64,000 nucleotides of DNA from Stramenopiles sp. TOSAG23-2 (Eukaryota). The notes under the pieces were generated by a model. That model was not told where the DNA came from and made no database searches. It was given only the letters and a program-made list of their open reading frames with translations. Shown here one piece after another: positions 1 to 64,000 of this stretch (positions within the stretch are counted from its first letter, which is position 1; every line of letters begins with the position of its first letter). The position numbers were made by a program, and so were the translations under genes. The stretch lies in contig LT649242.1 of the NCBI GenBank assembly GCA_900128395.1, positions 1-64,000 on the forward strand, read 5' to 3'.

Positions 1-177
1 TTGCATCGATAGTTTTCATATAACATTTTAGAAGATTCACCCGTGTGGATTGACACGATATTGAATACTTAATACTTTACCATAGTATCGACAATAACCA
101 TTACGTTTGTAAATTGGTGTTACTTTTTGATATATAGACGACTATATATACAATACGGAATTGCATTGTTACATTTA
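1..177 (-). repeat. Left inverted-repeat arm (partial)
   Basis: ttgcatcgatagttttcatataac...gcattgttacattta is the reverse complement of taaatgtaacaatgc...gttatatgaaaactatcgatgcaa at 5380-5554. Confidence 0.95.
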
Positions 178-188
178 TAAATAAAAGT

Positions 189-1232
189 ATGTCATCTAAT
201 GCCGAAATTAATGACAGATTAAAAGATTGTCTTGACAATTGGGGAATCTTAGAATGTAAGAAAAATATTTCGTTGTTGGCTCAAGTGCATTGTAATGGAA
301 ATGAAGAGTATGTGAACGCTTTTCTTCAAAAAACCATTCCCACATCAATTAACAAGCAGTTAAAATCTTTATCGAATGAGAAGTTATTATTATACCATGA
401 CAGTTATGATGACTTTACTCAAATGCTTATTACAATTTCAAATGATTCATTGATTGTAGAAGAAAATTTCGAGGATAAAAGTATATTTTCTAAATTTATA
501 ACAGACAAATTAAAAAGAAAAGTAGCAAATGATGAAAAAAATTTTGGAACTATTCTTACTTGCTCATTATGTACATGTAGTGTATATGTAAACAATAAAA
601 ATGAAAAAAATTACACAAATAATTGTATTTGTAAAGAACATCTTTTAAATGTGTCAACGAATATTTTCCGTATCGATAAAGAAAGTAACAAGCTTAAGAA
701 GATTTGTGTTTGCTGTGAAAATGAGTTTGCATGTCAAAACTGTGGTTGTTTTAAAGGACCATCATCTACTGATATAAACATTTCTTACTGCAGGCATAAT
801 CATGATAATAATAATACTTTTAATATCAATGTAAAAACTGGATTAAGAAATAAAATATGCCATTATTGTTTAATAAAAGAAAGAGAAGTGAAAAAAGCGA
901 GACGAGAAAAATTGAAAAAGGACAAAGAAAAAACAACATCGCTGTTTAGTAATTGTGTAATTAACATGCATGATAAAAGAAGAGCACCGAGAAAGGCATT
1001 AAATTTTGAGAAACAAGGTATTTGTAAAATTTTAAAAAATTATGAAAAGGATTATTATTCATTTGCAACGCCATTACAAAAAAAAGGATTATTAAAAAAA
1101 ATAAGAAGACAAACAAAAAATATATTTGATATAGAGCGTTTGGAAATATTAATGGAAGGTATTAGAGATGAAAATGTAAAACAAAATACAAATGATGTAA
1201 AAAAAGAAAGTGATACGCGTGAAGCAATTTAA
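189..1232 (+). CDS. Cys/His-rich putative zinc-binding protein with basic C-terminal region; second gene of the element
   Basis: 347-aa ATG ORF starting 12 bp inside the left arm. Contains CSLCTC, CICKEH, CVCC-CQNCGC, CRHNH and CHYC, followed by REVKKARREKLKK. Confidence 0.75.
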   Translation: MSSNAEINDRLKDCLDNWGILECKKNISLLAQVHCNGNEEYVNAFLQKTIPTSINKQLKSLSNEKLLLYHDSYDDFTQMLITISNDSLIVEENFEDKSIFSKFITDKLKRKVANDEKNFGTILTCSLCTCSVYVNNKNEKNYTNNCICKEHLLNVSTNIFRIDKESNKLKKICVCCENEFACQNCGCFKGPSSTDINISYCRHNHDNNNTFNINVKTGLRNKICHYCLIKEREVKKARREKLKKDKEKTTSLFSNCVINMHDKRRAPRKALNFEKQGICKILKNYEKDYYSFATPLQKKGLLKKIRRQTKNIFDIERLEILMEGIRDENVKQNTNDVKKESDTREAI

Positions 1233-1326
1233 AAACAATTTTTGTGTGTGTAAAAATGTTATATTCGTAAAATGTACGTAAAAAATTTGTATGTTAAACT
1301 ACACCGAAAGTTTATTTTTAATACAC

Positions 1327-4300
1327 TTACTCCATTGCAGAAATTTTGTCATTATCTTCAACAGCTAAAGTTCCAAATTCATCCGCATTTGGGCAAATGA
1401 AATGATCCTCGTCTGGATTGTCAAAACTTACACAATTGCCATCGCGGTTTAAATATGTCGGTTTTAAACATGTACAACATGCTTGAAGGTAATTACCTTC
1501 ATAGGAAGGCAATGCAATTGATTGTAAATACCGTTTGGTAATGTTTTGTGCTTCTATAATTTTTTCCTCAGAACCAAAATTATATTTCTTCTGCTCTATT
1601 TTCAATGCTTGAAGATTATATTCTACATCATCATCTAAAATTTTATTGTTACTTTGTTCATTTACATATTTCATATACAATCTTCCACGTTTAAATGTTT
1701 TCATGATATCCCGGCTATCACCTCCTTTCTTTATTATTGCTATGAATGAATTGACCGATTTTAATTCTTGTATTTGACAATCTGGTACAGTTTTTGATTT
1801 CAAGCTATGGACAACTTTATTTAATTCAAAGTCCAACTGTATATGACATTCATTATGGCAGCATGTTTCATCTTCTTTCGGTGTTCCATCGGGAATAGAA
1901 GGTCCAATAACAGTTACGTGATCCATTTTAAATTCCATCCGGTACTTCATTGATCCCCAATCAATTCGAATAATTTGTTTACTATAAACAACATGTAGGC
2001 ATAATTGATTTTTAAATGTATACACCTTGTTGTCACCATAATGTATTTCTTTTATTTTGAACTTGCGTGAATTTGGCGCTTGCTCATTCATAGGAAGTGA
2101 TGGTATAGTTGCCTGAATTTTCGCAATTAGAGTATCTTTCAAAACTTGTTGCGATGGTAATTCACTTCTGCTTAAAGTTGGTTTTATACACTCATATACG
2201 TCGCAATGTGGATCCATCATCCAAGGTTTAAACGTTGGAAGATCATTAGTTAAATTATCTTTCAATCTTAATATTCCAGCAATAGATTTATCTTCAATTT
2301 TATAATTTTTAATAAAAGTTTCTTTTGTTTGTAAATGAGATACATCTTTTCCAGCATACTTGCATGAGCCATAAATACATGTTCCGCAGCATGTATGAAT
2401 ACGTGATTTGGCATCTGGGTATTTTTTACAAATATCATTGTATAAATAATTTGTCCAAGCTAATAATTTTACTTCCTTTTTCTTGTCAACTATCCATTGA
2501 CTAGTAATACTTAACTGTGATCGACGGTTGTTTGTTGAGGCACGTCTATCTCGTTGTACCATCTGGGCTTTATTGCATTTTGCTGCACGCATTGCACGAT
2601 CTCCAATTCCACCAGCATTATTACTCATATCATATTCTTTATTACTTGAAACATGTTGCATTTCCAAACCTTCACCATCTGTTGCAGTTTTCGCTGTCAT
2701 ATTATCCAGGTAATACTTTTCTGAGTTTGTTTTTATACGATACAGTTGCTGCGATAATTCCACCGTGCCTCGCAATTGATATGGCTTAATTGCTTTATTT
2801 GATTCCATGCAACGGATTAAATCCACCAGGAAACATTGGCTTTTAGCTGCATATGGAACACCATCTTTGAAACGGTTTGCATTCATTGTTTGACAAGTAA
2901 CTGCAAATTCATGATTTACCATTTCTCTCATCCTGATAAAATCGCGTTCTGCATCTGAAAGTTTTGAACGATCAGGTAATGATAAACCACAACAAGCACA
3001 TGTTTCATTAAAAAACGGGGAAGTTAAAAATGGGGAAATTAATGCTAATTTCACAGCATCACCGCCATTAATTTTTAACGCACCATTTTCTTCAAGTGAT
3101 CTACTTTCAACTATGAAAGTATTTATTTTGTGGCATTCCCGTAGATGATCTATGTACTGTTTATACATTTTTTTCCCGCCATACTTGAACATCACCTTAC
3201 ACATAAAAACAAGGTGGTTGTTTGACATTGGTGTCATCACCACATGGAACATGCATGCCGCTGCATCATTTATTAACGGTGGCTTTGGCCGTCCAATATG
3301 CGATACGTAATTTGGTGCCATTGCCTCAACCATGTTTGTTCCTCGCATTAATGTTTCGCCATTGACACTACTTCTTAAAATTATACCCGTAGCTAACGTA
3401 AATGGAATTGGCAAGGTCCATCTTGGTAAAACATTTCTGCCTAATTGAGCATATAATCCTCCGCCATCCAAAATAGTATATAAATGCGGAATTTTCATAA
3501 ATTCAATTGTATATGAACTATCTTCATGATCATTTAACACCAGCGTTTTTCCATTCAAATCTTCTTTTTTAAAAAGTTGATTTATATAAGGTTGTAAATC
3601 TTTGTATTTGTCATTGTCATTTGATAATGCAAATTGTTGAAGATATCTGTGTCCACTAGCTTCTAATAATACAAATTGAATCGTAAATACTGTTTGATTC
3701 ACCGATTTCTGCAACACAACATTTCCAGATGCTAATCGATGTGCATCACTGTTTATTGTATAACAAACTTTAAACGGGCCGTCATCACTTTCATTCTTAT
3801 TAAATTTATCAATTTTATATTTTATTATCTCTAACAGAAGATACCGAAAGCTAGTCTCTTTTTTTAAAACTTCTTTGTAATACTCGAAGCTGCTTGGTCG
3901 TATTGCTAATCCTATAACGTTGTTAAAAACTATCGTCTCTATTTTATAGTCCCGTTGTTGCGCCATTTTTTTTATCGCACTTATTCCACTCACTTTAAAA
4001 TTAAAAGGTAAATACATATTGTGTGTATTATCCACCATTTCTTGTATTATAGGGTGAAAGGCATATTGCCATAGTCTATCAGTCACTTTTACAGCAGTAT
4101 AGATATTCAACATGAACTCATCCATTTCTTCTTTTAATGATTTTTTCCAACTGTTAACTATATACTGATTTAAAACATACGTAAAATATGGTTGAAGTCC
4201 ATAATGTATCAAATCATTACATAAAGCAACTAGTTGATCATTTAAAATCTCAACAGTCTCATTTTCTTCCTCGTCGTCAGTGTCAGTATCCATCATATTA

Positions 4301-5307
4301 AGACTATCATTATTTGCAAAATGTGTCAAATCAGTATCTGTTGCCTCTAACATTAACATCACTATTTTTTCCACAATAGTGGTTCTTTCTCTATTTCTTA
4401 ATTCTGAATACTTTTGCTGCTTCGTTTCACTACCATTACTATTTTTTGTAACGACATCTGTACAAGCATTAATGAAGTTGATTATCTTTTTTCCTTCTAC
4501 GGTTTGTAAGAACGTTGCAATATTACCACCTTTGTTTCCTACATCATCATTGTAAATGAATAAACATTCTTTTCTATTCCCTCCTATGCTTCTAATTCTT
4601 GCTTTGGTAATACAGATTCTAAGTTGATCACATACCTTTTTAAATCCTCCTATATCATTTTGAACCCAACTTTTAATTAATTTGATATCTTCTGATGATA
4701 GTGTTAAAATCATGTTTATCCATTTATAATATTTGCATTTATGATTTAATAATTTTTCAATTATACCTTGTTGCAAATGAGATAAATTCTTGTAATCATC
4801 GGTTGATTTGATTACATCGACAAGTTTATAATAATAGATACCAAAATTTTGGTAATCGTTGTAATGTTTCAAGCATTGTATGCCTAAACACCCAAGCCTA
4901 TCCATCATTTTATCTAAGTAGTTTCTATCTACTGCAGATAGTATAGTATCAACACCTGTATGTGCTTCTGTATCATTGTTACTATGACTAATGCCACTAC
5001 GACGACTTCTTCTTGTAGCTTTGTTTCTTTGATTTACAAGCTGTTGTGTTTTTTTAAACTCTTCAAAATTATCTAAAGTTTTCAATAAATGTAAACAACG
5101 ACGTTCAGCATCTGTTATTACTAATGGTTTTGGTGACATATGTTCACGCATGAACTCATACAGTCGTTTATTGCAAAACAATATACAACTATAATCTTTT
5201 AATCTATCTATTGCATATTTTAAAATAAGCTTTAGATTATCATCCGGTATCTTTTCAAAAGGAAAAGAAAAATCAGTTGCACAACTACCATCATATAAAG
5301 CAGACAT
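1327..5307 (-). CDS. RAG1/Transib/Chapaev-like DDE transposase with F-box-like N-terminus and Cys-rich C-terminus
   Basis: Uninterrupted ORF, first ATG at 5307. Motifs in RAG1 order: GPFKVCYTINSD, NDNDKYKDLQPYINQL, YTILDGG, CMFH, INGGDAVKL, DGEGLEMQH. Confidence 0.75.
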   Translation of the reverse strand: MSALYDGSCATDFSFPFEKIPDDNLKLILKYAIDRLKDYSCILFCNKRLYEFMREHMSPKPLVITDAERRCLHLLKTLDNFEEFKKTQQLVNQRNKATRRSRRSGISHSNNDTEAHTGVDTILSAVDRNYLDKMMDRLGCLGIQCLKHYNDYQNFGIYYYKLVDVIKSTDDYKNLSHLQQGIIEKLLNHKCKYYKWINMILTLSSEDIKLIKSWVQNDIGGFKKVCDQLRICITKARIRSIGGNRKECLFIYNDDVGNKGGNIATFLQTVEGKKIINFINACTDVVTKNSNGSETKQQKYSELRNRERTTIVEKIVMLMLEATDTDLTHFANNDSLNMMDTDTDDEEENETVEILNDQLVALCNDLIHYGLQPYFTYVLNQYIVNSWKKSLKEEMDEFMLNIYTAVKVTDRLWQYAFHPIIQEMVDNTHNMYLPFNFKVSGISAIKKMAQQRDYKIETIVFNNVIGLAIRPSSFEYYKEVLKKETSFRYLLLEIIKYKIDKFNKNESDDGPFKVCYTINSDAHRLASGNVVLQKSVNQTVFTIQFVLLEASGHRYLQQFALSNDNDKYKDLQPYINQLFKKEDLNGKTLVLNDHEDSSYTIEFMKIPHLYTILDGGGLYAQLGRNVLPRWTLPIPFTLATGIILRSSVNGETLMRGTNMVEAMAPNYVSHIGRPKPPLINDAAACMFHVVMTPMSNNHLVFMCKVMFKYGGKKMYKQYIDHLRECHKINTFIVESRSLEENGALKINGGDAVKLALISPFLTSPFFNETCACCGLSLPDRSKLSDAERDFIRMREMVNHEFAVTCQTMNANRFKDGVPYAAKSQCFLVDLIRCMESNKAIKPYQLRGTVELSQQLYRIKTNSEKYYLDNMTAKTATDGEGLEMQHVSSNKEYDMSNNAGGIGDRAMRAAKCNKAQMVQRDRRASTNNRRSQLSITSQWIVDKKKEVKLLAWTNYLYNDICKKYPDAKSRIHTCCGTCIYGSCKYAGKDVSHLQTKETFIKNYKIEDKSIAGILRLKDNLTNDLPTFKPWMMDPHCDVYECIKPTLSRSELPSQQVLKDTLIAKIQATIPSLPMNEQAPNSRKFKIKEIHYGDNKVYTFKNQLCLHVVYSKQIIRIDWGSMKYRMEFKMDHVTVIGPSIPDGTPKEDETCCHNECHIQLDFELNKVVHSLKSKTVPDCQIQELKSVNSFIAIIKKGGDSRDIMKTFKRGRLYMKYVNEQSNNKILDDDVEYNLQALKIEQKKYNFGSEEKIIEAQNITKRYLQSIALPSYEGNYLQACCTCLKPTYLNRDGNCVSFDNPDEDHFICPNADEFGTLAVEDNDKISAME

Positions 5308-5379
5308 TATATCTATATACAAACAGTTATTATATAGTTACGTTTCATATATGTGGTTGTCTATATCTAGAGTAAACAC

Positions 5380-6010
5380 TAAATGTAACAATGCAATTCC
5401 GTATCGTATATATAGTCGTCTCTATTGAAAATTAACACCAATTTACAAACGTAATGGTTATTGTCGATACTATGATAAAGTACTAAGTATTCAATATCTT
5501 GTCAATCCACACGGGTGAATCTTCTAAAATGTTATATGAAAACTATCGATGCAAGTTTTAATATTATATATGCAATATATATGTAATATATATTAAACGT
5601 TATTGTATATATACAAATGTAACACTGGTATTACGTATCGTATATATAGTCGTCTCTATTGAAAATTAACACCAATTTACAAACGTAATGGTTATTGTCG
5701 ATACTATGATAAAGTACTAAGTATTCAATATCTTGTCAATCCACACGGGTGAATATTCTAAAATGTTATATGAAAACTATCGATGCAAAATATGTAATAT
5801 ATATTAAACGTTATTGTATATATACAAATGTAACACTGGTATTATATATTGTATACAGTCGTCTATATCGAAAATTAACACCAATTTACACACGTAATGG
5901 TTATTGTCGATACTATGATAAAGTACTAAGTATTCAATATCTCACTGACCCGCTCAATACGGCCAAGAAGAATGTTATATGGAATCGATCGATGCGAGTT
6001 TTAGATATAA
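5380..6010 (+). repeat. Right inverted-repeat arm built from three tandem units of about 185-235 bp (5381-5614, 5615-5825, 5826 to about 6010)
   Basis: The block aaaattaacaccaatttaca.acgtaatggttattgtcgatactatgataaagtactaagtattcaatatct occurs three times; the third unit is visibly more diverged. Confidence 0.95.
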
Positions 6011-6140
6011 AATATCAATATGTATATCTATTTTACTATATTATATATTATCTCTCTCTTTCTTTATCTTTCAGTCGAACTATATATATATATATTATAA
6101 TGTATTACTATTGAAAAAATAGTCCACAATTGTGCATAAA

Positions 6141-6488
6141 ATTTGCAAATCTTTTTTTAATAAAATTGAATTTATAGAGTAATGTTAAGGTATATTAAAA
6201 TATCGCAATGGTCGTACTTTGGCGTTCCGATTGCGTATGGATAGTATAAATAATGGCATCATAATCAACAATGGCCTGCCTTAGCGCCTGCTGGAAATGT
6301 GGAATGTTGTGATGATTTGCAAATCTTTTTTTAATAAAATTGAATTTATAGAGTAATGTTAAGGTATATTAAAATATCGCAATGGTCGTACTTTGGCGTT
6401 CCGATTGCGTATGGATAGTATAAATAATGGCATCATAATCAACAATGGCCTGCCTTAGCGCCTGCTGGAAATGTGGAATGTTGTGATG
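6141..6488 (+). repeat. Exact 174-bp tandem duplication, possibly an assembly artefact
   Basis: atttgcaaatcttttttt...tgttgtgatg starts at both 6141 and 6315. Confidence 0.9.
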
Positions 6489-6664
6489 AAATAAATCAAA
6501 TAAAAAATTATTCAAAAAATAAATAAATAATAAAAATAGGCAGCACATAATAATTTCAATAATACCGACCGACCTGGTATAATAGCAATAATAATTCGAA
6601 ACAATCAATAATCATAATAATAAATAATTATTCTAATAATCCAGAAGATCTTTGTATAAACAAT

Positions 6665-6907
6665 ATGTCGGATACGTTGTCTGCAAGTCAACATGCTGCT
6701 AAAAATTATGGTGGTTCTGCATCGGACTCATCGCTAAGTGCATCTGAGTTAAGACGTCGTCATGGAGTTAGAAACAATAATCAAGATTGGGCTAATAAAG
6801 CAGCGCCTGGTGTATCTGTCAATGGCGATGATGGAAGTACAATGATTATAGGTGTTGTTGCTTTGATATTATTTATAGCAGTCGTTGCATTTTTCGTTCG
6901 AGGTTAA
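6665..6907 (+). CDS. Small tail-anchored membrane protein, unknown function
   Basis: 80-aa ATG ORF with coding-like composition and a C-terminal hydrophobic helix (MIIGVVALILFIAVVAFFV) followed by RG-stop. Confidence 0.65.
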   Translation: MSDTLSASQHAAKNYGGSASDSSLSASELRRRHGVRNNNQDWANKAAPGVSVNGDDGSTMIIGVVALILFIAVVAFFVRG

Positions 6908-7243
6908 TATATATATGTTTTTATTGCAGTTATATTATTTCTTGAAATTTCCTATCGACGAATTGATGAGGAATTGGATTTCTACCACATGTAGAGATAT
7001 ACAAACTGCGATTATTAAAACTTGCGCTTATAATAATCGTTTTGCTTTAAAATGTGCATTTGGTGAGTCGTACAATGACTTGTACCCCGGTACAATTTAT
7101 TCTCCGCCTTCCTATGATGTTCGTTTTTCATCAACTGCTACGAGTAGTTGATACCATCTATTTACCTTCATTGGTTTTCTCTATTATGGGAATATCAACA
7201 CATTAGTGTGAGATAGATTATTTCAGTTATCATATTGTATGAT

Positions 7244-7270
7244 ATTCTTTTGAAGAGTAGGAATTATCAT
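7244..7270 (+). repeat. Dispersed intergenic motif ATTCTTTTGA(A)GAGTAGGAATTATCAT, copy 1
   Basis: Same core at 14902, 31377, 41371, 62372 and 62504. About 7184-7290 also matches about 31327-31420. Confidence 0.9.
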
Positions 7271-7532
7271 CCATGAGTAAATTAAAAAACAAATAAATTA
7301 ATATATATATATATGCGTAAATTATTCTTTTATATATCATATGATATCATATCCTATTGTATCCTATACCCATCATATGATATCAATATGTATAATAATA
7401 TATGATATGCATATGCAAGTATGATATGATATCATTTAAACCAATCATACAATAAATATTTAAAAATAATATATGCTCTTTTTTACCACCACATACTTTT
7501 TTCGTATTATCTTGGCCTATATCATCATGCTT

Positions 7533-8318
7533 TTACGAATTAAACAAATTATATAAAAATGCTATACCTGCCAAGACAATACTAGCTGTGTGAGTTGATT
7601 TATGTAAAATTGCCCCTGGACCACAATCCATTTCTTCATAAAACGTTTCTTCATCTACTCCTGAATAAGACGAACCACAAGATTGACAGAAATTCTTAAA
7701 GTAACCGCCTTCTACCCTTGAATAATCGTCATCGCCTTCGCCCCAACATTCCCATAATTCTTTACATAACCAAAACATTGATGATTTTTTGCAATAGCCT
7801 ACTTCCTCGCAAGAACATTTAGAAACTGTTTTTCGTTTTGTAAAAGCCAAAAAATCGTATTTAGCGCACATACCACTACATGCTGCACCATGTTTCTCGT
7901 ATCTTCGTGGAGGGCCAAATCTCCCTGTCTTCAAAGTTTTCATGTCATCTCTACAACATTTTTCGAATTCGAAAATATGTCTTTCATTTGACAACGCTAA
8001 CTTTCGTACTTTGCATTCATCTGTTTCAAGCCCCAAAGGCTCGCAATCTGCTTTACTGCTGCATATAGTACCACCAGTAGGTTTACCATTTTTGTCTAAA
8101 TCGCCATAATCTGCACAACGACTAAAAAGAGCACAGGATCGATGGGCCGATTCTTGCACCAAGTAATCATTCCACTTCTTTAAATCACATTTCGAAGGGT
8201 TTACAGGAGCTTCGGTAGCTGCCGTGTCTTGAGAATATACAAATGGCACGTGACTACATATTATAATGACTAAAACAAAAAGACTGGTATTAATAATACA
8301 AGATGAAGCTATAGTCAT
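7533..8318 (-). CDS. Secreted or GPI-anchored cysteine-rich surface protein
   Basis: N-terminal signal-like segment ending VYS-QD, many cysteines, hydrophobic C-terminal tail with no cytoplasmic region. Confidence 0.8.
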   Translation of the reverse strand: MTIASSCIINTSLFVLVIIICSHVPFVYSQDTAATEAPVNPSKCDLKKWNDYLVQESAHRSCALFSRCADYGDLDKNGKPTGGTICSSKADCEPLGLETDECKVRKLALSNERHIFEFEKCCRDDMKTLKTGRFGPPRRYEKHGAACSGMCAKYDFLAFTKRKTVSKCSCEEVGYCKKSSMFWLCKELWECWGEGDDDYSRVEGGYFKNFCQSCGSSYSGVDEETFYEEMDCGPGAILHKSTHTASIVLAGIAFLYNLFNS

Positions 8319-8844
8319 GTTTACTATCGGGGAAAGGATTCACACAAGCTGTATATAGTAATTGCTTTGGTAATATGATATTATTAATTTGTATATATGT
8401 AAATTGCAATATATATATATATGAAAACAATATACTTTCGTAGATTGTATTATCTTAATTTAAATATAATAACGGGCGAGATGTAAATAATCATTTACAT
8501 TGTATGTGATAATATATTAATTAAAACAAAAGTAGTGTGCTAGTTGCAACCCAGCAAACCGGCAAACCACCGGCAAAGTGTGTGCAAAAAAAAAACTACT
8601 AGCCAATAGCAAAAAAGGCTGGCCTGGCTGGCAATAGCACCAGGAATAGAATGGGTTATATATACCTTAAATACAATATTTAAAAACACTGAATCGAGTG
8701 AGATATTTGAAATTCTCTCTATTGTGTACAAAGGTTGTACATACTGGTATGTGGTACAAAATATCATTAACATGTGGTATGATGCATATGACATTATATA
8801 AAATGTATAATATATATACAATGTATATATATATATCACATAAT

Positions 8845-11208
8845 TTACGCATTACTTGGTAATCGTGTTGCATTATCTTTTTTAGGTTCGTCTTCGTCCA
8901 TAGCTTTTTCCTCTTCTATTTCTTCTTCACTCATAAAATATTTTCCATTGGCTAATAACTTCAACAACAGTAAGCAAACTTTTAAGTTTTTTTTTTGTTT
9001 AACATTATGATACATTGGGCCATCTAACATATTATACATCATATCCGCAACACCATCTTCCTTCAGTTCATTAATTTGTGATAATTGAGCTAATAAATTA
9101 CACGCAGTTGAAAATTCTTCTTTTGTAATTGCTTCTTCACCTGTTTTCGTTCCATCAAAATATATGTACAATGGCCTTGAGAATTTTAATACATATGCTT
9201 GGACATTGCGTTTTTTAGAATCTTTTTTCTCTGTCAAGCCTTTATCAAATAAAAATTGTTGGTAATTGACTTCATTGGTCTCTAAATCCATTTCATCCCA
9301 ATCTATTATATCACTTCTATCCATTAACCAAGGTACATGTAATCCAGTCCCAGCTTCCATGACTTGGGCCCACTCTAAGATGGTAACCATTCCCGTTTTT
9401 TTATAATCTATTTTATGAAAACCTTTTTCCAAATCTAATAAATGCTCCCTCACTGCATTAGATAAACCTCTCACTACAGTACGAACGTAAATAATATGAA
9501 CTTGTTAGAAAATTTGATCGTTGTACAATGTGTAATTGATTATTTCTAATACAAGATGATACTTACAATAATGATAATGTTTATCACGTTTCCCACCCTT
9601 AACTGAAAAGCTACATGGATGTATTTGTAACTCGTTTTTTTCTACTAGTAAGTATCCTCCAAGATTCGATTTATTGCCAAAATACGAAGATGCGCTGAAA
9701 ACGCGAATGCAATGCGCGACATCATCTTTGTAACCATCTTGTAATGGTGATCCAGATATAATAAGAGTATTTAAATTGCAATTCTCTAATACACGTTGTA
9801 CATGCTGAGTGTCGTACAATATACTAATTCCACGATCTTCGTTAAAGCTGATGTTGGCAGATTTATCATACAAGTCACTCCATAAAATGTCTTGAACTAT
9901 GCAATGATTTCTTTCCTCCTCCGTCATCTGCATTAAATCAACAGAGACGCCAATTTTTTGGAAAAGATTGCCTACATTTGCTTCATTGCCACGTTTAATA
10001 TTTTTAACAGATTCTAAATCTATCCGTTCATCTCTCCATATCCCACTGTGGCAAATCAGACATTTTTCATATAATTGTATACATAATGGTAGAAAATGAA
10101 ATAAATCATGTAAGGATACAAATAGTTTATGTAAAGTAGCCTGATTTTCCGTAGTTGGAATATAAATGGAACATATTTCATGCACAAACCCAAATTTTAA
10201 ACTATAAGATGCATGTTCGTGATTACCACGTAAGAAGTAAACTGATTCAGGTTCTGCAATGCTCCACAGCATAATCATTGTCAAGCAATGTATGCTTTTC
10301 GGTCCGTAATTAATGATATTACCGGTAAATATATATGGTTTGTTTTTTGTAGGAACCCCGTTATCATCAATAATTTCCATCAAATCCTCGAAATGCCCAT
10401 GCAAATCTCCAACAATAACAAATAATGGAATATTGCTTTTTTTCTTTGGTAGTGATATAAGAGTTTCTTCTAGTTTAATAATGTTATTATACGCTTCTAT
10501 GATGGTTAAAAAATCATCCAATTCTAGATATGAATTTGCTTCTGTTGTTTTGCGAAAAGATTGTAAAACTGCATTGATATTATTTGAAGAATATTGGAGT
10601 TTTGAATTTTTTTTATTTGGAAATGGAAATGTTGTTTTCATCGTCGTTACATTCCTATCCATGCACAAATTATGTTTTTCAATTCTTTTGGAATATACAT
10701 TTTCATAAAAATTAGTATATTTTGTTGCGTGCCGCTCAAAAAATAACTCTAGTTGATTTCTATTTCTCCAAGTTGTTTTTTGAATTAATATCTTTTCCGC
10801 GCCTCTCTTTCTAACAAGTTTTTGAATCGTTATACAGGCTCTTCCTTCTTCTGTTTGATTCCGAGCGTCTTCCTCCATCTGTGATTCCCATGTATCTTGC
10901 TTCTCTGTTGCAGCTACCGTTTTCATACGTTCATTTGATAGTGAATCCATATGTTGCAAAGCTTTTTGAGCTTCGCGTACCATAGCTTCCGATTCCTCTC
11001 TCTTAATATTCTTTGGAACTGGCGTAACAATTTTGATTTGCTGGTTAATGGGATCAGAGTTATTGTTGTTATTATTGCTTTTGTTAGTAGTAGTATTAGT
11101 AGTGCTAGTTGCGTCAGTATTTGTATCCCTCTCCTTCTTTGCCATTATTGAGTTACCATTATCAATCTTCTGAGTTTTATTCTTCTTTTTAGATGCGCCA
11201 CCTCCCAT
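8845..11208 (-). CDS. PPEF/rdgC-like Ser/Thr phosphatase with IQ and EF-hand regions, probably catalytically degenerate; one intron at 9474-9566
   Basis: MGGGAS myristoylation-type start, IQ motif (ITIQKLVRKRG), GDLHG, RGNHE and DILWSD. Intron GTAAGT...TTCTAAC...TGTAG joins the 567-aa and 209-aa ORFs in frame. Confidence 0.85.
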
Positions 11209-11855
11209 GTTATTTACTTATTACCGTGGTTGGTATTATTAGTTACAGTTAAGAAGACGAGTATCCAATTTATGCGCCACAATATAATCAACGATAATTT
11301 ACAACAAACTCATAGGCGTATTAGTTTTTGTTGAGTGTGTGTTTCCGTGATGTGTTTTACAAATACGATAATATGTAATATGTGAGTATAATATTATATT
11401 ATTGCAACGTGCTATTATTGAAGAAATAATAATACCTATTTATTTTTTATTGCCAGGTAGTAGGATTATGATTGCTGGATTGCACTATTATTTACTATTA
11501 TTATTAATATACTATTATCAGAACAGTATACTATAGTACTATAATATAATACTGGTATAACCATATTAATACCAGACCAATACTATAATAAAATAAAAAA
11601 ATGCCAGAGAAGTGTAAAATTATTATAACTTTTAGATTTTAACCATCATAATATCATATAATATCGTATATATACATGAGTAAGAGAAAATTTTATATAA
11701 TATGAAGTGTGGAAATACACAAGCACTTCATTATGAAGTAATATTCAACCGAGGGTGGTGAACATTAAATTAATATGTATATGAAGATCCAACAGAGTCT
11801 GAATTGCTGGAGGAAGTGTTTTGTAATATATATATATATATATGATGTGTGGTTA

Positions 11856-12563
11856 TCAATTCTCGTACCCTGACCTATCAATATTGGGAACAGGTGCTAT
11901 GCATTGATTCGCAACTAGTGCTTCGTAATTAGAATTAAGCATTTCTTGCATGCATTGCCCGCAAGATGGAGCCATTTGATTATACAGACACTCGTCGCAG
12001 CACGCGTCCACCATTATATTTGCGCATTGCACCGAAGCACCTCCTTCCCTCACCCCGTAGGTTTTGAATTCATCACACGTTTCAAATGTACCTGGCGGTG
12101 GAGGATAACGTTCTCCAACCAAACGGCGTAATGGGTGAGAGCGGCTTAGTCTCCTTGCTGAACGCATCCCACCATGATTACTGCCGTACCCTGACCTATC
12201 AATATTGGGAACAGGTGCTATGCATTGATTCGCAACTAGTGCTTCGTAATTAGAATTAAGCATTTCTTGCATGCATTGCCCGCAAGATGGAGCCATTTGA
12301 TTATACAGACACTCGTCGCAGCACGCGTCCACCATTATATTTGCGCATTGCACCGAAGCACCTCCTTCCCTCACCCCGTAGGTTTTGAATTCATCACACG
12401 TTTCAAATGTACCTGGCGGTGGAGGATAACGTTCTCCAACCAAACGGCGTAATGGGTGAGAGCGGCTTAGTCTCCTTGCTGAACGCACTCCATGCATTCT
12501 AGCGTCCATCCTCTTGACACTGTATACTAGTAAAATAGCCACTAATATAACTATTTTATTCAT
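11856..12563 (-). CDS. Secreted prepro-polyprotein with two identical Cys-rich units
   Basis: Signal peptide, RRL-containing pro-segments, and two copies of an 8-Cys unit. Confidence 0.8.
   Translation of the reverse strand: MNKIVILVAILLVYSVKRMDARMHGVRSARRLSRSHPLRRLVGERYPPPPGTFETCDEFKTYGVREGGASVQCANIMVDACCDECLYNQMAPSCGQCMQEMLNSNYEALVANQCIAPVPNIDRSGYGSNHGGMRSARRLSRSHPLRRLVGERYPPPPGTFETCDEFKTYGVREGGASVQCANIMVDACCDECLYNQMAPSCGQCMQEMLNSNYEALVANQCIAPVPNIDRSGYEN
11864..12487. repeat. 303-bp identical direct repeat, period 321 bp, inside the CDS
   Basis: 11864-12166 equals 12185-12487, separated by an 18-bp unique in-frame linker. Confidence 0.9.
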
Positions 12564-13377
12564 CTTGTCTGCGTCACCAAAATTTACCTTGTGTTCCTAT
12601 CTAACTATGTAAGATATTCAAATTATATATTAGTGATGTAAATATTAAGATAATAAATTCAACATAAGGCAGAAGGCATCCCTTGTACTGCTGTATCTAA
12701 TTTTTTTAATTATTATTTTTTTTTTTATCGTGTAATTTAATACATAATAATTATGAAGAATAATAATAAAAATAATATTAATAATAGTATATAAAATAAG
12801 AAGGGAAATACTATTATACTGCTGGTAAAAAATTGACGAATTTCACTGTGCTGAAATTATTTTTTTTTTTACTTTTTTTCCCTTCTTTTTTTTTTGTTGA
12901 TGTCTTGTACTTCTTCAACTTCACCTATACCCTATTATACTAATACCACACCACTCCATCGCACCAATATGAGATGCAAGGAAACAAGGAAACTTACTCT
13001 GAATGTGTTTTCATAGGCATATAATTTTAAAAAATATAAAAACTAAGTACGCTAAACAACTATTATATATATAATACTATTTTACATTATATCTTTTTTC
13101 ACACAAATTTCTTCATCAGATTTATTATTCCAAAATTATGAACTATACGCTGTGGTAGTACGGATACTATAATACTGGATTAATTACGGTTATTATTATT
13201 AAAAAAATATATTAATACTAGTATTAATATTAAATGTTAATATTAAAAGTAAAATAACTCTGAACACAATAAAAACGTCTATTGCGTCAAATATATTATA
13301 TATATTATAAATCTAGTCAAGTGTGTACATCAAAGGTTCTCTTACTGTAATTTTATTTTTATATATTTTCGATATAG

Positions 13378-14641
13378 ATGGGATTATGCGCTTCTAACCC
13401 ATTGTCTGATCTACCTCCAGCTTTTCGAAATCAACTCGAAGACAACAAAAAGTTGTTTGATTTCTTACATTTAAATACAAAACAAAGTGTTAAAGTAGCC
13501 AAATTATTTTGGAAATTTGATGACGACGGCAGCAATTCATTATCGTTACGTGAATTAACACGATCCTTAAGTGTAGAAACAACACCATTTATAGATAACA
13601 TCTTCGCCCTAGTAGATAGTAAAGGTAAAGGAACACTTAATTTTTCACAATATGTAGTTGCAACTTGGAATGTTTGTACGTTGACAGAGCATTCGATTGG
13701 GCCAGTGACCTTTGAAACCTATAACGAAAGTGGGAAGGGTATACATACTGATACGATATTTCAATTAGTGGATGAAGCAATGGGAACTTTAAGTGGTACA
13801 GTCAGCTATGGAAAAACTAAAAGAATAGAAAGTGATAGGATTGGGGGAATGAGAAATAGTGGTCAAAAAGCGGGTATAAGACTACAGTCAAAAGAAGGGA
13901 AAGTGCTGGCAAAATTAGCTGATCCAGATGGTTGTAAGTAAATAAAGTACTATTTCCCATAATAAACTTTGTAGAATTTCTTTAGCTAACAACACGTCAT
14001 TTTTTATAGATGTGAATATGAGTGGCTTTTTGAAATATGTTAAATCTCATCCATTTTTGTTGAAAAAAACTGTTAATTTTCAAAACGCTTTACGTGAGGA
14101 ATCTATGAGCGTCTCAGAATGGCAACAGTTAGCAGGTAAACGTAACGAAGTGATACCAAGGAAATTACAATATGATATGTCCAATAAATTGATGGAATTT
14201 ATACAACAAAGATCTCAGGCTAAATTAGGTTATTCTTCGTCACCCGAAACATCAACGTCGTCGTATGTATCAAGAGAGAAAGCTGTTGAGATATCCAAAC
14301 AAAAAGTAGAAACAAAAGTTGACTACGATGAGTCTCATGTCAAAGCTGCAAATATGATCCAAAAAGTACAACGTCGAAAATCGGTTGAAAAGAAAAGAAA
14401 TGAAGGTAAATTAGTAAAACATAAAATTGATATAGGTGGTGGCTGGACTGAATATTATGATAGTAATGGGACTCCCTACTATGTGAATAGTAAAAATGAG
14501 ACCCAATGGGAATATCCAGAAAATATCCAAAGAAAAACTTTTACTGCAGATGAATGGAAAGAAGTCACTGATCCAAAAACTGGGCATGTGTATTATTACA
14601 ATAAAACAACTAAGTGTTCGACATGGGATAAGCCTTATTAA
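13378..14641 (+). CDS. Acylated EF-hand (calcineurin B-like) protein with IQ motif and two WW domains; one intron at 13934-14009
   Basis: MGLCAS start, EF loops DDDGSNSLSLRE and DSKGKGTLNFSQ, AANMIQKVQRR, and WW motifs WTEYYD..YYVN..TQWEYP and WKEVTDP..YYYN..STWDKP. Intron GTAAGT...GCTAAC...TAG restores the frame. Confidence 0.88.
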
Positions 14642-14901
14642 AACGTATGATAATCAAATAAAAAATACGAAGTACGTGGGGCGAGTATTGATGTATGATA
14701 CATACACTCTCTTTTGCGCATATATTTTTTACAAAACTAAAAAAAACAGTACATATGGTGGGTTAATTAAATATATATTATACGAAGTATATACGAGTAT
14801 GATACGTATATATAATATATATAATACATTAAAATAAGAGAATTTTTTATATAATTACATACTTTTTTGTAGAGTATTTAATATTGGCTCAGTCACTGTG
14901 T

Positions 14902-14927
14902 ATTCTTTTGAGAGTAGGAATTGTCAT
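14902..14927 (+). repeat. Dispersed intergenic motif, copy 2
   Basis: attcttttgagagtaggaattgtcat. Confidence 0.9.
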
Positions 14928-15112
14928 GAGTAAGGGAATAAAAAATTAAAATACGCGTGTATATAAATTTTTAATATTTTACTTGTTGTACGAATCATAA
15001 AAAAATAATGTCATACTCATATATCATACAAAGTACGTTCGTGTACAAATATTATACACCGCCGCTCTATCTCTGAAAAAAAACATTTTTTTCAACACGC
15101 GGGTTACTTTTA

Positions 15113-18100
15113 TTACTCACTATCTCCGTTTGCTACTTGTACAACAGGAACCCTAACATTAGCAACAGGAACCCATACATTAGCATTGACGGTAGTGTTA
15201 TCTTTTTTGGTACTTTTTTGCACAACTACGCTATTTTTCCGAGGTCTGCCAACCGGATTTTTTTTTACTGGTTTATCATCATTTACACTATTTTTACGAG
15301 GCCTTCCAACAGGATTTTTCTTATTCACACCTGGATTTCCAACTACACTATTCTTCCGAGGTCTTCCCCTGCCATCTTTCTTTTTCTTTTCGCCATCATC
15401 ATCACGCTTGCGTTTCATGCTCATATTAGTACCACTATCAGAATTTGATAGTGTTTCTATTTTCGTAGTATCTAATTTCTGTTTCTTCTTGGAATCGCCA
15501 TCTTTCTCTGATTTTTTTGCTTTTCGCTTTTTTGGCGGTCTTTTGTATGTTTCTTTGTCTAATGCTAAATATTGTTTCAGTTGAACAAAATTCTTTTGTA
15601 ATCTTTCAAACTCTTCCAAGATTACTGGCACATACCTTCTATTACTTATAACGTTTTCTACCGTGCTTAATTTGCCAGGGTACGGAGGTGGAAACTGTGG
15701 AATAGCTGGTGTTGTTGCAATTGAAATTTGTTCAGGAGAAGTACCTGTTATCATTAGAGCATTTCCAGTACCATTGGCGTTATTAATAGTCGTTGATGTC
15801 GTCACGGCAGCTGTTGCTGACGTGGCATGTGGTTCTGTATTATTTTGTCCATTACTTCCGGCTTTTTCTCCTACTACTACCGTCTCCCCTGGACTTACGA
15901 CTTGCTGCTTTTCACTACTTTCTTGCATTTCTTCGCTATTTTTGCTTTGTCTACGAATATCAATTTTCTTTGCTATGTGCCACTCATCCCATTCCTTGAA
16001 CCATCTTTCCATATTAGCGTTAAGGTTCCGAATGGATTTTTTATATTTATCTGCTTTTTTAAGAACTTTCTTAAATGGGTTGTCTAAATCTTTCAAAACT
16101 TTCCATTTTTTAGTTAATCGATTAAATTGGTTTTGTTTGCGTAAAATTGTATCGACTTTTCTTATGCAATGTTGTAAATTTTCCACTCGCAAGAGTTCAT
16201 AAGGTTTCAAAAGCTTTAAGCTCTCAGAAGCCCATTTGAGTATTTCCACGCCTGTAACAATTAGATTCTGTACATTTTGACTTTCGTTACTTAAATGCCT
16301 AAAAGCTGTTGTGTTCCCCATTAATAATTCATCGATCTCCACATCACCAATTTTTCCACGAGTAGCAACATATTTTAATAAATCATCCCCAGCGACACTC
16401 TTTTCTACGTCATAATATTCTGTGTCAAACTGTGCATCATCAGACGGAATTAAACGCAAAAATTCACGCCTAGCAGTTTTGACTAGGTTTAAAAATTGCT
16501 TAACTTCATCAATTCTCTTCTCTTCGTTATATTTGGCTTTTTTTTCTGGTGGATAGTGCATATCAAGGGTCTTAAGTAGCCACCCGGTAACTTCATGTGA
16601 AATCATACCCATTCCTTTAATCTTGTGATAGGTTGGCGATTCATTTGTAGTAGTGGTGGTGGTGGTAGTAGTAGTCGTGGTCGTCGTCGTTGTTGTTGTT
16701 GTTGTCGTAGCAAGGGTAGATGCCATAGACTGTCCACCCGCACGCGATACTTCCATTTGCTTACTGTTTAAATACATAGACAACGAATCGGTTATTTGTT
16801 GAATAACGTTGGATACGCCTATACGAATAGTACAACGTGGACAGTAATATTTAAAATCATCAGTAAGGTTAGCGACAGGAACATCCATACAATCAGGATG
16901 AAACCAATTGCCACATTTCTCACAACCAAACATATCGCCATCTGTAGTGTTTCCGCATAAACACCACGGGTGTACAATGTCCATTATTTGCGGCATCAAG
17001 TCAAGGTGGCAATGTATTTTCATTCCTTGGTCACGAAGTTTTCGCAAATGATCTAAGGAGGCATTGCCTTGTTGAATGCCCGCATTTCGAACTTCTTGGT
17101 CCCAATTGTACCCATCTTCTATTTCTTTATCAATCTTTTCTACCAATGGTAAATATATAGCAATTTTCTCGTGTTGTTTCAACAGTCCCCGCAGTTTCGT
17201 TAGGGTTAATTTCTCTTCAGTCAAAGCTCTTTGCATCTTTTCGTTTAAAGTTTTTCCTTTCCTAGCTTCGCTTTTTAATCTTGTCAACGCCCCTTTTGGT
17301 AGAAATGGCACCGTTGCAGCTTTTTTCAACAGCTCACCCAACTTTTCCATAGTTGGTTTTGCCTCTCCGCTTTTTAATTTAAAGAAATTTTCGATTTCTT
17401 TTGAGCCTATTTGTGCTTTTAAAGATTTATTTCTTAATGCTTCCGCTGTTTGGACATGGCGTATAATCCTCCACCCATCATATCCTTTGCTTGATTCAGA
17501 AATTCCTGGAATGTACAGAGGTTCCTCGTCATCTTTCTTCAACGTCTCGTAACGTTTTAAGACTCTGCTAACTTCTTGGATTTTTCCACCACTGTCAGCT
17601 TCTAGCAATGGTGCCACACTCCGAAGCCATTTTAAAATGTTAACACGATATGACAACAGCTTTACTTCTGGTGTTGAGTATGCAAGACTAGTTCGTGCTT
17701 CTTCTAATAAATTTTCAAAAATTTCTAAATATTCTTCTTCTATGGTGACTATTTTTCCGCTGATAATATTATTATCACCGTTGGTATTGCTTGAACTATC
17801 CGTATCGATATCCTTTGCCTGTTCCGATTCCTCCTTTAGCGCTTCTTCCATGTCTTTATCGCTTTGCATAAGTTGCTCATCTACTTTCTTGATAAAAATT
17901 TCAGCTATTTCCACTTCTTTTGTGATTACTTTCAATTCATTATAAACTTCGGTGGCAAGCGTGTTGGCTTGAAAGCAAAGGTCCGTGATCTCTTTCTTTG
18001 TAGGTTTTCGTCCAACCTTTGATTTGTTGCGTTGCTGTTTTGAAAAACTATTCCTTGCCCGCGAAATCCATTCGCTTGACTTTTCAAATTCATTAATTAT

Positions 18101-20708
18101 TGGCTCTGTATTTACAATCTCGACTTGTGTTTTTTTGACGTCTTCTATTATCTTCTCTAAAACTTTTAGCTCGATTGGTGCTATTGACATCACATTCGAA
18201 GAGGAATGAGAATTGCGTAAAGGGAAAACTGGATTAGAGGATCTATATTTTATAATACTTCCAATATTTTCCACAATTTCATTTACCGTATTTTGCAATG
18301 CTACAGAATCGTTCTTTAATTGTTTTAGCTTTTCTAGTTCATCTTCTATATCAACAGTAATATCGTCACCCTCTTCAATCAAAATTAACAACGAATCAAT
18401 GGTCACTGGTACTTGGTTTTTCTTATGCGCCCCTTTCCCCGGGGCTTTTAAAGCTAATTCGGTCCGTTCGAGCCATTCTAAGCAAGACTTTATAGTATTT
18501 CTCATCTCCTTTTCTTTTTCTATTCGGTATTCCTCTGCTACCATATTCTCTGGAAGCAAAGCTCGTATGGTTGGTATTTCAGCAAACATATCTTGCAATG
18601 TCTCTATATTTTCAAATGGTTCTTCTGTTAAACATTTTGTTGCTCTTGCAGCCCAATCGCGGCGTTTTATTTCTGTTTCTAAAACTTTTAGAAGATCCAT
18701 TTCAACAGGTATATCCACCCCCTCGACATATAAACTATGCAAATCCTCTTTCGTGCTCTTTTTGTCGTCAATAGCTTCCTGCGCCTCTTCCATCCATTCA
18801 TTTGCAGTTTCGACTAAATCACGAATATCCTCAACCACGCCTTTATTTTTGCTATTATTATCCATCATTAGAAAATCTTCAGCTTCATCCAAAAGTGTAC
18901 TTAACATTTTTAAGTTTGCTTTCTTTTTACCTTCCCCGCCACGTCTTGATGTTTTGTTCGGTATGGCGTCTTTGAACTTTTTTACCCAAGTAGTCGCCTC
19001 GCTCAAAGCTTTTGTCAACTTTGTCGAATGGACACTTACATCGATAGGTAAGTGTTTTGATTCTTGTAAAAGTGCGCTAAAAACTTTTAAAGACCCACGA
19101 TTGCCGCTACTTGATGATGGCGTCCCGGCACCATTATTACCATCACTGGCACCATCTTTACTATTACTCGTTTTATTACTTTTTAAATTATTTACACGTT
19201 TTATCCATTCCTGCGTAGACAATAATGCATTTTTTACAATTGCCAATTCATCAGTTTCAATTCCAATTGACTCCACTTGCTCAACTAAATCCTTGACTAC
19301 TTCTAATGCCGGTTTTCTATTAGAGGTACCATTTCCATCTGCCAGACGCTGTTTATTTGAAATTTGGAATTCCCAAAATTCTGGGAAAAGTCGTTGAATA
19401 CGTGTGCTTTGTGCCACAGCCTCGGTTAAACGCATTTTTAATTCATCAACTTGTGGAACTCTTACTGGAAAATTTTGGCTATGTTTTAACATGGTTTGAA
19501 ATACTTCGATTCTTATACATTTATCGCCACTAATCATACCTTCATATTTTTCGATCCATTCATTAATATCGCTTAAAATATTTTTAACGTGGTTAATATC
19601 GTCCAAGAAGCCCTTTAACGATTTGGCATTTTGCATCAATTTCTCCAACTCTTCCAAACTGTACAATTGTTTATTCATACCGGACAACATATCATGTGCA
19701 TGTGCCGTCCATTGATTTACCATCATGATGCGGTCTTTCAATTTTTGTTGTTGATTTATTGAGCTTTTTACAAAACCTTCTTGTGACGAGCCGGGTACTA
19801 ATGTAACTTGAGGCAAAGTTTTAGCTTCGATTAATAACATTTTTAAATCGTTAAATCGAAATTGGTTATTATTGTTGTTGTCACTACTATTTAATAGATT
19901 CCTAGCACGCGTGTTCCACGCGGTCCATATTCTCTTAATTTCCTTATCTGTCAATTTCGTGTTGGATAACCTGCCATTGCTATTTTTTTTAACGTTGCTT
20001 TTGTCCATCTTTTTCAATGCAATATTCGCATTGTCACTACGTACACCACGTCTTAATTTTTCCTCTTCTTCAAAATTTTTACGTAAATATCGAACTTCTT
20101 GTCCTGCGCCAACGCTTGCCGCTAATTGAAATGCTGCACGATTTATATTGTATTTACTATTATGTAACATTTCAAGTGCTTTTTCATTTTCAAGTAACGA
20201 GTTGGTCAACGCATTTTTATCAATAGCCCGCTTCACGGAATGTAATGGCTTCGAAAGTGCTTTTGAAATTTCTAAATATCTAGTCACTTCAGCTGCATTG
20301 ACATCACTTCCTTTTCCACCTTCAGCGCCTTGCCATATACAATTAGCTTCCAACAAAGCCATCTTCTCTTCCCTTGTTTTCGGCTTATTTGTCGGGTCTT
20401 CGCGATACGAGCTAACAACAGCTTGGTATGCATTATCATCAACTCTCGGTCGCTTACGCTTGTAACGTTTTCCAGCGACTTCAAAATGATTCGCGCTATC
20501 ACGACCACTTGTTTCAGCTATGTTATTACCACTACTAGGTGAGGAGTGCGGTGTTTTTTTAGAACCCATTAAAGAACCTGAACGATCCCGCGGTGACAAC
20601 GTCATACGGCTATTATTGGACATAAAATTTGAGGATGGTGTTTTCTTAATTTTTAAAGACGGTGATAAGTAGCCAAGATTATTTTGCATTGTCGCCGTGG
20701 TTGTCGTT

Positions 20709-20747
<39 letters not shown>

Positions 20748-20800
20748 TTATCACTGCTACTTGATGACGGGGTATTTAATTTATCATTTTGATTATTCAT
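15113..20800 (-). CDS. Chromatin protein with ELM2-like region, PLU-1-like helical repeats, PHD finger and three AT-hooks
   Basis: RPRVDDNAYQAVV...IW; repeated W-x-x-x-A helical units; CLC...CEKCGNWFHPDC...YYCPRC; GRPRK three times. Confidence 0.85.
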
Positions 20801-21575
20801 TTTTTTATATTTTAATATTATTTATATTTTCTTAATTATTATTATTATTATGTAACATATATATATTATATAATACAACAGAGAGAAAAAAAAAAGGTGG
20901 GACAACAAATAATATTGAATATATATGGTATATATATAGATGTGTGTCGATCCTAAAATCAATCGTATATTTAAATATTATTATAAATTTAAATAATAAT
21001 TATTTATTTTTTTTTTTTTTTTTAAATCAAAATAAATCTCCTCCTCCTAAATCTTATTAAAATCCCTTTTCGGCTGCTGTGTCCATGCTATTATACGCGG
21101 GCTCTGTATAAAAAAATGAAGAATATTAAAAATATAATATGATGGGTGGTTGGAAATTATTATGTTCGAAGGGCTCTATTATTCCAACCAGGCATGTACT
21201 TGTTCGTGTGTGTGCCAGTGTGGGAAAAAAATCTGCTGCTGGTTTAAATACCTCGTAATACGCGGAAGTGAAAAGATGTAACGTGTATTATCATATATAT
21301 TTAATTTCAAATATATATATATTATGTACATTATCATATATATAATGTGTGATTAAAATATTAATATATTACCTCCCCCCCCAGGGGTTTTATTTTTAGT
21401 TTTTAATTGGGGATGGTATCATATCAGGTATGTCATACGACACAGTACAGTGTATGTGATTTTTTTGAAATATTTTATCATAATTTATTTTTTATTACAA
21501 AAGCAAAACTCTCCTTCATCATATCATACAGACGAAAAATACAACAAAATATAATCACGCAATATTTTAGTGTTT

Positions 21576-23829
21576 TTATTCGCATGCTAATTTACTATCA
21601 AAACTACTTAATGATATTGCAAAAGCTTGAAATGGTGACAATGGACTTTGGAAATCCATTGTAAATTTATCTTTAGCAACACGACCAAATTGCAATACAA
21701 CCCGTTCTTGGTCTTCAGGGTTGATTAATTGGAAATTTTTTACAGATGCCATCGTTACCCGTCCATTGAAATTTAAAACGTAAGCACCGACTTGGTCATT
21801 CCAACGTGGAGGTTTGTTGATCATATAAAACAATTGATCCAATTCGCGGTCTTTAAATTTCCGTAATATCCCTTCTTCGTCAGTTCTTGGTTGAAATTTA
21901 ACACGTCGTTGCGTACGTTCATCTACTACTGGTACCGCAACTCGCATTTTCCTTGGACCTCTTGAACCAAGCAAATTAGATGCATACATTGCTATTCCTA
22001 ATTCCTCCCTAATTTTATTTGAACCTGATGTCTTATCGCCACTATTTGGATTCATGCCATCGTCATAAACATTAAATTCGGTACCTAAAAAGTTTGAACG
22101 TAACTTTCCAACATAATTGTCACTTTTACGGGCAAGATCATCTTTGCTAATAGAAATTAGATAATTGGAAGTTTTATTAGCCTTCCGCGGTTTTGCTGCC
22201 ATCAAAAAAGTATCATTCTCTTTCAAATATAAGTGATATTGTGTCGATCCAAAACCAAAACTTGCCATTCCTGTTGGTTTGATTCTTTCAATGTAACACT
22301 GGACTACACCATCGCGTCTTCGTGCAGGTGCCATGACAAATTCTTTCATATTTGATAGATTGGGAGTGCGTTGAATGCCACGAGCTCTTGGTGCTGCATC
22401 AGCTTCTTTATCGATATCATCCGAACTTGGTGGTTTTGGCTTTTGATCCTTTGTTGGCGTACGTGATTTATTTGATGCCTTGCTTTTTCTTTTTGGTGAT
22501 CGTTTATCTGCACGTAATCGAGCTGCTTGAAGTCGTTCCTATGTAATAATAATAACAATGATATATGTGTGTGTATATAGAGAGTTAGATTCATGTTGTA
22601 TACTATAATATAATATATATAGTTTGATAGATCAAAAATGTATGTAAATATATATATATATATATTTGTAGATAGATTAAATAGAGAGGCAATACAAAAC
22701 TTACTTCTCGTGTCATTTTTCGTCGATCCTCTGGGACATCAATTTTAAACATATCATCTTCATCCGCTGAGTCATCCATATCTGGTGGCGGTTTTGGTCC
22801 TCTCTTTTTTTTTTTCTTCGTCTTCTTACTATTCCTATCTGGTGTTTTTCCACCAATATCTTCAGTATCCACTTCATCCATGAATCCTTTTTGATTTGAT
22901 TCTTTAAATCTCCTATTTTTCTTTTTTTTTAATGGTGTATTGCTCTGTTTTTTACGTCGTATCATAGTACCTTCATCCTCATCATCTGAGGAATGAACCA
23001 TACGTATAGGTTTTTTTCCCTTCCTATCTGATGTTTTTCCTTCGTCTCTTGGCGCTGCTCGTCGACCTTTTCCCCTGTAATCATCATCGTTATTATTAAA
23101 ATCCTCCACGACATCATCCTCTTCATCATTGAATAGATCTTGTCGGTCTCTTGCTGCTTTTTTTTTCGCGCTTCTATTCACTTTCTCTGATCCATTTTTC
23201 CATCTGTCTTCATTGTCATAATCGTCTTCAACAAACCTATTTTTATCTGTTTCATCGATTGATTCCGCAACAACCTCTCGACGACCTCGGATCCCTCTTT
23301 TTAATGATGATTTAGATGGTAGCTCTTCTTCCATTACATCTCCATCATCACTATCAAAAGGATCCAAAAAATTGTCATCCATACCAAAGTCTACATTTGT
23401 ATTCTTTCCAACCGCACTAAATCTTAAGTTTTGCCTTGGTCTTGAAAAATCCTTAGACTTATTGTTTCTCATGGGGCTCATACCACTACCACTACCACCA
23501 ATGGTTGGTTTTCCACTTCGGTTTACACCTGGTCCACCTAAGCTTCTTGCCGTGCGTCGTTTCGCGCGTTCCCGCTCCCGCTCTTCATATTGTTCTCGAG
23601 CACTATTACCACGACTCCTACTAGAATTATTATTGTTTCTAAAAGATAAGACATCATCAGCTTCTGCAAGTAAATCATCACCTTGTCCACGTGAAGATGT
23701 ATTATGTCGCCCATATGTACCACTTGTAGAACCATGTCGTCCATATCCACCACCACTATTGCTATTAAATTTACCTTCTGATGTTTTCCCGCCCCATATA
23801 TCATCATCATTTCGGTTTAGGAAGGCCAT
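21576..23829 (-). CDS. Tubby-like protein; one intron at 22539-22704
   Basis: Tubby domain motifs GKLRSNFLGTEF, GPRKM, LNFNGRVTMASVKNFQL and SSFDSKLACE. Intron GTAAGT...CATAG puts the acidic/basic exon 1 in frame with the tubby domain. Confidence 0.93.
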
Positions 23830-24847
23830 GATATGTGTGTGTATATATGAGTGCTTTCTTTTTATTATTGTAATAAATCCCTACTTCGTTTGTTCCAAAT
23901 ATACCCAAAATCAGTAATATATATGTGTAGGTATATATATATATATTATATTCCTATTCCTATATGCGGTAATGTGAACGTATGAATTAACAACTAGAGA
24001 AGGCAATTTGTATCCCAAAAAACAAGAAAAATATGATCCCTTTTTCTTTAATAATCTCTTTTTTTGTAAATATTACATACTATCCATCCTTCGATTTCGT
24101 TTCTACTATTATTATATATTCATTTTTACCGATAAAATCTAAATCAATATAAAAAAATAAAACAACTGCCGTCATCAATTATTGCGGCGCATCATCATTT
24201 TAAGAGGTGCATACCATTGGCCAAGTTATTATTTATATTTCAATTTTAGAATAAGTCCAAAATTCTTCTATTATTATTAGTTTTAATTTTTCAGCACCAA
24301 TTTGATTTTAAAAATTTTAAAAAAAGATTTCCGGCTCCGGGCGTCTGGATGAGCACATGAGCACCAGAGCACACGCTCTGCTTTTTCCGATGCAGTTATA
24401 ATAATACGAAATAGGCCTAAAATTCCATGTAAGCATCTGTTGTTCATTTCATTCATATTATAACACTTATATCAAATCACAGCTCTGGGAGCTATACTTT
24501 TGCTACAGTATGATATTTAGTCGCTAGCTATGATGAACATATGAAAGGATTTAAATTAAAATAGTTGGTAGTTGGTTCTATTTCGTGATTTCACCACTTT
24601 CAGCTAGGAGTATAAATAGTATTCTATTTAGTATAAGTTACCTATCATGTCATAGGCACAAATCATATTGGCCATAATTTTCAACAAGCACAACAAACTG
24701 ATTTTTTTTAATAAAAGATGCATCAACGGCATATGTCACGTGTGCTGCCTCCTCTAACGATCTGCAAAATAAAAAGCAAAAATACAACAAAAATTAGACA
24801 ACAATAGTCAAGATATATTACATAATAAATAATTATTCATAATAATA

Positions 24848-25261
24848 ATGTCGAAAAAATTTACGTTAAAACAATTAGAAGTTTATAAAGGTGAAGATGA
24901 TGCGGAAAGGCATGAGGGTAAGGTAATATTTGCTGTACGTGATGCTAAAAATGCTGCAAATGCTACGAAATACAATGTATATGATGTAACTAAATATTTG
25001 GAAGATCATCCAGGTGGTGATGATATCATGAAAGAGAATTCCGGTATTGATGCATCTGATGAATTTTGGGATATTGGACACAGTGAGCAAGCAATGGATG
25101 ATATGAAACAATATATTGTTGGCCAATTAACAAAAGAAGAATGTGAAAAATTGAAAGAAGCAGCTAGCTCAAGTAGTGTATCAGGTGGTGGTTCTATGAT
25201 GCCAGTTCTTGTATTCATTTTACTTCTTGCTGCTGGTGGTGCTGCGTTTATGTTTACCTAA
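24848..25261 (+). CDS. Cytochrome b5 with C-terminal membrane anchor
   Basis: VYDVTKYLEDHPGG, DASDEFWDIGHS and a hydrophobic tail. Confidence 0.95.
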   Translation: MSKKFTLKQLEVYKGEDDAERHEGKVIFAVRDAKNAANATKYNVYDVTKYLEDHPGGDDIMKENSGIDASDEFWDIGHSEQAMDDMKQYIVGQLTKEECEKLKEAASSSSVSGGGSMMPVLVFILLLAAGGAAFMFT

Positions 25262-25613
25262 GTATTGTTTTGTATTTTGTAAAGATAGTATGATTATTGT
25301 ATTATATATATATATATAATATGAAATTGCAAATTAGTAGAAATTATATAGTGAACCAAAAAAAGAAGAAGAAGAAATAAAAGAGGACATAGGGAGAAAT
25401 ATGGTGTTATCAGTGTTTTAAAAATAATAAAAATATTATAACAGTAGAAGTGTGCAGTTCACTTGTGTGTGTGTGTACAATTTTAATTTTACGTATAAAA
25501 TACGCCTCCCTCACTATAATAAAATTGTTATTTTTTTAAAAGAGATCTTAAACATTTGTATAAAATATATGAGATGTAACGTGTGCGTACAAAAAAAAAA
25601 CTAACTATCATAC

Positions 25614-27614
25614 TTATCTCAACTTAACATTTTTATAAAATGCCAATGAATCTGGATTGCGTAATGCACTTGAATTTTTTACTGGTCTTCCTTCTAATAC
25701 TTTTTTCACTGCTAATTCTACTTTTTTACCTGATATTGTATATGGTATATCTGGGCATTCCAAAATGACATTTGGTACATGTCTTGGACTACATGCATTA
25801 CGTATACGATCTTGTATATTACGTTTTAATTTTGACGTCAAAGTATTTCCTTCACTCATCATGACAAATAACACTACCTTCACTTCATCCCCACCAATTT
25901 TTCCAACTTGTAAACCAACAATAACACTATCTCTGACTTCTTTTATCGTCTCATCGACTACACGATAAATATCTGCTGTACCAATACGGATACCACCTGC
26001 ATTTAATGTAGCGTCACTTCGACCATATATGATCATACCACCACGTTTTGTAATTTTAGCAAAATCACCATGACGCCATATATTTGCATATTCCTCAAAA
26101 TATGCACCTTGATAACGTTTGTTTTCTGGATCATTCCAAAAGAAAAGAGGTCCTGATGGAAATGGTTTTTGACAACACAATTCGCCTTTTTTATTCACAA
26201 TGCTACGACCATCGTCGTCATAAATAGCAACATCCAAGCCTAAACCTAAACATTGCAATTCGCCCATGTAGACAGGTAATATTGGACATCCAAGTGCGAA
26301 ACATCCATTTAGATCCGTACCGCCACTTATACTAGCAAATTGTACATCAGGTTTGATTTTTGTGTAGACGTAATTAAATACAACATCTGTTGCAGGGGAA
26401 CCAGTGGATGCTATTGTACGTAAGTTACTCAAATTGAATTTTTTACCAGGTTCACAACCTGCATTCATAATAGCTTGTAAATATGCTGCTGATGTACCGA
26501 ATAACGTCAATTCTGTTTCCTCTGCCATTTTCCATAATGAATCCCATTCTGGATAACATGGATTACCTTCCCAAACCACTACGGTTGCACCGACTGATAA
26601 TGCACTCATTAACCAATTCCACATCATCCATCCAGTAGTCGTATAATAAAATACTTTATCATCTCGTTTAATATTACAATGCAATATCATTTCTTTCATA
26701 TGATTAATCAACACTCCCGGTCCTTGTACAATACATTTAGGCAATCCTGTTGTACCTGAACTATACATTATATATACAGGATGGTCAAATGGTAATTGTT
26801 CAAATTCAATTTCTTGCGCTTCAATTCCTTCAAGAAAATCAACTAAATGTACACCATTTTTAATATGTTGAATACCAATTTTATATTCAGTACCTTCCGT
26901 ATATGGAACAAATACAACTTTTTTTAAACTTTTTATTTGTTTCGTGATATCTTTCACTTTACCCATCAAATCGACCCGTTTCCCTTTGTAAAAATATGCC
27001 GTAGTTGTAAATAGAACCGTAGGTTCGATTTGACCAAATCTGTCCATAACTCCTTGGATTCCGAAATCAGGTGAACATGAAGACCAAATTGCACCCATTG
27101 AAGTTGCTGCAAGCATTGCAACCACAGATTCTGGAATATTAGGTATGAATCCAGCAACACGATCACCACACTTTACTTTTGATCGTTTTAATGCAGCTGC
27201 AAATTTTGAAACAGAATCATATAATTCTCTATATGTAATTTTTTTCGCTTTCACGCTACTATCGCATTGAAATATAATTGCTGTTCTGTCATCTCTATAT
27301 TTAAGCATATTTTCCGCAAAATTCATCAAGGCTCCGGGATAAAATTTACATCCAGGAAATTTTGTGACATCATCATATGCAGCGACTGGTTGTATCGATG
27401 CTTTTACATCAATAAATTTCCATAATGCCATCCAAAAGGATGAATATTCAGTCACAGACCAACGATGTAATTCATGATATGTTGACATAGGAGGTGCGTT
27501 ATAATTTTGTTCCACAAACCGCATGAAACGTGTCATTTCTGAATTTTCTACGTCTTTTGCAATGGGCGTCCACATTTTTTTTGGCATTTCATTTCTTTTT
27601 GTAAGACTTGCCAT
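25614..27614 (-). CDS. AACS: Acetoacetyl-CoA synthetase (acetoacetate-CoA ligase)
   Basis: YSSGTTGLPKCIV, GAIWSSCSPDFG, TTTGWMMWNWL, SISGGTD, WRHGDF, GRSDATLN and SGKKVELAVK. Confidence 0.95.
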   Translation of the reverse strand: MASLTKRNEMPKKMWTPIAKDVENSEMTRFMRFVEQNYNAPPMSTYHELHRWSVTEYSSFWMALWKFIDVKASIQPVAAYDDVTKFPGCKFYPGALMNFAENMLKYRDDRTAIIFQCDSSVKAKKITYRELYDSVSKFAAALKRSKVKCGDRVAGFIPNIPESVVAMLAATSMGAIWSSCSPDFGIQGVMDRFGQIEPTVLFTTTAYFYKGKRVDLMGKVKDITKQIKSLKKVVFVPYTEGTEYKIGIQHIKNGVHLVDFLEGIEAQEIEFEQLPFDHPVYIMYSSGTTGLPKCIVQGPGVLINHMKEMILHCNIKRDDKVFYYTTTGWMMWNWLMSALSVGATVVVWEGNPCYPEWDSLWKMAEETELTLFGTSAAYLQAIMNAGCEPGKKFNLSNLRTIASTGSPATDVVFNYVYTKIKPDVQFASISGGTDLNGCFALGCPILPVYMGELQCLGLGLDVAIYDDDGRSIVNKKGELCCQKPFPSGPLFFWNDPENKRYQGAYFEEYANIWRHGDFAKITKRGGMIIYGRSDATLNAGGIRIGTADIYRVVDETIKEVRDSVIVGLQVGKIGGDEVKVVLFVMMSEGNTLTSKLKRNIQDRIRNACSPRHVPNVILECPDIPYTISGKKVELAVKKVLEGRPVKNSSALRNPDSLAFYKNVKLR

Positions 27615-28517
27615 GGTTACTATATGTATGTATATATGTATGTATGTATTATATTATTTATAATTACTATAAAAATGCCAGCGTCTGTTTATTGTGTTCT
27701 TGATTCAGTAGCATCTATGAAGTAATATGATGCTGATGATGGATGTATTGTTCTTCTTCCCTTGATTGGTGGTTGTACGGATGAATCCATAATAGTTTAA
27801 GTTCAACACTTCTATCTATGTATACAATAGTATACTATTGTGATGAAAGAAAGGCGGAGGGCGAAAGATATTTTAATTTGTGCCTCAATGCTATTTACAT
27901 CCTAGTTGGGGAAATCGTCATCAATATGATGGTTCATACGTAAAATGATTTCTGCGATTAATTTGATGGGAACTTTTCCTATGCTGTGTCTATGCTTTTT
28001 GGAAATATTGTGTGTGATTTACCTTAACCTATTTTTAACATTAATGTAGGAATAGCATGGGGCCTGTATTGTCCCCCAAAAACTCCATGGCTACTCCTGG
28101 TTGACTTTATTGCACTTAATGTAATCATTGGGATGCTTGTTTGAAGCACCATGTAATCATGATGTTGATCGTTTCGTTTGCTTTTGCTACACCATTCCAT
28201 AACATTGCAATATTGTATATAAAATTTTACGCATTGGATGTGAAACTTCATTGTATACCTCAAACGTTTGTTGCGATGATTTTATTTTCCCTAATTGACT
28301 TGGTGAAGTATATCAAGGCAATATTATTGTTGTTGTTGGTATTAAATTTCTTTATATCATTATGGCAGTGGTGGTTTTTACTATGACTTCCAGGATCAAT
28401 ACTTGCTGTTTTTCTTTTTTTTGCAGTTGAACCTCCTCCAGAATTATTACCTAATTCATTTTCATTACGTCAAAGTATCTCTGAGAACAGACTCGATGAA
28501 ATCAATACTGTAATTTT

Positions 28518-29339
28518 CTATGTTGTGATAAATCTTTCTTTGCTGCAAAGAAGTAAATTGCTTAACCCTGGTGAACCCAATCCATTTGGTCCACCCCAAT
28601 CTTTCCTATTCATTACAATGCCATTTACAGGTTGTGCCAATTGTACAATCTTTTTGCTTTTATTATAAAAATAACGAAAACTGTTTCTATTTCTTATTGT
28701 AGCTGGTACCATATATGTATTCCAACCTTCTATCATATCCCCAAGTATATAATATTGATTATTGCAGATAACTTTTGTCATATTGATCACTTCTTTGCTG
28801 GTAATAGTTGCATACATTCTGCCATCTGTTGTATCTTTGTCTCTTGTTCGTATATTATATGCTCCTCCTTTTCCAAACCGTCTTACTTTATAGTATTTTG
28901 TTTCATTTTTAGGTTGTTTCGCTTGAAGGAATTTAACTGCTGTTAGTGCTCTTTGGTGTGGACAATGCGTAAAAAAGCTTTTTAAATCACCAGGTCGAAT
29001 TAAAAATCGCGTTTTCTTTCCATATTTTTTGCTTAAGCGTGCTTTTTCTTTTTGCCAATGTATCTTAATATTGAATGTATTTTTAATATGCCAATTTCTT
29101 GTTTTAAGTATCGCATTTTCTATCCATCTTGTAATAACTTTACCCGTTATTTTAACTAACGTCTCCCAAGGAGTTCCACATTGTGGAATCACCGGTCTCA
29201 CACGTAGAGCATCTTTATGTTTGCGTTGTACGTATGCGTTTTTTGAAATTGTTGTTAGGCTCCGTATCTTCTTATATGATGTAAAATCTTTTAGATGCGC
29301 GATATTTGTAAATCTTTGAAAGGCGTTTCGGATTTTTTC
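28518..29339 (-). pseudogene. Truncated reverse-transcriptase fragment, Penelope-like retroelement relic
   Basis: Open frame from 29339 reads YVQRKHKDALRVRPVIPQCGTP, GDLKSFFTHCPH and CNNQYYILGD, then loses similarity. No G-x-x-M-G or YxDD motif. Confidence 0.65.
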
Positions 29340-30191
29340 TCATGGAACAGATTACAAAACGCAAACAGAATAATTTTGTTATTTCATTACAATAATAATA
29401 ATAAGTGACCCTCATCACTTCGATGATTTCAGCGAATTTAGCAAGGAACTCAAGGAAAAAGATTTGTATGAGAGCAGTGGCAGGAGCAATGGCGGGAGCA
29501 ACAGCGATAACAGCAATTTTAAAAACGGGAAAGCGGTGAAAAAAAAATTGAAGATCATACCAAAAAAAAATTCCAAAGCAAATAGCAGCACAAGTTCAAG
29601 TTCGAATGGCAGTTCGAAACAAATTGTCAATGTAAGTTCTGATAGCGAAAGCAATGATGATTTAGTTGGAAATAAAAGCACATTATTTCATTACTTGTTT
29701 TTTTGTGTCTTTCTGTCAACTTGACATAATATTGTACTTGTTAGTATACATAATTTTAATTCTGTATAGGCCTTATTATAGCCCTTGTAAATAAAATGAG
29801 TTTGTGGCACTCTTTTTGTGTATGGCGTATGGCACTCCACAGCACTATGTTGTCCAAAAAACGACGGTGGTTTTTTCCAGAAGAAGATAATGATGTTATT
29901 ATTGAAATTACCTGGTATAGCTCTTCCAGGGAAAAAATAATAAAGATACAGTCCATACACAGCTTTCTTCTTCATTCATTTTCATGATTTCAATTTAAGA
30001 ATTACAAACAAAAAAAAGAAACTAATACCAAAAGGTAAGTAATAATGCATTAGAAGAAACTGTTTTTTCAAAGAAAAGAAATACTAACAATTCATTTATT
30101 ATTTTTTTTTTTTACCTCTCTCATCATCACTTTCCGTCTTACCATCAAGTTCATCACAGTACCATATAAACAAAACACTTAAAAATCAAGT

Positions 30192-30881
30192 ATGACTACA
30201 GACGTTAAATATTATGGTATCCCAGGACGTGGTGAAGCAGTGCGTTTAATGCTTAAATTGAAAGGCACTAAATACACCGAAACGTACATTGATAGCAAGA
30301 CATGGAAAGCAGGTGAAAAAGAAAACACTAAGTGGAACGTTATGCCTGTTATTACATTGGAAAATGGGCAAGTAGCAGGAATGTCAAGATCAATTCTAAG
30401 ATACATTGCAAAAACTACATATGTAGAAGGAAATCCTTTGTATCCAACCGATCCAAACGATGCTTTGGTTGTCGATGAAGTCATGGATTTTTTAGGCGAA
30501 GATATTTGGATGGAAATGTTAAAATCTGTGGGTGAAAAAAACGGTGAAGAAATTGCAAAGAATACATTAGCCAGTGGTGGTAAAGCTTTCCTCCAATTAA
30601 ATGAATTGGAAAAAAATATCGAAGGTACAGATAGTACATTGAAAAATGGTAACTTATCTGTTGCTGATATTTATATTTATGCAGCAAGTGGTTGGTATTC
30701 AAGTGGTTTCATGACGAAAGAAACCAATGCCCAATCATTGTTTACTGGTCGTCCAAAATTATCAGCTATCTGCACACGTGTTGGTGCTTTGGCAGCTGTA
30801 AAAGCTCATCAAACAGATGCAAATAATAAAATTGCTATGAAACAAGCATATATGACAGCACCTTGGTCAAGCAAGCTTTAA
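30192..30881 (+). CDS. Glutathione S-transferase, sigma-like
   Basis: YYGIPGRGEAVRLML, MPVITL, SRSILRYIAK, LYPTDP and LSVADIY. Confidence 0.93.
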   Translation: MTTDVKYYGIPGRGEAVRLMLKLKGTKYTETYIDSKTWKAGEKENTKWNVMPVITLENGQVAGMSRSILRYIAKTTYVEGNPLYPTDPNDALVVDEVMDFLGEDIWMEMLKSVGEKNGEEIAKNTLASGGKAFLQLNELEKNIEGTDSTLKNGNLSVADIYIYAASGWYSSGFMTKETNAQSLFTGRPKLSAICTRVGALAAVKAHQTDANNKIAMKQAYMTAPWSSKL

Positions 30882-31376
30882 GACACATGATTTGTTTGGT
30901 TTGATGTTTATATTTAAAAATAAAATGATGTGATATGATGATAGATGACGTTTCGTCTATTTCTCTCTCCTAATTTTTTTCAACGCCGGGAGAATAATCC
31001 ACATGTTATACAAAAATATAAAAATGACAAGTCGTAAAAAAATATATTATATATGTGATAAGAAATGCCGTTCATAAATTTTTCATATGCTTATCATCAA
31101 CGTTCTTGCGTGTTTCGAAGTTCGTAGATTTTACTTTATAAATTATGTTGTGGTGACACTTTTTAAAGATTTACAAAAATATTTACGACGTATGGAACGA
31201 ACAAAATGGACCGTGCGTTCGTACGACGAAAGTAAATGTGAATAAATGAAAGAGTGAGGAGAGATGCAATTTTTTTGAATCTAGTACAGATATGATATAA
31301 TATATACGTTGGATTGGTATTTTCGATTATGAGAATATCAACACACTTGTGTGAGATAGATTATTTCAGTTATTTT

Positions 31377-31403
31377 ATTCTTTTGAAGAGTAGGAATTAT
31401 CAT
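31377..31403 (+). repeat. Dispersed intergenic motif, copy 3
   Basis: attcttttgaagagtaggaattatcat. Confidence 0.9.
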
Positions 31404-31654
31404 GAGTAAATTAAAAATAAATTATGCGCGTATAAATTAAATTATATATGCAACGTACAGAGTACCGTGTATTATACGTACGGGTTTGTATTTTACGACT
31501 TCGGTGTGTACAAAAATAATAATACTCGAGTGTATTTCTTCTCTTTGCTGGTTTTTAATTTTATTTTTTTTTACATTTTTTAATCTTCCAAAACCTCAAA
31601 CACCTTCTTGTATATCACATACAAAACCATATAATATATAATACATATTCGTAT

Positions 31655-32848
31655 CTAATTATCAACCACTACCATATCAACATCTAAATTATTCTTTGCT
31701 ACCATTGGTTTGCCATCTACTACATATGGTTTCACATCGCATTGTACTTGAAAATATTCAAATCGTGTTGATGATAATTCACGAAATGCATCTGCACTTT
31801 GAACATCGAAATTATTTCCAAATACTTGTAAACGTTGTATTGCCGTATTAGATGACATTGCATCTGCAATTGCTACTAAACCAGTGTCACCAATTTTATT
31901 ATTACGTATATCTAAATCTGCTAATGTCCTACAACTTCGTAATGCAACACCAAGTGCTTGTGCCCCTTGATCTTGTATGCGATTTCTTGACATGTTCAAG
32001 GATGATAAAATACATCCACCTTTCATCAATAAAATTGCAAATGCTTCTGCACCAGCAATGGAAATTTCATTAGCTCTTAAATCTAATAAACGTAAAGATG
32101 CATTATCTTCCAAATATTGTGCTATAGTTTGCGCGCCTGCATCTCTGATTTTATGTTTACCTATGTATAATTCTTGCATTACTCGATTTGTACGTATCAT
32201 TTTTGCAATATGAAATGCAGTTGTTTCTTGTAAATCATATAAACGTGGATTTTCCATGTTTAATCGCAATACGGATGTATTATACCACATTGTTTGTGCT
32301 ATTGCAATAACAGCTTGTGTACCAATTTCGGAGTTACCAACATCTAAATCACGTACTTTACAAGCAGCATCGACTAATATACGACTGACTGCCATACCAC
32401 CTTCTTCCCCAATTGGGTTGCCATTGAACGATAACGCTTCGACCTTAACTCCATTCTCACTGGCTAATGCTTCACATATTAATTTGCATCCATCTGGTCC
32501 AATACTATTGCCATTTAAATACAATTCACGAACTGGTGTCGCACCAGTTCTTAATAAATTTGCTAAAGTTTCTGCACCTGTGTCTGTTATTAAATTACAA
32601 CCTAAATCTAATATTCCTATAGCTACACCAGAATCCAACATTGCATCGCATAGACATTTAACAAACGTATCATTAATACGATTATTAAACAAATACTTAT
32701 GTTTACCATTCAATACAACATCAACTTCATCATTTCCAGATGCTTTTTGTGCATCCAATCGTTCCATAAAGACAGATGATGGTCTAGTCGTTACTTCTTT
32801 ATCACCAACTATTGTTAAATATGCATTTGATAATTTTTTCGCTGCCAT
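31655..32848 (-). CDS. RNI-type leucine-rich repeat protein, LRRC34-like
   Basis: About ten 28-aa repeats of the type LxLxxNxIGxxGAxxLAxxL. Confidence 0.9.
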   Translation of the reverse strand: MAAKKLSNAYLTIVGDKEVTTRPSSVFMERLDAQKASGNDEVDVVLNGKHKYLFNNRINDTFVKCLCDAMLDSGVAIGILDLGCNLITDTGAETLANLLRTGATPVRELYLNGNSIGPDGCKLICEALASENGVKVEALSFNGNPIGEEGGMAVSRILVDAACKVRDLDVGNSEIGTQAVIAIAQTMWYNTSVLRLNMENPRLYDLQETTAFHIAKMIRTNRVMQELYIGKHKIRDAGAQTIAQYLEDNASLRLLDLRANEISIAGAEAFAILLMKGGCILSSLNMSRNRIQDQGAQALGVALRSCRTLADLDIRNNKIGDTGLVAIADAMSSNTAIQRLQVFGNNFDVQSADAFRELSSTRFEYFQVQCDVKPYVVDGKPMVAKNNLDVDMVVVDN

Positions 32849-33839
32849 TATATTATTTTTATTTTTTTTTTTGACTACTAAAATATATGTATATATCTAT
32901 ATACTCTTACAATCTTGAAGAATGCGATATATATTTGTGTGACACTATGTTATATTAATAGTTTTGATCCCAAATAAACAAATCACAGACTTTTTATTTT
33001 GTTTGGAAAAGAGTTACTAAAACACAACGTTTACTCAACAATAAACACATCTTTTTATCTCATTTTCTATGTTTTTACGACGAGCGAAAAACGGCTCTGC
33101 AAATTTTCATAGGAAATGACGATGTACTCTACCAGGTAAAACCCATAGTAGCTATAATCCGCGCGGGTAAGCGTTTTATAAATTCGCATCAATTTTTTAT
33201 CCAGAAATGACGATAATAATGAGGACTATATTTTGTTTGAGATCTAAATATCCGAAATGATGATAAGATGTGTACATACTATATCGTTATAATTGAATTA
33301 TTGCAAACTTGATGGAAATAATTTTTGATATTATTGTTTTTTCTATATAATACTACAACATAAACATTAGCTCTTGATTGAAATATTATACGTTACCTAT
33401 GTGGGAAGAAAAAAAAAAGCCAGGAGGAAATTCCGTTATTAGTCATTTAAGGAAACTACTTAACAAATAGAATATACACGGTGTGTCTATGCTATTCTAA
33501 TAATTTTATGATTATCCTATTTCCAAATAGAAAGGTCATAGCATAAGGATAGTTGGAATTAGTCCTTAAATTACTGGGATTAGAAAATCTATATCGATAT
33601 ATTGGAGTTTATAATTGTTTACGGGGAAGAAGTAGGTACATATATTGTACATTAACATAATACATTCTAGAGTAATATATATATACATATATAGAGAGAG
33701 AGATAATATATAATATATTGTTTTTTCCGTAAGTGAGTTTGTATTTCGTTTTGTTCCTTTTTTTTTAAGTACATACATATATATATAATAATAATACATT
33801 TAATAAATATTATATTGTATAATTATTATTTAACCAAAA

Positions 33840-36539
33840 ATGGCGTTATGGGAAGATAATAAATTCACTTCAAATAATGCAGCGTTATATGAGGAAGAAG
33901 GAAAAGTTGCTGAGTATGATATTGGAACAAATGGTAGTCCAACAGAAGTATATTGGTTAAGACCAAACGATGAATTTCCAACTGGTAATAATTTAGCAGA
34001 TCCACAATTATTTGTCGATGGGGATGAAGCTGGAGATGTCAGTGAAGGTAGTATGGATGATGCGTGGTTTATAGGTGCATTAGCAGCTGTTGCAGCACAC
34101 CCATTAGCACTAGTACAAAATTTATTTGTTGATGAGGATGAAGATGCATGGGCACGTGAAGGTCGATTAGCGTGTAGATTTTACAAAGATGGCGAGTGGA
34201 TCGAAGTTCCTGTAGATACAAAGATACCAATGAAATTAAAAGAAAAGGAGGAAACATGTGTTCCACTGTACGGTCGGTGCCGTAATCCAGAGGAACAGTG
34301 GATACAAATGGTAGAAAAAGCATATGCAAAGTTACATGGAACTTACAACGCTTTATCTGGTGGGCATGTTGGTGATGCATTAGTCGATTTAACTGGGGGT
34401 AGTGCACAAACAATTGTCTTGACAGATGACCCCGTTGCAGAAATGGTAAGCAAAGGCCGTCTATGGCCACGGATACAACGTTATTTGGATTATTATTATG
34501 TAATAACATGTGAAAAAACTGTTAGTAGTGGCATGGAAGATATAAAAGATGGTGAAGTTGATTTAGTAACTGGTTTGAAGCAAAGTAGGGCATATAGCAT
34601 TTTATGCGCAAAAGAAATCGGTGCTTTGCGGTTCATCAAGATACGCAATCCATGGGGAGAAGATGCTGCATGGCGTGGTGAATGGAGTGATGGTTCCCCA
34701 AAATGGGAGGAACATCCTGAAGTAGAACAAGCCATGAAAGAAGACACGGAGATTGGATTTGATCGTACTAATAAAGATGGAACATTTTGGATGGTATGGG
34801 AAGATTTTGTTAGACAATTTGATACATTATGCATGTGCCGTTTATTCGGTGAAGAATTCAATCAATATTTAATACAAGGTGAATGGGAAGGTCGTACAGC
34901 AGCTGGCGCTCATAAAATTATACGTGATTCCATGGCAACTACGAAAAAAGGGAAAAAGAATACGGGAAATGTGAAACGATCGCCAGAGAAAAAAACGGCC
35001 GATGAGGAAAAAAATGATGGTGGGCCACGTAAACGTAATGTTCATATTTCCAATCGCCGTGGTACATTTACGGAAACGGATGGTGATCCACGTTGGTTCA
35101 ACAATCCACAATATCGACTAGTTGTTGAGAAAGAAACAGAATGTTACATATCTTTAATGCAAAAAGATAGACGCGTTTTAAGACATGGCGATTCTCATTA
35201 CTCCATAGGTTTCGTCGTATTGCGACAAAAGAAAAATGAGAAAGGACGTATATGGGAACAAGATTTGAAATATACAATCACTGACAGTAGTAAATCACGT
35301 TTTGCGGGGTTGTTACCACGTAGAGAAGTGACAAAAGCAAGTATTGTTCTATCGCCAAAATATCATTATATCATAGTTCCGTACACAAGAAATTGGGGAG
35401 TTGAGATGCCATATACAATGAGAATATTCACACGCCAAGAAATGAAAGTGGAAGCATTGCCTGAATTATTTTGTAAAACATATGAAGGTAGTTGGACAAT
35501 TGGCGAGGAATTGGATACTGCAGGTGGCCCATTGACTATTAAAGGCACGGAGAAAGAAAATTTAAAATTTTGCCAAAATCCACAATATTTAGTACGTTTA
35601 CCAAAAACGAAAGATAGAGTCAGTTTGAAAGTAGTCTTAAAGCGTACCGATAAAAATGGTGTTGTGAAAGGGAAACGTGAAGGTAAAACGAATTTCCCAG
35701 GATTAGTCATTGTGAAGCCAGATCCACCACCAGCTACAGGGAAAAAGAAACGAATTGAAATCACAAATTTCATGGGCGAACCATTATCACCACACAAACG
35801 TGCGGAAGCAAAGGCAAAAGCAGCACGTATAGCACGTGGGGAAGAGATTATAGAGGAAGATAAAACAGTTGGTAAAGTTTCTCGTAAATTATCAATAGCA
35901 AAAGGTGACTGGTGTTGCAATAGTGATTTTTCTGATCGTGAAGCTGCTACGTGTACATTGCCAACGTTGATGCAAATATGGTGTGAAAATGGAATGATTA
36001 TTGTTCCCGTTTTACAACAACCTGGAATGGAAGGTTCATACATGTTGGAAGTTTTTAGTGAAATTCCAATATCGATGGAGGAAATGCCACAAACAAGAGA
36101 GAAAACAGTGGCATCGTCTTGGACTGAAAATTTAAGTGGTGGGATGCATATGAATGAGAATTGGAAAAGAAATCCAAAATTTAGTTTGGAATTGTTTACA
36201 GATAGGCCTGCAAAAGTTGATATTACATTATCAAGACCAGAAGATAGATGGGGTAGACGTGCAGTTAAAGATAGTGTTGGTACGATGATGGGTTTTTATT
36301 GCGTTTCAGGAACAAGAATTACGAAAGAACCAACAGGAATTTTTTATGATGGTAAACCATGGACACAAACACCATATATGCCAGTACATAAAATATCGAC
36401 ACCACCAAATTTTATGTTACAACCATTGAATGAAGGTGACGTTTATACTATCTTGCCAACAACGTTTGAACCGGATAGGCATGGTCCATTTTTTGTAACT
36501 GTGAAAGCTGATTGTGATTTTAGATTAACCACAAAATGA
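33840..36539 (+). CDS. Calpain-like protein (CysPc plus three domain-III-like repeats), catalytically inactive
   Basis: EKAYAKLHGTY, DLTGG, IRNPWG, WRGEWSD, DGTFWM and NPQY/NPKF repeats. Catalytic Cys is Ala and His is Arg. Confidence 0.92.
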   Translation: MALWEDNKFTSNNAALYEEEGKVAEYDIGTNGSPTEVYWLRPNDEFPTGNNLADPQLFVDGDEAGDVSEGSMDDAWFIGALAAVAAHPLALVQNLFVDEDEDAWAREGRLACRFYKDGEWIEVPVDTKIPMKLKEKEETCVPLYGRCRNPEEQWIQMVEKAYAKLHGTYNALSGGHVGDALVDLTGGSAQTIVLTDDPVAEMVSKGRLWPRIQRYLDYYYVITCEKTVSSGMEDIKDGEVDLVTGLKQSRAYSILCAKEIGALRFIKIRNPWGEDAAWRGEWSDGSPKWEEHPEVEQAMKEDTEIGFDRTNKDGTFWMVWEDFVRQFDTLCMCRLFGEEFNQYLIQGEWEGRTAAGAHKIIRDSMATTKKGKKNTGNVKRSPEKKTADEEKNDGGPRKRNVHISNRRGTFTETDGDPRWFNNPQYRLVVEKETECYISLMQKDRRVLRHGDSHYSIGFVVLRQKKNEKGRIWEQDLKYTITDSSKSRFAGLLPRREVTKASIVLSPKYHYIIVPYTRNWGVEMPYTMRIFTRQEMKVEALPELFCKTYEGSWTIGEELDTAGGPLTIKGTEKENLKFCQNPQYLVRLPKTKDRVSLKVVLKRTDKNGVVKGKREGKTNFPGLVIVKPDPPPATGKKKRIEITNFMGEPLSPHKRAEAKAKAARIARGEEIIEEDKTVGKVSRKLSIAKGDWCCNSDFSDREAATCTLPTLMQIWCENGMIIVPVLQQPGMEGSYMLEVFSEIPISMEEMPQTREKTVASSWTENLSGGMHMNENWKRNPKFSLELFTDRPAKVDITLSRPEDRWGRRAVKDSVGTMMGFYCVSGTRITKEPTGIFYDGKPWTQTPYMPVHKISTPPNFMLQPLNEGDVYTILPTTFEPDRHGPFFVTVKADCDFRLTTK

Positions 36540-36935
36540 TTGTTACATAGTAATGAGCAATATATATAATATACAATATGTAAATTATGAAGTCATGTGT
36601 GTCTATGTAAAACAAAAATAACACAAATGTAGCTGCAGCTGTGTAAGCATAAAAAAGGAGAAGAGCAAAAGGTGTGTATAAATGATATTTAATTTTATTA
36701 AAAGTATTCGATTTTATTTTCTGTGGAATTTTATATTTTTTTTATTATTACCATCCCAGAGTGCCCCCCCACCTCCTTACAGGTATTATATATCCTCCTA
36801 TAAATAATACTTTTTGACTTGTGCACTTAGAAAAATATATTTCTAATTATTGATAAAATGTAGATTAAATATTACAGACTATTTTTTTAAACATACTGTA
36901 AAGTAATTATTCATCCTTTTAAATCTAGAGAAGTA

Positions 36936-39900
36936 ATGGCCAAATTTTTATCAGAACAAGATTTTATCTTTCATCGAATTGATGGTAGTAGTGATAGTGA
37001 CAATGCAATAATAAAAGATACTGCATTAATATTAAATCAAGAGTGGCCAAATATCAAATTACAATCAAGAATTGAATGGTTATCTCGGAGTTCGATTAAT
37101 AACTTACCAGCATCTTGGGTGTTATTAAATACTAATAATAAAGCAATCGCGCATGTGCGACTTTCAACTAAGTACAAAGAAGAACAGAGTATAAGCAATA
37201 ACAACAATAACGATAACAATGTCAAGAAAAATTTACGTGAAAATATTTCTGTAATTGCGACGTCTGTTGTTGTTGCGAAACAACTTCGTGGCCTTGGCGT
37301 AGGTAAAATTTTGTTAAAAAAAATGCATGAATGCTGTTTTGACTTGGGTTTTGGCAGAGTAGTATTATGGACAACCGATGCTGTCGGGTTTTATTTAAAA
37401 TCAGGATATAAAAAAATTCAGCCGTTGAAAAAGAATATCCCGAATGTAATTGCAAAACATTTTTCAGATACATCATTAGATAATTTACGCAATGTCTTAA
37501 TGAAAAAGCGAAAAAGTATCAATAATAATAATAACAATAATAAAACAAACCAAAAAATAGCTACAAGCGAATCAGTAAGTGAAATTTTAGACGGTGATTC
37601 AAATTTAGAAAATAACACTTGGCTTGCTTTTCGAGTTCGAAGTTCCTTTAAACCATTTTATCGTAATAAAAAAGCTATGGAAGAAGAAATGAATCATTTA
37701 TTAGAGAGTGGGCATTTCACTAATAAACAAACTAATAATGATGTTGACGAATTGAAAACTACATACATTAATCATGTCCCATTTGAAAATCAAATTGGTC
37801 CTATGTGTGGTATCTCGGCATTAAATTGTATGAAAGAATATTTTAAGAACACAGTCAAAGCAAAGAATTTGGATATTAATTCAATACAGGTTGATAAGAT
37901 TATTATAAAATCTAAAGATGCTGATGGTAATAATATTGTAATGGAAAAATACAAATCAAATAAAAGTGGATGGGGGAAATCATGTTCAACAATGTCATCA
38001 TCATCATTATCATCACAGCAACAACAACAACAACAACAACCTATCTCAATTTTAGAACAAGCGCAGAAAGAAAAGATTACAACAGACGGGGAATTATTTG
38101 ATATTAAAAAAATTGGTAAATTGGCAGCAATGGATGTTTGTGATTTAAATTCAGTTGTTGTTGAACGTATGTCATTACGTCTTATCATAAATTTATTGTT
38201 AAATCGATTGCCTGTATTAATCTGCTACGACAGATCGTCATCTTCATCTATTTATGGTGTCTCCATGAAAAAAGGTAAAGCGGCGCATTGGGCTCTTATT
38301 GTTGGTTTCATACTAACAAAACAAATGAGGGATAGCAATAGTCATATGTTAAATACTAGCAATAGTGATAATAATGGAAAATACAAATATGTCTGGTTAG
38401 ATGAACATAAAACAAATATCCAACAACATGCCATTCATTATGCTGTTGATGATGATTGTAACGATGATATCAACAATGATCCAATACTGATATTGCAGCA
38501 TGGTATGTCTCAAAAAGTATTATTTTGCCCTTGGAGTAAGTTAAAAGCATCAAACTTACAAGTTGAGGAATATGCAAGAACCTTATCAGAAGATAATTCA
38601 CTGCGCTATAAAAAGTTAGAATGGAAACATATTTCAAAACCAACCTTGAAAAATTGTATTTTATTTCTTTATCCAACATTATCAGAAACATTGCAAAAAG
38701 AGAAATGGTCAAATGTCCTAGATGCGTATTGCAAGACAAATTATTACATAGATATAACATCCTCGCAAGCAATTAATCAAGTCAACGTTATGATAAATCA
38801 TGAATTACCAAAACAATTGTTAGATTGGTTATTTACATATACAAATTCATATCGTACAGAATGGTTCATAGCTACTGCATTTAATCCAAATTCAAAGCCA
38901 TGCGACGTTGCCACGAATTTACAAGAAAACGATGTACTAGAGAAATACATTATTGAAAAAAAGTGGTTATATTTAAAAGGTATAGGCCAAGATCCAAACA
39001 TGGAATGGCCAGGTGAAAATCACTTTTTAATATGTGCTACTTATATGGATGCAATGGAAATTATGGCTCGTTTTCATCAAAACGCAGTCGTTGTATCCTC
39101 ATCTGCCATAGTAAATGATCAAATGATTCAAAAATTACCAAATCTTCATGCAAAATTATTATTTAATAATGGTTACGTCTACCCACCCCACAAAGAGGAG
39201 GATGATAAAGAAGCGCACATAGAGGATATACTACCTCCAAATAATACAAGAAGAAGAAGAAGAAGACAACGTACTCGGCATGAACCACTAATTGAGAATA
39301 AACGCCCTATTAATTTAGTATTAATCGGTGGAGGTGTTGCAAGTATAAGTTGCATTGATACTATTCTTGACATTGCAAATTTAAATGAGTCGAATGAAGC
39401 TTCAAGTATTGAAATATATTTAATTACCCCGTCAGAGAATATACAAAGATTGAAAAAAAAACGGCGATTATCAAGTTATTTAAAAGAATATGAGATAAAA
39501 TATGAAAATGCTGCGATATTAGCAAATAAAGGTGTTAAGGTAATTCAAGATACTGCAAAAGGTTTGAATATGGAAGAAAAGCAAGTTTTGTTGGAGTCAG
39601 AAAATATCGTATCATTTGATAAATTATTTATTGGTACAGGCGCTTTGCCGAATCTACTTTTTCGTTCCCCATTCTGTCTTAGTGTACGAGACAAAGCAAG
39701 TGTAATCGATCTAGGTAAGCGTGTTAGCACTTCTACACATGTTGTCATTGTTGGAAATGGTGCTATTGCAATGGAAATGGTTGAAGCCTTGCGTGGTACT
39801 ATGATCGACATAACTTGGGTAGTAAAAGACAGTTACGTTGGCAATACATTTTTTGATCAGAGTGCATCTGCATTTTTTCAATCAAAAATATTTGAAAATA

Positions 39901-41033
39901 GAAGACGATCTGATTGTCATAAATATGCAATTCCACTATCAAATGCAAATCATTTTCAGTGGCAAATACTATCACATGATGATGTTAAGAATAAGGCAGA
40001 TGATGAGCAAATGTTTGTTGATGAAGATGAATTGAACAATGCAATAAATATAGAAAACAACGTATTGTTTGGACATTCACTAGGACCGAGCTGGTTAAAT
40101 GTTTTGAATCAAAATATAAAAGATAATAAAGTAGACAAGAATGATAATAATTTTACTGACGATGATAACAATAATGCTGGAATGGAAAATAGTATTAGTA
40201 GTCTTCCAAAATTGAATGTAGTTTATAATGCAACTATTGCAAAATATGCAGATACATCTATGGATGACACAAATGAATGGAATTTGCACATTTGCTTAGG
40301 AAATGGAAGTATTTATTGTTGCGATTATCTTATTTCTGCTACAGGGGTACTTCCAAATACCCATTTCGTTCGTAGTAGTAATGTTAATGACAATATTTAT
40401 TTCGCAGAAGATGGTGGTATACCAGTAAAAAGTAACTCTATGCAAACGTTCTTTTCAAATGATGTATATGCTGCAGGTGATTGCTGTACAATCGTAGTTG
40501 AAAGGGAGGAGGAAGAGGAGGATAGCAACCATTGGTTTCAAATGCGGCTATGGGACCAAGCAATGTATACAGGGCAAAAAGCTGGGATTTCTATGATGTC
40601 TTTTGAAAATAAATTTTACGATTCGTTAAATTTTGAATTATTTACACATGTAACAGAGGCATTTGGATACAAAGTTGTGTTGTTGGGGCGTTACAATGGT
40701 CAAGGTATGAGTGAAGAGTATATCAATGCACTGCAGTCTATTTCACTTGAAGCAATAGAATCATCCTCTCCATCGTCTTTAAATTTAAATAAGTATAAAT
40801 CAACCGCAATGTCGACATTGAAAAACGATAATGATGTTGAAATTTTCTTACGATGTACACCTGGTACTGAATATATTAAAGTTGTAGCGGTAAATAATAA
40901 AGTTTGTGGGGCTATATTAATTGGCGAAACAGATTTAGAAGAGACATTCGAAAATTTAATTTTATCACAAATAAATATCAAAGGTATGGATTTATTAGAT
41001 CCTAATATTGATTTAGAGGATTATTTTGATTGA
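36936..41033 (+). CDS. Four-domain fusion: NAA80-like GNAT, ACTMAP-like cysteine protease, DUF3293-like domain, PYROXD1
   Basis: Single 1365-aa ORF: LNQEWP...AHVRLS...SVVVAKQLRGLGVG; QIGPMCGISAL...GELF...CYD...KGKAAHWA...SNLQV; TAFNPNS...EWPGE...RFHQNAVV; IGGGVAS...WFQMRLWDQA...LLDPNIDLEDYFD. Confidence 0.88.
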   Translation: MAKFLSEQDFIFHRIDGSSDSDNAIIKDTALILNQEWPNIKLQSRIEWLSRSSINNLPASWVLLNTNNKAIAHVRLSTKYKEEQSISNNNNNDNNVKKNLRENISVIATSVVVAKQLRGLGVGKILLKKMHECCFDLGFGRVVLWTTDAVGFYLKSGYKKIQPLKKNIPNVIAKHFSDTSLDNLRNVLMKKRKSINNNNNNNKTNQKIATSESVSEILDGDSNLENNTWLAFRVRSSFKPFYRNKKAMEEEMNHLLESGHFTNKQTNNDVDELKTTYINHVPFENQIGPMCGISALNCMKEYFKNTVKAKNLDINSIQVDKIIIKSKDADGNNIVMEKYKSNKSGWGKSCSTMSSSSLSSQQQQQQQQPISILEQAQKEKITTDGELFDIKKIGKLAAMDVCDLNSVVVERMSLRLIINLLLNRLPVLICYDRSSSSSIYGVSMKKGKAAHWALIVGFILTKQMRDSNSHMLNTSNSDNNGKYKYVWLDEHKTNIQQHAIHYAVDDDCNDDINNDPILILQHGMSQKVLFCPWSKLKASNLQVEEYARTLSEDNSLRYKKLEWKHISKPTLKNCILFLYPTLSETLQKEKWSNVLDAYCKTNYYIDITSSQAINQVNVMINHELPKQLLDWLFTYTNSYRTEWFIATAFNPNSKPCDVATNLQENDVLEKYIIEKKWLYLKGIGQDPNMEWPGENHFLICATYMDAMEIMARFHQNAVVVSSSAIVNDQMIQKLPNLHAKLLFNNGYVYPPHKEEDDKEAHIEDILPPNNTRRRRRRQRTRHEPLIENKRPINLVLIGGGVASISCIDTILDIANLNESNEASSIEIYLITPSENIQRLKKKRRLSSYLKEYEIKYENAAILANKGVKVIQDTAKGLNMEEKQVLLESENIVSFDKLFIGTGALPNLLFRSPFCLSVRDKASVIDLGKRVSTSTHVVIVGNGAIAMEMVEALRGTMIDITWVVKDSYVGNTFFDQSASAFFQSKIFENRRRSDCHKYAIPLSNANHFQWQILSHDDVKNKADDEQMFVDEDELNNAINIENNVLFGHSLGPSWLNVLNQNIKDNKVDKNDNNFTDDDNNNAGMENSISSLPKLNVVYNATIAKYADTSMDDTNEWNLHICLGNGSIYCCDYLISATGVLPNTHFVRSSNVNDNIYFAEDGGIPVKSNSMQTFFSNDVYAAGDCCTIVVEREEEEEDSNHWFQMRLWDQAMYTGQKAGISMMSFENKFYDSLNFELFTHVTEAFGYKVVLLGRYNGQGMSEEYINALQSISLEAIESSSPSSLNLNKYKSTAMSTLKNDNDVEIFLRCTPGTEYIKVVAVNNKVCGAILIGETDLEETFENLILSQINIKGMDLLDPNIDLEDYFD

Positions 41034-41370
41034 AAAGTGCAAAAGGGGAGATTAAAAATATCTCATTCTGTTGCGCATTCTTGATATTTGTGTTTACGTA
41101 ATAAAGAGCTTATTTTTATATTATATATTACGTATAATCATATCATAATCATATCATATCATAGTCACATATATCATTAAATTTATTTTTATATTTTTAA
41201 ATAACTTATATATAATGGTGGTTAAAATCTAAGTTATAACTTAATGATATGTCATTTGATTTTATCCATCATTATCATACGAAGCGTTCGTATTATATAT
41301 ACGCGTACGATCGTATCATACTCGTACTTCGCACTTCGTAGATATTAAATATTTGGCTCAAACACTATTT

Positions 41371-41396
41371 ATTCTTTTGAGAGTAGGAATTATCAT
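41371..41396 (+). repeat. Dispersed intergenic motif, copy 4
   Basis: attcttttgagagtaggaattatcat. Confidence 0.9.
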
Positions 41397-41509
41397 GGGG
41401 TATGATAGAAATAAAAAAATTAAAATAATGCGCGTATACTTTTTATTAAAGCTTATAATTTAATTTACTTTTTTTATATTTTTAAATATGATAAAAATAA
41501 AAAACAATT

Positions 41510-42007
41510 TTAACTCACAATGTCCATTACAAGTGCAACACCTGCTAATGTCCATCTAGCTGGTGGCGATTTCGTTTTCAACTGTGCAACAAATACAAAT
41601 GTCGGGCCACGTTGTAACGTTTTGTAAACTGGGCATTGATAAATATTTGAAGTGGATGCTTTATCGCTTGCGATAGAACGGCAATTAATAATTGGCATTT
41701 GACAGAACATCTCACGTGGTGTTGCTTTCGTAATTGCACCATCATTTGGTGCCCATTTTGCACCTTCCATATATAAGCCATGTAAGTAAGCGCCATCGCG
41801 GGATCTGCTATCGATTTCCTCGGCATTCATTCTTTTCGTCATTTCTGTTAGAGTTATCAATTTATCCAATGCATCCCCAGTTCTTTGTGCTGTCATTTGT
41901 TTAATAGCAGTCAAAAACGATTGTGGATTTGAAAATCCGGCTATCCATGTAACTACAGGAATATCAGCTGGATTCCCAGTCCAATCAACCAATTGTTCGT
42001 ATCTTGT
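41510..42007 (-). pseudogene. Orphan C-terminal fragment of an axonemal dynein heavy chain
   Basis: RYEQLVDW, WIAGFSNPQSFLTAIKQ, HGLYMEGAKW, YQCPVYKT and WTLAGVALVM. In-frame stop just upstream and only about 600 bp to the next gene. Confidence 0.8.
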
Positions 42008-42604
42008 ATCTTATTCTTGTTCTTGTATATATACATATACATTGTTATTGATCATAAATGTATTTGCTTGTATTTTAACACTATTCATCATGTGATTCGA
42101 TGTACAAATAGCTTATTCAAATAATCCATATTCTTCGGTTTTTCCTACCGCTGTGCTGCTGATGGCCATAGTATTTCCATTGCAAAAAATATCGTTATAA
42201 CTCCAGTTTGTTACATGGTATTTATAAATTTCACAACAATGCTATGTGCATGGAAGAGTTTCCAAAGTTAAAATGTAAAAAGAATCAATATTCATAGTTA
42301 AAATTACCTTAAATCCGAAGAAGAAAAATCAGGAAAAGAAGATTAAGATTTCAAAAACGTTTTTAGTAGTTTTTGTTGTTTCTTACTATTTTCAATTCAT
42401 TCAATAATATTAATTGAATTAATGCAATAAAAAGTACACTGCTTCATAATATTCTTTTGTTTGTTTCTATCTTTCACCTGATTTATTGTAGCTATTGTTC
42501 ATATTGATTTGATTTTTTTTTTTAAAGAAAGAACAATTAAAGAATAAACGGTGTATAATATATAAGAAAATATTAAAAGAAACAAAAAGTAAATCTTGGA
42601 CAAA

Positions 42605-43288
42605 ATGTTTATGGCATCTTCCCAACGTGATAAAATAGATGCAATGCGTGTTTCGGATGAGTTATTAGGGAATGGAACAACAACTGCTTTAGTAACACGT
42701 GGGCGTTTACGAGTGAAAACAGCATATGATGAAGGTGTATGCAAATGTGAAAAAGTGGAGGAATATGATGTTAGAACAGATGAATTGTTGTTGAGGAAAT
42801 GGAGACAAAATAAAGGCTTAGCCGGTATGGGTAAATTCATTATTGAAATAGGTGAAGAGGCTGGTGCATCCACTGTTAATGATGTGTCGGTAACAGATAA
42901 TAATAAAGAATTATTATTTCGTCCAAATAATAATAGGAATCCAGTATTCATGCCTCAAGACACTAAAATGGCATGGAGGTGGCGTATACGAAATTTGCCA
43001 TATCCAAAAGATGTATATCAAATTACTGTTGATAATGATAAGCAACAAATTATTTTAAGAACAACTAATAAAAAATATTATAAACGTTTTGACATTCCTG
43101 CTTTGAAAAGAAGTGAAATGCCTTTAGATCGCAGTGATTTATCCTTCTCACATGAAGGAACAACATTATTAATATTGTATGCTAAGCCACGTAAAATATT
43201 GTATCAAGAGGAACAGGCAAGACAGGCAAGGAAAAGAGCACCAAAATCTGATGGAGAAATCGATCCAAATAGTTGTAAACAGCAATAA
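42605..43288 (+). CDS. DPCD: DPCD family protein
   Basis: EEYDVRTDELLLRKWR, EIGE, NPVF, WRIRNLPYPKDVY, RTTNKKYYKRFDIP and C-terminal CKQQ. First ATG at 42605. Confidence 0.93.
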   Translation: MFMASSQRDKIDAMRVSDELLGNGTTTALVTRGRLRVKTAYDEGVCKCEKVEEYDVRTDELLLRKWRQNKGLAGMGKFIIEIGEEAGASTVNDVSVTDNNKELLFRPNNNRNPVFMPQDTKMAWRWRIRNLPYPKDVYQITVDNDKQQIILRTTNKKYYKRFDIPALKRSEMPLDRSDLSFSHEGTTLLILYAKPRKILYQEEQARQARKRAPKSDGEIDPNSCKQQ

Positions 43289-43663
43289 ATATTTTTTGTG
43301 TCGTTTGAAATGAAATTTTAAAGTGTGTTTTTATTATTTTAAAAAAATATATATCATACGTCTGATATGATATGATGATATTTTAATTTTTTAAAAAAAT
43401 ATAATATTATAATGGTTAATAAAATCTAAGTTATATTCGTATAATAATTTTACTTCTCGTGTTAAATAATATATATGCTATATATATCATACGAACGGTT
43501 CGTATAAAATTTATACGCGTACTCGTAAAATATTTTATACAAACCGTACAGTATAATATATCATATCTCATATCATCATACGAAGTATCAATAGTACTAA
43601 TAAAATACTAGTTTAAAAAACGTATTTATATCACATCAATATCATACAGTGCATGTAATATTT

Positions 43664-46600
43664 TTAAAAAAACAGCCCACCCTCATCTTCATCATCATCC
43701 AAATGATTGAAATATTCATCTATATTGGACGCAATTTTTGGTCCACCACCATCTTTCCTCATCTCATCGACCTCTTCCATTATTTGTCCTAATCCTACTC
43801 GTTTATTAGCCATATCAGCAAGATTCACCATCGATGCACTTGCCTTGTTTCGTTGTAATTGTCGTTTCTCAGCAAATGATGTTAACGATGCTAGCGAATC
43901 ACGATCTCCAACTCCTCCTAATGTTGTTGATACAGCAGTTGTTTGCGATCTACGTACCGCTGTGTTCATCCGTAATCCAAGCATCCCTCCACTACTACGG
44001 CTGTTAAAATCGCTATTTGAAGCACCCCCATTTTGCGGTCGTAAAGATCTTGATTTATTCATACCTTTTAAATCACCCATGGAACGACTTCGAATGGACA
44101 TCCTTGATAACCAAGATACTTTTGCCAATGATTCTAACAAGGTACCAACATCATCTGATGAATGGATGAAATACCTTGCACTTGATGGTTTTGCGCCTAC
44201 TGTGGCTGTAAATATTTTTGTGCGCGTACCACTACTACTTTTATGGGAACTGAAAGCAGAATTTGAACTGCTTAATGAGTCCCGGCTTTCATTTCGTTGA
44301 CTTGCACCAAATGCAGTCAAATCATTGAAACTACCTTTACTAAGACTTGCTAAATTATTACTACTACTGCCACTTTTTGCCCTTGGTGGTATTGCTTTAT
44401 CCGTAGGCCCACCCTTACCAGACAACTCTTTTGACTTGCTTCCAAAGAAAGCAGATTCTTTAATGTTATCTTCTGTAGTTTTCGTGTTACCATCATTCTT
44501 GCTCCTATTTTGTCTTGGCGTTTGCAATTCACCTTGCCTATGACGTTCATCTACTTTCATTCCCATTACACCAGCTGCAGATGCAGGGCCTTGTCTCGGA
44601 ACTAAACCACGCTCTTCATAACGTGCATGTATTTTTTGAAACATTGGTTCATCATCGTTTTCATCTCCAATACATAAAATGAAATCAACCGGGGCACTTT
44701 TTTGTTGTTGTTTTTGTGGTGAATCTGAGAAAGTTACACGTGGGCGTCCACTGGTAGTTCCATCACTTCCTATGGCTGAGTCATCTTGGCTAATATTGCT
44801 ATTTTCATTATCGCTTTCCACTTCATCATTTTTGCTTTTTTGATCAGCATAATTTAAAATTTGAACTACCATTTGCCCTTTATCCACACCTTCTGGTCTA
44901 ACTTCCACAGTTTCTTTTCCCCTAATGATTTGTACAGGGAAACGTTTTAATACTACGGATAGATGGTCTTTTAATTCTTTTGCTTGCATGTTGCCAAAAT
45001 CCTTATCTGTATCTTGAAATCTCCAAATAACTGCGCTGCCCTTCACATCTATATACGACCCTGTTGTTCTCATAGTATAAATTTGCATGATTTGTTTCAC
45101 AGTATCTTTCCATGAATCGTCAAACATTTCATTTGTCATTTGCCATTTAGAATCAACTTTGTTCCATTTATATGTAAATCCATTTTCCGCTGCTAAACCA
45201 ATGTTGGAGGAATCGCCACCTAATAAATGTTTTAAAATTTTCTTTTTTTCGCCACTCAATAAGAAAACAGTATTGCGAGTTGTATCAGCTGCCATGCGCT
45301 TAATAGCTTTTAATACTTGTTCCGTCGGTCGTCTAGCCGTGCTATCAGCCGCGGTCGTCGTCGTTTCGATTGTATTATCATTATTACCACCGAACTGTTC
45401 GTTACCGTTGCCCTCGTTTTTCGTCTCAACGTCAGTAGTTGCATCCTTATTTTCATTATTGCTACTACTATCATCTTTACTAGCCCTACGTCTGCTTTTT
45501 GCTCGTTGGTACATGCTTAGTGGATCTAAATTTGCTGCTGCGGTAATAGTACCCCCAACATCTAATAATATTACACGATTAAACGATGAACGATATGCAT
45601 CTACAACTGCAGTGTGATCAAGCTTTGAAAAATCAGATTGTACTCCCATCATTTTAAATTCCAAACCAAAACCATATCCAATGCGTAATTTACCAGTACG
45701 ATTCTTTTTAAATCGTTTTAAATCTGTTAATACGCGTTCTGCCCAACTAGTCGTAGAATTTTGCTGTATCCAAACTGTGTTTTGCTCTGCCCGCAACGTT
45801 GTTTCCATTCCTTGCATTGTTAAACATCGATCTATTATTTTAGCAACACCATCAGCTTCAAATGGGTTAAATACTACTGCACCAGGCAATATACGGCTAG
45901 CCGATGCGAATTCACTAATTGCTAAAATGCCACATGGCATATTGTTTTCTTTTGCTCGTATCGCGCAATATTCCAAGGGCATTAAATCCAAACCTTGACG
46001 TACACACGTATTTAAATAGATATCCCCAATTTTAAACAATGCAGTACGTTCATATACATTTACACGATCTACTTCGTGATAGATAATTGCTGGATTATCA
46101 CCGCCATCACTAATACCAGTAGCTGCTAAATTTATTTTACTAATCTCTTCGTTAATTCGCTTTTTCGTATCTACATAATCATCCCCACGCTCAGGACATC
46201 GGAGACCATACTGTATCAAGACACAGCGACCGACCCATTGTGGATTTGCATCTAAAAACGTGCGATATGCTAAAAGCTTAATTGGCAAACCGCACATATA
46301 TATNNNNNNNNNNNNNNNNNNNNNNNNNNNNNNNNNNNNNNNNNNNNNNNNNNNNNNNNNNNNNNNNNNNNNNNNNNNNNNNNNNNNNNNNNNNNNNNNN
46401 NNNNNNNNNNNNNNNATGCGAGCAATACCAGCAATATATTTTTTTCGATATGAATTCCCATTACTTGAACTACCAGTGGCATTACTTGAAATATTATATT
46501 TATTGCGAAAAATAGCTAAATACTCCTCCGTTTTTGGCATACTAAGTCTATTAATTACAACATCTGGTTCAATTGATGCATGTGCTACTGTAACTACAAC

Positions 46601-48220
46601 TTGTCTGCCTTGATATTCCACTAAAATATAGCCACCTGGACGATCTTTCACCGTCAGTCCTAATATGCGCCTACAACAAGTTAAAAAATGCCTAGCATAT
46701 TCATACAAGTGAAAACCAATATGGTCAGCATTTAACATTCCACGCAATAATTTTTCACGGACAGACAGGGTACGAAAAATTTCACTACTAGGGAATGGTT
46801 TATGTACAAACATACCGATATGTATATTTTGCCTAATTCTACGTACTAAAAATGATGGTAAAATCAATAAACCAATATCTTGAATCCATACCGTATCGCC
46901 GGTGCAAAAAACTTCGACAATTTTACCAGCAAACTTACTATTCATATCCATATACGCTTCCCATTGCTTTTCTTGTATATTTCCATTCCACCACAATGAT
47001 GGTAATCTACCATAAATATCAACTGCATTGTGAAATACCGTCCATAATGTTGTGTTTATGTAACCATTCCATACATTTTCATACAATCTTGGTGTCAAAA
47101 ATACTGGTACACAATGATACCGTTCTAATTTCTTGGTGACTATATCTTGCTGATCTAATGGGACAAATGTCTTTACGGTTCCAACAAATAAAATCCTCAT
47201 AAAATCTGCTTGTGTTGCTTTTTTGCGAGATAACAATGCATCTGCATCCCATGTAACAACCCAATCGAGAATTTTATCTGGTTCCTTTTCATCTTTCACA
47301 CATTCCACATGTATTGGCAAATGAAATCCAACACATATAATTGAATCGCCAGCATCCAAATGTAATTCTTCGCCCATAAAATCTGATCCACTGCCAGACG
47401 TCGTTGATCCTGGAGTTCGATTTGGATCGCGATCGCCTTTATCGCTTAATGCTTTATTAAACTCTCGTGATGGTGAGCTATGTGGTGACAACTGTGGCGA
47501 TGGTAACGGTGATATTTTAGCCGGGCTGGGTTTTTCGTTCCTGAAATTATTCGAATCAAAGGTTGAAGCAACGCTATTAGGATCTGTAGAATCATCTGTT
47601 TCTTTTGAAGATAAATTAGTTATGACAGAGTCTTCCGTATATTCTTCTTCCATATCTTCATCGTCTTCATTCTTGGTGTTATTATTATTATTGTTGATGT
47701 TGTTGTTATTACTATCACTACTTCCTTGTAACGATATTGCGCCTACTTTTTTCTGCAAATCGTTGATGGATTTTGAAGTAGAAATCCCTCCGTCACTATT
47801 ACTATTATTGGATACATTGACTGAGTCATGAATAATAATATCATGTAAACTTCCTTCCGTATATGCCAAAATAGTGCGATGGCCTTCAAATGGTTCCCAT
47901 CTTGAAAATTTTCCACCACTTCGAATGAAATATTTATATTCCACAATAGCTTTATCTGGCAGTGTCAGTGGTTCCAAATTAAACCATACAGGAAATTCTT
48001 TCGGTGAGGTCACCAGCTCCATGGCACGTTTGATGCGACCGGAGCCTAATCTATTCGTATTACCAACTACACATAATGTTTCCCCACGTTGTAAATTTGC
48101 AGTGGCACGGAACACAATACGCCTTGTTTTACGTTGTTGATGATGGATATTACTTGGCGACGTCATTGCTTTATTTCCTTTTGTTTTTTTTTTATTATTA
48201 TTATTATTATTCTCCATCAT
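43664..48220 (-). CDS. CBM20 + trehalose-6-phosphate synthase (GT20) + trehalose-phosphatase (HAD) fusion; contains an N-gap at 46304-46415
   Basis: VVGNTNRLG...EYKY...RWE; HKPFPSSEIFRTL, GFHLYEYARHFL, SEFAS; LLDVGGTI, LAAENG, VEVRPEGVDKG, CIGDENDDEPMF and TVGAKPSSARY. Confidence 0.93.
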   Translation of the reverse strand: MMENNNNNNKKKTKGNKAMTSPSNIHHQQRKTRRIVFRATANLQRGETLCVVGNTNRLGSGRIKRAMELVTSPKEFPVWFNLEPLTLPDKAIVEYKYFIRSGGKFSRWEPFEGHRTILAYTEGSLHDIIIHDSVNVSNNSNSDGGISTSKSINDLQKKVGAISLQGSSDSNNNNINNNNNNTKNEDDEDMEEEYTEDSVITNLSSKETDDSTDPNSVASTFDSNNFRNEKPSPAKISPLPSPQLSPHSSPSREFNKALSDKGDRDPNRTPGSTTSGSGSDFMGEELHLDAGDSIICVGFHLPIHVECVKDEKEPDKILDWVVTWDADALLSRKKATQADFMRILFVGTVKTFVPLDQQDIVTKKLERYHCVPVFLTPRLYENVWNGYINTTLWTVFHNAVDIYGRLPSLWWNGNIQEKQWEAYMDMNSKFAGKIVEVFCTGDTVWIQDIGLLILPSFLVRRIRQNIHIGMFVHKPFPSSEIFRTLSVREKLLRGMLNADHIGFHLYEYARHFLTCCRRILGLTVKDRPGGYILVEYQGRQVVVTVAHASIEPDVVINRLSMPKTEEYLAIFRNKYNISSNATGSSSNGNSYRKKYIAGIARXXXXXXXXXXXXXXXXXXXXXXXXXXXXXXXXXXXXXXIYMCGLPIKLLAYRTFLDANPQWVGRCVLIQYGLRCPERGDDYVDTKKRINEEISKINLAATGISDGGDNPAIIYHEVDRVNVYERTALFKIGDIYLNTCVRQGLDLMPLEYCAIRAKENNMPCGILAISEFASASRILPGAVVFNPFEADGVAKIIDRCLTMQGMETTLRAEQNTVWIQQNSTTSWAERVLTDLKRFKKNRTGKLRIGYGFGLEFKMMGVQSDFSKLDHTAVVDAYRSSFNRVILLDVGGTITAAANLDPLSMYQRAKSRRRASKDDSSSNNENKDATTDVETKNEGNGNEQFGGNNDNTIETTTTAADSTARRPTEQVLKAIKRMAADTTRNTVFLLSGEKKKILKHLLGGDSSNIGLAAENGFTYKWNKVDSKWQMTNEMFDDSWKDTVKQIMQIYTMRTTGSYIDVKGSAVIWRFQDTDKDFGNMQAKELKDHLSVVLKRFPVQIIRGKETVEVRPEGVDKGQMVVQILNYADQKSKNDEVESDNENSNISQDDSAIGSDGTTSGRPRVTFSDSPQKQQQKSAPVDFILCIGDENDDEPMFQKIHARYEERGLVPRQGPASAAGVMGMKVDERHRQGELQTPRQNRSKNDGNTKTTEDNIKESAFFGSKSKELSGKGGPTDKAIPPRAKSGSSSNNLASLSKGSFNDLTAFGASQRNESRDSLSSSNSAFSSHKSSSGTRTKIFTATVGAKPSSARYFIHSSDDVGTLLESLAKVSWLSRMSIRSRSMGDLKGMNKSRSLRPQNGGASNSDFNSRSSGGMLGLRMNTAVRRSQTTAVSTTLGGVGDRDSLASLTSFAEKRQLQRNKASASMVNLADMANKRVGLGQIMEEVDEMRKDGGGPKIASNIDEYFNHLDDDEDEGGLFF

Positions 48221-49365
48221 GATCAATATATTATTTCTTAATATTACGTAAGTGATGAGGAATGGATGATTACATGCAATGAAATTATTTGTTGCAATAC
48301 ATATATATCGATATATATTATATATATATCCATCATGACCATCCTTTATATTATCTTCTTTTTTTCCTTTAGTCTATCTGGCTACATACAGTATCTTGTC
48401 GTCTCTTGCAACTACTCTTGTGCTCTTCATATCACATGGTTTTTTTTTACCTGCGTGGATTATAATACAGTATTAGCACATTACGAGGCACCACCACTAA
48501 CTAAGGAAAAGTCTAGGGATTAAGGCACCACATTCATTTTTTTCCTTTTTTGTTGTGTTATAATTTAACCGTGTGATAGCTAATCGATTTGTACTTATTA
48601 CTATATACGTACATTTTCATAAAACTGAAAAATGATATTTTGATATTTAGTTTTTGTGTTTTTGTGTTTTTGTCGGGTTGATATACTTATAGGAACATAA
48701 NNNNNNNNNNNNNNNNNNNNNNNNNNNNNNNTGAGATACTTATAGGAACATAAGAGTTTTTAGTACTTAAAGTATACAGTTTTATATTAATAATCCCATT
48801 TTTTTTTTTTCAGCTATTGATGCACTATTAATATTTGAAATTATTGGGATCCCACAGGATTAGGATCCTCTCATCCTCTCTCCTCTACTATTGGGTTCAT
48901 TGTTGGGATGCATGATGTTACATGTATTAATTGAATTAATACAATGATAATATATATTGTATTTATCTTCTTAAATGGAAAGATAGATATTATAGATACA
49001 GATTGTTTTTGAGAACCCAGAGAACAGAATCTAATATTTTTTATTACATATATTTTCTGGTATCAAATTAAAGAATATATTTATAATAGAAAAGGAAGGG
49101 AAAAAAAAAAAAAAAACAAATCAAAGTATAGTATATATAGANNNNNNNNNNNNNNNNNNNNNNNNNNNNNNNNNNNNNNNNNNNNNNNNNNNNNNNNNNN
49201 NNNNNNNNNNNNNNNNNNNATATTAATAGTGCATCAATAGAGGGAAAAAAAAAAAAAAACAAATCAAAGTATAGTATATATAGATATAGATAGATTTTGC
49301 AATATATAATAATAAAAATATATTATTATTTTATTAAAGATATACAGAAATTATATAAATAAAAA

Positions 49366-52300
49366 ATGGATAATTCAAAAGCACCTGTACCACCAACAGC
49401 CAAGCTACCGCCATCTTTACCTGTCCCTCCATTGTTACCCGTTCCTACAATAAATGATTCAACTGATGACCAAGATATCATTGATAAATCAACTTATAAT
49501 ATAGAATATAGTAATGATTTAGGTGTTGAGTTGTTTCCATTTGGTAAACAGTGCTTAAATGCTATGAATAAATACCATGCCATATTGAACGAAAATAATG
49601 ACAATAAAAATGAAAACAGTAAAAAAGAAGCTATTCGTAATATATTTAATAATTTGATAGCTTGGATCAAAAATTATCATTTTTCAGCACCAAGAGATAA
49701 GAAAATTTATAAATTAAAACCTAGCGATATACGATTGTTTTTTAACATGTTACGGCCAAAAATAAATCAGGATGATACTGAAGAGATACCTAGACAGTAT
49801 AAAATCTTGTTATTGCGAGCAGTTCGAGAACATTTAGTATGCGATCAAAGGGATGTGCCACGTTCTTATTTTCTATTTTCTAAGTCGCGCACCGGTTTTT
49901 TACAACTGCCGGAAACATCCCAATTAGATTGGGAAAGTCGAAAAGGGTATACTTTCAATATTTGGTTATGCCCGGATAGTTTAATTAATAATACTCCTAA
50001 TAAGAAAAATGTAGACAACTATCAAATTACATTGTACAGTTTAAAAACACGAGACGATAATAAAGGTGTTGAATGTAAATTAATTCGACAAGCAGATAAC
50101 CGTACAGCAATTATAGAATTGCGATCAAAGGCAAGTGTAAAGGAAAAACAAACAAGAGTATCCAAACTATCAATTTCTTCGCCATTTCAACGCAATAAAC
50201 AAGCACAGACACCAACGGTAGCTGCAATAAAAAATGAATGGGTTTCCATTAAAAATGAAGTCATCCTACCATTTGATGGGAAAACTTGGACGATGATAAC
50301 AATATCTCATTTGCCAAGTGGAAGTGTAGATGCAAATAATAGCAAGGTCAATAATATAAGAAATAGTTTCATCGGTGCTGATAAAAAGCCTGGTACCGTC
50401 ACTTGCTACGTCAATGGTACGTTGTCTTTTGATTGTCCTTTAGAATGTCCAGAATTATTATCAAACCCAGCAGCAAAATCTACGACTAGAACAGATTCTC
50501 CATTATCAAAAGATAATACTGTCGCTGCAGAAACTTTTGCAAATTGTACAGTTGGTAATGGATTTTTCGGTAAAATTGAACGATTTACCATGTATAATGG
50601 GGTTGTTGATGAAAGTGCGATCAAAGTTTTGTATTCTACTGGAATTGGATTTAGGTATCCTCCACTGAGTACACGTCAACCAACTCCTGTATCCTTAAGT
50701 TTGTCTTGCAATCGCACCGTCTATGAAACCTCCCATGCATTAGATGTATTGTGGAGTTATTGTGCGGAAGATGCTATGACGATCAATGAAAATTTAAAGA
50801 TTAATGGTGAAAATAGATTAGTCGGAGAATGGAAAACGCAAGGGCGTTTGACGTTATCTCGTGTTATACAAGCTGATCATGTACGAGATACGCGAAGATA
50901 TGCAACTATGATGGGAGAAGTTGGTCCTTGTTGGGGCGGAGGTACATGGGCACAAAGCTCAATGTTTATAGCAGGTGGTATTAAAATCATTTTGCCATTA
51001 TTTGCAAACTTTAATACAGATCATTATAAAAAGAATAAGCAAGAAGTGAAAGAAAACAAAATACCATTTGATGTAGAAAATGAAGACCACGATTTGCATG
51101 CAGAGACAATATTGTTATTGCGAGGATTTCTATTTGGTGCTGGTGGTCTACGTTTACGTAAAGAAATATATGAAACCAGGGCAATTGCTGTCGTCGCTTC
51201 GTTACTAAACGATAGCGAAAATTGCGAGAGTATGCTTTCGAATGGTTTGTTAAGTGCAATATTTTTAACAACAAAAACGTTGATAGGTATGGAATCTGCA
51301 TTGGCAAATGATTTTGTCAGATATTTATTCTTAGATTTTGATTTATGGAGCAAAGCTAGTTGGGATGTGCAAGAACAATTAATGAATCTAATTCATGGTA
51401 TTACGATGGAATATCCAAAATTATTGAGGCAAGTTACGAGTGTACAAAATATTTTAGATCAAATCCGAGCGTCTTATACGCGTGCTTCCCCATCTAAGTA
51501 TATAACAGCAAATCCTAATGAAGCGGCGCTGTGCGCTGCAAGGGCAACAGATATTGTAGAAGGTATAATAATGTCATCGATGTTATCTGAGGAGGAAGAA
51601 AATACAATGAATTCCACATCATTTATGAAATCCTTAACAATTAACTTAAGTGCAGTCTTAGGATACGTGCGTGGCTGTAGTGGAAGTTTACCTGGCAAAC
51701 ATGCGGCGGCAGCGGGACTAAATATTTTAAATCGTCTTCTAGATGAAAACGATAATCCAAGGTTCTATTTAAAAGTGTATGAAGCTATTCAAAGTCAAGG
51801 TGGTGCTGCGGAATTAGTTCCGCTGGTAGGTAGACCTGGTGAAGAAGCCCGAGCATCTGCATTGAGTTTGATGGGGCGTTTATTGCTGCTATCACGGAAG
51901 CTCAATGCGACCGGGAATCACTCCATTGCAAATGCAAATGAATCGAAGCCTGAACTAGTTTTAAGACTGATGTCCGCATCTTTAATTGAATTGCGCGGGG
52001 TAGAGGCCTTGCAAACGATGAACTGTGGGGGGAAAACATTATGGAGTGAATATGCTATTGAAAGTATAGATGAAGAAGATGAAAATTCAAAGAGTGAAAA
52101 GGAACTGCAGAAAAATGCAGATGCGCTTGAAAAGGCTAGGCGAAGCAGTCATATTTATGAATCTGCTCGTTCCCCCTATACACGTCGTAAAGAAAGAATC
52201 GTAGCAGAATCCACGGTAATAGCAGCTACCTCCTTTGTTTGTGGAACATGGGAAAGCGCAAACAGCTTGTTGATTCCAAAAGAGAATGACGACAATGGGG

Positions 52301-55300
52301 GGAATACTAGCAACATGGAACATGTTGTCATCGCATTACCAGAAGGGCTTTTGCTATTACTTGGTTTATTGACTTCCCCATCCATTAAATCAACATTTGT
52401 TGAGGATACAGTGACGAAAATATCATTATGGATCAAAATGAATTCTATCAATGCAACTAAGATATTAAGCTGTGGTCATTGGCAACGATGGTTTTTAGGT
52501 TTGTATTTATCGTTGGAAAATAGAAAGGAAGAAGGTGAAGGAGATAAACAAATAAATGTTGCCCAAGCTATGGTTGCTGATATAATTTCGTGTTTATATT
52601 CACAATTATTATTGCGTGTAAGAAACGGTTACCAGCAATGGCGCGTTACATTGAAATTGTTAGAGTACCATCCAAATCGCATTCCTATTTTGCGACAGTT
52701 GTTGACTTTATCCTTCCGGCGCCTACAGAGTGAATTGCAACAGCAATTGCGTACAGATAAAAAAATGCCAAGCGCTACCGTTGATAATATCATATTTACA
52801 TTTCAACTAGTGGATCAGTGGATTTTACCAAATAAAAATCCTGTGATGAAAGGTAAGAATGCACAGGAATCACAAATTGAAAAGGAGATCGAAGAGAGGA
52901 ACAATATTTTGAAGTCCATATGTAAAATATACGACTTGTTGCGTTCACTGGATGGCGTTGTAAAAAAGCGAGATGGGGAAATTCATCAAAGAGCTGTTCC
53001 GATACTTCGTTTGCTAACACGTTTATTGCCATTTACGCCCAAGTCATCCATTTTATCAATGTTGGAATTGTTGCTAAATATTGTTGCATTAGATATATCA
53101 TCGTCAAGTAACAAATCCAGGCAAATTGTTTTGAAAGTTATCTTTACTTTACAAGAAACAATGTTGAGAAACGATGATGATGCTACAATATCACAACGCG
53201 TATCATTAGCTGTCCTGTCGATTGTTAATAATCGAGATTTAGGCAATGTTGTTGAAGGGTGGGAAGCTGAGGCAGTAGCTGGTGCTATGAGACCACAAAC
53301 TGGTGAATCTCCAGAAACAAGTGCTCATCGGGTTTTTGATTTATTAACTCGAGCAATGATATCGGAGATGTCGAATGATAACGATACCAATAGTAGCACA
53401 CAAAGGGCAATAGCGTCGCCACGTAGCAAGCAGGATGGAAACAATAGGCAGAATGCCTTAGAATATCAATCGTCTAATTTGTTTTCAGTATCAAAGCGTA
53501 AAGCATCGATTGTAGTCAGCCGCCAAGTGCGTTTAAGCACTGTAGATGTGACAGAATTACAAAATCGGCAGAATGCTAGGTCTAATTTAGATCAGCAACG
53601 GTTTGTATTGTTTATGAAAACAATGGAAGTTGCACGCAGTCAGACAAATGGATTTTTTACAAAACGCATTTGGCCTTCATTAAAGATGGGATATCACACT
53701 CCTTGGTCATGTAATCATGATGTAAGGCGTTATTTTATTTTAGACAATGCTGAGGAACATTTGTTTTCGCGAAGAAGGCGCAGATTGGCCCTTGATCCGT
53801 TTGGTGATGCACATAAAGAAGAATCATACGCCCTTTTTGCACGAGGTGGAAATCAGCAGCCGCCGCCACTATCTTCAAAAGGACCAAAGGAGGAAGAGGT
53901 TGATAAATTATTAGCCCAAGTTGCTATTAAGGATGCAATGAGCAAAGACAAGGCGGGTGATGAAGATGAATCATCAGGGCAAAATGATATCAGTATCGAT
54001 GAAGACTCGGACGATGATGGATGGGCGGCAGAGGATAACGAATGGGATGAAATTGCTAAAGAGAGAGAAGCCGCTGCTCGCAAGGCGGTGCGAGTAAGAA
54101 AAAGTACGAAATCGAAACGTCGCTCTTCGTTTTTAAAAGTACGAAAAACGCGAACGTCCAGCATGGATGTTGAAACTGTGCTTTGCCGCGACGATCGTGT
54201 TGTCTTGGTACGGCCCACCATGAGTGCCGCTGGATCTGCAATTTTGACAAATAGAGCTATTATATTTAATCCAGATCCAAATGCTGCCAACAACAATAAT
54301 GAAAGCCAATGGGGTAGTAAGAATAAGGATGGGGATGATGCAAAGAAGAATGACGATGAGGATGGCGTGAAAAATCCTGATAAAATTAAGTACAATCCTG
54401 CAAATCGAAAACGGCGTTGGAGGTTAGAAAACATACGAAGAATGTATCTGAGGCGTTATTGCCTTGTCAGTTGTGCGTTTGAGCTATTTGTCAGTGGAGG
54501 TGAAGTAGTTTTTTTAGTTTTCAAAGGTGATCCGCAAGTAAAACGCCGAGATACGATGTATGGCACGTTATATGATTTATTAGAGCGTCGTATTCAACGT
54601 TTTTCACAACCATTGCATCAATCACCGCAGCGCTTCTTTACTCAAAGTGGTTTGACACGTGCTTGGCAATCTCGTGCATTGTCCAATTTTGATTATTTAA
54701 TGGCATTAAATACTATGGCAGGGCGTTCGTACACGGACCTGTCGCAATACCCAGTATTTCCATGGGTTTTAACAGATTATTCATCGGAGGAAATTGATTT
54801 GAGTAACAAGGATGTCTATAGAGATTTAAGTTTACCGGTAGGTGCATTGAATCCAACAAGGTTGGAAGAGTTCCGTAGTCGCTATGAAACATTTGATGAT
54901 GATCAAATTCCAAAATTTTTATATGGCTCACATTACTCCACTTCAGCTGGCGTAGTTTTGTATTTTCTAGTACGTTTAGAACCATTTTCGCAATTACATG
55001 TTGAGACTCAAGATGGTCATTTCGACGTACCAGATCGTTTGTTTTCATCTATTAATAAGACATGGCAAATGTGTTACACTTCGCTATCCGAGGTAAAAGA
55101 GTTAACACCTGAATTTTACTCATTGCCAAATTTTTTAAGAAATGAATCAGGGTGTCCATTAGGAACCATGCAAGATGGAAATACTGTGAACGATGTACAT
55201 TTGCCACCCTGGGCAAATGGCTCTCCAGAAACATTTATCGATGTTATGAGACATGCTCTAGAAAGTGAATATGTATCTGCCCATTTACATCAATGGGTAG

Positions 55301-57144
55301 ATTTGATTTTCGGTTTCAAGCAACGAGGAGAAGCTGCTGTTGAAGCAAATAATATATTTTATTATTTAACATATGAAGGTACGGTGAATTTAGATGAAAT
55401 TGATGATCCAACTTTGCGAAATGCAATGCAATTACAAATTGAGCATTTTGGTCAATGTCCAACACAACTTTTGACCTCGCCACATCCACCTCGTGGTCGC
55501 ACGATACGTGTGCCACGGCCATTGTACCTAACATTTTTGGGCAAACATGGATATCTAAAAGGACCAAATAATTGTGTTGGCATCGCTGATCTTGCATATA
55601 TCAATTCACTTGCACCTGGTGTTGGTTCCTTGGTACGATTAGGTTTTGATCCTTTACGCGCCATTGAAGCTTTGGAAAAAACAGATAATTTAAAGTTATG
55701 TGCAAATCAACTAGCATTAGGAGGAAAAGCTAGTAAGAACAGTAAATTTTCCGATACGAGTGGTACTGTATATCATAAAACTGAAGAAGGTAAAGCTGTT
55801 GTGAGTGTACGTTGCCTTTTTGATTCAATTGAATGTGTTGATGAGAATGGAAAATTATATTCGTTTCCATTGGAACGTTTAGATTCAAGAGTTTCATTAT
55901 CCTCTACGGACAATAATGGAACCAATGCTGCAAAAAATGAGTCTCCAAAGGTAAAGAAAACGAAGTTGTTTGGAACTGATTTTATTCCAATTCGTGTACA
56001 TCCCTCTGCAAATCCACTGTCGAATAGATACTACTGTACTGTTGTACCTTCTTTGTCTGATGGTGTTGGAACATTGATGGCGGCGCCGTTAAAAAAATAT
56101 GAAATGTTATCGCGTGTTACTGCTTGGAGTTCTGGTGGCTTCATCTTAGGCACTGGTGGTGCATGTCATGGTAGTGTGGAATTTTGGGTAATCGAGCGAA
56201 CAGACGAAGGTGCGCCATATATTTCAGGATCATTAAGTATCAATGGGCATGAAACCACCGTGACACTTGTAACCATATCAAGGGAGATTGTGTTAACTGG
56301 TAGTCAAGATGGTGTTGCTATGCTATGGCATTTAAGTAAAGATGCGAATGACAATGCTACTTTGTCCAATCGTCCATATCAAATTTTGCGGGGTCATACA
56401 AGTGCTTTGACAAGCGGTAGCATCAATAAAACGTGCCAAACTGCTGTCACCGTCTCTGGTGAACGTTTAGTATTGATTCATAGAATTGAAGAGGCGCCAC
56501 CTAATGGACAACATGAATTGCTTGGCGATTTACCACTGGTTGAGATCAAATGTGATGAAATGTCCTTATTGCCGTCAATAACTTCAGCTTCGTGTGTACA
56601 TACTTGTATCGTGACAGCTGCTGGTGTAATTGTATGTGTTGTGAATAAAACGACATTAATTACATATGATATAAATGGTTTGGAAATTATTCGAAAAGAT
56701 GCAAAAGATGATCATGGTAATTGTGAACAAATCATGGCCATTGAACGGACATCACGCGGAAATGTTGTTGTTACTGGTGGAGGAAATACTATTTGTTTTT
56801 GGTCTGCGCGTACGTTGGGTTTATTGCATTCGTATAAAATAAATACTAGTAGCAACGGTATTTTATCATTATCTTTATCGTTAAGTGAGGAAATCATGTC
56901 AGTTGGTTGCGATGATGGTTTGATTGTCACTGTATGTTTACCAAATTTCCGAGATTTAAGTGATCCGCACGCTCCTTTACAAAAGCAAATTGCAAACAAA
57001 TTAAAAGCAAGGCAAAAAGCAGCAAATACATTGGATACTATTATGGGTGCTGGAATAGATAATGTGGCAGAGAAAGCAAAAAATGCTGTTAAGAGTGCAT
57101 TTGGTAGTTTTTCTAATTTATTTGCATCACCAAATAAAAGTTAG
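49366..57144 (+). CDS. BEACH-domain protein, neurobeachin-like (ConA-like, PH, BEACH, UBA-like, WD40)
   Basis: [68 protein letters not shown] and GH...W WD repeats. Confidence 0.95.
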   Translation: [2592 protein letters not shown]

Positions 57145-58227
57145 TAGGATGAAGTGGAGAGAAAACAAGAGAAAGAGATTTTACATAATTACAATTGTTG
57201 TACGTGCGTATGTAATTTTATGTGTAGGTGACGCGTGTAAATTTATAAAATTAAAAAAAAACTGTGAAATTGTTTTTTGGAAATTTATAAGTACATTAAT
57301 AAAACTCGATTCCCTTATATGTTAGATGGCCTTCGTTTTTCGTTCTTCCATGTAAATAGCATCATACTTATATAATCTAAATTCTGTACTTATAAAATTT
57401 TTAATTGGGAAGAATCGGCGGTCACAGCACAGTCTACAAACTGTGCGCCCTCGTCGATAATCAGAAAACCTTAATGTGTCTGTGCTGTGTCCCCTACCTC
57501 CAACTTTCGGGCTCTCACGCGTTTACGATAGTATTACGCTTACCAGCTAAACTCCTAAAACAGGTAAAATAAGTACAAAAATGTGCCGTAGCATTCACCA
57601 CACCGGTTTGCCTATCATGTTGGACCGATTAAAAATATCCGCAACTGGTTCATTAGGAGGCACACAGTATGAAGAGTTTTTTCTATTCGGACCGATACAT
57701 CTAAAAAAAGATTTGTATATACTATAACAATAGTATTACAAACAACAACCCGAATCGGTGAAAAAGAATCCGCCTTCGATACGATTATTCCGCCGTCCAA
57801 GTAATCCTTTTCCTAGAGTCAAGACACCCGCGGCCTATGTGCGCGTGCTACACGCCTGCTAGGGTTTCTAATTTTGTGAAAGATTTTTTAGTAGGGTGAT
57901 AACATTGGACGAGCAAGGAGTCTAAGCACTATGGATATTCTTTCCAAAAAAAAAAAATAAGATTCCGTCAATACTATTTCCCTTCTAATTAAAATTACCA
58001 AGAAATATTGAATAGCAGTGCAATATTTTTTTGTTAAATATAATAATAAAATAAAAAAGAAATATTGAATAGTCGCATAGTGCAATATTTTAAATAATAA
58101 AATGAAACACGAATATATATAATATAGAAAGTACAGTGTTTAATAAAAAGCAAAAGAATTTCGAACCAATCTTATCGCAAATCATAACAAGAAAAAAGCA
58201 CAAACAATAAACAAATACAAACAAACA

Positions 58228-58698
58228 ATGAGAATCCACTTCCTCCTTTTGGCATTGGTTGCTGTTGTTGTATTGTCCCAACATAATGTTGACGCCCGCC
58301 TTACCGATCCAGCTATCCGCAGAATGACCGAACACCGCCTCCTCGACGAACTACTTCAGAGAAGGATGGAAGAGTTGGAAGAAATGGAAGGTGAACAAGG
58401 CAGTTTTCAAGATGAATTTGTTGAATCGCGGAGACTTCGTGAAGGTAGGATTTGCAATAGGAAACTACCATGTTATACAGATGGTTTTACGGCATGGAAA
58501 TTCATTTGTATTAATGGGAGATGCAAAAAGACTTGCGATGCGCAATGCCTGCGGAGTTGCAGAGGAAAATGCAATTGGGCCAAATGCACAAATAAAAAAA
58601 AAATATGCACAAGAAAAGATATAAGGGGAAAATGCACGGGGTGGAAAGAAGTTTGTGATGACAAATTTAATGAGTGTATGAGGGGCTGTATAGCTTAA
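58228..58698 (+). CDS. Secreted prepropeptide with acidic pro-region and basic Cys-rich mature domain
   Basis: Signal peptide ending VDA, Glu-rich pro-region ending SRRLREGR, then about 80 aa with 14 Cys and many Lys/Arg. Confidence 0.8.
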   Translation: MRIHFLLLALVAVVVLSQHNVDARLTDPAIRRMTEHRLLDELLQRRMEELEEMEGEQGSFQDEFVESRRLREGRICNRKLPCYTDGFTAWKFICINGRCKKTCDAQCLRSCRGKCNWAKCTNKKKICTRKDIRGKCTGWKEVCDDKFNECMRGCIA

Positions 58699-60040
58699 GC
58701 TTAATGGAAGCGTTGGTTTAAATAATTCACATTTCATATATAAAGTTGCTGCAGCAGCAACTACATTCACATTTCAGTTTACATAAAATTTTCGCAACAC
58801 AGATGAGTGCCCTGGTAACATTTACTTCGTACGAGTCAAGATGCCAAGAATTAGTAGTAATATGATAAAGGAGGCGGAGAAGTGTCAAAGAAAATCTTAA
58901 TTTTTAAAAATATTTTATAAGAACAATAAGTATTGTAAGAAGATATAAATAAATGTGCATATTTTAATTTGTACCTCATTTAAATTATGGTAAAAAATTT
59001 CGCGATATGGGGCCGGTGTTTCTGTATCCACCTCCGTCAGCTCCACCTCGTTCGGGTCGGCTGGTTTATCGGGCACGTCCATGACAAATGATAATGGTTG
59101 GTGAGTTTCTACAAAGGTTGGATGATTTTTTCACTCGGTTGGAAAAATATCACGGCACGTCTAGCGATTGGGTTGGTGTGTGTTGCGGAAGAATATATTG
59201 TAGTACATCATTCATTAATAATAATTAATATTTTATAAAAATAATAATAAATATTATGAAGTGCTAGGTATCTTTTGTATTGTTCCACATTTAGAATGGG
59301 ATTACCATTGAGCGTATTTGTGTTTGAGGGTAGCATGATGGGATAGGAGATGAAAATGGTTGATTTAACTATAAATGTTATTATTCTATCGAAATATTCT
59401 TATCGAATTCGGACAACTTAAATAGGAGGTAAAATGTTCCAATATAAGTACCAAAAACATTATTCTTGCAGAATATTCGTAGCGAATACTGTACCTTATT
59501 TTCTAGAATAAAATTCCAAAAATGATTTTTTTATCATTTTCTCAAAAGTATACGAAATAATTCTATTTTAGTACAATTATTCAACATTTGATAGGCTCCC
59601 TTCAAGTTTTTAGGAGTTTAAGGAGTTTGTAGGAAAAAAGCACGAAAGGACGGTGAAAATAAAATATGTCATAGCATACAAATAGGCTTACGATGTTGAC
59701 TTTATTTTTGGTATTTATTATTACCACGGGAGCCGTCACTCTCTACGAAGGAAATACCATTGGGAGTGGGACTGCTAGGGTGGGGACACAGCACAGCAGA
59801 CTAAATTGGGCACACTCGTCGTACAAATTCATAATAAAAATGTTTTAGATATATATTAGATAGATAGACAGATAGAAACTTACTGAATCGACATACATGT
59901 ATTTATATCTAGAAAGTATCACTTACAACATCCATAGATAGACAGATAGAAACTTACTGAATCGACATACATGTATTTATATCTAGAAAGTATCACTTAC
60001 AACATCCAAACAGAGTCTTCTGAATGGTTTTAATGTCGAG

Positions 60041-62277
60041 ATGAGTCTAAAAGAGACTTTCAGTATTAAGAATGTGAAAAACGAGATGAGTCTAAAAGAG
60101 ACTTTCAGTATTAAGAATGTGAAAAAGAGATTGTCAACTATTTTGTCAGGACATGGCCTTTCGCATAATAATATAAAGGACAGCTCGCATGACAATATTG
60201 AAGAACGATTCATAAAAATGCTGGAAAGACATCAAAATCGAGCAACAGTCGGTCATTCGCCGTTGGGTACAGTTGCGAGAAAACATAGAAACAGTATCAT
60301 TGTTTCTGATCTTGATTCAGATGGGACTCGTAGAGTCAGGACTAGTAAAATTGCACTACGATATACGGATATAGAAAAATCGAATATGTTATGGTTTGAT
60401 ACGTTGCAGGTTTCAACAACATTGCTTGGATTTATTTATTTTCTCTCATCGATTGTACTTACGCATGTAGAAGAAGCTTATAGAGCAGGTGGAAATGCCA
60501 GCAATTTATTGCATGTTGTAATTACTACATTTTATGTGATACTATCATTTTTAATAGTGATGGCAACGATTTCGATCATTTTTACTTTTCGTTATGCAAA
60601 ATATTCAAATACAATTTTTAAATTATTGATGAGTTTAGGCAGAACTTGGAGAATTATGTTTTTATTATCACTACGCCTTCTTTTTGGTTTTTTAGCCTGT
60701 ATATATGGAGCACCTTTTTCTTCGATGCTAGATGGTATAGCAATATTTGTATTGGGTTTGGCATTAATATTTCAAGATATTTTGACCATACGTTACAGTC
60801 ATCCAATTTTAAGAATTTGGGTTCTTTCATTTACATGTGTAATGGAGCACCTTTTTCTTCGATGCTAGATGGTATAGCAATATTTGTATTGGGTTTGGCA
60901 TTAATATTTCAAGATATTTTGACCATACGTTACAGTCATCCAATTTTAAGAATTTGGGTTCTTTCATTTACATGTGTAATGTTTTATACATGGATACGGT
61001 CCTTGATAAATAAGGAAGTAAATGACATATCCAATCCACTCATTTTTAATGTGCGATACAATACATATATTCGTACAATTTATTCGAGTTTATTTGGAAT
61101 AATGTTTGATGGTTTACTAATAATAATAAAAGATACAGATAGGAAACAATTTGTTAAGGAAGTAAATGACATATCCAATCCACTCATTTTTAATGTGCGA
61201 TACAATACATATATTCGTACAATTTATTCGAGTTTATTTGGAATAATGTTTGATGGTTTACTAATAATAATAAAAGATACAGATAGGAAACAATTTGTTT
61301 GGATCATTAAAAGAAAATTTAGATCAGATTTAAAAGAGATGAATTTAGAAAGTGTGGAAAATTTTAGTAAATTTCGCAAACAATATAACACGAAACAGCT
61401 TGTTGTTATTTTAGTTTCGATATTGGCTCTTGTATTTTATATTTTAGGCGCTGATATAAGCAATATATATGGAATTGAACCTTCCACTAAGGCTACACTT
61501 CACGTTTTGTATTATGTATTTTTCATCATTACTTTTGGGTCTTTCCTGTCATTGTATAGTGATAATTTCAGTTTCGATTCAATGATATTACTATTGAAGG
61601 AACGGCATATGTTCATGTCATGTTTATACTGTTTATCACATTTAATTTTATATGTATACTTATATTGGCCACATACTTTAGGTGGTTTTCCAAGTTGTAC
61701 AAACAAAGATTGCACAATAGTTATACAAAATATAACTGGCAATAGCACTGTTAATACAATTGTGAAAGAAATTGGTTATGGAACGTTTACAGATGCTGAA
61801 AAAGTTACTAATATAATTCAATCCTTAGTATTTCTTATCCAAGTATTACTTTTTCTATCAATGGATTCATTGATTGTAAAATCACCATTTTTAGTTGGAA
61901 TGGTTGCTGTACTTGGTGGAATAACTATGTTGCAATCTGCCATCGGCGCTGGTTTTCTTTGGAATACTTGTTATCTAATACCAGGTTTAACGGTTACTCA
62001 ATGTAGTCTTGAACTAAGTATTTATACGTCCTTGTGTTTTTTATTTTCAGCGTCTATTTATACTGCAATTAGAGATCGTAAATTTAAGCGTTTTTTGTTT
62101 ATACATGAAGCTGTTTATTGCCAAACAATGACAAATAGTCATAATAGACGAAACACTTCTATGTTAAATGCAACTAGTGTTCAAAATATGAAGCGCTTAA
62201 GTGCAATGGAGGAATGGATTGGTAATTTAGATGATATAGAATTCGAAGTACCTGTAGAAGAGGAAGTGATTATATGA
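60041..62277 (+). CDS. Multi-pass membrane protein of unknown function, split into two ORFs by a 137-bp duplication
   Basis: Many hydrophobic helices. Removing one copy of 60705-60841 joins the 275-aa and 543-aa ORFs in frame. Confidence 0.75.
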
Positions 62278-62371
62278 TATGTGTGTGATCAAAGTGGATA
62301 TGTATATTATGCATATATATATATATTTCCCACCATATTATTTATATGATGTGTGTGTGTGTATTAACATA

Positions 62372-62527
62372 ATTCTTTTGGAGAGTAGGAATTATGCATA
62401 TATATATATTAATATTTTACATGTGTGTGTGAGTAAAAAAGTATATATATATATATTTCCCACCATATTATTTATATGATGTGTGTGTGTGTATTAAAAC
62501 ATAATTCTTTTGGAGAGTAGGAATTAT
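62372..62527 (+). repeat. Dispersed intergenic motif, copy 5, locally duplicated (62372 and 62504)
   Basis: attcttttggagagtaggaattat occurs twice. Confidence 0.85.
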
Positions 62528-62959
62528 GCATATATATAATATTTTACATGTGTGTGTGAGTAAAAATCAAAAAATAAATTTTTATGCGCATAAATTAAAT
62601 TATACACGAACGTACGAGTACAAAAGTACGAACAAAAGAGTGTGCGTGTCAGTATTTGATACGAGTAAAATGATATATATATAATATTACGCGTAATATA
62701 TACTCGTATCATTCTCAAATATTACACTCTTCAATCTCTCTCTCTCTCTCTCTCGTGTGTTAATCTTTTTTGCTCCATGTAAATTTTAAATTTTATTTTT
62801 TTTTTCAAAGTGTTGATACGAGTAAAATGATATATATATAATATTACGCGTAATATATACTCGTATCATTCTCAAATATTACACTCTTCAATCTCTCTCT
62901 CTCTCTCTCTCGTGTTAATCTTTTTTGCTCCATGTAAATTTTAAATTTTATTTTTTTTT

Positions 62960-63478
62960 TCAAAGTGTTGATTTTTTAACTTTTTTTAACCATTTTATTT
63001 TTGCAATGTCATATTCTTTTTTCAATTGAAGTGATTTTGTTTGGTATTTTGCTCTTGTACTATCATCCATATTTCTCCATTCCTCGCCTAAAATTTGTGC
63101 AACCTGTATTACGGAGAAATCTGGAGTATATTCTTTAATTTTTGGACGGCGCTCTTTGGCAAATAAAAAAAAGGAAGTTGGTGGTCGTTTTGGTCCACTT
63201 TCAGCAGCTTTCATTTTTAAATATTTTGCTCTCACCAGATCATATTTACCTTTTTCAATAACAGCTAATTTCACATATTTGTCTTTATCCTGCTCTGATA
63301 AACTTCTCCATATCTCACCAAGTTTTCTTGCAACTTCGACCACACCACTTTTTGGATCTTCTTTCTTTATTTGATCTCGTACATGTTCACGCCTCTCTTT
63401 GCAAAATAAAAAAAATGCAGTAGGTGGACGTTTCGGTGCATTTTTATCTCGTTTCGTACCTTTTTTTCGTTTCACCAT
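62960..63478 (-). CDS. HMGB/NHP6-like protein with two HMG boxes
   Basis: RDKNAPKRPPTAFFLFCKERR...LGEIWRSLS and GPKRPPTSFFLFAKERR...LGEEWRNM. Confidence 0.93.
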   Translation of the reverse strand: MVKRKKGTKRDKNAPKRPPTAFFLFCKERREHVRDQIKKEDPKSGVVEVARKLGEIWRSLSEQDKDKYVKLAVIEKGKYDLVRAKYLKMKAAESGPKRPPTSFFLFAKERRPKIKEYTPDFSVIQVAQILGEEWRNMDDSTRAKYQTKSLQLKKEYDIAKIKWLKKVKKSTL

Positions 63479-63733
63479 GTTATGTAACTAAAAATTTAAA
63501 AACAGAAGAACGACTAAGTGAATATACAACAACAACAACAACAAAAAGAAAAAGAAAAAAGAAGAGGAAAAGTTATCTATCTCTTCATGTTATGTAACTA
63601 AAAATTTAAAAACAGAAGAACGACTAAGTGAATATACAACCACAAGAAAAAGAAAAAGAAAAAGAAAAAAGAAGAGGAAAAGTTATCTATCTCTTACAAA
63701 TGTATATAAATATAATATAATATAATATATCAT

Positions 63734-63781
63734 ATCTCCATTCACAATCTCCATTCACAATCTCCATTCACAATCTCCATT
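63734..63781 (+). repeat. 13-bp minisatellite (ATCTCCATTCACA), about 3.7 copies
   Basis: Read directly from the sequence, upstream of the HMG gene. Confidence 0.85.
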
Positions 63782-64000
63782 TCTTTTTTGTAAAAAGTGT
63801 AAGTGATTGATTGATTGATTGATTTATTTTGGCCGCCCGCGCCTGTTGTTGTTTTAAGGTTGTTTTTCATGGAAAAAACAACCGGAGAAGGGTTCCCATC
63901 AGGGTTTAGCTTGGCATTGAAATTGAGATTGATCCTTCGTACTTATTATATACTAAATTTATCTATCAAAATAAAATATATTACACAATGGTATGTCTAT

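What the first reader, a model, noticed from the sequence alone, without database searches (positions are those of the whole stretch)
1..6134. ProtoRAG-like architecture in a protist: two convergent genes, one RAG1-like, between long inverted repeats
Seen: 1-177 and 5380-5554 are inverted copies. They enclose two intact, intronless, tail-to-tail ORFs 94 bp apart, each starting just inside an arm (ATG at 189 and 5307). Known: amphioxus ProtoRAG has convergent RAG1L and RAG2L between TIRs; maize MuDR has two convergent genes driven from TIRs of about 200 bp; Transib normally encodes one protein. Inference: this is a probably intact two-gene transposon related to RAG1/Transib/Chapaev, in a non-animal host, with a partner that is not RAG2. 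I do not recognise it as a described family.
Basis: partly seen in the sequence, partly recalled or inferred. Interest (0 to 1): 0.9.

Follow-up and report, generated by a model that had tools for sequence, protein, structure and literature searches.

The report
Transposon-like two-gene cassette, marine protist
Two unknown, back-to-back genes of a marine protist sit between inverted blocks of a tandem repeat and look like a rare, possibly new kind of jumping gene, but a link to the RAG1 immune-system recombinase could not be shown.

Summary
The anatomy is real. ORF1 (189-1232, +, 347 aa) and ORF2 (1327-5307, -, 1326 aa) converge 94 bp apart, and each starts just inside an inverted repeat (177 nt, 94%).

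The arms are not a simple TIR pair. The right arm is the first of three tandem units of about 210-234 bp. The left arm is cut by the window start and runs on in a related metagenome contig.

Both proteins are orphans. Pfam, NCBIfam, PHROGs, PDB sequences and a 5.8-billion-protein search gave nothing. A 1.84-billion-protein scan gave eight short fragments. AlphaFold failed (pLDDT 33-37), so the RNase H fold is untested.

The only link to transposases is a language-model lead for residues 480-880 (scores 0.90-0.92: Plavaka, Transposase_21, RAG1 fragments). A weak motif order fits it.

Read depth fits one copy per genome, and no ends, target-site duplication or empty site could be seen.

Wild populations hold intact alleles at 95% identity, so ORF2 is kept open (P about 0.01 under neutrality). 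dN/dS is 0.65-0.97. Two independent internal deletions with microhomology junctions exist, as in non-autonomous transposon derivatives.

Verdict: a transposon-like or transposon-derived cassette is most likely (about 0.45). Membership of RAG1/Transib is not shown.

The parts
1..183 (.). Left arm: one unit of the arm repeat, inverted relative to the right side and cut by the window start.
   Evidence: 1-177 vs 5380-5554 at 94.4%; 1-183 vs 5608-5788 at 90.7%. L001 continues 55 bp further into the inter-unit spacer.
189..1232 (+). ORF1, 347 aa. Cys/His-rich centre (residues about 125-227) and a basic C-terminal half. Orphan; proposed zinc-binding accessory or DNA-binding protein (inferred).
   Evidence: No family hit. 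Only 92-94% identical copies found. Of the 15 listed members of a 33-member cluster, 13 are 347 aa. 15 distinct sequences with 40 variable columns.
1233..1326 (.). 94-bp spacer between the two convergent stop codons.
1327..5307 (-). ORF2, 1326 aa from the ATG at 5307. Orphan; proposed divergent DDE-type transposase (inferred).
   Evidence: no full-length relative other than alleles at 95-100%. P0029 (1274 aa, 99.8%), P0035 and P0041 (1327 aa, 95%); polyA metatranscriptome contigs at 1305-1524, 2068-2215, 2279-2429 and 4896-5147.
3448..3867 (-). ORF2 residues 481-620, the least variable block. Predicted strand-strand-strand-helix-strand order. Candidate acidic residues D521, D593 and D614.
   Evidence: 2 variable sites in 140 residues, against 66 in the other 1186; two low-confidence models agree on the order of elements (inference only); language-model lead for residues 480-880.
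2989..3000 (-). C770-x2-C773, a C(2)C motif downstream of the candidate second D.
   Evidence: Invariant in the 4-sequence alignment.
1843..1857 (-). H1151-x3-H1155, an H(3)H motif inside a CCHxxCH cluster, followed by E1161.
   Evidence: Invariant. The motif order arises in 423 of 2000 shuffles, so it is weak evidence.
5380..5554 (.). Right arm, unit 1 (innermost).
5608..5788 (.). Right arm, unit 2 (97% to unit 1).
5819..5997 (.). Right arm, unit 3 (degenerate, 72% to unit 1 over 174 nt).
1057..4521 (.). Segment missing in a wild deletion variant. ORF2 codon 262 is joined to window 1056 (minus strand) with the 4-bp microhomology TATT.
   Evidence: P0010, P0039 and P0001 (4 contigs in all); microhomology.
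1163..4160 (.). Segment missing in a second, independent deletion variant, with 2-bp microhomology.
   Evidence: table 5: run X3, joint 1162->4161, one contig, depth 6.0, 51 letters on the shorter side..

Best explanation
This is a single-copy, transposon-like two-gene cassette. It is most likely a low-copy cut-and-paste DNA transposon, or one immobilised only recently, of an undescribed lineage.

Proposed working (inferred):
- ORF2 is a very divergent DDE (RNase H-like) transposase. Its catalytic core would lie around residues 510-620, with Cys/His zinc modules downstream, as in the CACTA/Mirage/Chapaev/Transib ('CMCT') group.
- ORF1 is a zinc-binding, basic accessory protein.
- The arms are inverted arrays of a tandem unit of about 210-234 bp. 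They carry the promoters of both inward-facing genes and probably the transposase binding sites.

Shown:
- the anatomy;
- the absence of recognisable relatives;
- depth that fits a single copy;
- selection that keeps ORF2 open while amino acids drift;
- internal deletion variants in the wild;
- RNA contigs laid on ORF2.

Inferred:
- transposase activity;
- the catalytic residues;
- the role of the arms;
- mobility.
For: 1. Inverted arms abut both start codons.
2. A language-model feature search of ORF2 480-880 gave scores of 0.90-0.92. Besides unnamed eukaryotic clusters, it hit clusters carrying Plavaka (19% of members), Transposase_21 (51%) and RAG1 RNase_H/ZnC2/ZnH2 (95-100%). All ten best hits that carry a family share one family or clan.
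3. The least variable part of ORF2 is 481-620, with 2 of 140 sites variable against 66 of 1186 elsewhere. Both low-confidence models put strand-strand-strand-helix-strand there.
4. A C(2)C motif (770), then H(3)H (1151), then E follow the candidate D residues. This is the order that passages of PMC12730594 give for CMCT and RAG1.
5. ORF2 is intact in two further alleles with 61-65 amino-acid differences. The chance of no stop codon under neutrality is 0.007-0.028.
6. dN/dS against L001 is 0.65 (ORF2 C-terminus) and 0.97 (ORF1). An open frame under loose amino-acid constraint is typical of transposon genes.
7. Two independent internal deletions keep both arms and both 5' gene parts. Their junctions have 4-bp and 2-bp microhomology. 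This resembles deletion derivatives of DNA transposons.
8. In the contigs shown for X3 and X4 the element differs more from the window than the flanking genes do: 1.4-1.7% against 0.4% (my sums, table 8; 32 pieces are shown and 1077 more are not).
9. Distribution is very narrow. Only 8 true hits, all fragments at 32-99% identity, came from 1.84 billion representatives.
Against: 1. Depth fits one copy. In X1 the contig over 93-5429 has depth 100.8 against 142-151 for the flanks. In X3 the figures are about 5-7 against 5.4-5.6. The arms reach only 1-2x.
2. There is no second copy in the 64 kb.
3. No outer termini, target-site duplication, empty site or second insertion site could be seen.
4. No known transposase family matched: Pfam at E<=10, NCBIfam, PHROGs, or PDB sequences with the single sequence and with a profile.
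5. The language-model scores carry few shared features (125-147 of 256). The tool states that 4-10% of shuffled proteins reach 0.9, and that a third reach 'all ten share a clan'. The whole protein gave no usable hit.
6. The motif order arises in 423 of 2000 shuffles.
7. Codon usage matches the host genes, r = 0.94. The element is therefore a long-term resident or native.
8. Deletion variants could simply be structural alleles of a dispensable host locus.
Confidence: 0.45

Rival explanations
1. An ordinary lineage-specific host gene pair that is not mobile. Two fast-evolving orphan genes share a duplicated, inverted upstream repeat that acts as a co-regulating promoter. The deletions are segregating structural variants of a dispensable locus.
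For: - Depth fits a single copy.
- Codon usage is like the host genes.
- PolyA metatranscriptome contigs lie on ORF2, as they do on the neighbouring genes.
- The reading frames are kept open.
- No transposase family was detected.
- The pair is linked to its right flank by an X1 contig (record 2).
Against: - dN/dS of 0.65-0.97 is high for host genes.
- Two different multi-kb deletions that remove the same central part are unusual for a functional host locus.
- The language-model lead points to transposases.
- The element differs 3-4 times more from the window than its flanks do.
Confidence: 0.3
2. One reading: a true member of the RAG1/Transib (RAG-like) lineage with a ProtoRAG-like partner gene.
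For: - RAG1 fragment clusters (RNase_H, ZnC2, ZnH2, pre-RNase_H) appear among the language-model hits at 0.89-0.90.
- The two genes converge between inverted repeats, as in ProtoRAG (passages of PMC10462144).
- The order C(2)C then H(3)H then E is present.
Against: - No Pfam RAG1 hit at E<=10.
- No hit to any PDB chain, a set that includes solved RAG1, RAG-like and Transib entries (that these entries are present is recalled).
- No CACNGTG lies in the arms.
- The arms are tandem units of 177 nt or more, not short asymmetric TIRs like those described for Aureococcus RAGL (PMC9435367 passages).
- Plavaka and Transposase_21 clusters score as high or higher.
- ORF1 shows nothing RAG2-like: no kelch or PHD hit.
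Confidence: 0.06
3. A remnant of another selfish or viral element, such as an insert derived from a giant virus or virophage, or a linear plasmid-like element with inverted ends, now fixed in the chromosome.
For: - Orphan, AT-rich, intronless genes sit between long inverted repeats.
- Distribution is very narrow.
Against: - No relative was found in IMG/VR by peptide patterns: ORF2, ORF1, and alignment A2 of ORF2 residues about 320-536 with three distant fragments.
- No PHROG hit better than E 0.15 and no match in the phage collection.
- Codon usage is like the host.
- There is no capsid, polymerase or integrase gene; only two genes are present.
Confidence: 0.08

Closest known systems
CMCT group of DNA transposons (EnSpm/CACTA, Mirage, Chapaev, Transib, Plavaka, ESTA, Lanisha) and RAG1
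   Same: - The named language-model hits for ORF2 480-880 are Plavaka, Transposase_21 and RAG1 clusters.
- C(2)C and H(3)H motifs followed by E lie downstream of the candidate D residues. This is the hallmark given in PMC12730594 (sections read).
- New lineages of this group, such as ESTA, were likewise recognisable only by HHpred.
   Different: - No sequence-profile match to any of these families.
- The termini (5'-CA..TG-3') and a 2-5 bp target-site duplication could not be read.
- The arms are inverted tandem arrays rather than short TIRs.
- The element is single-copy.
ProtoRAG / RAG-like transposons (amphioxus; Aureococcus AanRAGL)
   Same: Two single-exon genes lie between inverted ends. 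They converge as in ProtoRAG (PMC10462144 passages). A stramenopile alga already hosts an active RAG-like element (PMC9435367 passages).
   Different: - Those elements are recognisable as RAG1-like and RAG2-like by sequence; here neither gene is.
- Their TIRs are short and asymmetric, start with CAC, and come with 5-bp target-site duplications.
- Here the arms are units of 177 nt or more, without a heptamer.
MuDR (maize Mutator) and Foldback-type elements (both recalled, not tested)
   Same: - MuDR (recalled): two convergent genes driven from TIRs of about 200 bp, with frequent internal deletion derivatives.
- Foldback elements (recalled): long inverted ends built of tandem subrepeats.
- Here each ORF starts 6-73 bp inside an arm, the arms are tandem units, and internal deletions exist.
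   Different: - No MULE transposase family (MURA-type, name recalled) was among the Pfam hits, which were none for either whole ORF at E<=1 and only three unrelated families for pieces at E<=10.
- Copy number is about one.
- The repeat unit here (210-234 bp) is much longer than Foldback subrepeats (recalled).

Membership tests
RAG1 / Transib | Sequence similarity of the transposase core to RAG1 or Transib profiles | tested here: not met
   No Pfam family at E<=1 for the whole ORF2, and no RAG1 family at E<=10 for its pieces. No PDB chain at E<=10 with the single sequence or with a profile. The newest RAG1 sub-domain model PF26104 is not in the local Pfam copy, so it was not tested. PF26100 and PF26101 were not checked for.
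RAG1 / Transib | RNase H-like catalytic fold with a DDE triad | tested here: inconclusive
   The AlphaFold2 models have pLDDT 32.7 and 36.8. Foldseek and VIA-align gave no meaningful match. Only the order of predicted strands and helices, and the candidates D521, D593 and D614, are compatible.
RAG1 / Transib | TIRs that start with a CAC heptamer-like element, and a 5-bp target-site duplication | tested here: inconclusive
   No CACNGTG lies within 1-190 or 5380-6050. All 7 window matches lie elsewhere, against 6.5 expected by chance. The outer ends are not in the window, so termini and target-site duplication cannot be read.
RAG-like (two-gene) transposon | A partner gene that is RAG2-like (kelch propeller, often with a PHD finger) | tested here: not met
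   ORF1 has no Pfam hit at E<=10. It is a 347-aa Cys-rich, basic protein.
[quoted passage not shown] | [quoted passage not shown] | tested here: inconclusive
   C770xxC773, or C974xxC977, is followed by H1151xxxH1155 and then E1161. All are invariant in the alleles. The order arises in 423 of 2000 shuffles, and the D and E residues are not established.
CMCT clade | 5'-CA..TG-3' termini and a 2-5 bp target-site duplication | not testable with these tools
   The left end is cut at window base 1. No genome is held.
Any cut-and-paste DNA transposon | Mobility: several copies or polymorphic insertion sites, empty sites | tested here: inconclusive
   Depth fits one copy, and no other copy lies in the window. 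Internal deletion variants exist, but their genomic site is unknown.
KDZ / Plavaka / Transposase_21 (Pfam models) | A match to the family profile | tested here: not met
   No such hit at E<=10. These families appear only as language-model leads: Plavaka on 19% and Transposase_21 on 51% of cluster members. Whether each model is in the local Pfam copy was not checked.

The most novel reading that the evidence does not exclude
The cassette is the founding member of an undescribed lineage of CMCT/RAG1-type DDE transposons. It has its own convergent, non-RAG2, zinc-binding partner gene and inverted tandem-array ends, and it has been recently active in a cosmopolitan marine protist. The independent internal deletion derivatives would be the sign of that activity. 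This would be a second, independently assembled 'two-gene RAG-like architecture' outside animals.
Probability: 0.2. Interest if true: 0.8.

Novelty: new variant of a known kind. Interest (0 to 1): 0.5.

Why it matters
If ORF2 is a CMCT/RAG1-type transposase, the cassette adds a deep-branching lineage that profiles cannot see. Its two-gene, convergent layout bears on how RAG1 and RAG2 came to be paired, and on how often transposases recruit partner genes.

It would also be a rare case of a near single-copy transposon whose population dynamics can be followed directly in ocean metagenomes: intact alleles, deletion derivatives and expression.

If it is only a host orphan pair, it is an ordinary fast-evolving locus.

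Tried and rejected
Searches that found nothing:
- Whole-genome search and laying the genome: none is held.
- Phage collection, megablast of 1-6500: no match.
- 5.8-billion-protein search for ORF2 relatives of 729-2321 aa: none. The 'shorter' search gave only fragments at 96-99%.
- Whole-protein ESM Atlas search: no usable hit.
- PDB sequence searches for ORF2, ORF1 and profile A3: nothing, apart from a chance ribosomal-protein row at E 1.2.
- Pfam on whole proteins and on nine sub-pieces at E<=10: only sub-threshold DUF7786, DUF3536 and Cyclin_N rows.
- NCBIfam and PHROGs: nothing better than E 0.15.
- IMG/VR scans with ORF2, ORF1 and alignment A2: none. Alignment A3 was unusable for a scan.
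- Prokaryote genome scan: none.
- Rfam over 1-13000: none.
- tRNA scan: none.
- Telomere repeat: none.
- CACNGTG heptamer: at chance level and absent from the arms.

Results set aside:
- P0009 (3811 aa, E 4.7e-4) is an RTX-repeat protein, rejected as spurious.
- AlphaFold2 of ORF2 351-1326 (single sequence) and 471-880 (4-row alignment): pLDDT 32.7 and 36.8. Foldseek 'pdb' and VIA 'pdb_via_wide' on the second model gave only generic matches. No fold claim is made either way.
- The sigma-70 promoter scan is irrelevant for a eukaryote: 57 found against 46 expected.
- The genome search by family on L001 was not possible.
- Joints with only 20-26 letters on the shorter side (for example 1052->7318 and 4769->7284) were set aside, as they touch a high-copy repeat.
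- N-terminal ORF2 fragments end at codons 62-174 with 2-4 unmatched residues. They may be further junctions or contig-end noise; this is unresolved and they are not counted.
- Parts of the element with no RNA contig in X19, including ORF1, are not evidence of silence.


Full report
**Setting**

The window is AT-rich (28-40% GC in 2-kb steps). It is densely packed with long uninterrupted ORFs that carry eukaryotic domains: calpain, a PLU-1/PHD protein, acetyl-CoA synthetase-like, and trehalose-phosphate synthase/phosphatase with CBM20. It has three N runs, so it comes from a scaffolded draft. No whole genome is held. The first 8 kb are held, nearly identical, in two small runs of one organism and in part in many marine metagenomes. 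ORF2 also stands in EukProt under a gene-model name (P0029). The host is therefore a marine microbial eukaryote. I did not try to name it.

**Observation**

- ORF1 (189-1232, +, 347 aa) and ORF2 (1327-5307 from its ATG, -, 1326 aa) converge, with 94 bp between their stops.
- Window 1-177 is an inverted copy of 5380-5554 (94.4%, E 1.7e-75).
- ORF1's ATG lies 6-12 bp inside the left arm. ORF2's ATG lies 73 bp inside the right arm.

Two corrections apply:
- The right arm is the innermost of three head-to-tail units, at 5380-5554, 5608-5788 and 5819-5997. The start-to-start spacings are 234 and 209 nt, and the outer units are increasingly degenerate.
- The left arm begins at window base 1. In metagenome contig L001 (96.5% identical to window 1-3001) the similarity runs 55 bp further, into the spacer that joins right units 1 and 2.

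The flanks are therefore best described as inverted tandem arrays whose outer ends are not in view. No other copy of the arm or of either ORF lies in the 64 kb.

**What the proteins are**

Neither ORF matches any profile library:
- Pfam: no family at E<=1 for either whole ORF. At E<=10 the sub-pieces gave only sub-threshold DUF7786, DUF3536 and Cyclin_N rows.
- NCBIfam: none. PHROGs: nothing better than E 0.15.
- PDB chain sequences at E<=10: ORF2 alone and as a small profile found nothing. ORF1 found only a chance ribosomal-protein row at E 1.2.

Large protein searches found little:
- The 5.8-billion-protein search found no relative of similar length. Among shorter proteins it found only fragments at 96-99% identity.
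- For ORF1 it found only copies at 92-94% identity.
- A full HMMER scan of 1.84 billion representatives with ORF2 residues 127-1326 gave 9 hits at E<=0.001.
- One of the 9 is an RTX-repeat protein and is spurious. The other eight are short fragments.
- Two of the eight are 97-99% identical (P0001, P0002). Two are 72-79% (P0006, P0007). Two are 51-52% (P0003, P0008, over ORF2 about 618-759). Two are 33% (P0004, P0005, over ORF2 about 337-496; 28-31% in alignment A2).

So a small, old, very narrowly distributed family exists.

AlphaFold2 failed twice (mean pLDDT 32.7 and 36.8). The fold searches on the second model returned only generic matches.

**Leads toward a transposase**

- *Language-model lead.* The whole protein gave nothing in the ESM Atlas. 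Residues 480-880 gave scores of 0.90-0.92. Hits were unnamed eukaryotic clusters plus clusters carrying Plavaka (19% of members), Transposase_21 (51%) and RAG1 RNase_H/ZnC2/ZnH2 (95-100%). All ten best hits that carry a family share one family or clan.
- *Its limits.* The shared feature counts are low (125-147 of 256). By the tool's own figures, 4-10% of shuffled proteins reach 0.9, and a third reach 'all ten share a clan'. It is a lead, not a test.
- *Conservation.* Among three alleles, the least variable block of ORF2 is residues 481-620, with 2 variable sites in 140 against 66 in the other 1186. I chose the bins after seeing the data.
- *Secondary structure.* In that block both low-confidence models place strand-strand-strand-helix-strand. 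This is the order of an RNase H-like core. D521 ends the first strand, D593 ends the fourth, and D614 follows. This is inference only.
- *Motif order.* Downstream lie C770xxC773 and C974xxC977, then H1151xxxH1155, then E1161. All are invariant in the alleles.
[quoted passage not shown] The same order appears in 423 of 2000 shuffles, so on its own it is weak.

**Population evidence**

*Alleles.* The exact-sequence look-up opened up many wild alleles.
- The ORF1 cluster has 33 members. Of the 15 listed, 13 are 347 aa, one is 318 aa (starting at an internal Met) and one is a 127-aa fragment.
- The window's ORF1 and 14 of those members (15 sequences, the 127-aa fragment left out) are all distinct. 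They are 92.5-99.7% identical pairwise, with 40 variable columns.
- The ORF2 cluster has 24 members. Of the 15 listed, three are full-length: P0029 (1274 aa, 99.8%), and P0035 and P0041 (1327 aa, 95%; 61-65 differences and one extra residue).
- Their contigs reach 5230-5553 nt, which is close to the arm-to-arm length of 5554 nt.

*Selection.*
- Under neutral substitution, the chance that 65 missense changes accumulate in ORF2 with no stop codon is 0.007-0.028. Selection therefore keeps ORF2 open.
- For ORF1 the same test is weak (0.14-0.28 for 24 changes).
- Against L001, dN/dS is 0.97 for ORF1 (6 synonymous, 26 non-synonymous changes) and 0.65 for the last 558 codons of ORF2 (13.5 and 36.5).
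- At most 3 of the 11 gap positions of that alignment fall in the 2715 coding bases.
- An open frame with loose amino-acid constraint fits a transposon gene or a fast-evolving host gene.

*Copy number.*
- In the source-like run X1, one contig covers 93-5429 without a difference, at depth 100.8 against 142-151 for flanking contigs.
- In metagenome X3 the element contigs have depth about 5-7 against 5.4-5.6 for the flanks.
- In X4 the figures are 2.8-9.1 against 13.7-19.3.
- The arm bins reach only about 1-2x.
- This is single-copy depth, so there is no proliferating family.

*Divergence from the window.* In the contigs shown in table 8 the element differs more than the flanking genes do. These are my sums over 32 shown pieces; 1077 more pieces are not shown.
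- X3: 51 differences in 3722 nt (element) against 11 in 2835 nt (flanks).
- X4: 22 in 1329 nt against 18 in 4462 nt.
- This is about what near-neutral evolution at one locus would give. It is also what older, separately evolving copies would give.

*Expression.* A polyA-selected metatranscriptome (X19) has small contigs on ORF2, at 1305-1524, 2068-2215, 2279-2429 and 4896-5147. Neighbouring genes have such contigs too. This suggests ORF2 is transcribed, though DNA carry-over is not excluded.

**Deletion variants**

- Three database proteins (P0010, P0039, P0001; four contigs in all, the longest 3010 nt) read ORF2 codons 1-262 (window 5307-4522, 99% identical). They then continue, at 100% identity, with window 1056-964 on the same strand.
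- This is an internal deletion of 1057-4521 (3465 bp). Its junction has 4 bp of microhomology, too short to be a k-mer misjoin.
- Independently, a contig of metagenome X3 joins 1162 to 4161, skipping 2998 bp. Its depth is 6.0, it has 51 letters on the shorter side, and the microhomology is 2 bp.
- Both deletions remove the 3' end of ORF1, the spacer and most of ORF2. Both keep the two arms and the two 5' gene parts.
- This is the classic shape of non-autonomous derivatives of cut-and-paste transposons. It could equally be structural alleles of a dispensable locus. Where these variants sit in the genome could not be checked.
- Further N-terminal ORF2 fragments stop at codons 62-174 with a few unmatched residues. 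They may be more junctions or contig-end noise, and I do not count them.

**Comparison with known systems**

- RAG-like transposons are recognisable by sequence. They have short asymmetric TIRs that begin with CAC and give 5-bp target-site duplications. An active one is already published from the stramenopile alga Aureococcus (passages of PMC9435367 and PMC10462144). 'RAG-like in a protist' would therefore not be new in itself.
- Here the RAG1 profiles do not match, the arms carry no CACNGTG, and ORF1 is nothing like RAG2.
- The local Pfam copy lacks at least one of the newest RAG1 sub-domain models (PF26104), so that model was not tried. PF26100 and PF26101 were not checked for.
- The closest kind by the available leads is the broader CMCT group, whose deepest branches (ESTA) were likewise found only with HHpred.
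- In layout the cassette also recalls MuDR (convergent genes driven from long TIRs, deletion derivatives) and Foldback elements (inverted ends made of tandem repeats). Both resemblances are recalled, not tested.
- No viral link was found.
- Codon usage is that of the host genes (r = 0.94 for ORF2).

**Verdict**

- The transposon reading is plausible and gains from the deletion variants, the open but loosely constrained ORFs and the language-model lead.
- It loses from single-copy depth, unseen termini and the total lack of profile or fold evidence.
- My odds: about 0.45 for a transposon-like cassette of an undescribed lineage (active or recently fixed); 0.30 for a non-mobile host orphan pair; 0.08 for another selfish or viral remnant; 0.06 for true RAG1/Transib membership. 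The rest is open.
- I did not see the supplement of PMC9435367. Its Fig. S1 shows RAG1-like fragments in other unicellular eukaryotes and may bear on novelty.
- Literature searches made.

Noticed in passing
window 6972-7290, core about 7170-7290; also 31313-31417, 14901-14953, 41370-41396, 62372-62395, 62504-62527; and about 11609-11690: A short dispersed repeat. Depth runs into the thousands in X1, X3 and X4 over 6801-7600 and 11601-12000. There is an 83% copy at 31313-31417, and 24-58-nt matches to its core at four other places. It may be a MITE-like element or a common UTR/terminator motif of this genome.
   Followed up: partly
window 6141-6488, 11864-12487, 59860-60008, 60705-60981, 61011-61299 (also 62313-62566, 62656-62972, 63476-63695): There are many two-copy tandem duplications of 74-321 bp at 94-100% identity; five of them are perfect. 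Together with the N runs at 46304-46415, 48701-48731 and 49142-49219, they may be scaffolding or assembly artefacts rather than biology. The one at 11864-12487 lies inside an ORF.
   Followed up: no
window 36936-41033 (+): A 1365-aa ORF fuses several domains: GNAT acetyltransferase, actin-maturation-protease-like C-terminal domain, DUF3293, pyridine nucleotide-disulphide oxidoreductase and rubredoxin-reductase C-terminal domain. This is an unusual multi-domain fusion.
   Followed up: no
window 43664-48226 (-): A trehalose-6-phosphate synthase/phosphatase fusion with an N-terminal CBM20 starch-binding domain. The ORF is interrupted by an N run at 46304-46415.
   Followed up: no
window 6665-7151 (+): Two short overlapping ORFs (80 and 88 aa) in different frames are covered by polyA metatranscriptome contigs at 6645-6935 and 7029-7230. 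This may be one small spliced or frameshifted gene right of the cassette.
   Followed up: no
proteins P0003, P0008, P0004, P0006 (relatives of ORF2): The distant relatives end or begin in unrelated, hydrophobic, low-complexity tails, as if the gene callers ran into introns. Relatives in other organisms may be intron-bearing, unlike the intronless ORF2 here.
   Followed up: no

Follow-up and report, generated by a model that had tools for sequence, protein, structure and literature searches.

A two-gene cassette between inverted repeats in a stramenopile, and the possible transposase ancestry of its larger protein

The cassette and its genes

The window, which is the whole stretch of 64,000 nucleotides analysed here from contig LT649242.1 of Stramenopiles sp. 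TOSAG23-2, opens with two convergent, intronless reading frames bracketed by inverted repeats. The larger frame, ORF2, encodes the protein that we refer to as P0001. The features of this cassette are:

1..183, no strand: left inverted-repeat arm, clipped by the window start, with its right end 5 nt short of the ORF1 ATG
189..1232, forward strand: Cys-rich ORF1 of 347 aa, which meets ORF2 tail-to-tail (convergent)
1327..5322, reverse strand: ORF2, encoding P0001, 1331 aa, an open frame from a TTG, without family assignment
2640..4110, reverse strand: the core proposed in the initial annotation, about residues 405-894, containing D526, D619, H693 and E887
3130..3255, reverse strand: Cys/His cluster of P0001 (C690-x2-H693, H703, C708, H726-x3-C730-H731)
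5380..6048, no strand: right inverted-repeat arm, with three tandem units (5380-5554, 5608-5788 and 5819-5997) and similarity reaching to about 6048

The first ATG of P0001 corresponds to residue 6 (window position 5307), and the first right-hand repeat unit begins 58 nt upstream of the TTG. Positions 1-177 match 5554-5380 in inverse orientation with 94.4% identity over 177 nt; for the other two tandem copies, the values are 90.7% and 85.8%. In L001, the only metagenome contig recovered with P0001 (94% identical; the query A2 recovered nothing), the left repeat extends at least 57 nt beyond the left end of the window. Scanning for Rfam families and tRNAs gave no matches, either in the repeat region or in the window as a whole.

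Our tentative reading is that P0001 is a highly divergent, low-copy or domesticated (RNase-H-like) DDE transposase. Both start codons have repeats immediately upstream, an arrangement that also fits duplicated promoters, and we regard another explanation as nearly as likely. In this alternative, P0001 would be an orphan that binds zinc, is probably nuclear or DNA-binding and has no transposase ancestry; its RAG1-like strings would have arisen by chance, and the repeats would be duplicates of a promoter or 5'-UTR unit through which two neighbouring lineage-specific genes are co-regulated. That a repeat unit abuts each start codon speaks for an orphan, but inverted repeats spanning 177 nt or more at 94% identity around a convergent pair would, in our judgement, be unusual for ordinary genes of a compact genome. 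It is very unlikely that the cassette is the cargo of some other mobile or viral element, such as an integrated-virus relic or a foldback-type element, with P0001 in a non-transposase role: long, reiterated inverted repeats and orphan genes would suit such cargo, but no viral hallmark gene adjoins the cassette, its GC content (0.285-0.34) lies inside the window range of 0.28-0.40, and neither of two queries found a relative in IMG/VR.

Read depth points to a single copy of the cassette, with nothing to suggest proliferation. In run X1, a contig over positions 93-5429 has a depth of 100.8, against 142-151 for the flanking contigs, while in the metagenome run X3, the cassette pieces have depths of 5.65-7.03 against 5.41-5.57 for the flanks. 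Neither a second cassette copy nor a paralogue of P0001 is present in the 64-kb window, and no credible joint that skips the cassette was found in the metagenome runs. The depths in X1 and X3 and the content of the window are thus not those of a multi-copy or insertion-polymorphic transposon, and the single copy with flank-like depth in X3 favours the orphan explanation. In L001, both frames remain open, with ORF1 intact and 93% identical. Relative to this contig, omega is 0.69 for ORF2 residues 775-1331 (13.5 synonymous and 38.5 non-synonymous differences) and 0.97 for ORF1 (6 and 26), which suggests weak constraint on the two genes; values near 0.7-1.0 count against the orphan explanation. 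In the polyA metatranscriptome X15, contigs cover neighbouring genes (6619-7026, 7368-8407 and others) and none is listed on ORF2, which is not evidence of silence.

Homologues and remote neighbours of P0001

Among 5.8 billion proteins (word-indexed search at near lengths, at shorter lengths and at E ≤ 10), P0001 found no homologue. A phmmer search over 1.84 billion representatives yielded only nine matches, namely eight short environmental fragments and P0010, and no full-length relative; the cluster look-up added neither names nor longer members. P0010, the sole long match, was rejected as a relative, as it is a bacterial RTX protein whose HCBP_related repeats resemble P0001 residues 1040-1105. 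GTDB contigs gave no match, and residues 505-850 and 851-1331 of P0001 show no internal duplication (best E 0.49).

The Cys/His cluster is the best-conserved block of P0001 and has a GRPK motif (residues 677-680) just upstream. The fragment P0004, which is about 51% identical, retains all seven Cys/His residues together with GRPK, and the fragment P0009 retains the last three. The cluster is probably a zinc-binding module. The sole conserved acidic residue between D619 and C690 is D686, which is a glutamate in P0004. This fragment begins one residue past the DGGG motif, and no diverged homologue spans D526, D619 or E887.

Profile searches returned no transposase. With hmmscan of the whole protein and eight sub-fragments at E ≤ 10, Pfam gave no match to RAG1, Transib or any other transposase, and neither did the NCBIfam search of P0001. 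In the PDB, phmmer and hmmsearch (E ≤ 10) found no chain of RAG1, Transib or another transposase, whether the query was the full-length protein, its residues 505-900 or 860-1250, or profile A1. The PDB contains RAG1, ProtoRAG and Transib chains, and the Pfam copy used contains RAG1 models. Since HMMER filters discard most matches above E ~0.1, a very remote relation of P0001 to RAG1 or Transib could nevertheless escape these searches. The Pfam matches to DUF7785 and DUF7786 (E 0.07-0.09) are absent from the five other alignment members and were dropped as chance, as was DUF3536 (E 0.034). Plavaka (PF18759) was sought as a reference sequence in 5 + 401 Planctomycetota genomes and not found, and none of the genome contigs matched a degenerate pattern for a CACTA motif. 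ORF1 has no family match in Pfam or NCBIfam at E ≤ 10, Kelch and PHD included.

Language-model neighbours in the ESM-Atlas weakly suggest a transposase. For residues 380-960, three unnamed eukaryotic clusters (0.91-0.92) are followed by Transposase_21 and Plavaka (0.90). For residues 505-900, the named clusters comprise Plavaka in seven of 30 matches (best 0.90), Transposase_21 (0.89), and at least five RAG1 clusters (RAG1_RNase_H/ZnC2/ZnH2), which rank 4, 7, 16, 17 and 28 (0.87-0.89). These scores are in the range of 'leads only', with 118-149 shared features, whereas true family members typically have 170. The figures supplied with the Atlas tool show that 0.9 is attained by 4-10 of 100 shuffled proteins and that ten-of-ten clan agreement arises for one third of them. 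Moreover, the two queries overlap and are not independent. According to PMC12730594, the Plavaka, Transposase_21 and RAG1 families form one 'CMCT' clade. That the neighbours from both queries all lie in one transposase clade argues against the orphan explanation, for which the want of any family, PDB or fold match speaks.

RAG1-like motifs and candidate catalytic residues

In the initial annotation, the core was aligned by eye with RAG1 through six strings and taken to carry a catalytic triad of D526, D619 and E887. In P0001, these strings are:

residues 515-526: GPFKVCYTINSD
residues 568-583: NDNDKYKDLQPYINQL
residues 615-619: YTILD
residues 690-693: CMFH
residues 751-759: INGGDAVKL
residues 883-890: GEGLEMQH

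All six sit in the listed translation where they had been placed. The codons are likewise confirmed (D526 at 3745-3747, D619 at 3466-3468, H693 at 3244-3246, E887 at 2662-2664), as are the spacings of 93 and 268 aa between the three acidic residues.

The further claim, that six motifs in the same order and spacing are unlikely by chance, fails. We scored the placement with BLOSUM62 against the RAG1 strings as given in that annotation, and compared it with composition-preserving shuffles. The placement is identical at 19 of 53 positions and scores 74 in total. When only the order is fixed, P0001 yields at best a collinear chain of 86, compared with a shuffle mean of 84.0 (sd 6.8); 112 of 300 shuffles reach 86, and 283 of 300 reach 74. 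When the D-D and D-E spacing is kept to the 108/254 of RAG1 within 15 residues, the best chain scores 82 and places the third motif at residue 644 instead of 615; 82 is reached by only four of 200 shuffles, and 74 by 31 of 200. With tolerances of ±25/±40 residues for the two spacings, 11/200 shuffles reach 82 and 60/200 reach 74. A motif alignment within the shuffle range speaks for the orphan explanation. If P0001 is not a DDE protein, it offers a useful warning, because a collinear set of six short motifs at 'matching' spacing comes up here in 15-30% of shuffles.

The order of the Cys and His residues bears on the same question. In RAG1, Transib and their relatives, a C(2)C pair precedes an H(3-4)H pair, as described in PMC12730594. 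From D619 to E887, P0001 has C690xxH693, H726x4H731 and then C775xxC778. The RAG1/Transib order is not matched for the proposed triad, because there is no CxxC between D619 and H726x4H731.

AlphaFold2 models of residues 330-960 (6-row alignment; pLDDT 43, pTM 0.24) and of residues 505-800 (3-row alignment; pLDDT 34) are unusable as folds. In both low-confidence models, residues 518-619 form three to four strands, a helix and then one or more strands, with D526 just past the first strand; D619 is at the end of the last strand in the first model and in coil in the second. Going by these models, the positions of D526 and D619 would agree with the predicted strands. As a catalytic residue, E887 is a poor candidate: it is modelled as coil and adjoins an indel relative to L001, which retains the residue but is too close, at 94% identity, to be informative. 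A Foldseek search with the low-confidence model found no PDB match at E ≤ 0.001, and the VIA wide search matched nothing but helical bundles (Z ≤ 6.6, model residues 24-127); neither result is informative on the fold.

By eye, two further placements can be defended just as well. One keeps D526 and D619 and continues through C690xxH693 and H726x4H731 to E739. The other, D882/D963/E1167 with CxxC, DxxH and Hx3H between, draws on the following region:

1765..2679, reverse strand: C-terminal residue set, a post-hoc rival DDE placement in the order D..D..CxxC..DxxH..Hx3H..E, found by regular expression

Its members are D882(G), D963, C979/C982, D993-x2-H996, H1156-x3-H1160 and E1167 or E1186, and the canonical order occurs only in this post-hoc set (D882/D963/C979xxC982/H996/H1156x3H1160/E1167). 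The strict pattern also appears in 100 of 3000 shuffles and in one of seven other long ORFs of the window, and no model or profile backs the placement. A BRCT-like C-terminal motif (residues 939-960 against the REV1 BRCT) has an E-value of 0.48. Short-motif reading discriminates poorly here, because three D-D-E placements and a BRCT-like motif could be built by eye, which again speaks for an orphan.

Relation to RAG1, Transib and other DDE elements

The RAG1-like catalytic core is not supported as proposed, given the profiles, the shuffles and the Cys/His order. What the Atlas neighbours and the repeat-bracketed cassette weakly suggest is, more broadly, an RNase-H-like DDE core of the type seen in RAG1, Transib, EnSpm and Plavaka. 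In our preferred reading, P0001, whose lineage-restricted gene is present as a single copy in an uncultured marine flagellated eukaryote, would be a very divergent cut-and-paste DDE transposase, or the domesticated descendant of one, within the CMCT assemblage (EnSpm/CACTA, Plavaka, Transib, RAG1). Its gene shares with the Cys-rich ORF1 a convergent cassette inside long, tandemly reiterated inverted repeats; the protein would bind these repeats via zinc and AT-hook-like elements, and cut or join DNA by acidic residues on an RNase-H-like sheet. The Atlas neighbours, the inverted repeats, the narrow distribution, the weak constraint, the strand pattern and the Cys/His cluster past D619 speak weakly for a transposase, and against it speak the missing profile and sequence matches, the 'leads only' range of the Atlas scores, the single copy, the missing CxxC past D619 and the replacement of D686 by glutamate in P0004. 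Should the core prove to be a genuine DDE domain, it would represent a transposase lineage that present Pfam models fail to reach, carried by an abundant marine protist, and would bear on the age of the RAG1/Transib/EnSpm assemblage.

We consider it very unlikely that P0001 belongs to the RAG1/Transib superfamily proper, with D526, D619 and E887 as its triad. In favour are the RAG1 clusters among its Atlas neighbours, the rarity with which shuffles match its best spacing-constrained chain (albeit one with a different third motif), and the layout, since ProtoRAG has convergent RAG1L and RAG2L genes between terminal inverted repeats, according to PMC9435367. Against it, P0001 has no detectable sequence similarity to RAG1, ProtoRAG or Transib in Pfam or the PDB at E ≤ 10, whereas known RAG1L and Transib proteins are found by ordinary homology search at an average identity of 26% (PMC9435367); its C(2)C and H(3-4)H pairs are out of canonical order, and E887 is poorly placed.

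RAG2 combines a Kelch propeller and a PHD finger. ORF1 matches neither domain in Pfam or NCBIfam, so that the cassette has no recognisable RAG2-like partner, and it further differs from RAGL elements in its repeats, which span at least 177-650 nt and are tandemly reiterated instead of being short RSS-like ends. It resembles them as a two-gene unit between inverted repeats, convergent like ProtoRAG and intronless like the RAGL of Aureococcus (AanRAGL), whose two single-exon genes, according to PMC9435367, run in the same direction with terminal repeats around them; the host of P0001 is likewise marine and unicellular. P0001 also has in common with RAG1-like and Transib transposases a D...D spacing of about 90-110 aa, followed downstream by Cys/His ligand pairs. 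For a protist, possession of a RAG1-like gene would not in itself be new, because Tao et al. 2022 (PMC9435367) describe a unicellular pelagophyte whose RAGL transposon is active. That ORF2 and ORF1 constitute a RAGL/Transib-like two-gene transposon of an uncultured marine flagellate, diverged beyond current profiles, strikes us as highly improbable. If true, a RAG-type recombinase would occur in a second unicellular lineage after Aureococcus, and the RAG1/Transib/EnSpm assemblage could be rooted with this element as outgroup.

Other CMCT families resemble the cassette in different respects. CACTA elements typically have reiterated subterminal repeats and a second ORF, a layout that the cassette recalls. 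EnSpm/CACTA and Plavaka are the top named Atlas neighbours of P0001 by both queries, and residues 515-625 can tentatively be aligned by eye with the Transposase_21 consensus. P0001 differs from these families in having no Pfam match to PF02992 (Transposase_21) or PF18759 (Plavaka), no CxxC shortly past D619 and only a single copy. For CMCT elements, PMC12730594 gives 5'-CA..TG-3' termini and a target-site duplication of 2-5 bp. Within the window, which clips the left end of the cassette, neither termini nor a target-site duplication nor an empty site is visible. To the hAT, MULE and P-element families, P0001 has no Pfam match. A C/DxxH motif characterises these eukaryotic DDE transposases, and the conserved C690-x2-H693 downstream of D619 resembles it.

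Proposed RAG1-like strings and known RAG systems

The following two convergent open reading frames form the cassette under study:

1327-5322 (-): ORF2, encoding P0001, a protein of 1331 residues with a TTG start
189-1232 (+): ORF1, encoding a cysteine-rich protein of 347 residues

The initial annotation had read P0001 by eye as RAG1-like, with a D526/D619/E887 triad and six strings paired with RAG1 motifs. The six strings as well as D526, D619, H693 and E887 are indeed located in P0001 at the positions assigned to them, the D-D and D-E spacings are 93 and 268 residues as claimed, and the catalytic residues that the annotation gives for RAG1, D600/D708/E962, are correct (bioRxiv 10.1101/698332). 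To judge the further claim that six motifs in this order and spacing are unlikely to arise by chance, we scored P0001 with BLOSUM62 against the six RAG1 strings, which were taken unverified from the annotation, and compared the result with shuffles of P0001. Of the 53 positions in the proposed placement, 19 are identical, and its total score is 74. When only the order is constrained, 86 is the highest chain score in the whole of P0001, against a shuffle mean of 84.0 (sd 6.8); at least 86 is reached in 112 of 300 shuffles and at least 74 in 283 of 300. With the D-D and D-E distances held to those of RAG1 (108/254 ± 15), the top chain has a score of 82, which is reached in 4 of 200 shuffles, but it places the third motif at residue 644, not 615; the score of 74 is reached in 31 of 200. 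At a looser spacing (± 25/± 40), these counts rise to 11 of 200 for 82 and 60 of 200 for 74. The claim thus fails for the proposed alignment: the strings are real, and their alignment to RAG1 is no better than chance.

RAG1L and Transib-like proteins, the latter also occurring in bacteria, are described as being found by ordinary homology search at an average identity of 26% (PMC9435367), whereas P0001 is undetectable by such a search. Strict membership of P0001 in the RAG1/Transib superfamily, which fails the tests run here, appears highly improbable. According to the same source, the RAG1L and RAG2L genes of ProtoRAG are convergent and lie between RSS-like terminal repeats, and the unicellular marine pelagophyte Aureococcus harbors an active RAGL transposon, whose two genes each consist of a single exon and which shows asymmetric terminal repeats and 5-bp duplications (PMC9435367). 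Against this background, a marine protist with a RAG1-like gene would extend a known finding rather than found a new one.

Relatives, predicted fold and candidate catalytic residues

Pfam searches with the whole of P0001 and eight sub-fragments yielded nothing above chance-level DUF matches, and an NCBIfam search yielded no match. A DUF7786 match to P0001 was discarded, as it is absent from all five other alignment members. Among all PDB chains (phmmer/hmmsearch, E ≤ 10), neither the whole protein nor residues 505-900, residues 860-1250 or a small profile retrieved RAG1, Transib or any other transposase chain. The sole PDB match of the C-terminal part covers 22 residues, 939-960 (2443-2508, -; 'ITSQWIVDKKKEVKLLAWTNYL'), and involves the REV1 BRCT C-terminal W-motif at E 0.48, which may hint at a BRCT-like module or be due to chance.

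Word-indexed protein searches found no relative. A phmmer search against 1.84 billion representatives returned nine proteins, namely eight short environmental fragments and an unrelated bacterial RTX protein, P0010. The fragments are 97-99% (same or sister taxon), 72-79%, ~51% (P0004 and P0009, P0001 residues 620-760) or ~33% identical (P0005 and P0006, residues 340-500). In addition, an intact ORF1 and a counterpart of residues 775-1331 at 94% identity are present on one metagenome contig, L001. Residues 1040-1105 (2008-2205, -) are similar to HCBP_related units that recur in P0010 (E 9e-07 pairwise and 4.9e-4 in the library), with no Pfam call of this domain in P0001. Likewise, residues 24-60 (5143-5253, -; 'IPDDNLKLILKYAI...') look F-box-like by eye, with no Pfam F-box match at E ≤ 10.

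In the ESM-Atlas, the best neighbors of residues 380-960 are unnamed eukaryotic clusters (0.91-0.92), followed at 0.90 by Transposase_21, Plavaka and a SAP-bearing cluster. For residues 505-900, the named clusters include Plavaka (7 of 30), Transposase_21 and several RAG1 clusters (RAG1_RNase_H, ZnC2, ZnH2) at 0.87-0.90. These neighbors are coherent, since the Plavaka, Transposase_21 and RAG1 families are united in one 'CMCT' clade, described as having 5'-CA..TG-3' termini and 2-5 bp duplications (PMC12730594). By the tool's own calibration, such scores and shared-feature counts of 118-149 are leads only.

AlphaFold2 models from shallow alignments were of low confidence (residues 330-960: mean pLDDT 43, pTM 0.24; residues 505-800: mean pLDDT 34), and the former gave generic matches only with Foldseek and VIA. 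In both models, strands at ~518-524, 531-540, 543-555 and 558-566 are followed by a helix (574-583) and two further strands (593-598, 602-610); a short extra strand at 617-619 appears in the 330-960 model alone. This predicted pattern would fit a beta1-beta2-beta3-alpha-beta4 unit of RNase-H-like type, in which D526 would lie beside the first strand and D619 would end the last. Residues 857-940, including E887, are coil in the 330-960 model and adjoin an indel relative to L001.

The family-defining residue order is given as D, D, C(2)C, H, H(3-4)H, E (PMC12730594). Past D619, P0001 has C690xxH693, H703, C708 and H726xxxC730-H731 ahead of the CxxC at C775xxC778, and the D526/D619/E887 triad departs from this order. 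Residues 690-731 are the best-conserved block, with seven of seven Cys/His kept in P0004 (~51% identity). Judged from sequence, they may form a variant zinc site, after which comes E739, a residue alignable to the E of 'ES[R]' in P0009. A post-hoc C-terminal placement (D882-G, D963, C979xxC982, D993xxH996, H1156xxxH1160, E1167) fits the canonical order, but its strict regular expression is also found in 100 of 3000 shuffles (in 16 of 3000 once DG is required) and in one of seven other long ORFs in the window. As three placements are arguable by eye, short motifs decide little.

The cassette and its inverted repeats

ORF1 has no family assignment and no Kelch or PHD signature. A repeat unit of ~177 nt is found 5 nt upstream of its ATG, and an inverse copy (94.4% over 177 nt) 58 nt upstream of the P0001 TTG, where three tandem units are present:

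5380-5554: first right-hand unit
5608-5788: second right-hand unit
5819-5997: third right-hand unit

The left arm is cut at the window start; in L001 it continues for 57 nt or more, in register with the right-hand spacer. Alongside the Atlas neighbors, this arrangement is a separate hint at a transposase. The cassette is single-copy: in the public run X1, a contig over 93-5429 has a depth of 100.8 against 142-151 in the flanks, and in X3 the cassette pieces have 5.65-7.03 against 5.41-5.57. Omega against L001, from few differences, is 0.69 for P0001 residues 775-1331 and 0.97 for ORF1, indicating weak constraint.

The best single explanation, to which we give somewhat less than even credence, is that P0001 derives from a DDE transposase and has diverged very far, the cassette around it being flanked by inverted repeats. 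Barely behind it stands the alternative that P0001 is an unrelated orphan zinc-binding protein and that the repeats are duplicated promoter repeats.

Just outside the array, 6141-6489 contains a 174-175-nt unit twice in tandem, the two copies being identical throughout and giving no Rfam or tRNA match; a recent duplication or an assembly effect could explain them.

The surrounding window and its source

The window is AT-rich (GC 0.28-0.40) and dense in long uninterrupted ORFs for eukaryotic-type proteins, including a JmjC-associated PLU-1/PHD protein, a calcineurin-like phosphatase, an acetyl-CoA synthetase, a calpain, a BEACH protein and a CBM20-TPS-TPP fusion, as well as Tubby, DPCD, WW, LRR and GST proteins. 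DPCD and Tubby suggest that the cell is flagellated, and the first 9 kb occur mostly in marine/seawater metagenomes, alongside small organism-labelled runs; we therefore take the source to be an uncultured or little-studied marine flagellate.

Contig word-depths at 7006-7472 and at 11209-11675 exceed those of the neighbors by factors of tens in all four runs (e.g. 9494 versus ~150 in X1); both are AT-rich simple sequence and probably widespread low-complexity repeats. An EF-hand ORF (8845-9474, -) lies directly downstream of a calcineurin-like phosphatase ORF (9505-11208, -) on the same strand, and the pair resembles a PPEF-type phosphatase that a short intron or frame break has divided. A single ORF of 1365 residues (36936-41033, +) is an unusual fusion of a GNAT acetyltransferase, an ACTMAP-like protease C-terminal domain, DUF3293 and a pyridine-nucleotide disulphide oxidoreductase/rubredoxin-reductase. 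Finally, 43664-48226 (-) encodes a trehalose-6-phosphate synthase/phosphatase with an N-terminal CBM20 starch-binding domain, an architecture known from alveolates and stramenopiles.
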